Notes under the pieces: generated by a model | Seen by the model: the letters and a program-made list of their open reading frames with translations, nothing else | Databases searched by the model: none | Told to the model about the DNA's origin: nothing | Translations under genes and position numbers: made by a program | Source: Catajapyx aquilonaris | Lineage: Eukaryota | Direction: 5' to 3' | Length of the DNA: 64,000 nt | Assembly: GCA_000934665.2 (NCBI GenBank) | Contig: KZ538215.1 | Location: forward strand, 1 to 64,000 | Part shown: positions 1-64,000 of the stretch, one piece after another | Numbering within the stretch: position 1 is the first letter of the stretch | Layout of the letters: each line of letters begins with the position of its first letter

Positions 1-952
1 AAATATACTGTATTTCATTTTAATAATAGTGTATATCTATTATCTCAAAGAAAGTGCTATTTGATTTCCAGGTACAATAATGTGGCATGAGATGCTCCTT
101 CAAACTTGGCCACATGTCATGCCACACATCATGTCATCATTGAAATGAAAGCCTGTCATATGCAAATATGCTGCAGCCAATAGCAAAAACTATGGCAGGT
201 GTCAAGCCATGGGTCTTGTGTGTGACACCAATGGTAAAAAAAACACACACACACACAAATCCACCAGCCTGATATTAAAGCATTAAAATTTCTGTAAATC
301 AACGCTAGCCACCATTTAAATGAGCAATTTGAGTTCACTGGGAAGTAATTACCTACACAAAGATTCTAATGTTTGTATTGCCTAGACAAAACAATTTAAC
401 TGCTTCAAAAATACACAATTGCAAATCCAATTCTGTTCTTTTTGCAACGTCATTCAAGAAGTACAGGAGAAAATCCATTGCACATTTTCTGCCTGCATTT
501 ACAGTGCGTCGTTTCACAGCAAAACGCCAATAGTAACTAACACCATCCTGGTGTCAATAAAAAGTGCTACTTGCTAATAGGATACTGGAATCAAATTCCT
601 TCCCTATATCAATGTAGAGTGGACGTGTGCACTGATATCACAGGCTTGGATTACCAATTAAATAGTGGCACTTACTGACAATACAGTTCAATAAATGGTG
701 CCATTTTCAGGCACGGCAATTGCATTTCTGCGCGTAATATTCCAATTGCATGTTATGCATCCCTAATACACTCACAACAGCCAGAAAAAATGGCACTAAC
801 TGATCCACAAATATTACAATAAAACTGACAGACTGTGAGAAAGCAACCAGTTGAATCATCACAAAAAAATTGAACATTGAATCACTTGAGTCTATGTCAG
901 TGTAATTACTCTTGGCTTCTGTGCATCTAGGGTTGGTGCAATTTAGCAATTA

Positions 953-1194
953 ATAATGGCTACCCCGTGATAGGGCTCCTTGGGCCTATTAGGGGATCAT
1001 CTTTTCATGAACCATCTGTGAACGCTGTGATGGATTTTGATTGTGGGAGGAAACGGGAGAACCCCGAGAAAACCCACGCAAACACGGAGAGAACCAATCA
1101 AAACTCTACATCCACATAAGTATCCTCCGTCCAACCCGGGACCTCAGAGGTGGAAGGCTGCGGCGCTAACCACTCTGCCATTGTGTCGCCCCAA
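953..1194 (-). mobile_element. tRNA-derived SINE with V-domain-like core
   Basis: Minus strand starts GGGGCGACACAATGGCAGAGTGGTTAGCGCC (A-box-like), then GCGTGGGTTTTCTCGGGGTTCTCCCGTTTCCTCCCACA, which resembles the V-SINE central domain. Imperfect flanking direct repeat caatttagcaatta (939-952) / caattttgcaatta (1195-1208). Confidence 0.75.
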
Positions 1195-1994
1195 CAATTT
1201 TGCAATTATTCCCCCAATGGCCATTGTGCCCAGCGGGGTAAGAAATAAATAAATTTAGCAATTATTCCTCTAGTTTTTCCAGGCAAATCATTACCATTTT
1301 TATTAGTTTTCCATCATGGGCTTGTAGACGAAACAATTTAAATCCCAGAAAAAATACCAGCCATGCTTTATGAAGATTTCTTGCAACAAAAAGGCCGTCC
1401 GAGTTTTTGTTTTCCTGACATTGTCATAAGTGAATTCTCTCATTGCAAAAAGACTCACTGGTCCCTTTCATGTGATCATTCTCTATTTAGACACAGCCTG
1501 CAAACAGCCCCACTTGGCTCCCAAGTGAAGTTGAATTTGATGATGTAACAGCTTGCTAATAATGCAGCTTTGTTTATGGATGGCTTTAGTGTGACTCTTG
1601 TCAGTGCTGAGCCACATGCAGATATTACCATTTCACAAAAAACCGTCGTGCGGCAAAAGGTGCGCGTTGTGGCATATTTCTTATTTATATTTATTATTGC
1701 CAATAATTAATAACAATTGGCGGGGCAGGCGTTTGCCGCTTGTCGCTACCGCAAAATCTTTTTGTGTTTTGGCCTTTATACTTGCTACTGGAACGGTGTA
1801 AGCAATATCACAGACTGTCGCTTACAATTTTGTGCATGTTCTGATCAATTTACTGCTGTAAATCCATTGCATGAAGTGTAACAAAGGCATGGTATGATTC
1901 ATCAAAGACATGAACTCACTATTCGGGCCTAAAATATGACATTCCAGATAGTCTCTCTGATACAACCTACTACATTGTCAATGCCCCTGATTGT

Positions 1995-2140
1995 CTTCTG
2001 AGGGAACCCAAGGTTTGATTCCCAGAGTCAAGCACTCTTGGCCATGATTTTCTGTGGTTTTCTCCGGCCATTTCCCGAGTCCTGACAAGTGACTGGTTAG
2101 TTCCGAAAAAAATATGCTACATACACTTCCTTTCCCTTGT
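1995..2140 (+). mobile_element. degenerate tRNA-derived SINE fragment, related to the copy at 55.4-55.7 kb
   Basis: B-box-like GGTTTGATTCCC followed by TTTTCTGTGGTTTTC...CTTCCTTTCCC, similar to the reverse complement of 55439-55722. Confidence 0.55.
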
Positions 2141-3801
2141 CTAGCTAGATCCTACTCAGGGGCAAAAAAATGAGACTTATAAATATTATATTTTCTCAAC
2201 CTCTAGACTTCGCACAGGGCAATCATTATTACTGTTCTCATTAAATCCCATGTCCATTCCAATTAAGCAAATTATAATCATATACCTGATCATTCTCAGT
2301 CATATAGGAAATATCCAGTTTAATTTGCACATGACTCCTCCAATTAATTCTGCCAGTAATTAACCATTTACATCAACTCAACAACGTGTGCTTATTAGCA
2401 GAAACCTATTTCATGCAGCAAAGCAAGAATATAACTGTTTCAAGCACGGTAAACATGAAAAATATGTACAAAACTCACACCACTACCACATAATTTCAAC
2501 CACTTTTCCACTTCTGTAATTCTCTCATGTGCAAGCCTTGATGTACCACAGATTCTAATCTTGTCAACCATGTAATTTACATCATACTTTAAACACATAA
2601 TTTTCCTTATAAAAGCTATGCCTCTTAACAAAAAAAAAATCCAACATAATCTTACAGCCTTACATTTCAATAATAAGCTATTCTCTCATACCCCTGCTCA
2701 TAACCCTTTAGGCCTGCCCAAATACACAGCATTCACCATGCAATTCTTCCATTCACCCCTACATTGCATGATGTAAAATAGGATATTACTTTTTTAAAGT
2801 TCTGTGTTGGAAGGGTGGCACAGCATCAACTACAACGACAGCCAGTAGTTCTCAAGCATCCACAAAGACATGCATGGCAGTGTCATGAGATACACAGTAA
2901 AGCATGTTACAACAGCTCCCCTTTATGGAGGGTATTTAATTAAGATGCCAAGAGGTGACCATGGGAGAGAAAAATATCGTCTTACAGTATCCTGTCCCTT
3001 ATTGCTTTGGAGCTCCATGCCCAGATATAATAACCAATACTAATCAACTACCAAACCATTTATAAAACATGCATGTCATATACTGCAGTATGCAGATATG
3101 CAAACCACTGAGTCAAAATGGCAAGTTGAAGACTACTACAGTACTACCTGTGGACTACTACATTTTTCAGTTAACTACTCCTTTGGTGTCACAATAGCCC
3201 TGTAGTCACAATTACACCAACCTCACCCTACTGGTTTTTTGTCATACACTCACTCATGTAAACATTCATAATATTTTGAAGCCAAAATTCCGGAGAGTCA
3301 GACTGCCAAATAATTCAATTTATGCTCAGTGGCATGAAATCACTCAGCTTATTCACCAGCACACTTCTACATGTCAAGTCAGAAGAATTGACCCTGAACT
3401 ATTTATGGGCTCCTGTTTTATGATTGATAGTCAACATGACCTGACACACAATGACCAATTACTGTATCAGCATGATATATTGTTAAACAGCCCCATGACA
3501 GCTTCACTTAACTTTCTCAAAATCAATAATCTCAGACATTATTGATTCATGTTATTTTGTAGCATAAAGTACAATGACCCAAATAAATTATTATATCGCA
3601 CTTATGTCTTTTAACTTTTGAAACTTTAATATACTGGGCAATGAAGTATGGTTGGGATAGTTAAATTGATATCCCTACTGCTTCAGCTGGATCACAATAT
3701 TGCTGGAAAACAAACTAAAATATTCCAGTGGATCTTCGTAATTTTATCTGCTTTTTATCAAGAACCATTAGAACCAAAAACCTTAGCAGACCAAGATTAT
3801 A

Positions 3802-4298
3802 CAGGAGACTCAGGATATAACAGACTTCAAGGGACCACTGAAAAAAGTCTGTTATATACAGTATAGTGAAATCGCCACTTTAGCAACAAATACACACGTT
3901 TTCTGTTTTCTATATTCTTATAATGCACACTACTGCATTTATTAATGAAACTATCCACGAAAAATGCAAAATTAGCCCACCCCTGAATAAGGCAGGACCA
4001 AAAAAATCCGAAATGTTCTTCTGCCATCTTGTTGCCAAATATATCCGTAAAAGTATGCTTTTGAGTAGCTTAGATCAGTGACAGATGCAAAAATCACCCC
4101 CCTCCAGTATTCTCTGCCTTCCTGCACATGAGAAAGGAAGTTGAATAATCAAAAACAGCACATTTTCCTTCCGATGGGCAAAGAAATGGTCTGTTATAGC
4201 AGGAGTAAATAAAAAATACAAATGGCTTTGTGGAAGTTTGTGGGGACCAGCCCTTCGAGTATGTTATAACCCGAGGCTGTTATAACAGGAGTCAACTG
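3802..4298. mobile_element. pogo/Tigger-like MITE
   Basis: TA-flanked; imperfect TIRs CAGGAGACTCAGGATATAACAG / CTGTTATAACAGGAGTCAACTG; GGGACCA near both ends. Confidence 0.65.
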
Positions 4299-5796
4299 TA
4301 ATTATCATTTCACCACTTCATCAACTTTGCCCTTGGTAAGCCTTGTAAGTAGTTCAATTTCATTCATCAATGATGAGGGAACAACCAATGCTAATACAGT
4401 ACGAATATTCCATAAATCCAAGCACAATGTTGCAACACTCTTTCAAACAATAACCCTACATATGTCAGCAAGCAAGTCCATTTTTCTAGAAAATATTGCC
4501 ATTCAGATATGTGCTGATTTTGCATATAAACCATTAAAATTCGAGTCATAAACATAACTACTTCATTAGTACACATGTTACTTCCATGGTATGTGTAATA
4601 ATCACGCCATAACACATTACCCCAATTTCAAAATAAACCAGTTAATGTATGAAACATTGCAATGCCTGTACAGGTGCCTTTTTGATATGCATTAGCCATG
4701 GGGCTAGATAATCACACGAATCTTGGGTGAATCTCATACATGTGGCAGGGAAATCATCCTACAAAATGTTTTGTTTTTCATGTTTAGCCTATTTTAAAGG
4801 GCCCCTACAAACTGTGATCCCTGAGCAGGTATTCTAAAATTGGAAAACAATACTCATCCCGGACTTGGGTGATGTGCTGCCAAAGACTACACCTTTTCAG
4901 GGGACCCTTGAACTACACGCATTTAACAGTCTGCAACATTCTAATCACCCTATAGCTGTCCACTGCCCTATGGAAAGCTGCCACTATTACACTAATGTAA
5001 AGTGCTATTAATAGTCATTTGCATCCTGTGGTCCCTGGGGTACAGCATTATTCACGACCTTGTCAACAGATAAACCGTCTCAACACAAGCCCATCATAAT
5101 TACCTTTAAAGTGCTGAAATGAAACAAAATGGCTCCTCTCTATTTTGCATGTAAAATGGCAATTATAAATGGACCCAGTTTTTAGGCCCAAAAATTCTAA
5201 TTTCCAATACATGATCTTAAACAGTATTATTTACTTGGAGCTGCACTTTTGGTAGCTGTGTACCTTTCAAGGTGAAGTTTATAGTTAGGAGTTTTAAAAT
5301 GCATCACAAGATGTTCCCAGACCATATTTGGAATGCACCGAGATGCAAGCCGAGATGAACTGGTATTATATTGAACCATCCAAGCACAACATTAGCAGTG
5401 GCTATCATTGTGCCAAGTGTAGGATTAGCCTATTTTCTATGACACACTTGAATGCCTGGCAGGAGTGCTTTGCTCCTTAGCAAGATGCGATTTTTCTTTT
5501 AGTGACATATTCATTTTGTATCCTCTGCCTTTTTGATGAGAGTTCATACTGCCTTGGGGCAGCTTCCTCAACAATAAGTTGGCATTAGTAGTAATTTTAC
5601 TGAAATGTTCTGTGGCAATGCCTACAGACTATCAGGTTAAATGTACGGGACATCTCTGGCTTACTCTTTGCTCTCTCTATCACATAAAATCACTCCAGTC
5701 ATTGGCTGCTGGTAAATGGTTAAAGTTTTTGCTCTGACATTGAAATAAGCAATTGTGCCTTATGAGTCTATGAATGCCAAATAAAATGCAACTCAC

Positions 5797-5970
5797 CTGA
5801 CTTAGAACGGAGATGTGGTCTACATAGTAGTCATCCGCAAGTGTCCGTATGAACCGGTTGCATAGGCAAGATTTGCCCACCCCGGCCTGGCCTTTCTCCT
5901 TCTCAGTCCCTGACAGGCCCAACACGGCCACATTAAAGGTCCTCACAGGCTCTCCCTTCTTGGCCATCAT
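5797..5970 (-). CDS. RhoGAPp190: p190 Rho GTPase-activating protein (ARHGAP35/ARHGAP5 family), first coding exon; gene continues beyond the window start
   Basis: [58 protein letters not shown] matches the p190 N-terminal GTPase motif [20 protein letters not shown]. Phase-0 donor CAG|GTGAGT at 5797/5796; upstream acceptor TTTTCTTGCAG at 6400. Confidence 0.93.
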
Positions 5971-7435
5971 GAGCTGGTCAGGCGCCAGTGCTTCTCTTGC
6001 CCCTCCTGGTATTGTCGCCTGGGGGGGCGCCCACCAAACCCCCCACACGGCCCCCCCCTCCGATCACTAACACTGCAATGATCCTGGCACTTTCTTCTTC
6101 ACAATACCACTTCTTTTGTAGGAACTATACTTTGAACAAAAATTAGGGACTGGGGGGGGTGGGGAGGGGGGGCAGGGGGGGCTGTAACACTGCTCTTATG
6201 ATGTCATTTTTAGTTCGTTAATGATCTGCCGACACTCCTGTGGGTGCACATGGACATGCCTTGATCATGGACTACGCACAAACATGGCCCTCACTCCTGG
6301 CATGAACTTTGGCTCCAAGCTTCTTATTCACTGCTTGGCACTGAACTATGTTTGGCACCATGGATTCTCATGTCTTCATGCGCAGTGCTCCAGTTTTGCC
6401 TGCAAGAAAATAGTTATTTATGAGATGACATGAACAACACAAACCTCTGTCAGCTGCAAATCCCACATTAAAACTTAAACCTTGCTAATCCAGTATTACC
6501 CTGATGATTATGCAATTAGATCAGCGTGGGGTCAAGTGGAGCTCATGTGGCACGATCTGTTTACCACAGGAATATTGATTATGAATATTGGTACTCTGTT
6601 ACCAACCCCACAGTTCTGCAAAATTTAATGAATCCTGCATGGCTAAAAAGAGTCGAGGAAAAAGCACTACATTGTGCTGTATGACACAGGCCCACAACCC
6701 TCCGTAACAATGCAATTTAGATTGCAACGGAATTACGCCACAACTAGATACAACAATGAAAGGTGTCTCATAGCGACTCATTGACATTTTTAGAGCCTAC
6801 CAGTGTAGGCTTCATTGCAATTTCACTTTATCCAAACACTCACAAACACACTAAAATACAGGCCTCATAGATTGCACCGATTGTGCAGGCTTCAGTCGCG
6901 GTCACTACAAATTGTCAACGAGGCGACAAGTTCACCTGGGCACGAAAAGCAACCCCCGTGATGCACAAGGGCTCAAGTCCTGCCCAAACCGTGGCATTTA
7001 CCAATTCAAATATTGGCCGACTAATTTGTATTCTGCACGGAAGTAAATGCATTCAGTCCCTCTAATCACCACACACCAAACCAGCAGGCCTAGAAATGAC
7101 ACCACCACACATGTTCCCTCATTTAATTGGATATGATTCGCGCCTTTCCCCACCCTGCCCCAATATCAACCTAAGTGCCTGCAATACGCAGGTGCCAACA
7201 GCTCGCGTTCCAGCGCCCCCCCCNCCCCCCCAATTATTTGTTCATATGTACCAGTTCGAATTTTAAAACCGGGTTTTTCCGCGAAACAAAAATTCCAGCA
7301 GATGGTGTCAGAAGAGGCGGCGCATTCCAACCAGACGCGACTTCGGATCAATGTTAGCAGATGGGGGGAGTATTTCGGAGGGGTGTAGCCCTATGGGGGG
7401 ATGTTTACGTGTGCAGGGGGCGGGGGTGGAACCTA

Positions 7436-7690
7436 CAGTGCTGGACATTCATTCCGTCATACTGCTAGCGACATTATCCGATGCGGCAGAAGTGTAAATA
7501 GAAGTGCGAGCCGTACGAGTAAGAAATGGTAGCCCTTGGGTGACGTCACTGGCCGGGGACAAGCCTTTTCTCCATTGCCCCCCAGCCGGTGACTCAAGGC
7601 CTACCTCTTCTTACTCGCGCGGCTTCGATTTGCACTTCTGCCGCACCAGAAATGTCGCAGGCAGTATGACGCGGTTAATGTCCAACACTG
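7436..7690. mobile_element. fold-back Tc1/mariner-type MITE, family A copy 1
   Basis: TA|CAGTGCTGGACATT...AATGTCCAACACTG with long internal inverted symmetry; homologous to 25224-25494 and 57208-57486. Confidence 0.85.
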
Positions 7691-8932
7691 CTGTGCAACA
7701 CCCCCAAAATTATCCACACTGGACCGTCCATGTCATTCCCAAACATCACGCAAAGTAACTTCCCACTGACGTCACTGCTTCGCTTAGAACCTGCGATCCA
7801 CCGGGTTTTAATATATAAAGCTAATTATATAGAGTACACAGCCCCGGCTGCCAACAGATCTTATGCACAGCCACGGGCTCGGAGGACCAGTTTCGAGGCA
7901 AATAATGGCTGCAGTTCAGCAGTCAATATTGTACCTGCCCCGGTTTTGCCTTTGTATAATCACACGGGAATTTGTTTTATATGAAAGGGAACCTCGCAAA
8001 TAATTGCTTTAGAAAATTAGACCGTTTCATACTCTAGCAAAAAAGAAGCTACTGTTCTAAGGGCATCCTCATTTTTCCAACCGATTCGTCCTGCAAACAT
8101 ATACACCCCTCTCAAATACACACAAGCACTGCAAATTGTCTCTTTATTTGTCAGGGTCGATCCGGTGGTAGTACTATATGGAAAATGCCCGCACAGACAA
8201 CATTAACAACTGCCCATGTCCCTGCAATTTCCCAGAAAACAGGCACCGCGCAACGGTAACCGGAAACGGCACTCATTAATGCACCATGCTGCTGTCTTAT
8301 TAGCTGAAAATTAACTTCCCCCGCGTTTCGCAATTAGTCCACCTACACCCGAATGCAAATTTCCGCGAACTACAAAATCTTCCTGGAAACAGCTATTTCA
8401 GGGAGTAGGAAATCGACTAGTTCCAATGTTCTTCGGACTAGATTTCCCGGAAAGGCCTTCAGGATTCTCAGTACCCCGTTCACGCCCATTTGACAACGTT
8501 AAGGCTATCCCCCAGAGGGCTAATATTAGTCAAAATTATTTAATCAAGTCTGGCGGCAGTGGGGAGGTGTCTGGTGGGGGGGAGCCTCTTTTTGTACCCT
8601 TGCATCCACAAAACTTCAATGAGGCCGCCGTCACAACATCCCTTCGGCCCCCCTTCCCCTTTGCAAATTATTCAGGAAGCAAGTCCTCCCCACTCCCCAA
8701 CCAAAACCACTCCCCTCGCAAAATATTTGCATAATTATTATTTGCTAACGTCTGAGATGGATTTCGCCTCCGGATAAGATGTTATCCACTTGGCAGGCCC
8801 GGCTCAACAAGGATCGTCCTTCACTCATTCATTTAAACCCATGCGCTTTGAATAGCCAATTACACTGAAAAGATGGTAGGTAAATAAAGGTAATTCACAC
8901 CCTGTTTTAAAATTGTGAATCACTAGTGTATA

Positions 8933-9250
8933 TAGGGTGAAGGGGAAACTCGCGGACAATCGCCAAGTAAACTTATATAGTACTCGCAAAACTAATATAG
9001 GGATGTGCAATTAGTTTTTGGCTCAGTTGTGTAGTTAATGCGTACGGCGCCCTTCAAGTGTCGAGGGCCCTCGAGCTGACTTTTGGTTTTTTTTTGAAGC
9101 TGGCGGAACGGATGTGACGTCACGAAATTTTGACGGCGCCGTACGCATTAACTATGCAACGGAGCTTAAAACTAATTTCACATCCCTATATTAGTTTTAC
9201 GAGTACTATCAGTCTACCTGGCGATTATCTGCGAGTTTCCCTTCACTCTG
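8933..9250. mobile_element. MITE with ~115-bp imperfect TIRs (Tc1/mariner-type, TA-flanked)
   Basis: Left arm AGGGTGAAGGGGAAACTCGCGGACAATCGCC...TAGTTAATGCGTACGGCGCC is mirrored by GGCGCCGTACGCATTAACTA...GGCGATTATCTGCGAGTTTCCCTTCACTCTG|TA. Confidence 0.85.
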
Positions 9251-9299
9251 TATTCAAGGTGCTGCGTCTCACCATCCCCATGTAATTCCCACCCGTTTT

Positions 9300-9980
9300 C
9301 TAGACAATGTAGCCATATTTACATCCGCAATTTTCTCCCTGGACATACGGAACCGATTTGCACGCACTGACACGAACCTCCATAAAAGGAAACGCCCCGA
9401 GTCTCTTTTTTTCCACAAGGAACCTGCCTTTCAAAGCCTTGTTCAATCCACGCCAAGTGAAAGGATTCCTTTTAGAATGGCCCATATCCTCCCCCACACC
9501 CTTTTTCCACACTCCCAACCTCTCCTCACTTCTTCTCCTCGGCGTCATTTTTATATTCGAGGTTTCCATCCAAAATATTATGTCGCCATTTCCAAGCACC
9601 CTCTTCCCCCTCCTCAGTGGGAAGAGGACCCGAAATGTGAAAAAAAAAACACGTAAATCTCTGCCGGGCATCGCCAGCCTTGTAAATTCCGGCTCTTCCC
9701 ATCAAAGTGTCTGCACAGTACCGTATATAAGCGCAAAAAATTGCTCGACAAAAAATGGGGTTCAAAATATTCACCATCTTTGTGGGTGGGAGAGAAAAAA
9801 ACAACAGAGGATCACTTCGGTGTGCACAAACCAGATAAAGTGTTCTCGGGTGTGTGGCAGCAACCTCATGAAAAACGGAACCCGGGGGGTCATTTATATT
9901 CGAGGCCTGTGCTGGCCTCAGATATGACCACCCCCCCTACACTTGCCATTATCTTGCTGCTTCCTTGCCATAAACTCCAC
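9300..9980 (-). mobile_element. possible degenerate RTE-clade LINE relic
   Basis: Frameshifted minus-strand peptides TKMVNILNPIFCRAIFCAYIRYCADTL and ...EDMGHSKR...KALKGR loosely resemble RTE post-RT motifs; weak. Confidence 0.3.
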
Positions 9981-12900
9981 CCTTCATTGCCTTCTAATGA
10001 AAATAAACAACTTTTATCGCTCACTCCTATTGCCTCTCGTTTCAGTTGCCGTATGCTCCTCTACTTCAGTAGGTGTCCATAAATGCTACATGGTTCGAAG
10101 CATTCATTTTTCCTTCACTTGCAAGGAAGTCGCATCAGCTCTCAAACTTTGCATATGCAACAGAGAGACAGGATGAAGACAAAAATGTTATATCTAATAA
10201 AATATTCCGCAGTACCCTGCTGCTTCCCACTTCTGAGAAACCGCGACAGATATCTAGAACGCAGTGCTCTTGTTTCCTCGAAGGACGTCAATCTCAATCT
10301 TCCTGCTCTTCCCACGCAGCGTAGGCGGTATACTGTAAGAATCCGAACCGCATACTGCAGCGCACAATGTGATTTCAAACACCGGATTGCACTTAAAAGA
10401 TTCATGCAGCGTTTGACAGCGTGTCCCAATCGGAGCTACAAAGCTTGTAGTGATTTGGCAGCGTCACTTAGCGGCTATCATATGCCCAGGGTCGTCATGC
10501 ATGTTCATACAGTCGAGTTGCCTCCGCTCAATACAACTCCGTTCCGTCTGAGAAGGTTGATCAGCTTCGTTTCGCTCCATATAGTGAAGCTTTAAAAATA
10601 ATACTAAAATAATAATAAATAATAATAATAAAACTTCCAAGTGATCATTTTGCGTAAGTCGAGGCTACGTAAGTCGGGGTTTGCCTGTAGTGGGTTTCGG
10701 TATCGCCAGAGGTTCTGGTACAAGTCTGTTTCGCCAGATGGAGCGCAGCAGACTATAGACAGTGGAAACGTGTTTCTGCAGTGGGTTTCGATTCCAAGCT
10801 TTCACACTACGGCACACTTGCGCATACCCATTCACCACTCACTGTTCTTTCACTTCTCCCACGAAAACGCAGAATCGTGAATATGCACGTTACGCACGTT
10901 ACACGCAGTGTCCTAGTGGTTTTAGCTGACACGGAGAACATGAGCAGTCGTAAATAAATTACAGAAAAAAAGTATAATTACACGTTCGTCCGGGTATATT
11001 TCGCATATCTGTAGTGCCTGTTCGTGCCCGGTTGTATAAACTCAAACTGAAGGAAAATGCGATGGCTGGCTAACTGCTCTTGGTCGCTCCCACATTATTG
11101 CCAAACTCCACGGTTCACCAAAGCTTCTCGTGTTTTTATATTGTTTACACTAAGCTGCTTAATTTAAGCTGCTTAACTACGCCCAGTTTTGCGACAACGG
11201 ATGGCGACGGCAGCTGCGTCTGAGACCACCAGCAAACGACACTATATACGTGTGAAGCTCCGGCCAAAGTCAACATAGCTTCCTACCCCCTCTTATCTCT
11301 TAATGAAACGTCTTCTTAAGAGACGTAATTACTCTGGAACAATCTCATCTAAACCCGGGAATAAATTATTCCCGGAGACTTGTTAGCAGCAGCATTATTT
11401 TAGTTGCAGACTTCGCTGTTTCTAATGCTGAAATTGGTGTAGTTTACTCCACAGTCGCAACTCTCTTTTTTCCTAACCACACATTGTTATTTGCTTAATC
11501 GCGGTGAGGCAAAATGGTGCACCTCAAGTCTTTCCTACTTTGCATAAATATTAAAATAAAATCAGCGCACATTAATATAATGTCCAGCATCTCCTGGATT
11601 GTCATCTGCGATTCGTCCAGCTTTTGACACACCCAGTACCGATCCCCGAGCCCTCTGCCGCCAAGAAACGAGCTAACCATCCCGAATAATGCACAAAATA
11701 CCCAATTCGAAGGGATTTGATTCCGGGTTGGAAAGTCAAAAGACGAGAGCCCCCCCCCTCTACTTCCATGATTTCAACCACATTGCTTTCCCTCCCTCCC
11801 TCCCTCCCCCGCCTCCCGCCTCCCACTCCCGCGCTTCCGGATCGAAATTATTTTATCTGCCAAGAGCCCTGGCGACGGCCACGCCCCGAGGCTTTGCTCT
11901 ACGCCTCATATTGAATTGTGCGGTACGGTACACTCGCACCTAAATCAATGTCCGAATCGTGTTCGCGGAAACAATTGTGGCCGAGGCTCCTGCACCTTGA
12001 TTACACCGCCACCTGTTGTACACCCTGACCTCGCCTCTTCCCATGTCCATTGTCGGGTCAATGTTCTACTCTCCAACAGAGGGGAAATAATAAAAATAAA
12101 AAACATTCGTGCCCGTGACTTGCGGTGACTACACCACATTTTCGAGCCAACGGCATTTCGGCCAAACTCGCACCAAAAAATGCCTCCCATTATTTCGCCA
12201 GACGGTCCCGGAGGCCATTAACCCTCATCCGCTTCATCTTTATTTTTTTTCAGGCGCACTATTTCGACTATATGGTGGACAACAATAGTCGCTTACACTT
12301 TTCGTGTGTGTGCAAATTGTATATCCGCCGTTTCCTGGTCTCCCTTCGAAAACCTGAATGAGCTGTGCCATGGCGCTGTAAATAATCGATAGAACGTTAC
12401 GTCAGTGGACCAGGGTAGGGGGNGGGGGGGGACTATACTGCGCTAGACAGTATCCAAAAAAATAAAAAATATAATGGAGGAGGCTTTCGTTTACTCGATC
12501 GGTCCCTCCAATTTCGTGCCTGACCGCCCAAACCGACACCACCTTCCTCTTCCGTCAATGTTACCCTTGAGCAACCTTCTTATAGATCTTAAGAAAGAAA
12601 GAAAAAAAAATCAGCAGGGGGCCTTAACACGACAACCTCTTTGCGGTTTACCTCAAAACCGCTTACTGAGGAATTCAGGCCGCCTGAAATAAACGCAACC
12701 GGGCTATGAGCACAAAAACTGCAGCCATATTGGATCGATGACATGTGTCATCGCACGCAAATTTTGTTGGAAAGTGTTTCTCCTGCAATATTGACTCGCA
12801 GTAGTTTAACCGGATGAGTTACGTCGCATTGTGTGTAAAACCAGGCCTTACAAAAGCCAGTCGAGCGTGCTATTGGCCACCACCCAACTACAAGCAAACC

Positions 12901-14381
12901 CGGCAGAAATATGGCGCGTTCTTAACTTCCCCTCCATTAATCTTCTCCCCCCATTCTAGCTATAGTCAGCAATATCCTGGCACCACCGCAGCTCCTCACA
13001 ACCGTCCTGCTCACCGGGCAGCCTAGCTCCCAGGATACACGTGACGAACACGCCCCCCGTCACGCCGAACAGTCTGCTCCGGGTCTAGACCCGACATGAC
13101 CTTCCGATCGATCCTCAGGTCGATGGCAATGCGCGCATGTCTCCCTATCCAACATGGCCGCCGCCATTCGCACTGCTTTCGGCCATTTGCAACTTACGTA
13201 ACAGGAAAGGATCCGGGAGGGTTGACGTACTACGATTATCCGGGGCGGAGGCGGGTGCAGCGCCTGCGCCCCCAAAGTCTGCCCCCGAAACACCCTCCTC
13301 TGTGGACCGATGAGACACGCGGCTCCTCCACACACATCCGGACATTATCCCTCGGGAAAAACTCGCACACTCCAGTGAGCAGTCGTGTCCGTACCTAAAT
13401 CTTGCATTGAATGTGTCCAACACACACACTGATAGGGTACACTGTTTTAAAGCGGAAGATGGCCGCTCCTACCCTGGGTGACTTCCGGCGTGGGGGTCGG
13501 GTGGGGAGAAATTGAATAATTTACATGTTGACGACGGGTCGATAGGGCGCCGATGGGCGATGTTCTCTTTTGGGTGGAGGTGAGCTCGGAGGAAACGAGC
13601 CCAAATGGCACGTGCACTGGATGAAATGTGTACACCTATAGCTCATAATTACAGGTGGTATCCCACCTATTCAGAGCTGGCATATATAAGGCTTGATTAA
13701 AATAACGTTTTTGCTCCGAATGCTCGCCGACAACGGTGTGGTACGTGGCTCTAAAAGGGGTTCTAAAAATGGCCCCCTGTGGAACCATGCCGACGGTATG
13801 TTCTTGTGGGATGGGTACGAAAATGACGAAAGGTGCGTCGTGATTACTTTATCGGTGCTAACAGCAGATTTACTGCATTGGGATCCTTGGTATCGACTCC
13901 CTGGGTGATACGCAAGCCTCTCTATGGCGAGAGTGGGGTGATTGGAACAGCTCACGAAGCGGATGCACGGTTTGTAATCAGTTTTGAGATGGCTTTGGTT
14001 GAGGCTACCTGGTTTATCAGCAACCCAAATTTTACGTGCAAATCCCTCTACCCAAGCCTCTATCCCAAAAGCTCAAAAATGGCGAATCTATTCCAGGAGA
14101 GAACCAAGCGTGACACGCGGTTCCACTACATTCCATCTTTTAACAGTCGCCCTCCAAATTAAATTGCCCCAGCGAAAAACCGTAACAGTCCATTACGCAC
14201 CCTACTAGAGCACGATTAATCGGTCATACACCATCTCGAGTCCCCAAAATGTTGATTGATCTTCCTCGCCATCATACCCTCTCTCCCCCCACGCTTTCCC
14301 GGGAGAGAAATGAAGGGTCAATGGGAAAACCCCCGAATCCCTATTCCCCCCTCCAAGCATGTATATACCCCCCCCCCCTGT

Positions 14382-14565
14382 NNNNNNNNNNNNNNNNNNN
14401 NNNNNNNNNNNNNNNNNNNNNNNNNNNNNNNNNNNNNNNNNNNNNNNNNNNNNNNNNNNNNNNNNNNNNNNNNNNNNNNNNNNNNNNNNNNNNNNNNNNN
14501 NNNNNNNNNNNNNNNNNNNNNNNNNNNNNNNNNNNNNNNNNNNNNNNNNNNNNNNNNNNNNNNNN
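14382..14565. other. assembly gap
   Basis: Run of N flanked by poly-C. Confidence 0.99.
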
Positions 14566-17500
14566 CCCCCCCCCACCCCCACCCCCTTCAATGCTCTTGT
14601 CAACACTCCGAGACTCCCATATTTAACTTTCAGTTCCAACCAGCCCCCCGCTGAAAACCCTCTTTGAACGTGTACTCGACTAGTGAACCCCGGCGCCATA
14701 TTCGGAACATAATGACGGCGGATGTCGTACAAGAGCGAATTGAGTGTATTCCTTCCTGTAATTGAATCCCGATAGTTTTCAATAGCCTAATCCCTCATCT
14801 CAACCAGCTTCCGTTATGTACAATACTGGACAAAAAAAAATCTGTCAACTGCTCGTATGAATTATTGACTGGTTGTCCACATAATTTTGGCCAGTACAAT
14901 AATTACAACACAATGTTCAATAGACACATTGGTTTAAAAAAAAATAGTGAAATAAGCCATATTATGAATACCCGACTGTTCCCACACAACTCCTCCCTCA
15001 TCTTACGGCCTACAGCATTGGGAGTGATGTCAAAATTTAGCCCGTGTTTTCTATATTTGCAATACCTTTTTTTTTTTTTTGTAAATAGTGTCCGGGAATT
15101 TATAAAACAAAAAACGCCGACCGCGACCTTTCCACGGAATTCCCATTTCCGCCGCGCCGTTCCGTGCACTTCTGCACTTCGTGTGACTTCTGCAATCCAC
15201 CGTCGGATGTCGCTCCCTGGTCCGCGTCTCTCTCTCCACTTTCGCAATTTTGTGCCTAATTTCGGTAAGTTGGTGCCTAGTACGTCACTATAAACAGCAG
15301 CTATGGGCACAAAGGTTTCGGCTTACATGTGTCACAAGGTAGCTCTGGAATCACAGTACTGCACTATAGCGAGCTTCTTCGTTATCGCGTTCTGTAGGGA
15401 GTGGTAAGCAGACGAGAAGGTGTATATGATCTGACTTATGAGGTTGCACGCGCTATAATCTTGGCATATGACATACAGCCTATTATGCGGCTTTGCCACG
15501 TTCATTTTCACGCTATTCAGGCCTAATATGCCTGGATGTTTACGCACGCTGAAGTTGGGAAGTCATTTCCAGCCCCGAAAACGAGCGGTTCAACTCAAAG
15601 ATAAACACCACGTGTCAACACACAAGATGACCAACGTTTGCAGAAGACCAACAAGATGTGTACGGTGCATGACAAACTAGGGATTAGGCACCTGCACATT
15701 TCCCGTCAGGGACACTCGCATATTCGCAAATTTGCTGGAATTTGCACCTTGCCCCTCTCCCCACTTCCCATAATGTAGCTTCCCATTCAACTCTTGGCAC
15801 AATCACTGCAGTAACGCTGGTCGATAGATTCCACTTAATTATGTAAAATAACACTAATTACAGTATGTTTCATGGGTGCATAACTCGTGATACCGGGGGA
15901 AGCACTAGATGAAATTATGTCGAAAAATATCCATGCTACGGAATTCCAGCTTCAAAAACAACAAGCACTTCGTTGTGTACTTTCATGTGGTGGAAAGTAT
16001 TTGAAATATTCATGCCCCAGCACTGTTATACCTTCGGTTGAGAGTTACCACCGAGAATGCAAATCCCCAATTTTACCTCACCCTGTAGCTGGGCTCATTA
16101 TTACGTAAAATGCAATTGTCGCGCATAAATCACCCAATTATATTAGCCTGTTCCGCAGACCTGACTTACACAGGCGTAACCAATAATTGTGATAATAATA
16201 TCCCCCTAATTAGAGGCTGCACAGTGCACATGCATTGATGTGCACGGGCACCATAAGATTTCGCCTTTGGTTAGTAACAATATTTTTCCCTTCATATGAT
16301 GAGAAGAGAGTACTTGGCAATGTACGAAACTTGATTAATTCCGTCTGTCTGAACACCGTGAGTGCTGATCTATCAAAAGTGAAGTCACGGTGTTTTCTGT
16401 TTATTAGTTATTTTATTAGTACTGCAGTCTGTTCCATCCTGAGCATCACAATTTCCTCACTCAACCTTTGCACATTCTCTATTTATTTTTAAAAACATTC
16501 ATACTGAAAATTTAACGAAGCAATAAAAGTTAAATAAACTCTCAAGCTCATGCTTTTATTTACAATGTTTCTTTCAGCTGCAACTGTTACGCAGTGGCAC
16601 AGTAAGCCTACGGTATACACCAAGCACAATACTACAATATGCATGACACACTTGCTTTCTTTTTCACTACCACTGGGGCTATCCTCGTCTTCGGCTACAA
16701 AAGCCGCAAAGTATTAATTATAAAACAGATAAATAATAGCCAATCTCACCGTCAGGAATAACTAGTAAAAAATTAAATATCTCCACTGCAAAATTTAACA
16801 TAATCACCTTGGATGAAGCGACCACCGCCACCCCCTTGCAATATGCATGCCCCTGAATTTCGAAATAATGCGCTGGAGAGCAATTCCTTCCGGTTAAACT
16901 CGACCACAATGTATCATTCAATGCAATGATACCTAGTCGCGCTCCCGAAACAGAGTTCAAATAAAATCCCGCACTGTACATGCAAAAGCTACATGAATGC
17001 ACGGTCCCCCAGTCCTGAAAAATTCAGGTCCTCCCGCATTGCATTTACCTAAAAGGGGTCCTACTCTCAAAGGAGTCCCCGCCATATTAGCCGACAAATG
17101 TGAACTATTCGTATAAAAGGCGTGTTCACAAGCTCGCAAGAATCGGCCCCCATTCGTCCATTAACTTCTCGCCCAAACAAAAAAATGTATCCCGACATTA
17201 TGAATCTTGCCTTCTTCCATGTGAATATTGGGGGGTATCCGTCACGATGCCCCGCCATCTGCTAACCCCGCTGTACATATGTAACAGGACCTCTAAAAAT
17301 TAATTCCCTCGTCTGACACCAGACTCGCAACAGTCGGTTCCCCCCAAAAAACGGCTGAAAGGGCTAAAAAGACAAGACGTAATTCGGTATCCGAAATGAT
17401 CCCATCCCAGTCCTCCTGAGATCCACTCCCGTCTCCTTTTTTCCAATTTCCAGGTCGCCCGCCGTCTCCGATCCATTATCTTCAGCGACCTATCACTCTC

Positions 17501-18399
17501 TGTCATTTTCCTAATCGTCTGCAAGATGGCCCAGACTCCAAGTTGGCACCGCTTCCCCCTGCGTCATCTCCCTTCCAAGTGGTACATACGTATGCAAAAC
17601 CCTCCCAAGAAAAACATGTCGAACTTTCCCGAGGTCCGTGAACCGCCAGGGTGGACTTCCGACCCCGCCCCCGCTGTCACTTGGTCCCAAAGTCATTGAC
17701 TCCAGAAAACCTTATGATGCACTTAAAATTCAAAACGCTCAATATGTAAATTACTCATAATGGGGTCCTAGCCTACATTTGGCAAACCCATGCAAAAAAA
17801 AAATCGTCATTATTTTTAAATGAATTTTGGGTGTTTTTTGTTTGAAGAAACAAATATTAGTTTTCGAGCTATATGATCGAGCTAAGATCATAATAATTAT
17901 ATGGTATCGTATTGCCCTCTGACGTCACTGTTGTCCATTTAAAATAAACATGCAGAGGTAGGAATGCTTTGTTCCTTTGCTTGTTGCCTCAACGGAATCG
18001 AACGACCGCAAGTATAAAGCCGAATCGAACGGAACCGCCAATAAATAAGCCGAATCGAACCGGCTGTCGCGAGACAACGGCCTGCTGACGTCACTGTGGT
18101 CCGAAGCCACGCCCCCGTTTTCCCCGCCAATTTGCCCATGGCTTTTAAACCCCCGATAATTTATCGAGGAATGACATTTTGATGCCGAAAAGTGGCGGAA
18201 CATATGTTTATATAAATGTATGGTTGAGATATTCGTGTAGCCTACAAATCGCCTCAAAGTCTATAGGACCCCAATCTTTAAATTATTAAAAACCCATCCG
18301 AAACTTCATGCAGCTACTCAATAGTTTTATGCACTTTGTGTTTTCAGCTACTAGCAAATTCACTGAACATACTGTAATACCAACCTCACGGAGATGGCA

Positions 18400-19020
18400 G
18401 CTTCTGTCAACAACAACCCCCCCCCCCCCCNCCCAAACCTCTCCTGGTCTAATCAATGAAGCCTGTCCGGGGTGTTCGTGGCTGCGGAAAGATACACTGG
18501 GGTTCCTCCAGCCATAATCCTTCCCTGAATTACCGCTCAATTGGCGAATTTAAGAAGGCATTCGCTGCTCCCGGAATGAACCGCCAGGAGGCACTTAACG
18601 CGCTGTTCACCCGGATAATCCTTCCGCTATGCCACTTTTTTTAAATTCCGGAAGCGGCTTGCAAACAGCTCCAAAAAAAAAATCTGCGTTACGCAAAAAG
18701 CAGGCCCCATTCTGCAAGAACCGGAAAATATACTCTCCTCCTCGGCCGGCAGAAACGAAAGGCCTGGGCCTCCTGGCCAGAGAGACGTTTCCTCTGGACA
18801 TGCCCGCCAAATCGATCTTCTCCTCACCAAAACTGACTTCCCCGGGAAACCCAACTACACCGGAAACTCCACTCCTCGCAAAATTGCTGCCGGTGTATAT
18901 CAAACGCAGTGGCCACGTGAAGTCTATTGTGAAGTGTGGCAGGGTTCTCTCAGGATGGTTCCGCCCATCTTCTCCTCAACGAAATATCGGTTGCAGGCGA
19001 AGTTCAGATAAATAGAAAAT
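18400..19020 (+). mobile_element. possible degenerate CR1/L2-clade LINE 3' relic
   Basis: Peptides KAFAAPGMNRQEALNALFTRIILPL and TPLLAKLLPVYIKRSGHVKSI...FRPS resemble the C-terminal region of CR1/L2/Rex-type ORF2; disrupted by frameshifts. Confidence 0.35.
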
Positions 19021-20702
19021 TTATTAATCTTCACAAACCTCACATCACATAAACGAGCAAGCAGCAAGCGTCCATTAGACCAATATTGCTATATACACAC
19101 GTGCTTAATGAACAATGACAACATTAGCCTTATAACTCACTTAAACTCCAGCGTGTATCACGTCATCTCTCACATGAAACAACTGCGATAATATTAGAGG
19201 GTCCAAATTCAGCTAAAATAATTAACCTCACCACCTACACGGCTCACTAGTCAAAAGAGTAATAGTACGCATATTGTGGCGGTGTGCAATATTGCAGATA
19301 TAACAGTACAAACCACTTTTGAAATTCACATGTCATAATTCATGGGAGAATAAAGCGTCATTCTACTAATGTGACAGTGGCTATCCAAAAAGCTGTATTC
19401 ATCCCATCATGACTGTAATGATTCCGCTGTGATTTAAACTAATAATAACAGAGCATAACTTCACATCAATCTTTTTAAAGGAAGATTGAACAGTCTCTTA
19501 CTGAATCAATCTGGAGGCATTCTAAACCTAAGGCAACTACATGTGTTACTCAGCATTGCACATGAGGATCAAAGCCAATTATATGAGCATTATTTTTATT
19601 CATGATATGCTGGCGGGAAGAAATGGGCGGTCCTTCCACTGCAGAATTATATATAACATGAAGTATGCAATATCCAGGTCACTATGATTTAGTTACACCT
19701 TGTTATCTCCTTCCCATTATAGCGTCGGGCCTTTAAGGCACTCGCCATATAGGCCTACTTGCCTTTTGCGCGTCGTGTTTATACGAGACGTGTAAGATTC
19801 TCGAGTTGAAGGCTTCCGAAAAGCGTGACAAGCTACCTGCAGCCAAGGCTCCAGTGTGCAATATCAGGCCATGTTCTCTGCTGCGAATCAGCAAGATTCC
19901 AAATAATTATTGCTTCAAAGGATTTTCGGTGCCTCCCTGCTTCCTCATTTTTCGAGGGAGGAGAAAAAAAAAGTACACTGCTTAAACATGTCAGGCACAC
20001 ATTTTCCTCGTCAACAGATCAAAGGGCTCGCAAATTCTCAATCTGTTATGCCAAAAAGACCTCCTATTAAGTAAATGCAATTATTATGTGCATCGCTGCA
20101 ACGCCCTAAACGTTTTCCAGTCTAAACTAATGTTTGTCAGAGAAATTTTGTCCATTCACTTGACGTTTGACTCGAAATTAGGGCACCTTTAAATAATAAA
20201 CTAGCCTACATGCAAAATAATGCCTCTTCCTGGGAGTTGAAAACACGTCTCTAAAATTTGGCAACCCTATTTTCTAGCCACATTGTTCATTGTAAATTAA
20301 ATTCTGGCCTGCGATGTAAATCAGGGAATATTATATCCTGTCACTCTGTCGTCGCCCTCCCTCGGTAAACGAAGTTACGTTGCACCTATTCTTCGTGGTT
20401 AGATTTCCCTTCCACCACCCCCACCTCCCGTTCATTACAGGCTGAGGTATCGCAGGGCATTATCGCGTCATCAAGCAGGCCATTTCCCTCGCATGAGTAA
20501 TGGAAGCTCCAAAGCAACCTCAAGTAAAAGTACAAGAAAAATTTACAGGGTATTGCATAATTAAGCTCACACACCATCATATACTCCATGGCCTTATTTG
20601 CCTCGGATTCCCAAATAAGCAAAACCGAGCCACACCCCAGTTCCCAGCACGAGATATTACTATCACACTGCAAAGTGCATAGTACGATGGACAATGGTGC
20701 AA

Positions 20703-20982
20703 TCTAATACATACTTCACAACGTATATTCCCAATGCCCCAGTGTGATCATTAGGGGTAGTTTTTAACGGGGAAGGTTTTTAGCACATTGGACTTGACCT
20801 CCGAGGCAATCCTTGGCCGCAGGAGACGAAATACCATGTCCCCATAATAAGGTCCCATCACGTTTATCACGCAGCTAATACCCTCACCGCCAATAGTTAT
20901 ATTATAGCTACTTCCCAAATCATCCAAAGCACTCCAATGGAAACGTATTTTATAGCCCGGGCAACGCCGGGTATCCTGCTAG
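20703..20982 (+). mobile_element. non-autonomous Helitron, copy 1
   Basis: A|TC 5' end; 3' hairpin CCCGG-GCAACG-CCGGG followed by CTAG|T; no TSD; ~95 bp internal similarity to 23111-23498. Confidence 0.85.
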
Positions 20983-21169
20983 TACATGCTATACTGTAAC
21001 CTTTAAAATTTTTAAATGTTTCCACCCCCAAAAATTATAGATATCCACAGTTTTAAATGTTACAAAAATAGTGGATATGTGACAGGTTTATTACAGCGTT
21101 GTCAGCATGAGAGCCACGAGATAACGCCGTTTCACCAATGTGGCTGGAAACCACCTGAAAATAACCTGA

Positions 21170-21430
21170 GACAGGATTGGTGAGAAATGAAAGCATTCCC
21201 CGGTTTAATAACATTACACGCCCGGATATAAAAGATCTCGAAGTACATGCTCCTCACGAACGTGGCCATTGGAGGAAACAAAAGAAAAGGCTAGAAGCAA
21301 AAAGAAAAAAAAGGGAGAGACAAAAGGAGAGCAAGAAAATAGTCCGGCTCAAGATGGAACTTTGGGAGACGGCACAGCATGCTCTGGACATTCTGCCACA
21401 GACGGACAATAACCAACAGAGAACATCCAT
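21170..21430 (+). mobile_element. possible RTE LINE 3' fragment
   Basis: Purine-rich stretch encoding VRNESI...GHWR...KRKKRERQK, resembling the RTE C-terminus; weak. Confidence 0.25.
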
Positions 21431-23110
21431 GTAGAGAATAGGAGGCAGATCAATTTACACTTTCTTGCAACTATCCGCAAAAATGTAATATTTCATTAAA
21501 ATTTTTAAAAATGTGCTACACTAACCCTCAATTATTTTGAGCACAGCTAGGAAATCGTGTGGTACACTCCCAAGATAACAATTTTTCTCGTGCTTTTTCC
21601 CCCCAAATAAACTGCCTTTTGCATGGTGCATAAAAGTCATGCGTGGCCAGGCTGAAAGTGTGCACGGATTATAACACTCTGTTTAAATTTACTACACCCA
21701 GCGCGATAACATACTATCGCCGGCAGCTGTTTGCGCACGTTAGAGTAAACATTGTGATTGCTGACGCCAATTTGGTATATGCAAATTTACAACCGCAATT
21801 AATTATTCTCAGCCCAGAAATTCCCTCAAAAAGCTTCGTGATCAACTTAGAACAAATGGCGAAGTAAAGCGACGTTACAGGTAACCTGGACACCACAATA
21901 TTTCACACTGGTAAAAATTGACGATTCAGAACGAAATTGAAAATACAGGCTGGCTTCGGTGCTGCCTTAGTAAATGGACAACACAAAAATCAGCCAGCTC
22001 TTGGTATTGTTATAACTGCCATAAAATATTTCACCTGCGAAAATTTTGCTCAATAACCAGTCCAGCCACCAGAGAACAGGTTGATGATTAGTCTCGTATG
22101 CAGCTTGCATGCGCTAGTTTTTTTGTAATTTGCAGAAGGGGGGGGAAAAAATCCGTATTTACTTGAACATATAACACACATCACTGGAGCCCTAACGGTG
22201 TGCAGAGTTTTGAAGTTTAAATTGCCTCGTTATAGAACCGCTCGTATTGGATCAGCTAATTTCAGTTGCCCTCTTTGGAAACACGAATGGATAACTGCGT
22301 CAAAACCGCTCCAAAACTAGTTTGCCCAGCATTTCACGCGTATGGGCCAGCAACTGCGGAAATTCTGCACATATATATAAGAATACTGCAGCTATAATTT
22401 AAAAAAGCAGTTATTTCTGGATGTTTGGTAAATTCAGTACAACTTGACCCACATGATTAATAATTGATCATACAGCATGAAAAATAACACATGCCCAGAA
22501 ATAAATTCCCCCCAAACACCATTCCACCCATTATGGATTTCGCACACGCTTTTCCATTTTTGCCCTGACGTACTTACGGGAAAGGAAGGGAATATCCTTT
22601 TAGAAGCATGGAGGAAAAGGTAGAGAAAATTTCCAAAGTGGCTTGAGTCCAGGGACTCGGGGAAGTAGATGGGGGGAGAAGAGGAAGGTTTGGGGACTCC
22701 TGGAGGATTGTGCAGGAAAAGATGCTGTCAGAAGCTTCCGTTTGATTCCCTCCCACATCCAAACCCCAGTTCAACATCCAACATGGCTGCAGCAAGCGTC
22801 ATCTTTTTGCTCACTATTTCCTTCTTCAAGAAGCTCCCCTCTTTCCATCTCCTCTCCTCCAACTTGACTTCACTAGCGCCAAAGTGATTGCTCCATTACT
22901 GCCTCCTGAAGGATCGGGGATGCAGCACAAGTATGGCAATTTGTTTGAAGCAGGTTCTTAGCCTCCCTTTTTTGTGGGCGCCATTAAGCAAACAGGTGTT
23001 AGTTGCATAGAATGGCCTTTCCTGACCAACTCGATACCTACCAGCCACAGTGGATAGGCCCAGCCTTTTCCAGACTAGAAAGCTGCTAACTGGTTCACTA
23101 GTAGCTAACA

Positions 23111-23498
23111 CTAGGATACCCGGCGTTGCTCGGGTTATGAAATACTTTATAGGAGTAACTCATTGATTTGGTAGTTACCTTTGCGATAATTATGGCTATA
23201 AAATGTTGGCACATGGTGCATATTTCATGTGCATGAAGTCCAAACAACACACTACAGATATCACAGAGTATCGAACGTCACATACATCCAAAGCGGAGAT
23301 TTTCTTACATCCGGGGTTCCTGATTTTCTGCCTTTTCGCCTCCTGCGGCCAAGGATGACCGTGGAGGTCAATTCCAATGCGCTAAAAACCTTCCCCGTTA
23401 AAAACTACCCCTAATGATCCCCCTGGGGCATATCACGAGCCCTCCGTATTGATTTGCATCGGGAACGTACAGTCATACTTTGTGAAATATGTATCAGA
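23111..23498 (-). mobile_element. non-autonomous Helitron, copy 2 (inverted relative to copy 1)
   Basis: Minus strand reads A|TCTGATACATATTTCAC ... CCCGAGCAACGCCGGGTATCCTAG|T and shares ATCATTAGGGGTAGTTTTTAACGGGGAAGGTTTTTAGC with copy 1. Confidence 0.85.
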
Positions 23499-25223
23499 TG
23501 ACCATGTCACACATAGTAAAAAGTAATGTTTTAAAATAAGACCAGTTCTGTAAGCCAATTCCCCCCCCCCCCAAATGCAGTAACCTGCCACAACCTGCCC
23601 ATGCACTTTTCAACGTGAGTAATGGCGCATACTGTAGTAAGAAGGAGGGGAAATGTCTGAAACAGAGGCTTAGTCAGTGACAGACTTTAGGTTTGAAGGT
23701 TTGGCACAGTACAGCCTCCGGCGTTCTGGAATCCTGATTGAAGTCTTCTCACTCCGAACGGATCCAGTGTCACTCTCCATTATATACAGCTCTACCCTCT
23801 CCACCCCTTTCCCCTTCAACCTCCATGCCAAACTTGCTTGGACTGATATATCGATTTGTTACCGCTGCATGGGAAGTCTTCCACTTGATTCCCCTCTGGC
23901 CTTATTGTATTTTTTTTTTTTTTTTTTGCTCTCCTTCCTAACAGCACACCCTCCATGCCAACAACTGTGCATTGTTTGCTTCACGCTCTAGCGATGCAAA
24001 TTATGAATTCCAGCCCATTTTCATTCAGCCGCGTACAGTACGAAGGGCTGAGGGAGACGAGCTTCAAAGCTAATCTATATGAAACTTTAATGCATAATTC
24101 TATAAGAAGCAAGTCATCCGTCTTATAATTGCTTGTCAGGTCCTGACGATTGATTCTGCTTCTTACAACTTTCACTTTTTGGTTACAATATTTCGATATA
24201 TCGATACATGCCACATCGATCCGGAAAGCCCCTGTATTCGTAACCCCGCTCGTGCTCGTTGGCCCCGTGGTCGCCCCAGGCTTCGTCCTGTCAAACAACA
24301 TTAGTGCCGGAAAAATAACGCCCCTAATCCCCACGCACACTGTCCGCTAACTCAACCAAATGGTCGGTCCGGAAGCCCTGTCAAACCAAACAGGCCGACT
24401 CGAAAAAAAAAAAAAAACTGTCAAGCATCCCTTTTTCTTTCACTTACACCCCCGCACGCAAAAACCGGCAACTTAACACCCTGGTGCAATTGTAGCCCCG
24501 TAAATCAAGGCTGGAACCCCCGGAGGGCTTACATATCACTCAAAGCGAGGCCCCGAAATGATGCGAATTTATGCTCATGTATCTCCGGAGTGCAGTAATA
24601 ACGTCCTCGCCTGCAGCCTGCAGTATTTTGCATGGCGTATCAGTTTCTGGTTCCTGACTTTTTTTTGCGGGGGGAGGCCTCTGGCAAAAAGAGTTGGGTT
24701 TCTCTTTTTTGTTGCTGTTGTTCTTGCCAACTGCAGATGGATGAGCTGCGTTGGCTGCAAAGAGCGACCCGGAGAGATGTCCAGAAGATGGTGCAGTCTA
24801 TATCGACGAGAACGATATACACCAATCGAGGCTGAAGAGTTCCTCCCGCATCATCCGGATCCCCAGATTACTGGAGTCGTTATGAATGCCGACTATTCAC
24901 ATCTTCACTCATTATATCTGCTTCTTTCCCGGCGCCTTTTCTCCCCCTTCCCTATTTTAATAACGGTTGCTATGCCACGCAACGCTAGGGGGATTACAAA
25001 AGAGCCCAGGGCGAACGCATTCGGTTTCAAAAACTTCCAACTTTTTTTTCCCCGGAATATTAGAATACGAACGGGATGAGAGGGGGGGAAAAAATGAAAA
25101 ATCATGAGAGCAGCTGCAATGTTCCAGCATAGCAACCAGAATCTACACTTTATGTTCCTATACTTCGGAGGTGTAAAAATTGATACATGGAACGGACCTC
25201 ATATTCTCCCAACACACTGCAAG

Positions 25224-25494
25224 TCGTGTTGGTCATTAATGGCGTCGTACTGCCAGCGACATTTTTCGATGCGGCAGACGTGAGTGCGAGCCGTGCGAGT
25301 AAGAAGAGGTAGGCTTTGGGTGACGTCACCGGCTGGGGGGGGGGGGGNNNNNNNNGAGAAAAGGCTTGTCCCCAGCCAGTGACGTCACCGAAGGTCTACC
25401 ATTTCTTTCTCGCAATGCTCTTTCACTTCGATTTGCACGTCTGCCGCATCGGAAAATGTCGCTAGCAGTGTGACGCGATTAATGTCCAACACTG
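25224..25494. mobile_element. fold-back MITE, family A copy 2
   Basis: GTGTTGGTCATTAAT...ATTAATGTCCAACACTG|TA; same internal palindrome with two TGACGTCA; short N gap in the centre. Confidence 0.85.
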
Positions 25495-25916
25495 TACCTC
25501 AGCGTCAACGCCATGATTCCAAATCAAGTCCACTCATACACACATTTATAAAGGGACACATGCATGTTAATTAAGCATCCACGCAACAAAGTCGCCGAGC
25601 AATCCCTGCCAATCTAATTAAAACACCGCGGCATGATCTGAAACAAGTCGGTACCACCTACCAATGCAGGTCGCACCGAATAATAGCGAGTGACGCATGA
25701 AACACGAGCTCATCCTTTTTTTTCACACAAAAAAAACTGTAAAACGACCCCTCCTATCACTATGAGCGCAATGTAAACGGAAACCATCGGCAATGGACTT
25801 CAGACACTTGTTGTATCAAATTTTTAGCCAAGTTTGGTGTCCCAGAATGGCGAGATGGAGGAAACCGAATGGTGGATATCGATTTCCACCTTGTTTCTCT
25901 CCCCCCCCCCCCCCCC

Positions 25917-25949
25917 NNNNNNNNNNNNNNNNNNNNNNNNNNNNNNNNN
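25917..25949. other. assembly gap
   Basis: N run within poly-C. Confidence 0.99.
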
Positions 25950-28387
25950 TCCCCCCCCCCCCCCCCCCACATCTCCCCTTCCATTGGCTTACAGAACTCG
26001 GTTGCTATGTGCCCAAGATGTTTCTCCCTCTCTCCCCTTTTAAGCTCCCCCTATACCCACCCACTCCGCCCCCATCACAAGCACAGCACTCCGGGTCCTC
26101 CTCTAGCACCTTATACCTTTGCTACCAAGCAAGTATGGGGTATCAGGTAGCGAGAAATTGAACTTCAGACCCACCTGACATCCCAACAAACTCATTTCGT
26201 TATTCCCTGCTGCGAAACAACCATTTATCCTAATGCAATCAGGCAGAATTTGTGCGAATAATCCTGCATTTATGTGGCCCAGTTCATTAGCAAAGTATTC
26301 AAAAAGGTGGCACATTCCTATAAGTGCGGTGTGCAATAAAAATCCGTTAATCTGGCTCGTAATATTTCGAAAGTCAACCTCGGATTGTTCGCATTGATCA
26401 TCGATATCCGCAACTGAGAGATTTTTTGCTGCCAGCTTGTTCACACTGCGCCAAGAAATATTTGGTGCAAAATCCAGCCCCAGGCGCATAAAACTACAGC
26501 GAGTAAATGAAGTCATTCTCAATAATATTTCACCTAATACTGTCAACGATGTTTGTTTGCGCTGGAAGTTATCTCTCTGTCCATTGGGTGCGCCACCTCC
26601 ATGCTTAGCCCCGCTCCCCACACACCTTCCTCCGCTAGAGGGTGCTCCACACGCTGCCAGGTGGCGCTCCTGTACAGTTACTGCTCGCTAAGGGTGCACC
26701 TAAGGTGCACACACCACAAGCCATGTAATAAGCAATGTAAATAATAAAGTAGGCATCTACTAGATCCCCCAAAATTACACAACAATGTAAAGAAAAACAA
26801 TTACATCGCTCACAACTTCAACCCTCGCCAAATTTTTTTTGCACAAAAAATAAACCCACCAAAAAACTAAGTGACTGCCAGGACAAATGGAATTTAAATT
26901 GAAATCCTGCGCTTCCCAGCTGCCCCCAAGCTTCCAGCGGGCTGCACTCGCATTTCCCCTGGGTAACTCTACTCATAGCTGTCGCGACAAAGTGAGCAAA
27001 GCAATCATAAGTCCTCGCAGGAATCTGCTGGAAAACAGGCGAGACTGGGGAGGAAAGTCAGAGGGGACCACACTCTATTGAAATGCAATGCTCCGCTCGA
27101 AATATATCGGAATGGAATGAAAATCCAGCTTTCCAATAGATTTTGTGACATGCTATATAGCTCTTTAAAAATAAAAAAAGCTTAAAATCTGACAGCAGCC
27201 AGCTACTCATTTGGCAACAAAAAAAGCGCCAAATCTGGGAGTCGATATTCTGTTCCCTTCTGACGTCTGTCTCTTTTAGGATGAAAAAAAAGGTGCTCTA
27301 GGATGCGTTTGTAGGCTAAGCCATTAGGAAATGGAATCCGTGCATTAATAATAAGGATCTGCAGTATTCGCTAGAGGTCGGAAGGACAAAAGGGCTTGGA
27401 GAGTTTCTCGTCTCTTATATACTTTCCAGGGTGGAAGGCGGCTTTAATCTAGATCCAGTCATCCAGTCATAACGCCTGAATGTCAATTTTTTTGGCAGTG
27501 TTTGGCAACGGATCGAAAAAGCAGTTGATATCTGAATTTCAGGTTCAGCATAACCGTGATCAGAACAAGCCCATGATTGCATAAGTCCACAAGTAAATTA
27601 TATTTACAATCCGATTCCTGTCTGAAAGTCGATTTTTTTAAAAAATCGATCTTTATGAGACAAGGCTACAGTCATCCCCTCCCTATAGACTCCTCATACA
27701 AATAATCGCAGCTCACTTTTTACTAAAAGGCGGTGTCACAAACTTTTCGTCAGCCCTAATGCATACCTATACACAAATCATGGGATTACCGCCCGCGTCT
27801 ACACTCAAGGGCTTCACTTTCACTTCATCACCGGGATTAATCCGTAGATAACCAGATTAGTCTCCTTGGCGATGTCAGCAATATTCCCCTAAGCACCGGT
27901 GAAATACCCGGTCAATACATGTCGCCCCCATCCTCGCTCCAAAAAGGATTCGTCTGTCTTTGTCCTATTAACAGTATTAATACGCCCCGGATTAAAACTG
28001 AGGGCATTATGACGAATAACAATGCCCGCCTTTGTCCGCACTGCTAAACGGCAATAATCTATCCCATCATCATCACCGGCACAACATACTTCCCTGGTAC
28101 TCGACCTCAAATTAGTTTATGGCAGCTGGGGGAAGGGGGGAGGTTGTTTAACCCCACCCCCCCCCCCCTCCCTAACAAAATTCCCTCCCGCTTTTAAACA
28201 ATTCCGACAGATTATTAACGATTCCCCCTCGTGACAGAAGGCTTTCGCCGACGACAATTTTATTCCGCCCATTATATTGTCAAGCCCTGTGTCGGCTGCA
28301 TTAACACTACATTTTTCCGGCTGATGTTTGGTAACATACTTGTCAGATTAATGTCAGACTATGAATGTTGCAATTCGGAGCGGATGA

Positions 28388-28557
28388 CTGCCGTCCCAAG
28401 GAGAAACACCCGAAACTTAAAATCTAGTAAGGGTGCAAGTCGCGTGCCTGCCCTGCACTAATCCCTCCTGGGCCAAGAGGGATTAGTGCAGGGCATGTAC
28501 GCGACTTTCACCCTTACTATAGTTTTGACGTTAGGGTGTTTCTGCTTGGAACGGCAG
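28388..28557. mobile_element. fold-back MITE, family B copy 1
   Basis: CTGCCGT...TAGTAAGGGTGCAAGTCGCG...TGCCCTGCACTAATCCC-loop-GGGATTAGTGCAGGGCA...CACCCTTACTA...ACGGCAG; flanks ATGA/ATGT; homologous to 54934-55098. Confidence 0.85.
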
Positions 28558-31500
28558 ATGTCGGGTCAAAAATGACGCAATCTTCAGCCAATGGCGTCAA
28601 AGCAAGTGGCGCTACACTGTTCCTGACTGGTCGATGGCGTCCAAGGCAGTTCAGTGATGTCTTCCGCGCCAATAGCATCACAGCCCTCGATATCACTGGC
28701 TCAAGGCCAAATATCGCACTCAGCTTGCGACGTCACCCTTCGTTTGGCTGAAATCAGACGGAGCCCTATGGGGATTCGTGCCTGCAGTAAAATGTTACAA
28801 AGATCCGGAAAGCAAGCAATTCAATGTTAGAAAAAAAAAGTTCACACCTATCAGAAATTCCTCATCATTTTAGTCTCCAATTTATTTCAGTTACAATTTT
28901 GTACGATATCACATTCATTTTAGCGACCAAACTGATTTTCAAAGCAGATTTTTTTTGAATTTTACAAAAATTGTACAGGATATCTACCATATGTAACCAA
29001 ACGCTTGGTGTTGGTTTCATGAATTTTTCATTTGCAAATAACACCTTACCTACTGGCTGCAAGTGTCTAGTGCTGTACAAGTACCACTACATCCTTCAGT
29101 TCGATGTAACAATGAAGAGTGTTATATCATGTGCTATCTCACTATTGAATTGGCCAAAACCGAGTCTATCCCCCCCCCCCTCCTTTTCCAGCTTCCACTC
29201 CCGGCTAGAAGTCGATTAGGCTTAGCCAAGTCTCCCCTCCTTCCCCCTAATCTTTTTCCTCTCTGAATTCAGCTCCACCCTTGGCAGCACAATTTCCCTT
29301 GTTCACCGCACCAAACATGCAATGAAACGGCGCCATTGATTTTCACTCTCCCCCCCTTCATTTTGCCCCTGCTACAGGACCACTCAGATTGATGGAGACG
29401 ATGATGATTGGCTGCCTGTTCAAGGCGACGGTGCACGACGGTTGGCATACCTTTTCCGGATGTGGACGAAAAGGATCGTTGTGGCTCAGACAAAAAACCC
29501 ATTTCGCCTAATCACGTTTCGCCGACTTGGCAAGTTCCAGGGTTCGTGCCCCGAATATCTCATTCAGTTAAAACCGTAAAAATATATATATTTTACTAGG
29601 TACATGTAAGTAAATATGGTGCACTTTCTGAATAAAATCATTTAAATGGTAAAACCTTCGTTGCATATATGGTGCTGCGTCAAAATCACATACGCACATT
29701 TCCCATTATCATAACTCATTTCGGAAAATTGCTATTAGACAAAACGGACAGGAATCCACGTTTTACAGTCCATCCCGCTCTCTTTCACGACCCTTCATTA
29801 GCATGGGTGCAACCGAGAGTAATTTATAAATGTGCTAAATACCCAGTTTAGAATGGCAAGAAAATGTGCGGGGGACCCAAACCGTGAAAATTTCGACATT
29901 AATGGGGCCCGGCTCATTTTCTGTAGCTGCCAACAGCTCAAAGCTACATTTTATTGATCCCTCAAAGGCATAACAAAATGTTCATTCTTCCCGGTGTATT
30001 AATGGATTTTGCCTTTTCCCTATTCGGGCCCTTTTTAGTGATGTCCAATGTCATAAGGACAGGCGTAATAATCCTCCCGAGGAGATTATTACCCCATCAA
30101 GCATTGTTCTGCCCCGCAAAACAGTCCGGTGTGAATAATCGGACCCGAAAGATTCCTCTGGAAGTAATCCGAGCACGTGATTTGATATAACGCCGCATCA
30201 GTCAAAGCGCCTGGCCGCTTTCTGACAATGCTAACCATAATGACCCTTGATATACTGGATTGCCCCCACAAAAAATTGAGCATCTTTCCTCTTCCGGTAA
30301 TAGAAGCAAAAAATGGGGATGTTGCAATATTTTTTTTGATATGCCATAGACATTTTCCAATTATCAATTCCATGATTAATCAGCCCAGTATATTGCGCAG
30401 CAAAATATCCCCTATTATACGTCTCAACTGACCTGCCACACAACAAGCAGGCTTATAGTCAATAACCCCACTTCTCCTGGTGCTTATCAAGTACTTGCAC
30501 ACTTGAGGTTGCAATATGCTCACCAGCCTCCCCCCCCCCTCCTCCCTCCACCCCAACTCATCAACACCCACCATCATTAAACAAGAGTTCACTATACCCC
30601 CATTGCGATCGATTGGCCGAGAGCCTCACTCCAATTGCACCCATACATTTTTCGCCTCCCACCTCCCCATAGAAATGAGGAGCGAAAAGTGGGGGAGGGA
30701 GGGGAATATCAGGGAATATTGGATGGATGGGGATAGTTGTGGCACAGTCATTATCGCCGCACAGTGTGGCGCAATGTGAAAAATTATACCCACGTCCCCT
30801 GCTGAATGTGCTTCGGACCTCAACTTGATGAAAATTTTCGAAGCGTCGATCGGACTTGAAAAGACATCATTTTCTTCCATAATTATTATTTAACCTCCCG
30901 CACACCGAATGTATATTGCAATTAGTCACGCCGAATTCCATGCCTAAATGTGTGTGTGTTTTTTTTAACATGGTGCTGATGACATGCTTGACATTTCATG
31001 CAGTTTAAAAACTCGCGTGCGTTTCTCGCTCCGCATTGCATCACGCCCGCTTCTTATGGCAGAGGTGCCGTACCCTGTCGTGCGTCACGTGCCAAGGAGT
31101 CACAAAAGCCAGGTTGCACCCTTTTTTTAAAAAAAAAAAAAATCGCGACCTACAACGAAGGTCGCGGTTGCGACACTGAAAAAAAACTGTCACTAAAAAT
31201 AACCTCCTGATTGCCAGGCGCGTGGGTGTTATATTTAAAAAATGAAGCCTGTTTTGTCATCTGGAGCAGCACAGTAGCTTCTCATTAAATCTAAAACAGG
31301 TGCGTAGGCAGCTATGGCGGGGGCGGCGTCCTATGGAAACCCGGTTTCCACGGCGACCACACCTGCAGGATTCACCCCCTCCATGTATACCTCCCATCCT
31401 CCCACTCCCAGGGCCCCCTAAAGTTACGCCTAATTACAGGCCTTTTAAGACGACGCGCGCCTAAACGACAGTGTCAATCAGACCTTGTTGTCTGTACCTG

Positions 31501-34326
31501 ACAGTAAAATCAGACCAGTAAATATGCCATGAAATCAAAGCCCAACCGGTCTATTTTTCGGAAATAAGTCTGTCGCGGCAAGAGCATACCGCTTTAGAAT
31601 TCTCACAAAATAAAAAGCATTCCGAAAGTCCCTTTGAAAAATGCAGGCCGGTGAACCTACACTGTTACTAAAATAACAGCTCCCTTACAAAATGGAAAGC
31701 AAACCAAGCAATTTTCTCAAGTTGACGCTGCTTATTCCCTGTCACGATTTGATACACTCTATTCTTCTGTGTACTCTACTAAAACACTTGCACGTTCCGA
31801 ATAGCCGTCACCTACTTCCGGTTAGATATACTCAGCCCCGTCGTATCTTCCTGCACCGCAAAAATGAAGATTAGTGAAACCGGACAGACTGCCATTTTTA
31901 TCGGGTTTCCCCATTATGGCACAGGACCCAAGCTTTTGTTCATTTACTAAGTGACAACAGGTTACTCAACCCATGAAATGCGTCGGTGTCCAATGACTAT
32001 CCCACACATCTTCCAACTTCACTCGGACAGTCCAAGAATACACCCAGGGCCGTTGCGGTTCTCGGCTGTAAACGTTCACAAGTGGTTAGTGAGCTATTTT
32101 AATGCTCCGTGCTCTTCACGTTAATTGGATATGCTTTCTGTCCACTTTCAAGTGCGACTGGGTACACACAAAAAAGAGGGCAACATGCAATTCATGTGCA
32201 ACCGTGATTTGTGAGCAGTCCCTTTTGCATCGGGTGGACCCAGATGCATACAGGAATCGATATGTGCGCCACAAAAGGAAGTATTATCGCTGCTGGCGCG
32301 GGGGGGGGGNGGGGGGGGGGGCATGTGGAGAAATCGCAACCAGACCCTGATAAAAGCTTGCCTTACTTTCCTCAAGTTGACTAGACTTCACTGCCATCGG
32401 TGATCAATTAAAATTATCTAGATTCGAAGTGTTGCCTATCGTGCCGTACTCATTTCGGATACTGCGCTATTGAGTAACATGTCCATATCGGGTAGAGCCA
32501 CACTGGGCGCGACCCTACACCTACAGGGTGATTCAATGGACACACTGTGGTAACTTCAGGTCACAATTGTCTAACTCCTCGAATACACACAGGAAGCAGT
32601 GAAGCAACATGTAAAACAGCAGTGAGAAAGTATGGCTCTACAATTTTTACTCAGAGCAACTTTAAAAATACCATACTATCTGAAAATGTCACAGTAAAAA
32701 AAAGGCAGTTAAAAAAACCTCGACGGTAGTAAAAACGTTACATCACGGCCGGGTCCGATACAAAAACCTAACTGTCGGTGCTGCTTCATGAAGCATGAAA
32801 TATTCTTGGAAAACATTACATGCAAGGGGCCAAGGTTTGCGCTGTCAAAACGTAATTGCTACCTTCCGCCCACCTTTTATTTTCTTTCAACATTATTATT
32901 TTTTTCTTTCTTCAACTCTTCACACTCACACCCGCCTTGGTACGATAACTCCGCGGGACTCGTCTGTCACGCTTGAAACCTAAAGCGATTGATAACGGGG
33001 TCGGACCTGTCACCAAACATGCGGCATGTCACTCTTTGAGTGGAACCAGATATGTGGACAACTCCAGGTCACTCCAGGTCGCACGACATAACCTTGAGAG
33101 GTGTCCTCCAACGGTATAATTCATTGTCACAGTGCCGGTTGTATCAGCACAATTGATGACAAATCCCCTATTATGTACAGGTGTTCAAAATTAATAGCAA
33201 CAGCTCTTCTCCAAGTTGAGTCAAACCATTAACTTGTGCCTGCTAAACCCTACAAACCGCAACATGGCCGAGCTTAGGAGTCGAAACCACGTGTTATGCA
33301 CGCTTCCATGGTCTTCACACGCAAGCCTTTAACCCCCTAGTTCGACACCTGTCCTCGTTACATATTTGCACACTTACACACATGCCAATCAAGCTCAATG
33401 TATTCAAAACCCTGCCGCCTCAAACTAATCAGCACCGTGATCAATCCCTCACAAAACGACTTGTCGAGGCGTGAATGGGAATGGTTATGACTGCATAAAA
33501 GGGACCCTAACCGATACTCTACCAGTTCCGCTCATTGACATAACAATACATCGTGAAGAGGCTCGTAAGACCGCAGGGGAGATTCCCTGGGGCGGGTTGG
33601 CAACCCTTCAAAGTCCGACAGCCAATAAGGTCGTTATTATGATAAGGAGTTATGCAGCCCTCAATTCGGTGTGTCAACTCATTTTCTCCAAGTGCAGGAG
33701 GGGGGAAAAAAAAGAAGACCACGACTGTCCCACCAACCATGTCACAGCGTCCTGCTGGCCTATGACCTGAGTGATGTTTGGGCATGTCCACGTGGTTGTC
33801 GGCTATTGTGGAAGAGAGTGTGGTGTGACACTCTCTATGGGGTACGTTCATGTTGGCATCAAAGGCTCTCAAAAAGTCAAAATATGTCTGTCAACAAAAC
33901 TGATCTGCTTTATGCAGGGTGAAAGGACGGCCGATGGGGTCAAACCTTGCAGCCAAACGTGGGATCCCAGTTTTTTTAAAAACGGGTGCTTCCTAGTTAA
34001 TTGTTTCAACTGTATTGCAGATTCGCAGTGGAATATTACACTAATATATCATCTGGGCTGCGTTAACAGTATTCATTTCATGCCCCTGCCACTCACTCAA
34101 GTGCTAGGTCATCTGCTTAGATATACATGCCTTAGATCAGAATACACCTATTACAGCGGTTGAGATATTGATATCAATGCATCAATATATAGGTAGGTGG
34201 TGCCAGCAAATGACCTTCCTGGGCAGGAATCTGAAAAAGGTCTTTCCACCCTTGTGAACCAGATGCCAGGTATAAAACATTCTGTAAGGGAAGGTCGCCC
34301 CTTTTCCCTTCAAACATGTCTTTGCG

Positions 34327-34330
<4 letters not shown>

Positions 34331-34374
<44 letters not shown>
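34331..34374. repeat. poly(A) tract, 44 nt
   Basis: Homopolymer run. Confidence 0.95.
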
Positions 34375-34375
<1 letters not shown>

Positions 34376-35375
34376 AGCACTGGTTTCCTATTTGAACGGC
34401 TGCAGTGCTCCCATCCGCTGGTAAGCTCTCATGTGAACCCAACCTTCCCTTTCCTCTTCCCTCTCTCCACATTTTAAATGCAAATACAGTGGACATTAAA
34501 ATGCCTGTTACATAATGCCACTTGTACCCTCCATACAGCGCAGCCATTATTTTTGTGACCGGACTTTCCAGCGTCCCCAGTGCACGAGCTTTTAGAAGGT
34601 CCATTCAACTCCACTGGTAGTTTCCATGATTAATATTTCGGATTGGGGTCAGTTTATGTAGTGCATAATCTGCGCATAAAGTGAGGTTGAGAGATCCAAT
34701 GTCGTTAATTTTACCCAAAACAGATGGGTGTTCTTACCTTATCATGCGATATTGCGTTGCACTCATCAATTGCACATCTGTAAGGAATAAATGTTGCATC
34801 AAGTTACATGGCAGAGTAATGTTACATTGTGGTACATCATTGTGCAATGTTGCAAATAAGGTAATTGGCTAATTTCACATCTGCTGCACTCGTAAGCAAC
34901 CTTAATTAAAATCTATAGCCTGCAACAATTAAGAGTGAACTACAGTGTACAACTCGCCACATACTGCAGATAATTAATTATGCAAGAGTTCCTTCTCTCG
35001 GGACTCTACAATTTCATATTTTTAAATGGAGCACTATAATCAGAACACACAACTTGTAAGAGTAAGTGGAGCATGTCCTTTCTTCAAGTGTTGCTTCACT
35101 TTGTGCTTGCTTCTAATCAAGTCATGCTATGCTGCATTGTATTTAGCTTTATGAACACAGGGATGATTCAATATCTCGACCGGTCTATGGCACAATCTAA
35201 CATTTATGACTCACATAGTTTAGCAATGTGAAGTGTGAGAAACCACAACATGCTATCATGTCCACAGAACTATTAATAGTATTTTGAATACATTTCTAGA
35301 ACTCCCAACTGCTTTACATAACTATACATAGGGCTGCTGACTCCATATAGATAGGGCATTATCACTGCAGTTATT

Positions 35376-35703
35376 TATTTTTTTTTCATTACCCCATTGG
35401 GAGTTACATTTCCTTTAGGGGGGTGGAATACCACCATTTGGGTGGAACCGGTATACTAAGATAGTATTTAGTGTGTTCCAAGGGTAAGTAGGAGGGGATG
35501 TGCAAAGTGCGTGTGCAATGTCGTTGATGTGCCGTTTTGTGAACTCCCCCGGGTGGCATATGTGAAAGGATCGCCACCCGAAACGAAGCCAGAGACGGTC
35601 TCACTCTGCACGTAAGAAGGTGGGAACCCCGGGTGGGGATTGAACCCGGGACCTTAACTTCCGTGGGCGCACGCGTTACCGCGGCGCCACTCCGTCTCCC
35701 TGA
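35376..35703 (-). mobile_element. full-length tRNA-derived SINE with 13-bp TSD
   Basis: Minus-strand head GGGAGACGGAGTGGCGCCGCGGTAACGCG...GGGTTCAATCCCC (A/B boxes) and A-rich tail; perfect TSD CACTGCAGTTATT at 35363-35375 and 35704-35716. Confidence 0.9.
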
Positions 35704-37682
35704 CACTGCAGTTATTCTTTAATTTTTCTTTTGCATGATGTCTCAAGATCTACTAGATCACAAATTACCAAGAGATCACTTTAATTCAAAGTAATGAGTA
35801 ACTAAAATCAATGTCTCATAGGGCCGTTAACTGATCAAGGTGCAAAGTCAAGTAATTATCTCTCGCAAGCAGTGCCCAATAACTTACAATGCAAGGCTCA
35901 TTAGCTTGCTGCTTACCAACCATGCCTAAACAGTCTTCTAATTCATGGCCATAAACCTCAACACAACCACTTGACTTGCACGCCCTATACCTGCCAAGAT
36001 CCCTTCGCACTGTACTACAATGTTCCCAATGATGTGCCAAAACATGAAATCACATAATTATCATGATATCATTTCGTGGAATTGTTGTTATTTAACATGA
36101 CCACATCAGCATTCTCTTAGTGATCCAAGCCACAAATGGAGGCGAGTTCTCAAACACAGGGTCACACAACCATCAATTACTGTAGTACATTCCACCTCTC
36201 TCAAAAGACCATCTGCATCTCTCAGGTGGCAATCACCTTGAAAACGCCCATTGCAGTTACATTATCTGTAACATCTACCATCAAGAGGGGATAGTCACTT
36301 CTATAACTGGTTGTAAACAGTCTTGCTTGAACATAACACCAAGCATTTTACTGAGCACTTGAAAGCATGACTACCTTCTTCTGTCTAAGACTTTGAATGC
36401 ATATCCTACTTGTCCTTAATTACACCCCACTTACATGCCTTTCCATCACCAAAAGGGTCATCTCTATTGACCCCACACTATCTCTCCCTTCATGTCCTCA
36501 TTGCTGAAAGCTGATGTAAATGAACTATGGTATCTCTGATACAAAAATCATGTTGACATATGGAGAGCACGAGACCACAACCAATAACTTGATTGTCTGC
36601 CAATCAAGTTGTTGCATGTGTCAATTACAAGTTGTTCTGACTTCCAACTAGGCGAGTCTCTTAGAGCTCCATGTAAGCTTACTTCATCTACCTCTTCATG
36701 CTAAGAAGCCTGTAATACTTGTCATAAAATACTACCCTAACAAATCTAACATTGTACATTTCCATAGCCACAACACCCTTGGGCATGGCCAGTGAATACT
36801 TTTTCCGGGCCCAACTACCAAAGGAATCTAACACCTGAGGAGCTCCCCACTCTCATTGTCATTTCCCTCCACAAAGGACACTGAAATGTCAATAAAGCTG
36901 CTGCAGACCACATTACAAAATGCGACACCCACTGCATATGGCACAATGTAGCCTCCAGCAAAGCTGTCAGTAGCATGACAGCATGTACTTCTGGTTTACA
37001 TTCCTGACAACAGCCAGGTACCACAGTGACCATTGACAACTGCTGACACCCACCCAGGCCAACTGCTGTCAAACCTTTCTGGCGCCCCCATCCTCATGCA
37101 ATATTCAGTCAGGTGTCTGGAAGTAGTGTACCCCCAGTCAGTGGATCCACACAGCACACAACTGGTCCTAAAATGTGTGTGTGGGCCACCCCCCTACCCG
37201 GTCCTAGACCCGCCCTAACCACCACCAGGCGGGGGAAGGCGGGGGGGAAAAGGAGGGTGGAGGGCAACGGCAGGGGGCAAACACCCGAACCCACGATCGA
37301 AAGTTGATCCACCTACCCTCCCCCCCCCCTACCCCTCTACCTACCCTCTCCCCCCTCCCCCCCACCTCTTCTCATCTACCCTCTTCCTCCCACCGTGTAC
37401 CATCACACACAGGGAGGATGGGGGTGGTTGGGTTGGCAAAAACTATCTAGACATACATATATTTTGGGGTTGGGTCACACTCCGGGTGGAATGGAGGGGG
37501 AGGCTGGCTGACATTAGGGGGGGGAAGTAGGTGGACAGGTCCTACAGAATAATAATAAAAAATTTGTGTTCCAGCGAATGCTCAAATGGTGGTGGGACGG
37601 AACGGACTTACCTGGGGTGTGTACCGCCTGGGGTGGACCGCTGTTTCCCGGAAAACAACGCGATTTAAAAAACACCACTCAC

Positions 37683-38030
37683 ACTACAACCAAGCCCCAA
37701 ACGCCATATTGGACGGCCCGATCGACGCTCCCGAAGGGGGATGTAAGACGGGCTGCGATTGGCCCGACGGATCGGGGGGATCGGGACGGGCCCCTCTGTC
37801 GGGGCAAGGGCCGGCCGGGACCTCGGGGTGGAGAAAGGGAAGGGAAGGGAAAATACCCGGGGTGCTGATCTGTATGCGGGTCGGTCTGGGTCGCGGGTGT
37901 GGGCCCGGGGCGGTGTTTGCGAGGGGGCCAATCGGGGGCGGGGACACTGGGAGATGGTCGGGTATTGATTGGGACCTGGCTGGACAGGGGGCACCACCGG
38001 ATTGAACATTCAAGTTCAGCTAGCAGCCGG
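37683..38030 (-). other. probable non-coding first exon of the p190 RhoGAP gene
   Basis: CpG/GC-rich block next to the TMEM141 promoter, ending in a minus-strand GTGAGT donor (actcac, 37677-37682). The link to the 6399 acceptor is inferred. Confidence 0.5.
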
Positions 38031-38345
38031 CTGGTTGCGTATTAAACTTGACGGGAATTATCTTGATATTAATTAACTAATGGCGGGGGTGTCATGCTGA
38101 CATGATGATTAGGTCCGGGTCGGTGGGATTAGTGTGTTCAGGATAAATGTACCGGTACCAAAAATGTATGCACAACCTGCGTAGTCTGAAGGGGAGGCTC
38201 ATCATGCAATTATCGTAAATGAGCCATGATTAAATCCGGTGTACTGTAGCTGATCACATTTTTAGTAGAATTTCATGTGACATCCCGGTGACATCCACGT
38301 GAGATTACTTCCAGTGACGTCATCCAAGATGGCTGCGCACATGTT
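38030..38345. promoter_or_regulatory. putative bidirectional promoter (p190 RhoGAP / TMEM141-GTPBP6)
   Basis: CpG-rich; TCATGTGAC (38273), CACGTGA (38296), TGACGTCA (38315) and YY1-like CAAGATGGCTGC (38325). Confidence 0.6.
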
Positions 38346-38389
38346 GCCGAGTCGTTGGTTTTGGTGAGGAGAAGGAGCGAGAAGGAGCG

Positions 38390-39518
38390 ATGCAGGACAT
38401 GAACAGGGTGGTGAAGGAAGCCGAAGAGAAGTACCCAGCCTTTGGCAGCTACACCGAATGCATGTCCAGGGCGTTGCTCAGCGGTCTATCAGCATTTGCA
38501 CTCGGTACAAAAGCCACGTGCTCGTAGTGTGCACCTGATATTCATTCCAGTTCGGATGTTTCACTGCAATGCCATCCTCAATCAGAATGTGCAACCGGAA
38601 GAGCACGTTTCATGTGATTTTTTAGTGCATTATTCGGAAATAAACTCCAATATTAGGTAGCGACAAAATATCTCCTTAGAACTTAGATATGCATGTAGTT
38701 TTTCCTGGAGAAAAATCATAAGTAATTGAATGACCTGATAAAGCAGGGATAAATAAAAAATTTCGAGACAGCACTAATGGCCGGTTTCACCAAGCCCGGT
38801 TTTCATAAAATCTCCGGTTCTTTCGGAAAATCCATGCAAATAGAATAGGGATTTTCCGAAAGAACCGGGGTTTTTATGAAAACCAGGCTTGGTGAAACTG
38901 GCCATAACTGACATGAAGATACCCCTCTAAAGATTTCCCCTATTCTGGGGAAGCGCCAGAAGAGCTTATAGATTGCCTTATCCCAAGAATAGCAATTTAT
39001 AATGCAAATCCATTAAAGATTCTACTTCACAAAAGTACACTGAACAATGAAATACATCACCTTGGACTTCAGCCCTTGTTCTGTTGTGTCATTTAATTGT
39101 TTTTCTTGCTTCCTTTTCATCAAGGGGTTAACCACTTTGGTACTCCGGTGTACAGCTGCAGTGGTACTCCCAGGTACTCCTTAGGTACCTTACTCTTTGG
39201 TACTCCAGTGTACACTTTACACTCGAGTGGTTAACCCCTTGCTTTTCACCATACAAATGCTGTGTAACAGTTTAGTTGTGTAGTTCATGGACTGCCTCAC
39301 TATGATAATATGCAGTAATCAACCACTTGAATCTAGCCTTTTCAGGCACTTACTTGGTCCAGTCCGTTAATGCCCGAAGCCTGCCATACGGTGCCAAAGG
39401 CTTTGTGCTTGTGGCCAGCTTTGCTGGAGTTGCTGCCTCATACCACATCACAGCCAAGCGCACTAGGGCATGCCAGCGTGCTTGGGTCAAAGCAGACGGG
39501 ATAAAAGATGACTTCTAA
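38390..39518 (+). CDS. TMEM141: transmembrane protein 141 homolog
   Basis: Exons 38390-38504 and 39337-39518 (phase-1 GT-AG) give MQDMNRVVKEAEEKYPAFGSYTECMSRALLSGLSAFALAFSGTYLVQSVNARSLPYGAKGFVLVASFAGVAASYHITAKRTRACQRAWVKADGIKDDF*. This matches the TMEM141 pattern K.P..G.Y..C.S.A / PY / SY..T.....C...W with two hydrophobic segments. The spliced ORF is missing from the ORF track. Confidence 0.85.
38778..38904. mobile_element. PIF/Harbinger (Tourist-like) MITE in the TMEM141 intron
   Basis: TAA|TGGCCGGTTTCACCAAGCC...GGCTTGGTGAAACTGGCCA|TAA; almost fully palindromic with a 3-bp TAA TSD. Confidence 0.88.
39132..39230. mobile_element. small TTAA-flanked inverted-repeat element (piggyBac-like MITE candidate)
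   Basis: TTAA|CCACT...AGTGG|TTAA with several internal GGTACTCC motifs. Confidence 0.5.
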
Positions 39519-41221
39519 GGTGCTTAGTGCCTGCAGACATGTTGTAAAGACACTGATTGCTCGACGTATTCATGTATCAACTGCTGCATTTCGGGAGTTT
39601 TCTCCACAACCAGATGAAGACCCAGATGACTCAGAATATCAGGAGCTCCAGCGGCAGTACCTCCAGTTAGATGGCACTGAGCATCATGTACTAGTAGTGC
39701 AGCCCTATATCAAATGGGGTCCAAAGAAGCGGTACCACACCACTCCAGACCTCATGCTGCAAGAATCTGTCTCTTTGATCCGCACACTATCTGGATGGAG
39801 TGTATTGGATCAAGTAACTATTGGGCTTACGCATATCGGAAAGAAGCAGGTGTTTGGCACTGGAAATCTCAACAGGCTGAGGGAGAGGGTGAAGAAAGAC
39901 CATCGCATTACTGCTATATTTGTGAGCATTGATATGCTGACTGGCTTGCAGTACCGGGAGCTGTCTGATCTATTCCATGTACGGATATATGATCGGTACA
40001 CCATAGTGCTGCATATTTTCACACAGCATGCACAATCACAGGAGGCCAAGATGCAGGTAGCTTTGGCAGAGATCCCGTACTTAAGGTCTCGGTTACGAGA
40101 TGCTGAGGGTGAAGTTGATAGGGCATCTGGAGCAGCATCATACACATCCGGATCAGGCGAGACATATCTTGAAGTTCAAAAGCGATTGTTGGCTGTGCGC
40201 GAGAAAAAACTGGTCACTGCTATTAAAAGTCTGAGGGCAAGACGGACATTGCTGCGAAGGCGCCGACAAAAGATGGATTTTCCTGTGGTGGCAGTTGTTG
40301 GTTACACAAATGCTGGGAAAACATCACTGATCAAGGCACTGACAGGGTCGGAGACCTTGGAACCTAAAGACTACCTCTTTGCAACCTTGGATGTCACTGT
40401 CCACAAGGGTCTTCTGGCATCTGCTCTGGAGGTGCTATACGTAGACACAGTTGGTTTCATATCCGACATTCCCACTGCTCTGGTAGAGGCATTCGTTACT
40501 ACACTGGAGGATGCAATGCTAGCTGTAAGTAACTGACTTATTTAATATACTACAGCAGAATCAGAACATGGGTACTGACAATTTAGCAATCAATCATGAA
40601 AGACTAGTGATGTCAGTGCCAATGTCCATTACTGGGCCTGTAAATTTCTAAAATTTTGTCTTGCAAAACCTAGGACTTGATCATCCATGTCCGTGACATA
40701 AGCCACCCAGACACAGTGTCCCAGGCTGAAAATGTGGACAAGACTCTTGAGAGCCTCCTGCAGGACCGCAAGGTACTAGAAAACACCATTGTGGTTGGCA
40801 ATAAGATTGACCTCTTGGACGGTGAACCCCCTGGTGACTTGATGACGGTGTCATGTGAAAAAGGTACTGGATTGGCTGAATTGAAGAACTGCATAGAGAC
40901 GGAGCTTCTGAGCCTAACCAACCGGATCAAAATGATCTTCAGGGTCAAGACAGGAGGCTCAGAATTCAGGTACTTATATTAAAGAACATTCTGAGAGGAG
41001 CAAATTTATTATTCACCGGTTTTTCTTGCACTTGGGTCACTCAGTTCCTTTGTTATTATAATCATACATTCTTCTTCAGTTGGCTGTACAAGGAAGCCGC
41101 AGTAGAAGACACAGCCCCCGATCCTTCGGACAGTCAATTTACATTTGTGAAGGTCATCATATCACAGTCAAATCTGGCCAAGTTTAAGCACCGTTTCGGG
41201 GGCGTGGACTACCAGGGCTGA
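39508..41221 (+). CDS. GTPBP6: GTP-binding protein 6 (HflX-family mitochondrial GTPase)
   Basis: Exons 39508-40524, 40674-40969 and 41080-41221. G1 GYTNAGKTS, G2 LFATLD, G3 DTVGF, G4 NKID; HflX N-domain motifs (FGTGN, IF.QHA.S.EAK.QVALAEIPY, SGETYLE); Arg-rich acid-free N-terminus; AATAAA at 41265. Confidence 0.95.
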
Positions 41222-42356
41222 TTTTTTTTCTTATTTTTTTTCTTTTTGTAGTCATCACATGGTTAATAAAGCAACTCTTTCGCACAAAATGTCTTTTGTT
41301 ATCAACAATCACATGAGTAGTTGGCAAAGTCATTAGTTTACGGAGGATGTGGGGAGATAACCTGCGTTATTCTGTAAAGATTTGCCACCTTTTATATAAC
41401 TGGCACTACAATATGAGTTTTGGTAAAAACCAAACCAACAGTAACGGTAAACAAGAGTTCTGAATACTTGTACAACAAGAATCACAAAAAAATAGAGGTC
41501 TACTATAATATTATGAAGGGGAAGCATTCAGATTGAAATCCCTAAGACTCATGTAGACTTTATAATTACCAATACATGCTATTGTTGTTTTTCACTCTCT
41601 ACCTTAATAATATTATAAACTTTGACAAAACCTTTCAACAGGGCACCAAAAAAAACAACAAGGTATGTGAATAAATAGACCGCTAGTAACTTAACGGTCC
41701 TCAGTAAACAGGGTAGGTGAGGCTGGATATGCAAAATAACTTTCTGCCACAATTCCAATAACTGCAACCACTCCAAATATGTACACAAATGCAAATTGTA
41801 ACAGAGGTGAGGCAATGATCACGAAAAGGAAAACTGATATCATGATTACTATACAGAGAAAATCGTTAAGCACAATAGGCTATTATGTGGTAGGTGTGTT
41901 GCAGGATAAGGGAGGCGAGGAGAAAAAATGTTCAGGTTCGGAGGAACTGGTAACCAGTGCAAAAATACATCTTTCCTCACTACCTTGTATTTTTTTCACC
42001 CCTCCCCAAAACCCCCACCACCCTGTCCTCTCTTTCACTGTCCTTTTCACATGCTCACGGCACTACTCAGATACTTTTTCAAGTCATTTTCACGCAGAAT
42101 ATTTTCTATGCCATTACTGTTGCACAATTTCCAGTTTCTTCTCAACAGTATCCTGAGCGTCATCAGAGGTTTTTCTTCCAAACGGTTTCACTTTCAAGCA
42201 TCAGCAAATTGTTATACTTTTCATTCCCACTTTCATATTTAGTGTGGTATACAGGTAACATCTTAAGGGCCTCTACAAACTAGGCAGATGGCACTGGGCG
42301 ATAAATTCGGATCCTCTCCCAACTGCCAAAATGATGCAACAAGATAAAAATATTCT

Positions 42357-45300
42357 TCATAGGATGCAACACTGCAAGGGAAAAAAAACACACAATTGGT
42401 TAGACAATTGGCTACCAGTGGAGCATATTTCCGATAGTTCATGCCGTGACATAACAGTGACACCCGCTGGGAAAGTTAAATCTAAAAAAAGAAGTCATTT
42501 TGCAAATTGATGGCCACTGACTTTTAAAACAGTTTCCAGCAACTGCCACTGTGATAATAATAATAGTAGTGTTTTAAGCAATGCACTGAGGGTATACTGC
42601 AATTATTCCTTTACATTACGGTCTCCAAAAAAAATATAAATAAATAAAAATATTCTCTAACAGCACCAATGGCCTAAGAAAAACACATCAATAGCTGTGC
42701 ATGTGCACTGGTAAATCTCAAATTTTATTGACACAATGTCTCCGACTTGGATGCACTTCTCTTTTGGTGCACCTCAGATGGCATTCACGATTTTGAGTTA
42801 GTCTTAATGCATGATTCACCAACTGAGCATGCTGCAAAGTAATAAAAATGTCACAATTTTAAATGAAAAAATTAAGGACATGCAAACATCACAAAGTAAT
42901 AAGTGAAAAAATTCTAGCTGTTTCTAGTATCGTTTGAGCCTTTTGTGGGACTTTATCCGTTAGGGTCTTAAAAAGTGGGATGTGCCAACTGACCCATGAC
43001 TTCCCAAAATAAGATCTGTAATTGCAAGTTACTTTGAAGAGTATGAAGAATAATCACGATTTTTGTTGCCCAATTTTTTCAACTGTTCTGATTAGAAGCA
43101 TTGGACACAGCATGCATGATACCCTCTTTTAACTATTTGTGCAGAGGTCAGCAATGATGCCTCAGTTCCGAAATATCACTTTCATGCTAATTAACATTTG
43201 CAAAAACATTCATCATATAATATCTGGCCTGCTATGAGTTTTCTGATTCAAAGTTCAAAGCCAAGAACTGTCAATTGGCATTTTCCCAATGGAAAAATTA
43301 AATAAATACAAAAGCTCAAAACCTGCACATGCATTTGAATACACACAATGAACTGCCTGATCACCCAAAAAAGGGGGAATAGAAAAGCTGGAAAAAGATC
43401 GTGGTCAAGATGTACCTAATGTCTCTCTAATCGAAAGCCGAAATCTTCCCCACAGACAACTCTACTTTTCCCTGAAGAAGAAGGAGAAGAAGGAGAAGAG
43501 AAGTTCTTCCTTCTCTTCATGCAGTTTCCTACAGCAATGAAAGGGAATTCCAAGAATAAAATCCCCATTAACTTCATTCAGTTCAGAGTTGGAGGAAATT
43601 ATTTTGGGGGAGATTCTTTGTAAAAAGAGGGCGACTAAGGTCAGGCATCATCAGGAAAACTTTACTGAGACAAATTTCTCCACTTGGGGTCAGCTCTGTC
43701 TGTATTCAAGTGCATCAAAATCACACTGTTTTGCTTTTCTGCTCATTTTTTTGGTAAAAAAAAAAGGAAACATTAAAATTTCCCCAGTCGAAACTGGAGA
43801 GTACCCAATCGCTGTGATGTGGAATGGAGAAATGTGCCAAAAAAGATCTCAAATGCGAGATGCCCAACACCAAACAGAGTCCATGACTCCTCTGCACAAG
43901 CCTTCCATTGTCACCAATGTACACTAAATATTAAATTGCTTCCATATAATAATTGTCCAAGATCTAGTTCTGCAAGTGCAAAGCAGTCATGAATCCAACC
44001 ACTTTCTCTCCAGTGTCAGACCTGCACGCAAAAAAAGGAACAGGGACAAGACCACTGACACAATTAGTAGTCAAGTCAGGTGCAGGTTGTGCTGGTAAAA
44101 TCCAGCCAAATATAGTCACATTCAAGAACTGCTGCATATTGCTCTCGGTGACATGGGTATGAGGTAGGTGATAGGTACGTCTATTGTTACTACTCTCTGT
44201 GAGCAAAAAATGCAGGGTGACTGAGAAATGACTAATTTGCAAGAATCAGGAATCGTTGTAAGTGCCCTTATTAACACTGCTTGAGATACCCTTCAGCATA
44301 CAAATGCACATTTGCAGAATAATTATAAAAATATTCATTTGGTCAGCATGTACGGATTGGTTGATTTTTTCATGTACACTACATCAAAAGACACCTGCAA
44401 TTTTGTTTTCAAATGGCACACCATAAGTTATGTCAATATAATTACTTATTTGTGATTCATGTAAAGTTTACCCATACAGTTTCACACAAAGGGAAGAATA
44501 TGTTGTCATAGGCTGAGAGGTCCTGCACATTCCATTATATGGTAAAGCCTCATTTGATTGTGCCAGTATTTCTGGTGAGTTACAATCTTTCCTCCAGAGT
44601 GTCAGCTCTCAGACATCCTGCAAGAGGGTGCTTTCAGGGATGGGGTCAAGGGAGGGTTCTTTTGTTCACTTACCGATCCCTTCTTGTCCCTCTCGCCCCG
44701 AGATGATCCAGATGATGATGATCCTGCCCCAAACCTTCTCTGGGGGCTCCCCCTTCCCTCCGCTAGTTCCCCACCCTGAGGCACACCCTGAGACGGACTC
44801 TGGCGACCCTGCTGCCCTCCTGGCTGCCCTCCTTGCTGTGGTGGCTGCCCCTGTACCTGCCCTTGCTGCTGCTGAGACTGTACCTGGCGCTCCTCCTCCT
44901 CCTGGAGCCGCCTGGCCAATTCCTCACTAGTGGGTAAGAACATGTACTTGTAATACTCTAAAATCACGACACAGTAGTGGGCAGTAAATGAGCTACTTGC
45001 AAGTTACATAGTTAAAAAAGGCTAATATGTAAATGAGTTATTAGTAATTCTGAGTGTGCACTTGGAACCTTACTGTAAATCAAAAAGAGACTTGAAATGT
45101 TTTTGCCTTATGTGTAAAATTACGAAGATAATTGAATGCATTTATCTTTTAATAATCTGCTTAGTAGTCATATCATTTGACCTCAGACCATAACAAATCA
45201 TTGATAAAATTTCCAGTGTTACTCTAGTGTTATTTAATATGGATAGAAAAAAGTTCACAATTTACATAAAAAGGGTAGGCAGGCAGGAAATAATCGGGGT

Positions 45301-48300
45301 GTACACCTCCATTTACATTAGGATGGCATACTCCATGCTCATTTTGGAACATATTTTTCTCTAACTACTGGAAAGGTTATGTTACTGAAGTGAAACCACC
45401 CAACAGGTACCAGATGCACACTGAGGCCAACCTGTAAGATTAATACAGCTTTGCACAAGCAGTTACTCTCCAGCACTCCTTGATAGTAAGGCCGATTAAT
45501 GGAAGATGCCAAGGCAACTAAGGCCATAAGGCTATAAATTCAGGAAAGGGGGGGAAACAAACAGGAAGAGGGAAATGGATAGAGAAGTAGGGCAAAAATG
45601 TACATCTCTTTGAACATGATCCGCACCCTCTACTAAATTTTTTTCACCGTCTAACTCAGCGTTCTCAACCGGAATTCCTCGAAACCCCTGAGTTCTGCAA
45701 TAAAAAGCAAGGGGTTCTTCCAGAAATATTGATAATAGGCTAATCACATGTAGATAAATTTTTGGGTCATTCATTGATATACAAGAAATCCTTGGTCTAC
45801 GAACGGGGTTACGTTCCTGAAAATGTATGTAAGTACGTACTACGTAACTTGAATCCACGAGAAAAAGTGCATATATGCAGCACAAATATGTTGCTCCAAT
45901 AAACCGCTTACGTCATGTGTGTTCGTTTATACGCACAGAAGAACTTAGTGCCCCAATAATTTATTAATTATACAGTATAATATGTAGAGCTTGGTGTCGG
46001 TCAACATACACAGAAGTGATTCAAAGTGGATGGATAATAATTATAAATTATCCTACTGCGGAGCCTTGGAGGCCCGTTCGTAAGTACGAATCTCCATAAG
46101 TCGGGTTGTTCATAAACCGGAGACTTATGTAAGGGTTCCCTGAGACAAAAATGATTTCAATGGTTCTGCAAGGGTGAAAACCGCTGGTCTAGCTTATAAT
46201 TTTAGTAAAAGTGTCAAATTGTGAAGGGGCAAAGCTGGTGCATAAGCTAAACAAATCATTATCATAACATATATTATTGCCAGGCTGGGCGCAGAGTGCA
46301 CATGTAGAAGTCAGTGTTCATGATCATTTACATTGAGCCAACTCCAACCCCACTGGCTCTATGCAAAACAACCCCACCCATAAGAAAGCACAAGAAGTAA
46401 ACAAAATATCATGCAACACAATAGGTACACTTAGAGAGATTAAGACAGCCCAAAAACGTACTCGGATATGTCAGTGTCTGCACCCAACTGTTTACTCTTA
46501 AACTCTTCCCAGGCCATCTCCTTCTCCTGCTGCCTCTTCTGCTCTTCTTGGAGCGAGAGGGCAACCAAGTAGCTGCCAGGGGGAAAGGGATTATGTGGAC
46601 CATTTACAGGTGCCCTCTAGAGAAGTTTGTTGGAGTTCCAGGAAAGGAGGTGATATGAAGGGCAATGGAAAATATAACCATACATACTCATGATTTATTT
46701 GCTGCTCCTCTGTGGCTCCAGCAGGAAGGGGAGATAGGTCACTCTCTAGGACCTTGGGTGGAACGGTGACAAACTTCCCATCCACAAACTCACCATCACC
46801 TTCTATGTTTGACAGTGTCTCCCACACCACTTTTGTCTCACTCAGAAAGCCTTGGTCTGTCACAAGTTGAAACAGTTCATACTGCAATTTTAAATCAATC
46901 AAATTAAAAATAATATTCCATACAACTATTCACAACTTTACAATACCTGAGAGCATGAAATAATGTCAATAAAAATTTGCAGCTTAAGTTTACAGTCTTC
47001 GTAACCTGCACCATTGATCACTATCACCATAAACACAAGTGAACACCACCATGCTTTTAAAAGGAGTGACAGCATGTAGAGATGAACCAATGATTCCCTT
47101 TAATTGAGCTATGTTACCAAGCCACTAAGGCATACCAGAAGTACGTAACACAAAACCTCAGAAAAATCAACGAAATCTTTCTTCCTACATGATTTCCTTT
47201 CAAGTTCAGAGCTCATGCAGGTTTAATGAAAAATGCACTCCCATTTGCATTCAGATGTCATAAAGCTTCTTTGAAACACCAGACACTGATAGGCAGATGG
47301 TTCAGAAGTATGTGTTGCAGTAGGTGATAGACATTTATTTCTGGAAACCTGACAACATGTGCATAGCAGACAAGATATACATCCACATGAATTTTGTAAA
47401 GAATAATTTGCCATCACATAAGCAAAACTATCTGCAGACTTAAGTTGCAAAGATAACGAGGATGGAAGTACGTATAGTCCAATGTATTACTTTCTTGGCA
47501 ATTATATACACGTGGTACATCAACAATGGGTCAGTCATTCCTTTATGATGTGTGCAGTACCACTGTGATATGCGGTTAACACCACTCAATGATAGTTACC
47601 TTCCTCTTGAAGACAGTGCTGAAGTGATTGTTCCTAAAGAAGACGGCAAGCTCATCTTCCTTCATTGTAGACACAAGTTCACAGAGGCCATGATACGTTA
47701 GCTGAGATGCAGTCTTCTCCAAGAACTGCTCCGCAATCAAAGCTGCAAGAAAATTAATTCCTTCTTGTAATGGTCTGCAAACTCTACAGTTTCTGGCACC
47801 AAATGGACCTTGAAAGACTGGGCAAATCAAAGGGATATCACGAGTGTAACTATTTACTTGCTAATGCTCAGAGTAACTACTCAACAAGGAGTATTACAAT
47901 AATGGGCATTAGGTTACCTTCTGTGACTAGTTGTGTGTCTGATGAGCACTTGTTGGTAATGATCTTCTCCACCAATTGATTATAGCCAGTGGTTCCGACT
48001 GCCAACACTGCCTCTTCTCCCTGTGGATCCACAAGCCAGCCGTGGTACAGGGAGATGTTCAGGAGGTCAAATATTATACACTCAGGAGTGTACTCAAATT
48101 CTTGCACCCTGACGAAACAGAGAAACGGAAATAAGTAAAACTGGCCAGTAAATAATGTAAATTATAAAGTGTAATATTATAAGTAGGCAAAAAACAAATA
48201 AGCCCTTACCCAGTAAATTTTACGTTGACGTCAAGCCCAGTTTGTAGCTTAGGCAGGACGGACATGGCATCATTCATGTTCTGCTCAAAATTCAGCTGGA

Positions 48301-49639
48301 CTCCAGCAGAAATGTTCTAGAAGCATGATCAAGGGGTTTTCACAATTTTGCCCAAATTATCACAATTATTCAGTTTCCAGTGTATGCTCAGAGATTTGCA
48401 TAATTATTCTACCTTAACCAATCTAACTAATAACACAATTATTGTATTCAATGTCCTGTAATAATACAGCGAAAAAAAAATCCATAATGCATTACCACAT
48501 AAGCAATCACCCTATGCATTCAAAAAATTGCTGCTTTAAAAATGAAAGCATTATTAAAACACTCAGCTGAAAACATATTCCAGTAATTCCTTAGTTAATC
48601 ACAGTATTTTGTGCATGAGAAATATTTGCTAATATCAAGTGCATTGATTATAAAAATTTGCATCATCCCAAGTGCTGAATCCATGTCAGCAATCACTAGA
48701 CCATTTCAGTTTGTGATTGTCATATAATTATGTAACCCTAGTCCATTGTTAATGAAAGCAACGTAAGCCTGCATGATGTTGAAATACCATTAAGTGGCCA
48801 ATGAACCGTAAAAATCCAACATGATTCATCTACACATTTGCAAACTTTCCAATTATCATGCTCATGCAAAAGGTATAGGCTCTCTGCCTCCATACATGTA
48901 ATTCCTGTCCTTCTGTATGCAAATGTGGCTTAGATTTGGAAGGGAGAAAAATGTATGAAAGTGTCAGTTTTAAAAAAGTTGGCATTTTCGCAACATGTGC
49001 AAGATGAAGTCAGTAATTACTGACGCATTATTTTCTTCCTTGACATGCCATGACTAAAGATGTTTTGGCCAATTTATGCAATAATGTTGCTATTACCTTT
49101 GGTATGTTCTCAAGGATGGTGTTCCCAATCATCTGCAAGAGCTCGCTGGCACTGATGACCTCAAGATTCGGGGGCAGCTTGAGCTTCTCCCTAAGCAAAA
49201 GCACGTTGGTGATTGCTATAAGTGGGCATGGCCCATTCTCATTTTGAGTGATAATATGTGTTTGCTTGTCCTTCCACAAGATCTTCTTAACGTGGTGAAA
49301 TGGGGAGGACGAGGACAAGGAGGAGGAAGAGGGTGCAGCAGTCGTAGCTGAGGAGGATGAGGGCGACCCTCTTGGCTCAACAGCCATTGCCTCCGCTGCA
49401 TGCATTTCCTCCATCGTCTCTGCCACAATGCACTCGGCAACACTGTCCACCTGATTCTCTGCAACACTGGACGACACTTCCAGCACCACGCTGCTCTTGC
49501 CCTCTATGCCACTTTCTAGCATATTTGACCCACCCCCGGAGGTGCTCACACTTTCTTCAGACTTGTCACTGGCTCCTGCTTCTCCAGAGAAGCAGCCACC
49601 TGTGTCCATGGCTCCTGACACTGTGCTGCAGGAGGCCAT
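42357..49639 (-). CDS. MINDY1/2: MINDY-1/2 (FAM63A/B) K48 deubiquitinase
   Basis: Exons 49639-49097, 48316-48210, 48108-47918, 47742-47600, 46881-46688, 46572-46462, 44926-44674 and 42371-42357, all phases consistent. Catalytic QNENGPCPLIAI and FFRNNHFST; LYHGWLVDPQ; LVTDQGF; two MIU-like motifs (DYLVALSLQEE, DEELARRLQEEE); C-terminal CAAX CCIL. Likely non-coding exon 1 at ~51315-51480. Confidence 0.93.
45657..46186. mobile_element. hAT-type MITE containing a nested pogo-like element
   Basis: CAGCGTTCTCAACC...GGTGAAAACCGCTG with near-perfect 8-bp TSD GTCTAACT/GTCTAGCT. Confidence 0.75.
45782..46129. mobile_element. pogo/Tigger-like MITE nested in the hAT element
   Basis: TA-flanked; degenerate TIRs CAAGAAATCCTTGGTCTACGAAC / GTTCATAAACCGGAGACTTATG; repeated GTAAGT(A/C) subterminal motifs. 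Confidence 0.55.
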
Positions 49640-51479
49640 CGCTTTTAGTCACCGGTCTGAATTCAGATGAGTGGCCAGGACGGGAATGTCAAGTTCCTGG
49701 TGTCCTCACCACACTGCTCTAATTTAAAGTTAGATGACCTGCAATCAAAACCAGTTTTTTGTGCATTACAAAAAAGGATAGTACTGAAACTGTCCCTAAA
49801 ACACATGTCACAATATGCAAAATGTGTGTACACCTTATCAATCTAGTTGTCAAGCTCTGGCAGGAGTACACCCATATGCTAGCTACAGATATTGCTATTT
49901 CTAGTTACTGGCTGCTGACATCATAAGATAAAGTGTCGTACTAATGACGCAGAATGGGTATAACCAGCTATCACACACCGGAAGCCATCTCTCGCTCACT
50001 AAATACAAATAAAAATTCATTATAGCATTCTAGACATCAAATGCACTTAAAATATTAATCTCCGTGTCGTGGGATCCACCACCAAGTCCAAAAAACCAGT
50101 TTCGAGATAATCCAAGACAAAAATTCGATCTTGCACTTGTTTACATGCTAGTGAATACTGAAAATCCTGGCTTGCTGGCCCATTACGAATGGACTAAATG
50201 GACTTCACCTGACAACAGAGCAAGAAAAAGTGCAGTCTACACCGGATATAAGAGGAACCATGGAAATCAGTACCCTATGACTGAGGTTTCCTATATCCAT
50301 ACCCATAGGCCACATATGGAAGTATGATGGGACCAGCCTTTCTAGTTGGCAATAATTGAGGGTTGCTTATACCTGGGAGTCTTATATCCGGAGTCAACCA
50401 TATAAAAAACTTATAATCACCAAAATTAGGCAGCGGAATTTCCTCACATCCCAGCAACATTATGCCCATGCTGCCATCCACACACGCTAATTAACGACCA
50501 GTCTCCCACAAGTCCCACGACAATTCTTGAGGGTATATTGCAATTTTCTCTCTACTTGCAACCACATACGTGTTGTACTGTATCCCACCCACATTTTCTT
50601 TTGTATTCAGATGCTCTGTTTAATTGTTGAGTTTACAACGTTTGCTCACAACAACAGGTGACAGTGCATTCCATGCATTATGCTATCAAGCTCATGTTAT
50701 AATTTATTAGAAAGACTTGGGTCTTGGTGGCATGTACAAGCAACATCCCTGTATGTCAATGCACAACAACAAACTCGGAACAAAGTCGGAAGCTATTCCC
50801 AGGACTCGTCTATCAGCCTGACGTATCCTTCAGGCATCAACCAGAAGCAAGTTCACGATCCCTCGCATGTACAGTGCACATGGCCAACATTTCCTCTGCG
50901 CTGTTAGTGTCCAGCCTTGTCAGACCCATCCGCAGCACCAGTCGTGGCTTCCCCTTCCCCCACCTTTACTTCCAGCCCTAAATAACCCTTCTGGTGTGTG
51001 CAGCACCAAGGCCTCCCCACCAAAAAAACCAACCCCCCATTTCCCTCCCCCACCTCAAAAAACAATCCTAAAATGAGTCAGAGTCACACTTTGGGCATGA
51101 CTAACGATCCTCCCAGTGTGCCAAGGAGGGACGCTGCAGCAGTGATGCCCCCAGGAATGTCTCTTCCCCGCGACACCCTCTCCTGTCACCCCATACGCAT
51201 CACGGGTCACTTTTTCGGAGGAGACGTCACTTACCACCTTCGTCCCTCTCTCTCTAACCTTCGTCCCTCTCTCTCTCTCTCCATTTTTTCCCTCCCCCCT
51301 TCTTCGCAGCTCACCTTCACGCAAGCGCCTCCGAAAGGATCGCCAGCATGACTAGAGCAGTCGCCGACGATGACGGTGCGTCTGGGGGGGGACAGGAGGG
51401 AGGGGACGGTCGGCCGGGCGGCGGGGAAAGGCGGCGGCGGCGGCGACACTAGAATTCCAGCCAAAATAATTATGAGGAA

Positions 51480-51910
51480 AAAAATTCAGGGCCTGACCAT
51501 TGGAAGGGATGGGCCAATGTGACGTCATGTGACTGGAGGAGACGGGCTGCCATGGCTGCACGGCTACGGATAAATAGGAGGGTCGATTTTTGGAATTTTC
51601 CGGCGGGTAAAGCGGGCACGTAAAGCGTCGTCTGGAATCATGTCAACCTCAAAATTTAGAAAAATTTGACGTGTCTATGATGGACTATAAAATTGATAGG
51701 ATCATCGGAGAGGACGCCATGATTGATTGGGTACAGGCTATGGCGTTGTTAGCCATTGACTTCAATTTTTATGTCAATTGCATTTGTAAATCGCTGTGAA
51801 CTTTTTCCCTGTTAAAATCCTACTTTTCCTGAAAACACGGCAATAAAAGGAACGCACTTTCCTTGTAATAAATTCAGACGCGCCCTTCCAACTTCAAACA
51901 TGGCCGCTTG
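51480..51910. promoter_or_regulatory. putative bidirectional promoter (MINDY / ATG4)
   Basis: CpG-rich; CCAAT (51514), overlapping TGACGTCA and GTCATGTGAC (51520-51533), YY1-like AACATGGCCGC (~51897). Confidence 0.6.
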
Positions 51911-52127
51911 CTTAATTGACCTTCAATATTGAAGGACCCAAAAATCCAGGGCCAAAGAGCCAGTGGTCCACTTGGCTGTTCGCCTTCAGGAGGTCAGGGG
52001 CTGCTCCGACCCGGTGGCCAAGAGCACCCGCCGATATCTGCAGTGGATTTAGAAAAGGACGCACTAGTTCTACTGACCTACTTACATCACTTGACTTTTC
52101 AAGGCAGAAAATAAGAAATCATGTGCG

Positions 52128-54165
52128 ATGGAGGCGGATAGACGAGGGCATACCAGCAACGGGAACGATCTCGGGTGTGTGGGGCCTCCTCCGCAGGTAG
52201 GAGACTGCCCCACAAGGAACACTGGTCAAGGGGCCATACCGAAGAGGACAGAGGCCACAAACCATCAGAGCATACCGAAGAGGGCAGAGGCCGCAAACCA
52301 TCAGAGGGTGACACTGAATAAGAACACGGGGCCTGCCACGTATTTTTTTACTGGCCCGATGGCCAACAGCCACGCCGATGGGGCGGAATCACAGAGGCCA
52401 GGCTCTAAGCAAAAGGCAACTTGTCCACAACGGAAATCAGAACCAGTACCAAGACAACTGGCAATGAGTGCACCAGAAAGGGCTCTGGTATCAGCTCCAG
52501 ATGTGGCCACGTGTGAACCAGAAGTGTGGACACCACAGAGGACAGCATTCATGCCAGAAAGGTTGACAATGGCGGTGCCACAAAGGGTGTCCGTGCCAGA
52601 CAAATCAGGATACTTGGTCCCAAACAGATTGACAATGGCGTCACAAAGATGCAGCATCCCAGAAGCAACTGGCTTGGCAACATCAGCACCTGTGGAGAAG
52701 ATGGCAGTGGCAACTGCAGTTTCAGAGGATGGGGACCTGGCTGAGAAAGTTAGAACCACATTACTTGGCACATGGAACAACATGAAATATAGTAAGTATT
52801 GAAGTAAGACGTGGTAATGATTCATTATCCAACTATGTAAAAGGCCTAAGTTATGATGCAAGTTGTATAATGCACAGTTACCCTTCCAGGTCTAACGTCC
52901 AAGTTACGCACCAACTTCTCCAAGAGCATGCCCGTGTGGCTACTTGGCGAGCTGTACCAGCACCCATATGGCGGTCAAGATGAAGAGGACCCAGATAACG
53001 ATTCTGTCCGTGCCTGGATTGAAGCCTTCAAATTAGACTTCGCCACCAGACTGTGGCTCACTTATCGGAAGGAATTCCCAGTTCTGATGGGTCGGGACTC
53101 GACCCAGTACATTACAGACTGTGGATGGGGTTGTATGCTTCGGAGTGGACAGATGATGCTGGCCCAGGCTCTCGTCTGCCACCTACTAGGCCGTCACTGG
53201 AGATGGAAGGAAGGGGGGCAAGGGCCAGAGGAAAGAAGGCACCGACAGATAGTGAGATGGTTTGCAGATGACCCCAGTCCAGCCTGCCCTTTCTCACTCC
53301 ACCAATTAGTGGCAATGGGAGAGGAGACTGGGAAGAAAGCGGGGGATTGGTATGGACCAGCATCAGTGGCACATCTGATGAGGCAAGCCATGGAGAAGGC
53401 ATCACAGGAGCAAGTGGCACTCAGGGACATTTGCATCTATGTTGCACAGGACTGCACTGGTAAAAGGATTCTGTCAAAAGAGTTGACTGGTTTTTAATGT
53501 AGCTCTCTGTTTCAGTGTACCTGGGTGATGTTGCAGACTTGTGCGAAAAGCGTCCTGAAGGCTTACAAGAAAGTGGTGAAAGTATTGGATGGAAGTCTGT
53601 GATTATTTTCATTCCTGTACGCCTGGGAATGGGAAAACTGAACCCGGAGTACTCCAAGGCCATCATGAACCTCCTGGTGCTTAAAGAGTGCCTAGGGATA
53701 ATTGGGGGAAAGCCTAAGCATTCACTCTACTTTGTTGGATATCAAGGTATTAATGAGCATGGATTTTTCTGTCTTATAGTCTCGATGGCTTTTTCTTCAA
53801 CTGGTATATTGTCCTTTACCTCAGACAAGAAGCTGATCCATCTAGACCCACACTACTGCCATGAAGTGGTGCAGACAGACCAGTCTGACTTCCCTCTGAG
53901 CAGTTTCCACTGTCGTTCCCCGAGGAAGTTGGACATCCATAAGATGGATCCATCCTGCTGCATTGGTTTCTACTGCAGGACTAGGAGTGATCTGAATGGC
54001 CTCGTGGACTACATACTGAATCAAAGAGAAGAGTGCCCCCTGTTTGCTTTCGACTTTGGGCACAACCTGTATTTGTATAGTCAACCAGAAGAGAGAGAAG
54101 AGACTGTCTCCAACACTGCCAATGACAGCGATTACGAGTCTGAAGAGTTTGTGATTTTACAGTGA
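52128..54165 (+). CDS. ATG4: cysteine protease ATG4 (ATG4C/D-like)
   Basis: Exons 52128-52791, 52890-53459, 53516-53746 and 53825-54165. WNNMKY, WLTYR.EF, catalytic TDCGWGCMLRSGQMMLAQAL, GKKAGDWYGP, GIIGGKPKHSLYF.GYQ, IHLDPHYC, KMDPSC and C-terminal LIR EEFVIL. The start of the low-complexity N-terminal extension is less certain. Confidence 0.93.
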
Positions 54166-54933
54166 TGTGAACTTAGGGGGACATTATTTTGTGCATGATT
54201 CTAAAACCGCATTTATTATTTGTTCCAGTGTACCTGGAACTGAGGATTTTAAAAGAGTATTTTTGTTGTTTTCAGCTCCTGACCTGTTGATTCCTATCCC
54301 TTATAATTTACTGGGTGAAACAAGAATAAGCTCATAAAATCTCCCAAACATTCACTTCCACTTTCCTGTTCCTGCAAGTGCAGCAAAGAGGTATATCTTT
54401 TGGAACTGACATTATTTCACACACAACACTCTGGATTTCCTAAGTCATGTGGGCAGCCCTGCGCCAACAATGTACAAGCAAGGGTTACAGAAAGCAAACA
54501 CACAATGCACAAAATCATTTGCGCTAATCTTGCAATTAGAGAACCAACATGACTCACGAAACCTGGAAAACTCCTATCAATGCAGATGTGATCTAACCTA
54601 CGAGTATATTCAGTGCAATAAACAGCCTGTTGGGAAGCTGCTTATGTGGTGGGCTTTACAATGGTACACTTGGAAGGTTACATGGGTGAGCATCCGCAAA
54701 ATGTTACAAACATTGATCTGAGCCTACTTTTGTTTCACCCTGTATTACCTACTCTGGTGCTGTGAAGGGATGAAAGAATATTGAGGTTTGATGTTATCCC
54801 ATTTGAAGAATTAAATCATAATTGGATTAATATTCTTTGCTTTCTTAGTGTTCGATGTATGTCAAAACTGATCATTTGGCATACTCATTTGAAAATCCTG
54901 AACTTTGAAAGGTGTGGATTTTTTTCTGTTAAT

Positions 54934-55098
54934 CTGCCGTCAGATGTAAGAAGACCGTAACTCAAAAACTAGTAAGGGTGAAAGTCACCTGCATGCCCTG
55001 CACTAATCCCATCTGAGTCATGGGGGATTAGTGCAGGGCATGCATGCGACTTTCACCCTTACTAGTTCTGAAGTTAGTCTTCCTACATGTGACGGCAG
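54934..55098. mobile_element. fold-back MITE, family B copy 2
   Basis: TAAT|CTGCCGTC...GACGGCAG|TAAT (4-bp TSD); whole-element palindrome homologous to 28388-28557. Confidence 0.88.
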
Positions 55099-55438
55099 TA
55101 ATGAGAGGCATTTGCAAGAAGTAACGATATAATTATGAATGTGTGGTTTTAATTTCAGGCAATTTCAGAAATAATATGTTTATTTGCTCCATAATAATAA
55201 ATGGCTTGTCTTAATTTCCAACATTAGCTAACGAAATTACCAGCTCAATGTATTTTTGTAACCCCCCCCCCCCCCCCCCCCCNCTGTCTTAAATCTAGCG
55301 GTAAAACTACTCAACCACGCCACACCGACTGCAGCGCCAAATGCGTTCCATTGGCACCACTGGAATCACGTCATTGCCGAACCGCTATTTAAGTAGCGGC
55401 GACTAGGAGCCTCTACTTCCAGTCAGTCGCAGTCACTT

Positions 55439-55722
55439 ATTCAATCATTCATACCCCGTTATCAGCCTTTTTCGGCTCTTTAGGGGGGAAATTTTCTTTT
55501 GCCTGGAACTCTTTGCTTTCATTTTACTGCACTTTTTGGGATGAGATAGGGACGGAAGGAAGCGGCTGTGGCCTGTTAATTACGGAAACAACTCCGGAAT
55601 TTCCCTGGAAGGACCGTGGGAAACCACAGAAAACCGCCGTCAGAGTTTCCGGCCCCGGGATTCGAACCCAGGACCTCCCGATTAGCAGTCGGAGGCCTTA
55701 TCCACTATGCCAAACTGCTTCG
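55439..55722 (-). mobile_element. full-length tRNA-derived SINE with ~17-bp TSD
   Basis: Minus-strand head TGGCATAGTGGATAAGG...GGGTTCGAATCCC and (TGAA/TGAT)-like tail; GTCAGTCGCAGTCACTT is duplicated at 55422-55438 and 55723-55739. Confidence 0.9.
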
Positions 55723-55930
55723 GTCAGTCGCAGTCACTTGGACCTATAGAAGCAGCGAGATGAGAACGCGACGCGAAATGTGTCCCCCTCCACCATTGGC
55801 AACCCTGCTCCTCATATGACTCGGTCTCTGCCTTGCCTGCTAGTGGATTCGGGGGCCCATCGTCGTCTATCGATCCCCAGTCCGCCCTTCCGTGTCGAGC
55901 CCGCCCCGTCGGAGGGAATCAGCCGAAGCC

Positions 55931-56811
55931 ATGGCCAGCAGCATAAGGGCCATCTTCTCATACACCCTGATCATTCTGGCCGTCTCCACCATCGTCATTT
56001 TCGGTAATTATAATATTGGCGACCCAAGCAGCACTGTGAATCACTCGTGGGTTGCCCGTGATGATCACGGGGCTGATTGTGTGGGGTAGTCCGCTTTGGG
56101 TATAGTGGAAAGTGTTCGATAAAAACAAACCAGTACGCACCCACTCGTATACATGTAACTTACAGTTCCCGGTGTGTTTTTCTAGCCACTTACTACACGC
56201 TGACTGGTAAGGGAGAGCGAGTGGACATTGGGTGGTTCCTGACCCAGACCTCGCCGTACATGTGGGGCGCCATTGGGGCTGGCCTCTCTGTGGCCATCTC
56301 TGTGGTGGGAGCAGCTATTGGGATCCACACCACGGGGGTGAGCATCATTGGCGGAGGAGTGAAGGCGCCACGCATCAAGACCAAGAACTTGATCTCGGTC
56401 ATCTTCTGTGAGGCTGTGGCCATCTATGGGCTGATTACTGCTATTGTGTTGTCTGGGTTGTTGGAAAACACCAATCTGTCCAAAGTGACGGATCCCAAGG
56501 TCATGGCCACCATCTGGGGGTCAGGGTACCTCATGTTTGGGGCAGGAATCACTGTTGGGTTTGTCAACTTGGTGTGCGGCATAGCTGTCGGGGTCGTTGG
56601 ATCTGGAGCCGCCCTGTCAGATGCAGCCAATGCGGCTCTCTTCGTCAAGATCCTCATCATTGAAATCTTTGGGAGTGCCATTGGGCTCTTTGGGCTCATT
56701 GTGGGCATTTATATGGTAAGCTACTTCATTACTTAATGATGAACCACGCTTATGTGTTTCTTTGATATTTTGCAGACAGCGAAGGTGACGCTAAGTGCAA
56801 AATCATCGTAA
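55931..56811 (+). CDS. ATP6V0B: V-type proton ATPase 21-kDa proteolipid subunit c'' (VhaPPA1-like)
   Basis: Exons 55931-56003, 56186-56715 and 56776-56811. [47 protein letters not shown] (essential Glu) and [23 protein letters not shown]. Confidence 0.96.
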
Positions 56812-57207
56812 GGAGGATCCTGCAGCCTCTAGATTTCCAGTACTTGATGGATTCCATGAATCATAGGTTGACCAATGTGATTCAGTGATACAGTGGAATG
56901 CGATGATTTCTGTTTAAAAATTAAAAGCCCCAATCACGTGCACTTGTACAGCATATTGGTGTTGAGTTAATGTTGTCATACCAATGTAAAATTACGTTCT
57001 TCCAATGAAGCTGTATGTAGTATTATGTTTCAATGTAGCAAGAAGAAAATAACAGTCATGTACAGTCTGTTAATGTATTTAATGTAAACCACACCATTGA
57101 GCTTGTAATTAAAGTACTTGTTACAACCATTTTCTGTGTTGCATGTGGCATGCCCCCCAATGTACTGTATGTCATGTAATCTGGGTAGTCACAAGTAGCA
57201 TACAGTA

Positions 57208-57486
57208 CAGTGTTGGACATTAATCGCGTCATACTTCTAGCGGCATTTTCTGATGCGGAAGACGTGCAAATCAAAGTGATAAGAGTGCGAGGCATGGAAG
57301 CAAGAAAGGGCAGGCTTTGGGTGATGTCACTGGCTGGGATCAAGCCTTTTTCTCCATTGCCCCCCGGCCAGTGACGTCATCCAAGGCCTACCTCTTCTGA
57401 TTCGCACCGCTTGCTCACTTCGATTGACACATTTGCCCAATTGAAAAGTGTCGCTAGCAGTATGACATAATTAATGTCCAACACTG
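57208..57486. mobile_element. fold-back MITE, family A copy 3
   Basis: TA|CAGTGTTGGACATTAAT...ATTAATGTCCAACACTG|TA; perfect 17-bp termini and TA TSD. Confidence 0.9.
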
Positions 57487-58310
57487 TACATGAGGCAAGA
57501 GTTCTATCAGTGACTAGACAAGTCATTACTAAATTCAGTAGAAAAAAAATATGCCTTTGAAATTAAGTCACCGGTCTATACATGCAAGTCTAAAAAATTA
57601 TTTGAATTTCAGGATCTTCTCAGCACAACTACAAGAACATGCCGTCATAAAAAATTTTGTTGATTAAACCAGTCCTACCTATAGCGAAAGCATCAACTTG
57701 AAATCCCACTAATGTTTATCTCTTTAGTGCCTAGGCTAGTGGATTTTTTTTTAAATCATGGTGTAGCGAAGTGAAAAAATTGCATGCCCTCTTTGCTTAT
57801 CATTAGAACCAAATGTGCTAAATACTGTTCTATATTTAGGATGAAAAGGTCCCTTTAGAGCCAATGTGCGCCCATATAAAACATGCATCAAGATTATTGC
57901 ATTGTTTCGTTATATTTACTACCGGTACTCTTGGTTGCATACCAATTTATGGCATCAAGAGCTAATAGCTCCTGATGGCATTTGCATTGTACTATTGACA
58001 AATGCTATTAAAGTTTATGGCTCTCAAAGACTTTATGATGGCCCCACAGTGTGCCAACTGGTCATATTTCTCAGCCTGCTTTCTAAACATGTCTGCTTCC
58101 TTCAGAAAAAGCACCACAGAATTATTGTCTTATCATCAAAACCTTACCACTGATAAATTGAAGAGATAAAAAAGGCGAACCAGGTTTGGCCAGGCTGGAC
58201 TGAGGCAGCGTGGTGGTGTAATCAGGTCAGTTGTCAGAGGCAGACTCGGGAGTTGGCAAAAGGCCTGCTGATTGCTGCTGTGCTGGTCACACCTATAGTA
58301 GTAGAGAAGG

Positions 58311-60907
58311 ATGGCACCAGCAATCTGGATGAGCACCATGGCCAGGAGGTCACCCATGCTGAAGGTAGTAATGAGGGTCTAATTCGCATTGGGTCATTGG
58401 GTTTAACCCTACCTTCTTCCCAACAGCTGCAACAATGTGCTTCAAGGTACAGCTACGCCAGGCGTTTTAGGTAGGTGCCACATCTTGTTGGGAGATACCG
58501 CATCTGACTTCAAATATAATTTGTCCCTGCTCAGCACCAGCGTAGATTCAGATGACTACCAGTTCCTGCAGCGCAGCAAGGTCCCAATGCTTCACTTCCA
58601 GCCGTCTCTCCCGCGCCTTCCAATCCCGGACTTGAACAAGACATGCCAACGCTACCTCAACTCACAGAAGCCACTATTGTCTCCAGATCAATTCAAAGAG
58701 ACCCAGAATCACGTCATTAAATTTCAGCAAGGCATTGGAAGAGGTACATTCCAGGCATGTCTTCGTAATGAATTGTCATCATGTTAGCCAATTTCCCTCT
58801 TTGTCAGACTTGCAGAAGAGGCTGCAGGACTGGGATGCTCGTAACAAGCACACCAGCTACATCTCTGCCCCTTGGTTTGACATGTACCTCAGGGACCGCC
58901 AACCCCTTCCCCTAAATTACAACCCCTACATGGTCTTCACCCCTGACCCTAAGCCGGGATACAACTCCCAGCTGACTCGGGCATCTAACTTCCTTGTTTC
59001 CTCTCTTCGCTTCATGCGGTCGCTACGTTCTAGAATGCTTGAACCAGAAGTGTTCCACTTGAATCCTGCCAAGAGTGATACGCCCACCTTTCGTACAGTC
59101 ACCCGACTCCTTCCATCCTCCATTTCCTGGTATGGTGCGTATATGTTCAACGCCTATCCACTGGATATGTCGCAGTATCCAGGACTCTTCAATGCTAACC
59201 GCATACCAGAGGTTTGTGTCTTTTAAAGTAGCAACGTTGACAAGACAAACCAACCAATACCAATGTGATTTACTGCAGGTGGGCAAAGATCGCCTGTTTC
59301 AAGACACTTCTGCACGACATATAGTTGTCAGCAGAAACGGGCATCTCTACACTTTTGACGTGCTTGACTCATCTGGCAACATTCTTCCACCTCGCACTCT
59401 GCACGCCTGCCTGTCAAAAATTCTGCTGGACGACGCTCCACCTGCTGCACATCCAATAGGTGCCATGACGTCCCAGGAGAGGGATACTTGGGCCCGAACC
59501 CGTACCCATCTTGCCACTCTAGGGAATGCAGACAATCTCCGCGCCATTGATTCCTCCATCTTGCACCTGTGTCTGGATGGGTCAGCAGGGGATGATGATG
59601 AGATCCTGGTACTGAGGACGTTCCTCCATGGTGATCCAGCAAACCGTTGGTTTGACAAGAGCTTCTCCCTGATTGTGTCCAGCGATGGATTTGCAGGGGC
59701 AAACTTTGAGCACTCCTGGGGTGATGGAGTGGCAATGTTGAGACTCATTAATGATGTCAGCTCGGACACCCTTGATCATCCCTTGTTGCATCCTGATACA
59801 CCCGTTTCCTCAAAAGATGATGTACCAATCAAGAGGCTAGGTTAGTGTTTTAACATGCACCTGTTACACCTCACAATCATCATTCGCATAAATCCATTCA
59901 ATTGCAAACAACTAACCTCACTTTTAGAAAACTTGTGTTGCAATATTGTTTCTTTTCGTTTTTTTTAAGACTTTGTGTTGGACCAGAGGGCAAAAGATGA
60001 TATTGATGAAGCACGGCGCCGGTTCCAGAAAGTGAGCGACTCCTTGCAACTGGACGTCTTGCAAATCCATGAGTATGGACGTGACTTTTGCCGGAAGCAC
60101 AAAATCAGCCCGGATGCCTACATGCAGATGGGCTACCAGGTCTGTCCCAACTGTCTGTCTCCCTGATGCAGCTGGCTCTCTCTGAATCATGGCTAACAAC
60201 TTGGTTCTGACAGATTGCCTACCATCGCCTTTGTGGAAAAACCACAGCCACTTATGAATCATGCAGCACTGCTGCCTTCAGACATGGACGCACTGAGACT
60301 ATTCGACCAGCCACTATGGCCACCAAGGAATTGTCTGAAGCTCTCAACCGGCAGAGTCGCCCCAGTCCTTCGGAGCTGCGATCCATGATACTAAATTGCT
60401 CAAAGTTACATGGCAAACTCACCAAGGAAGCCGCAATGGGTAATGGTGCTTTCATCAAGTGACACGTAACCATGTACAAAAGACTAAGACATTTACATGG
60501 CAGGCCAAGGTTTTGATCGCCACCTCTTTGGTTTGCGGAAGGAGGCAGAGAAGGGAGGGATTGAAATCCCAGGCTTGTACAAAGACCCTGCTTATGCTGC
60601 CATCAACTACAACATCCTATCGACATCAACGCTCAACAGCCCCCATGTGCATGGAGGTGGATTTGGGCCGGTAGTTCCAGATGGACTTGGAATTGCGTGA
60701 GTATTAGTGTCTGTTACAGTAATCCCTCTGTAACAATCCTAATCACACCGTACACACTTACTCAACAGCTACGTCATTCGTGATGACTCTCTTGGAGTAG
60801 CTGTGACAAGCTACCCTGCACACAACAATGGGCACCAATTTGTAGACAGCCTCGGACAAGTGTTCAAGGACCTGCACAGTGTGATGGAATTGTCATACAA
60901 ACCTTAA
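58311..60907 (+). CDS. CPT2: carnitine O-palmitoyltransferase 2, mitochondrial
   Basis: Exons 58311-58364, 58427-58470, 58535-58743, 58808-59211, 59279-59840, 59970-60139, 60214-60439, 60504-60696 and 60769-60907, phases consistent. [37 protein letters not shown], catalytic [48 protein letters not shown]. The exact start Met is uncertain (58311, 58329 or 58338). Confidence 0.95.
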
Positions 60908-61028
60908 GACACACAGTATTTAATATGTATTACAAAAAATGGGTGAAGGTTTTCCCGTAAGTTGCCAGGTTCTTCACAAATTACAATATTTTCCATCATG
61001 CATTTATCCTCATTCTTTATCACCCTCT

Positions 61029-63511
61029 TCACTTCTTCATGGCTGCAGCAGCAGCTGCGGCAGCTGCAGCGGCTGCAGCAGCGGGGTGAGCCATCATGGG
61101 AGGAGGCCTCATGGGTCCCATGGGCATTGGCATGGGCATCATGGGGCCCATGGGACCCATTGGTGGCCGAAGTCCTGGTGGGATAAGTCCTTGCATTAGC
61201 GCATAATAAAACACACTAGCTGGCAGATATGCATCATTTTGAATGCATCTGAAGCACGGAATAAGGGAAACTCACCCATCATGGGAGGGCCCATCCCAGG
61301 GGGACCCATGACCATGTGGCCAGGAGGTCCCATGTGGGGTGGTCCCATTGGTCGAGGAGGGCCTTGAGGCACCATTGTGGGCTGGGGACCTGGCTGTGGT
61401 GGGCGTGGGGGACCACCAAATATATCTGAAGATAATTCCACAACATGTCAAAGATGCACACTTGACCATGAATCAAATGCCCGCCTTTGTCTCCAACCAT
61501 ATTTACCTCCTTGGAGTGTGGGTGGTGGGGGAATGGTAGCTCCCTGCTTCTGGGCAAAAGGATTGGATGCAATCTTCCCTGCCTTGAATGCTGCTGTGGT
61601 AGCATCAATGAGACTCTGGGCCTGCTCCTCCATCCACTTCTGGTAGTAGTATTTCACATTCTCTTTGTGTTTACGCCCCTGGCAGTGGGTCTTGCGGACA
61701 GAAGGCTGGGAAGAGGAAGATACTTTAAGTGCGGTTGTTGAAGAGCACACAGCGTGGGATTTTATAAAGGCTAATGAAATACACGTATGGGATCACGTGA
61801 CGCTGATAAAGCAGCAGTAATTTAGCTTAAACAAGAGTATTTAATTCATAGCTACCGTGTCAGATATACGAGGGGTGTTCAAGTCATTCCCGGACTTTAT
61901 TTTTTAACAAATCACACACAAGTGACACAGGTGTCAAACTTTGGTCATTTCTCCACATTGTCCCCTACAACAGCACAACATTTTCCCCACCGATGTATAA
62001 GCACTTTTATCCCAGCAGCATAGAATGAGAGTTCCCCCCTCCTCAGCCACACCAGGACAGCTTCTTGCACTGTCTCATTCGTCTCGATGACAAATGCTGT
62101 TTTAAAGGCCCAAAAAGGTGGAAATCGCTGGGGGCAAGGTCGGGGCTGTATGGCAGGTGAGGAATAGTGGTCCAACTGAGTGTGCGAATTTTGTCCATGG
62201 TAATATGGACTATGTGGGGGCGGGCATTGTCGTGCAGTAGAAAAATGCCTCGCAGACACCTTAGAGACGTGAAGGTGTTCATGCAGAATAGTCTCAACAC
62301 TGCCACAACTGATTCCTGTCATCTGCACAAGCCCACGAACAGTTAACGCGACGGTTACTGAGGACTAAACCCTCCACATGCTTGATGTTCGCTGGCGTCA
62401 CCACACTCGGCGCCGACCCACCATGTCCTGTATCATCGAGCACATTTTTGCGGCCACCTTTGTATCGTGCAGCCCACTCATACACCACCGATCTGCTCAG
62501 GGTATCCTCCCCATACTGTCTCCTTAGTCTGGTGACAATGTCCGATGCTTTGATGCCTTCCGCTACCAGAAACTTAATGATAACGCCCTGTCCCACTACT
62601 GCGCTGACACCATCCGACTCCATCTTTTTTTTCTCTCTCACATGACTGTTTACGGAGACTGGCCCTTGACTGAACATAGAAGACAGTTGAAGGAAGGTGT
62701 GGTATAAGTTTGACACCTGTGTCACTTGTGTATGATTTGTTAAAAAATAAAGTCCGGGAATGACTTGAACACCCCTCGTACAATGTTCCAATTGAACTAC
62801 CCGTAGTGGCTAGAAATTTATGGCAATTAAGAGCTTTGTTTTTTGGCAGTCGTAATTGAATAGCTAATAATAATAAGTTGTGTGGACCCAGTAAGACACA
62901 AATGAGGAAAACCCAGCATATATGCAATGCAACGCCTATCCAGAAGCAGAGAAAACAATGGAAATAAGTGGCTTGCTGCCAAGTAAATTGCCTTGATGGG
63001 CAAAAATGTACTTGGAGCCACAAATTCAGGGTTCTAAAAGCATTCAGACTTGGAGGAAACTTGTTATTGCTCCTTAGGTGTAGTGCAGATGGCCTTACAC
63101 TCTCTGAGTGTGCACAAGAGCCTACACCGGAATAAACTAATCCGGAGTTAACACTGGTGCCACATCAGTGATGCATCAGCAGGTAAACAATGAGGCCTAG
63201 TAACTACGCTCCTCAAAGAACACAAACGGAGCTTTTGCTGCCCACTGGTCCAACGCTACTCCCTAGTTGTTGTTCCGTAACACCTCTGGAGTCTTCACGA
63301 CTGCTTTGTTATGCTCGACCACATGTAGGAGTGATCATCCACCCTCCTTTTCGTGCAACAGACAGATGGGCGAAGTAAGTGAATCCATTCTTACCGAGTC
63401 GTGCGTGAGGTAGGTATCACAGTAATCGCAGTAGTACCTGGAATGAGAGCAAATAGCCGTCAGTAAGACTAATCGGGGTACGCGGGTACGTGGGATAACT
63501 CACTTCGGCAT
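61029..63511 (-). CDS. SNRPC: U1 small nuclear ribonucleoprotein C
   Basis: Exons 63511-63504, 63437-63395, 61705-61507, 61425-61276 and 61174-61029. [51 protein letters not shown] (matrin-type zinc finger) followed by a Pro/Met/Gly-rich tail. Confidence 0.96.
61869..62778 (-). mobile_element. internally deleted mariner-like element in SNRPC intron 2
   Basis: TA TSD and ~73-bp TIRs starting CGAGGGGTGTTCAAGTCATTCCCGGAC. Transposase remnants: HTH region (IKFLVAEG...[14 protein letters not shown]), HDNARPH and [16 protein letters not shown]. Frameshifted and missing the WVP(H) and first catalytic Asp region. Confidence 0.93.
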
Positions 63512-63700
63512 GTTTCTAGCTTCGTCTTCTCCGGAACGACCTCAAGAGGAACCGTGAAACAAGCCGAGGATTCTGCCGAACGTAGTAACGCCGTAACGCC
63601 GACGAAGTGCGTTCAGCCACTGTAATCGGTGCAAGTGATGCACCTATGACATCGGAAGCGGAACTCCTGCCACGGCGATTGGCATTCTGAATTTATAACC
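63512..63700 (-). promoter_or_regulatory. SNRPC 5' UTR / promoter region
   Basis: CpG-rich region upstream of the ATG with tandem ETS-like CGGAAGCGGAA at ~63653. Confidence 0.5.
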
Positions 63701-64000
63701 AAACACTGCGCTTATGGAACGGAGCTCGCTTGGTACTTTATGAACGCACCTCCGGAACAAATGACTGTCAAGGCAATTTGCAGTGCTCGAAATACGGGAC
63801 ATTTGTGCGAAATAAATTCACCCACCAGGATTTCTCATGAATCATGATCAAGGGCTGCTCCCACATTTATTTCTCCCCACCTCTTCTTTGGTGAAATTGT
63901 GAAACTGCTTTATAATTGCAGTAGGACTTCCACTATGCGCAGGATTTCCCACAGGAACGTGTAATTCAGAAGCACTACTGTATAATTATGTTCATCGCAG

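What the first reader, a model, noticed from the sequence alone, without database searches (positions are those of the whole stretch)
38390..41221. TMEM141 and GTPBP6 overlap in one exon: candidate bicistronic mRNA
Seen: TMEM141 ends ...GGG ATA AAA GAT GAC TTC TAA (stop 39516-39518), while GTPBP6 starts at ATG 39508 in the +1 frame, an 11-nt overlap. A TAA at 39502 blocks in-frame upstream extension of GTPBP6. There is no polyA signal or CpG-rich promoter between the two ORFs, and the first AATAAA after them is at 41265. The GTPBP6 N-terminus (MTSKVLSACRHVVKTLIARRIHVSTAAF) looks like a mitochondrial presequence, supporting this start. Inference: one transcript yields two unrelated proteins, by termination-reinitiation, leaky scanning or alternative first-exon splicing. 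Dicistronic mRNAs are known in insects; I do not know whether this pair has been described.
Basis: partly seen in the sequence, partly recalled or inferred. Interest (0 to 1): 0.8.

Follow-up and report, generated by a model that had tools for sequence, protein, structure and literature searches.

The report
TMEM141–GTPBP6 overlapping two-gene transcript
Two genes for mitochondrial proteins, TMEM141 and GTPBP6, share one exon and apparently one messenger RNA here, an arrangement already annotated in fruit flies and found in several other insects and crustaceans.

Summary
TMEM141 (Pfam PF15110 on both exons) ends at TAA 39516-39518. GTPBP6/HflX starts at ATG 39508 in the +1 frame, giving an 11-nt overlap, and TAA 39502 closes its frame upstream. 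In one RNA-derived run, a single 1656-nt contig with no mismatches joins TMEM141 exon 1, the shared exon and the later GTPBP6 exons across GT..AG introns. It also moves the TMEM141 acceptor to 39337. The tandem recurs elsewhere: fused gene models in Timema and Petrolisthes, overlapping ORFs on metagenome contig L001 (29 nt, same +1 frame), and a hemipteran-like transcript ORF whose 5' extension decodes to TMEM141 in the other frame. It is not new in kind. FlyBase annotates CG42488-CG5116 (the GTPBP6 orthologue) as dicistronic with a 29-nt gap, and CG5116 also has a monocistronic transcript. Hayden & Bosco's supplement shows the fly upstream ORF is TMEM141-like. How GTPBP6 is translated here is untested. 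Verdict: an orthologue of a known insect dicistronic locus with a new overlapping geometry, conserved among insects and crustaceans. Interest is moderate.

The parts
37500..38357 (+). G+C- and CpG-rich stretch upstream of the transcript; presumed shared promoter
   Evidence: GC 0.57-0.61 and CpG o/e 0.85-0.89 at 37500-38000. The RNA contig begins at 38358. Promoter function is inferred, not tested.
38358..38504 (+). TMEM141 exon 1: 5' UTR 38358-38389, then CDS from ATG 38390
   Evidence: Contig record 1 covers 38358-38503/4. PF15110 profile positions 2-34 match. The AUG context is GCGAUGC, with G at -3.
38505..39336 (+). TMEM141 intron (GT..AG, 832 nt) holding two MITE-like inverted-repeat elements
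   Evidence: The joint 38503/4 to 39336/7 skips 832 nt with GT..AG ends. RNA contigs on 38773-38898 and 39104-39320 carry mismatches and loose ends, so they are repeats from elsewhere.
39337..40524 (+). Shared exon: the end of the TMEM141 CDS (to TAA 39516-18) and GTPBP6 coding exon 1 (from ATG 39508)
   Evidence: Record 1 covers 39336/7-40524 continuously with 0 mismatches. PF15110 positions 40-88 match, and GTP-bdg_N, GTP-bdg_M and MMR_HSR1 match.
39508..39518 (+). 11-nt overlap ATGACTTCTAA: the GTPBP6 start lies 8 nt before the TMEM141 stop, in the +1 frame
   Evidence: Stops in all three frames fall within 39502-39518: TAA 39502, TGA 39509 and TAA 39516.
40525..40673 (+). GTPBP6 intron 1 (149 nt, GT..AG)
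   Evidence: Joint 40524 to 40674.
40674..40969 (+). GTPBP6 coding exon 2
   Evidence: Record 1 covers 40674-40964. The frame is kept in the joined model. tblastn with the L001 GTPBP6 matches it.
40970..41079 (+). GTPBP6 intron 2 (110 nt, GT..AG)
   Evidence: Joint 40964 to 41075, with the cut movable by +5. The model is in frame with 40969|41080.
41080..41290 (+). GTPBP6 last exon: CDS to TGA 41219-41221, then a short 3' UTR with AATAAA at 41265
   Evidence: The 3' end itself was not observed, and the right-hand limit is an estimate.
41016..42372 (-). Probable 3' terminal exon of a convergent minus-strand gene (MINDY deubiquitinase, coding exons at 46.6-49.6 kb), overlapping the last GTPBP6 exon antisense
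   Evidence: Contig records 4 and 5 (depth 77-83, against 11 for the TMEM141-GTPBP6 contig) cover 41016-42372 unspliced and then join elsewhere. MINDY_DUB exons lie on the minus strand. The link between the two is inferred.

Best explanation
This is the orthologue of the Drosophila dicistronic locus CG42488-CG5116. TMEM141, a small two-helix mitochondrial membrane protein, and GTPBP6, the HflX-type mitoribosome GTPase, are transcribed from one CpG-rich promoter upstream of 38358. The product is one spliced mRNA in which the second exon carries the end of TMEM141 and the start of GTPBP6, overlapping by 11 nt. TMEM141 is translated as the cap-proximal ORF. GTPBP6 is most likely reached by ribosomes that finish TMEM141 at UAA 39516 and restart at the AUG 8 nt upstream, that is, termination-coupled reinitiation. 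A monocistronic GTPBP6 transcript from an internal start may add to this, as annotated in the fly. Shown: the ORF geometry, the protein families, an RNA-derived contig across both genes, and recurrence of the tandem in other insects and crustaceans. Inferred: that the contig is one molecule, the promoter, and the whole translation mechanism.
For: Geometry and families.

RNA: in run X1, one 1656-nt contig with 0 mismatches joins 38358-38504, 39337-40524, 40674-40969 and the start of 41080 onward across three GT..AG introns.

A TMEM141 mRNA has no AATAAA to end at before 41265. The only exonic variant hexamer is ATTAAA at 40222, already about 700 nt into GTPBP6. Any TMEM141 mRNA therefore carries the GTPBP6 start.

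No CpG-rich stretch lies between the ORFs.

Conservation:
- Timema douglasi and T. bartmani models fuse PF15110 to the GTPBP6 domains.
- The Petrolisthes cinctipes model P0131 does the same.
- P0178 reads from the TMEM141 C-terminal half into the GTPBP6 N-domain.
- On L001, TMEM141 is at 25-354 and GTPBP6 at 326-1846, a 29-nt overlap in the same +1 frame.
- The 5' extension of P0049 decodes to TMEM141 P0147 residues 29-100. It scores 341 against a control maximum of 194, and is 1 clear outlier of 70 proteins scored.

Fly: CG5116 is given as the GTPBP6 orthologue. FlyBase File S1 lists CG42488 as dicistronic only and CG5116 as its partner, with 29 nt between stop and start. The fly upstream ORF, extended with genomic sequence, is TMEM141-like.

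Against leaky scanning: 6 AUGs precede the GTPBP6 AUG in the window mRNA and 5 in L001, and the TMEM141 AUG has a purine at -3 in both.

The GTPBP6 AUG has A at -3 in both.
Against: The read-laying tool warns that a contig across two genes shows no single transcript. Only one run from one study holds the locus, its library kind is not on record, and it may come from the same sample as the assembly.

No read starts, cap data or ribosome data exist.

In Drosophila the GTPBP6 orthologue also has a monocistronic transcript from an alternative promoter, so the dicistronic RNA need not be the source of GTPBP6 protein.

The geometry is not conserved. There is a 29-nt gap in the fly, an 11-nt and a 29-nt overlap in the +1 frame, and roughly 47 nt in the other frame in P0049. 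This argues against a precise coupling device.

Reinitiation after an ORF of about 100 codons is generally inefficient (established knowledge, recalled).

No unusually stable RNA structure surrounds the overlap. The z-scores are 1.67, -1.50, 0.57 and -0.33.

L001 may be genomic DNA rather than RNA, since an intact RPS23 gene lies on its opposite strand.
Confidence: 0.6

Rival explanations
1. Nested promoter. The dicistronic RNA serves only TMEM141. GTPBP6 protein comes mainly from a separate monocistronic mRNA that starts in the TMEM141 intron or in exon 2 upstream of 39508.
For: FlyBase records exactly this extra transcript for the fly orthologue: CG5116 'has alternative monocistronic transcript(s)', with the evidence given as 'alternative promoter'. 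Six upstream AUGs make the dicistronic RNA a poor template for GTPBP6. A de Bruijn contig would merge the two RNA species (tool caveat).
Against: No CpG-rich or otherwise distinct stretch lies in 38750-39500. The RNA contigs listed on the intron carry mismatches or loose ends, so they are repeats, and none of the pieces shown runs from the intron into exon 2. However, 21 pieces and 10 loose ends were not shown. It is harder to explain why the ORFs stay abutting or overlapping across crab, branchiopod-like, hemipteran-like, phasmid and fly lineages if they were independent.
Confidence: 0.25
2. GTPBP6 is translated from the dicistronic mRNA by leaky scanning past the TMEM141 AUG, or by internal ribosome entry, rather than by reinitiation.
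For: The Rule-Benders passages state that most fly dicistronic pairs do not meet the requirements of a scanning mechanism and that an IRES may be common. The TMEM141 AUG context has C at +4, which is not optimal.
Against: Six AUGs in the window and five in L001 precede the GTPBP6 AUG, and the first has a purine at -3. No stable structure stands out around the junction.
Confidence: 0.07
3. Operon-type processing. A dicistronic precursor is cut and the GTPBP6 part receives a trans-spliced leader.
For: Spliced-leader operons with almost no intercistronic space are known in some animal groups (recalled). An AG at 39496-97 lies shortly before the ATG.
Against: The ORFs overlap, so cutting between them would destroy one of them. 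No loose end was listed between 39337 and 39507, though 10 loose ends were not shown. The fly locus is annotated as a processed dicistronic mRNA.
Confidence: 0.03
4. Artefact. The contig is a chimeric assembly, or TMEM141 here is a decaying remnant that is not translated.
For: There is a single run of unknown library type.
Against: The contig has 0 mismatches over 1656 nt and three exact GT..AG joints. The TMEM141 ORF is intact, both exons exceed Pfam's cut-off, and it is 51% identical to Timema over 92 ungapped residues. The same arrangement occurs in other lineages.
Confidence: 0.03

Closest known systems
Drosophila melanogaster dicistronic locus CG42488-CG5116 (FlyBase r6.04, Rule-Benders File S1; conserved-peptide uORF of CG5116 in Hayden & Bosco 2008)
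   Same: The same two protein families occur in the same order on one strand. The upstream ORF is TMEM141-like, and its read-through of genomic sequence breaks at the same place as the window's intron. The downstream ORF is the GTPBP6 orthologue. It is annotated as one processed mRNA.
   Different: The fly has 29 nt between stop and start, where the window has an 11-nt overlap. The fly downstream gene has a documented monocistronic alternative, which is unknown here. The 2008 paper listed conservation only as far as D. willistoni (Sophophora). In the text I searched, the upstream ORF is not called TMEM141.
Other Drosophila dicistronic pairs with overlapping or abutting ORFs, some mitochondrial (CG33649/DNApol-gamma35, 4-nt overlap; CG44194/CG17327, 16-nt overlap; Ccdc56/mtTFB1, 88-nt gap)
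   Same: These are two sequence-unrelated proteins on one mRNA with a tiny spacer or an overlap (File S1 part 1).
   Different: The proteins differ, and their conservation depth was not examined here. That DNApol-gamma35, Ccdc56 and mtTFB1 are mitochondrial is recalled.
MOCS2A/MOCS2B bicistronic gene (CG10238 in fly)
   Same: It is a dicistronic arrangement kept across distant eukaryotes (passage).
   Different: Its two products are subunits of one enzyme. No physical link between TMEM141 and GTPBP6 is known. The overlap details of MOCS2 are recalled, not checked.
Viral termination-reinitiation (calicivirus VP1/VP2 with TURBS, influenza B M1/BM2 UAAUG, pneumovirus M2-1/M2-2); recalled, from no call
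   Same: The downstream start codon sits within a few to a few tens of nucleotides of the upstream stop, in another frame, after a long upstream ORF.
   Different: No 18S-complementary TURBS motif was tested and no structure was found. The spacing and frame vary between lineages.
Spliced-leader operons of nematodes and tunicates (recalled)
   Same: Two genes are transcribed from one promoter.
   Different: Those operons yield monocistronic mRNAs by cleavage and trans-splicing. Here the ORFs overlap and the spliced RNA contig spans both.

Membership tests
TMEM141 (Pfam PF15110) | Match to the family profile over its length, above the curated cut-off | tested here: met
   Exon 1 scores 36.1 bits (profile 2-34) and exon 2 scores 39.3 bits (profile 40-88) against a cut-off of 27. 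With the acceptor at 39337, the protein is 51% identical to Timema TMEM141 over 92 ungapped residues.
TMEM141 (Pfam PF15110) | Small protein with two hydrophobic helices | tested here: met
   The protein is 98 aa. Kyte-Doolittle windows above 1.2 fall at about residues 24-47 and 53-79.
GTPBP6 / HflX-type GTPase | HflX N-terminal domain, middle domain and G domain in this order | tested here: met
   PF13167 matches residues 84-171, PF16360 matches 174-253 and PF01926 matches 261-331. The protein is 54-58% identical to proteins that sources name GTP-binding protein 6.
GTPBP6 / HflX-type GTPase | Mitochondrial targeting | tested here: inconclusive
   The first 29 residues are basic (6 K/R) with no acidic residue. 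No targeting predictor or experiment was available.
Dicistronic gene in the FlyBase sense (one processed mRNA spanning two complete CDSs) | Two complete CDSs on one strand with no terminator or promoter signals between them | tested here: met
   The ORFs overlap by 11 nt, there is no exonic AATAAA before 41265, and CpG is low between the ORFs.
Dicistronic gene in the FlyBase sense (one processed mRNA spanning two complete CDSs) | A processed transcript that spans both CDSs | tested here: inconclusive
   One spliced RNA-derived contig spans both. However, contigs can merge overlapping RNAs, and it comes from one run of one study.
Dicistronic gene in the FlyBase sense (one processed mRNA spanning two complete CDSs) | Both products translated from that mRNA | not testable with these tools
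   This needs ribosome profiling, reporters or proteomics.
Orthologue of the fly CG42488-CG5116 locus | Same two families, same order and strand, shared intron position in the upstream gene | tested here: met
   compared by eye. That CG42488 is the extended uORF is inferred from the shared reference FBrf0205942 and from the absence of a '<60 aa' flag.
Termination-reinitiation (TURBS type) | Restart codon close to the upstream stop | tested here: met
   The AUG lies 8 nt before the stop in the window and 26 nt before it in L001.
Termination-reinitiation (TURBS type) | Upstream motif pairing with 18S rRNA, and dependence on upstream termination | not tested
   No 18S sequence of this organism was in hand. 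No conserved structure was found.
Spliced-leader operon | Leader sequence joined at an acceptor upstream of the downstream cistron | tested here: inconclusive
   No loose end was listed in 39337-39507, but only contigs were available and 10 loose ends were not shown.

The most novel reading that the evidence does not exclude
The TMEM141-to-GTPBP6 dicistron is an ancient eukaryotic 'operon' shared at least by insects, branchiopod-like crustaceans and crabs. On this reading it is kept because GTPBP6 synthesis is coupled to the termination of TMEM141 translation. That coupling would tie the dose of a mitoribosome recycling GTPase to a complex-I-associated inner-membrane protein. It would imply that TMEM141, whose function is largely unknown, acts in mitochondrial translation or OXPHOS assembly.
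Probability: 0.2. Interest if true: 0.6.

Novelty: new member of a known kind. Interest (0 to 1): 0.4.

Why it matters
Dicistronic mRNAs are common in flies (159 pairs in FlyBase r6.04), but few have been traced far beyond Diptera. This pair was listed in 2008 as conserved only within Sophophora. The window, L001, the Timema and Petrolisthes models and the decoded hemipteran-like ORF show that the tandem spans insects and crustaceans. They also show that its junction drifts from a 29-nt gap to overlaps of 11, 29 and about 47 nt in two different frames.

This gives a natural series for asking how a second cistron is translated after an ORF of about 100 codons. It also links TMEM141, a mitochondrial protein of largely unknown function, with the mitoribosome factor GTPBP6.

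There is a practical point for annotation. Gene predictors either fuse the two genes (Timema, Petrolisthes) or are likely to drop TMEM141.

Tried and rejected
- **RNA runs:** The look-up of sequencing runs listed no RNA holder. The only holder, X1, has no library kind on record.
- **Earlier findings and own genome:** No whole genome is held for this window.
- **Fused forms with the window's TMEM141:** a word-index search with exon 2 for longer proteins found nothing among 416 candidates.
- **Locus search with alignment A1:** The single-protein query P0122 then found 1 locus among 193 pattern matches.
- **Regex for the +1-frame image of the conserved TMEM141 C-terminus:** run over all stored proteins of 300 aa or more, it matched only P0072.
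- **First decoding script:** it timed out.
- **Decoding test:** the best-case scoring has a high background (control medians 120-150). Apart from P0049, no protein stands clearly above the controls; P0072 is marginal at 165 against a control maximum of 162.
- **RPS23, convergent to GTPBP6 on L001:** it has no match in the window.
- **RNA folding around the junctions:** nothing unusual was found.
- **Tree:** the careful search did not finish. The quick tree leaves the window unresolved.
- **Literature:** TMEM141+GTPBP6 gave 0 papers. TMEM141 plus 'cistronic' anywhere gave 0. CG42488 gave 0. GTPBP6 plus 'cistronic' gave 17 papers, and by title the 14 listed concern mitochondrial translation or other topics, not this locus.
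- **Complex prediction:** not used, because neighbouring genes alone are not a reason to claim binding.
Full report
**1. Observation**

A two-exon ORF starts at ATG 38390 and ends ...GAT GAC TTC TAA with its stop at 39516-39518. A long ORF starts at ATG 39508, one base out of frame, so the two share 39508-39518 (11 nt, ATGACTTCTAA). TAA 39502-39504 closes the second frame 3 nt before its ATG.

Pfam confirms both identities.
- PF15110 (TMEM141) matches exon 1 at 36.1 bits and exon 2 at 39.3 bits, against a cut-off of 27.
- PF13167, PF16360 and PF01926, the HflX/GTPBP6 architecture, match the ORF from 39508.

The full GTPBP6 model is 39508-40524, 40674-40969 and 41080-41221. It is in frame and 484 aa long. 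Its best matches are proteins that sources name GTP-binding protein 6, at 54-58% identity.

AATAAA occurs at 38639 and 38752 and ATTAAA at 39012, all inside the TMEM141 intron. ATTAAA occurs at 40222 inside GTPBP6 exon 1 and at 40978 in an intron. The next AATAAA is at 41265.

CpG observed/expected is 0.78-0.89 over 37500-38500 and 0.31-0.48 over 38750-39500. The only CpG-rich stretch therefore lies upstream of TMEM141.

**2. RNA evidence**

Only one public run (X1) holds the locus. Its library kind is not on record.

Its contigs skip three GT..AG introns, so they derive from RNA. One contig of 1656 nt, depth 11.2, with no mismatches, covers 38358-38503/4. It then joins to 39336/7-40524, then to 40674-40964, and then to the first 30 nt or so after 41075/41080. 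It thus carries the TMEM141 start codon, the whole shared exon and the later GTPBP6 exons.

It also corrects the TMEM141 acceptor to 39337 (AG at 39335-36). This adds three residues, fills the gap at Pfam profile positions 35-39, and gives a 98-aa protein. That protein is 51% identical to Timema TMEM141 over 92 residues without a gap.

The tool warns that a contig across two genes does not prove one molecule. Independent of that, a TMEM141 mRNA has no canonical signal at which to end before it has run well into GTPBP6. RNAs that carry TMEM141 must therefore carry the GTPBP6 start.

**3. Recurrence elsewhere**

- **Timema (stick insects).** Gene models of Timema douglasi (586 aa) and T. bartmani (616 aa) carry PF15110 followed by the GTPBP6 domains.
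- **Petrolisthes and P0178.** A phmmer search of 1.84 billion representatives with the TMEM141 part of the Timema model gave 68 hits at E <= 0.001. Three of them are longer than 200 aa.
  - P0131 (491 aa) is a Petrolisthes cinctipes model with TMEM141 residues 1-79 fused to GTPBP6.
  - P0178 (257 aa, unnamed, contig 96,678 nt) reads from the C-terminal half of TMEM141 straight into the GTPBP6 N-domain.
  - P0171 (1183 aa) looks unrelated.
- **L001.** A scan of metagenome contigs with P0122 returned L001 (2564 nt). Its TMEM141 ORF is at 25-354 and its GTPBP6 ORF at 326-1846, a 29-nt overlap with GTPBP6 again in the +1 frame. L001 lacks the TMEM141 intron, which suggests cDNA. It also carries an intact RPS23 on the other strand, so it could be genomic. 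The 5'-open JGI protein P0072 starts with the +1-frame image of the TMEM141 C-terminus.
- **P0049 (decoded extension).** I decoded which residues the N-terminal extensions of GTPBP6 homologues could encode in the other two frames. Of the 121 stored GTPBP6-type proteins, 70 matched my anchor motif and were scored, and 51 were dropped. One, P0049, is a clear outlier, at 341 against a control maximum of 194. Its extension decodes to residues 29-100 of TMEM141 P0147. Here GTPBP6 is in the other frame, and the TMEM141 stop lies about 15 codons after the GTPBP6 Met.
- **Quick tree.** The careful search did not finish. The quick tree puts L001 and P0072 with Artemia (support 96) and P0049 with Aphis (support 100). 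It leaves the window unresolved among the insect and crustacean rows.

**4. Already known in flies**

A table passage in PMC7993632 gives CG5116 as the fly counterpart of GTPBP6.

File S1 of the FlyBase 'Rule-Benders' paper (PMC4528330) was read in part 1 and through search passages. It lists CG42488 as 'this member di/polycistronic only'. [quoted passage not shown] The distance is 29 nt between stop and start.

I saw the additional files of Hayden & Bosco 2008 (PMC2276209) as passages. They give a 15-aa uORF for CG5116. They also give an 'extended' version using genomic sequence that is plainly TMEM141-like from its N-terminus to the ...ACQAAWM... motif. Its read-through of genomic sequence sits at the same position as the window's intron. 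Their table lists conservation only as far as D. willistoni.

That CG42488 is this extended ORF is my inference. It rests on the shared FlyBase reference and on the absence of a '<60 aa' flag.

The searchable literature does not use the names TMEM141 and GTPBP6 together (0 papers). It does not mention TMEM141 with any '-cistronic' word (0 papers).

**5. Mechanism**

The TMEM141 AUG is cap-proximal with G at -3. Six AUGs precede the GTPBP6 AUG in the window mRNA and five in L001, which makes leaky scanning unlikely. The GTPBP6 AUG has A at -3 in both.

In the window, stops in all three frames fall within 39502-39518. Any ribosome translating the shared exon therefore terminates within 10 nt of the GTPBP6 AUG. 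This fits termination-coupled reinitiation.

Several points count against a dedicated device. Spacing and frame differ between lineages. No unusual structure is predicted around the junction. The fly has a monocistronic alternative.

I put 0.6 on a shared mRNA with GTPBP6 translated at least partly from it by reinitiation. I put 0.25 on an internal promoter supplying most GTPBP6.

**6. Function**

TMEM141 is called a mitochondrial membrane protein in a methods passage of PMC8664129. The abstract of PMC13486791 reports it in mitochondria, interacting with complex I. GTPBP6 as a mitoribosome recycling and biogenesis factor is recalled, in line with the titles listed. The two cistrons therefore serve the same organelle, as do some other fly dicistronic pairs (the localisation of those is recalled).

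**7. Verdict**

The interpretation as a dicistronic unit is supported at the RNA level and by orthology. The translation mechanism is open. The locus is a new member of a known kind, with an overlapping geometry and a phylogenetic depth not stated in the papers I could search.

Noticed in passing
window 41016-42372 (minus strand), with MINDY_DUB exons at 46594-49648: RNA contigs of much higher depth (77-83, against 11) cover 41016-42372 unspliced and then join elsewhere. This is probably the long 3' terminal exon of the convergent MINDY deubiquitinase gene, overlapping the last GTPBP6 exon and intron 2 antisense.
   Followed up: partly
window 38773-38905 and 39120-39245 (TMEM141 intron): There are two short elements with terminal inverted repeats, MITE-like. 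RNA contigs from elsewhere match them with mismatches and loose ends, and the summed depth reaches 160.
   Followed up: no
window 39470-39511: A 13-codon ORF in the third frame ends with TGA at 39509-11, overlapping the GTPBP6 ATG (AUGA). Together with TAA 39502 and TAA 39516, all three frames stop within 17 nt.
   Followed up: partly
window 38364-38389: A direct 10-nt duplication (AGAAGGAGCG twice) lies immediately before the TMEM141 ATG.
   Followed up: no
window 39337 versus 39346: Two AG acceptors lie 9 nt apart, in frame. The RNA contig uses the upstream one. The downstream one would delete three residues.
   Followed up: partly
window 52871-54162, 56077-56733, 58407-59842 (plus strand); 61451-61792 (minus strand): The neighbouring genes are an ATG4-type peptidase C54, an ATP-synthase/V-ATPase subunit c, a carnitine/choline acyltransferase and a U1-type zinc finger protein.
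   Followed up: no
L001 2035-2466 (minus strand): An intact, intronless RPS23 lies convergent to GTPBP6 on the metagenome contig. It has no counterpart in the window.
   Followed up: partly
protein P0178 (unnamed, contig 96,678 nt): One open frame runs from the TMEM141 C-terminal half through about 140 residues into the GTPBP6 N-domain. In that lineage the TMEM141 stop may be missing, which would make a true fusion, or the ORF call may be an artefact.
   Followed up: no
TMEM141 homologues P0127, P0136, P0150 and L001: Several C-termini end ...KHTYFTEN[GDE]. In L001 the AAT-G of this motif supplies the GTPBP6 ATG, so the start codon may be embedded in a conserved TMEM141 motif in that clade.
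   Followed up: no
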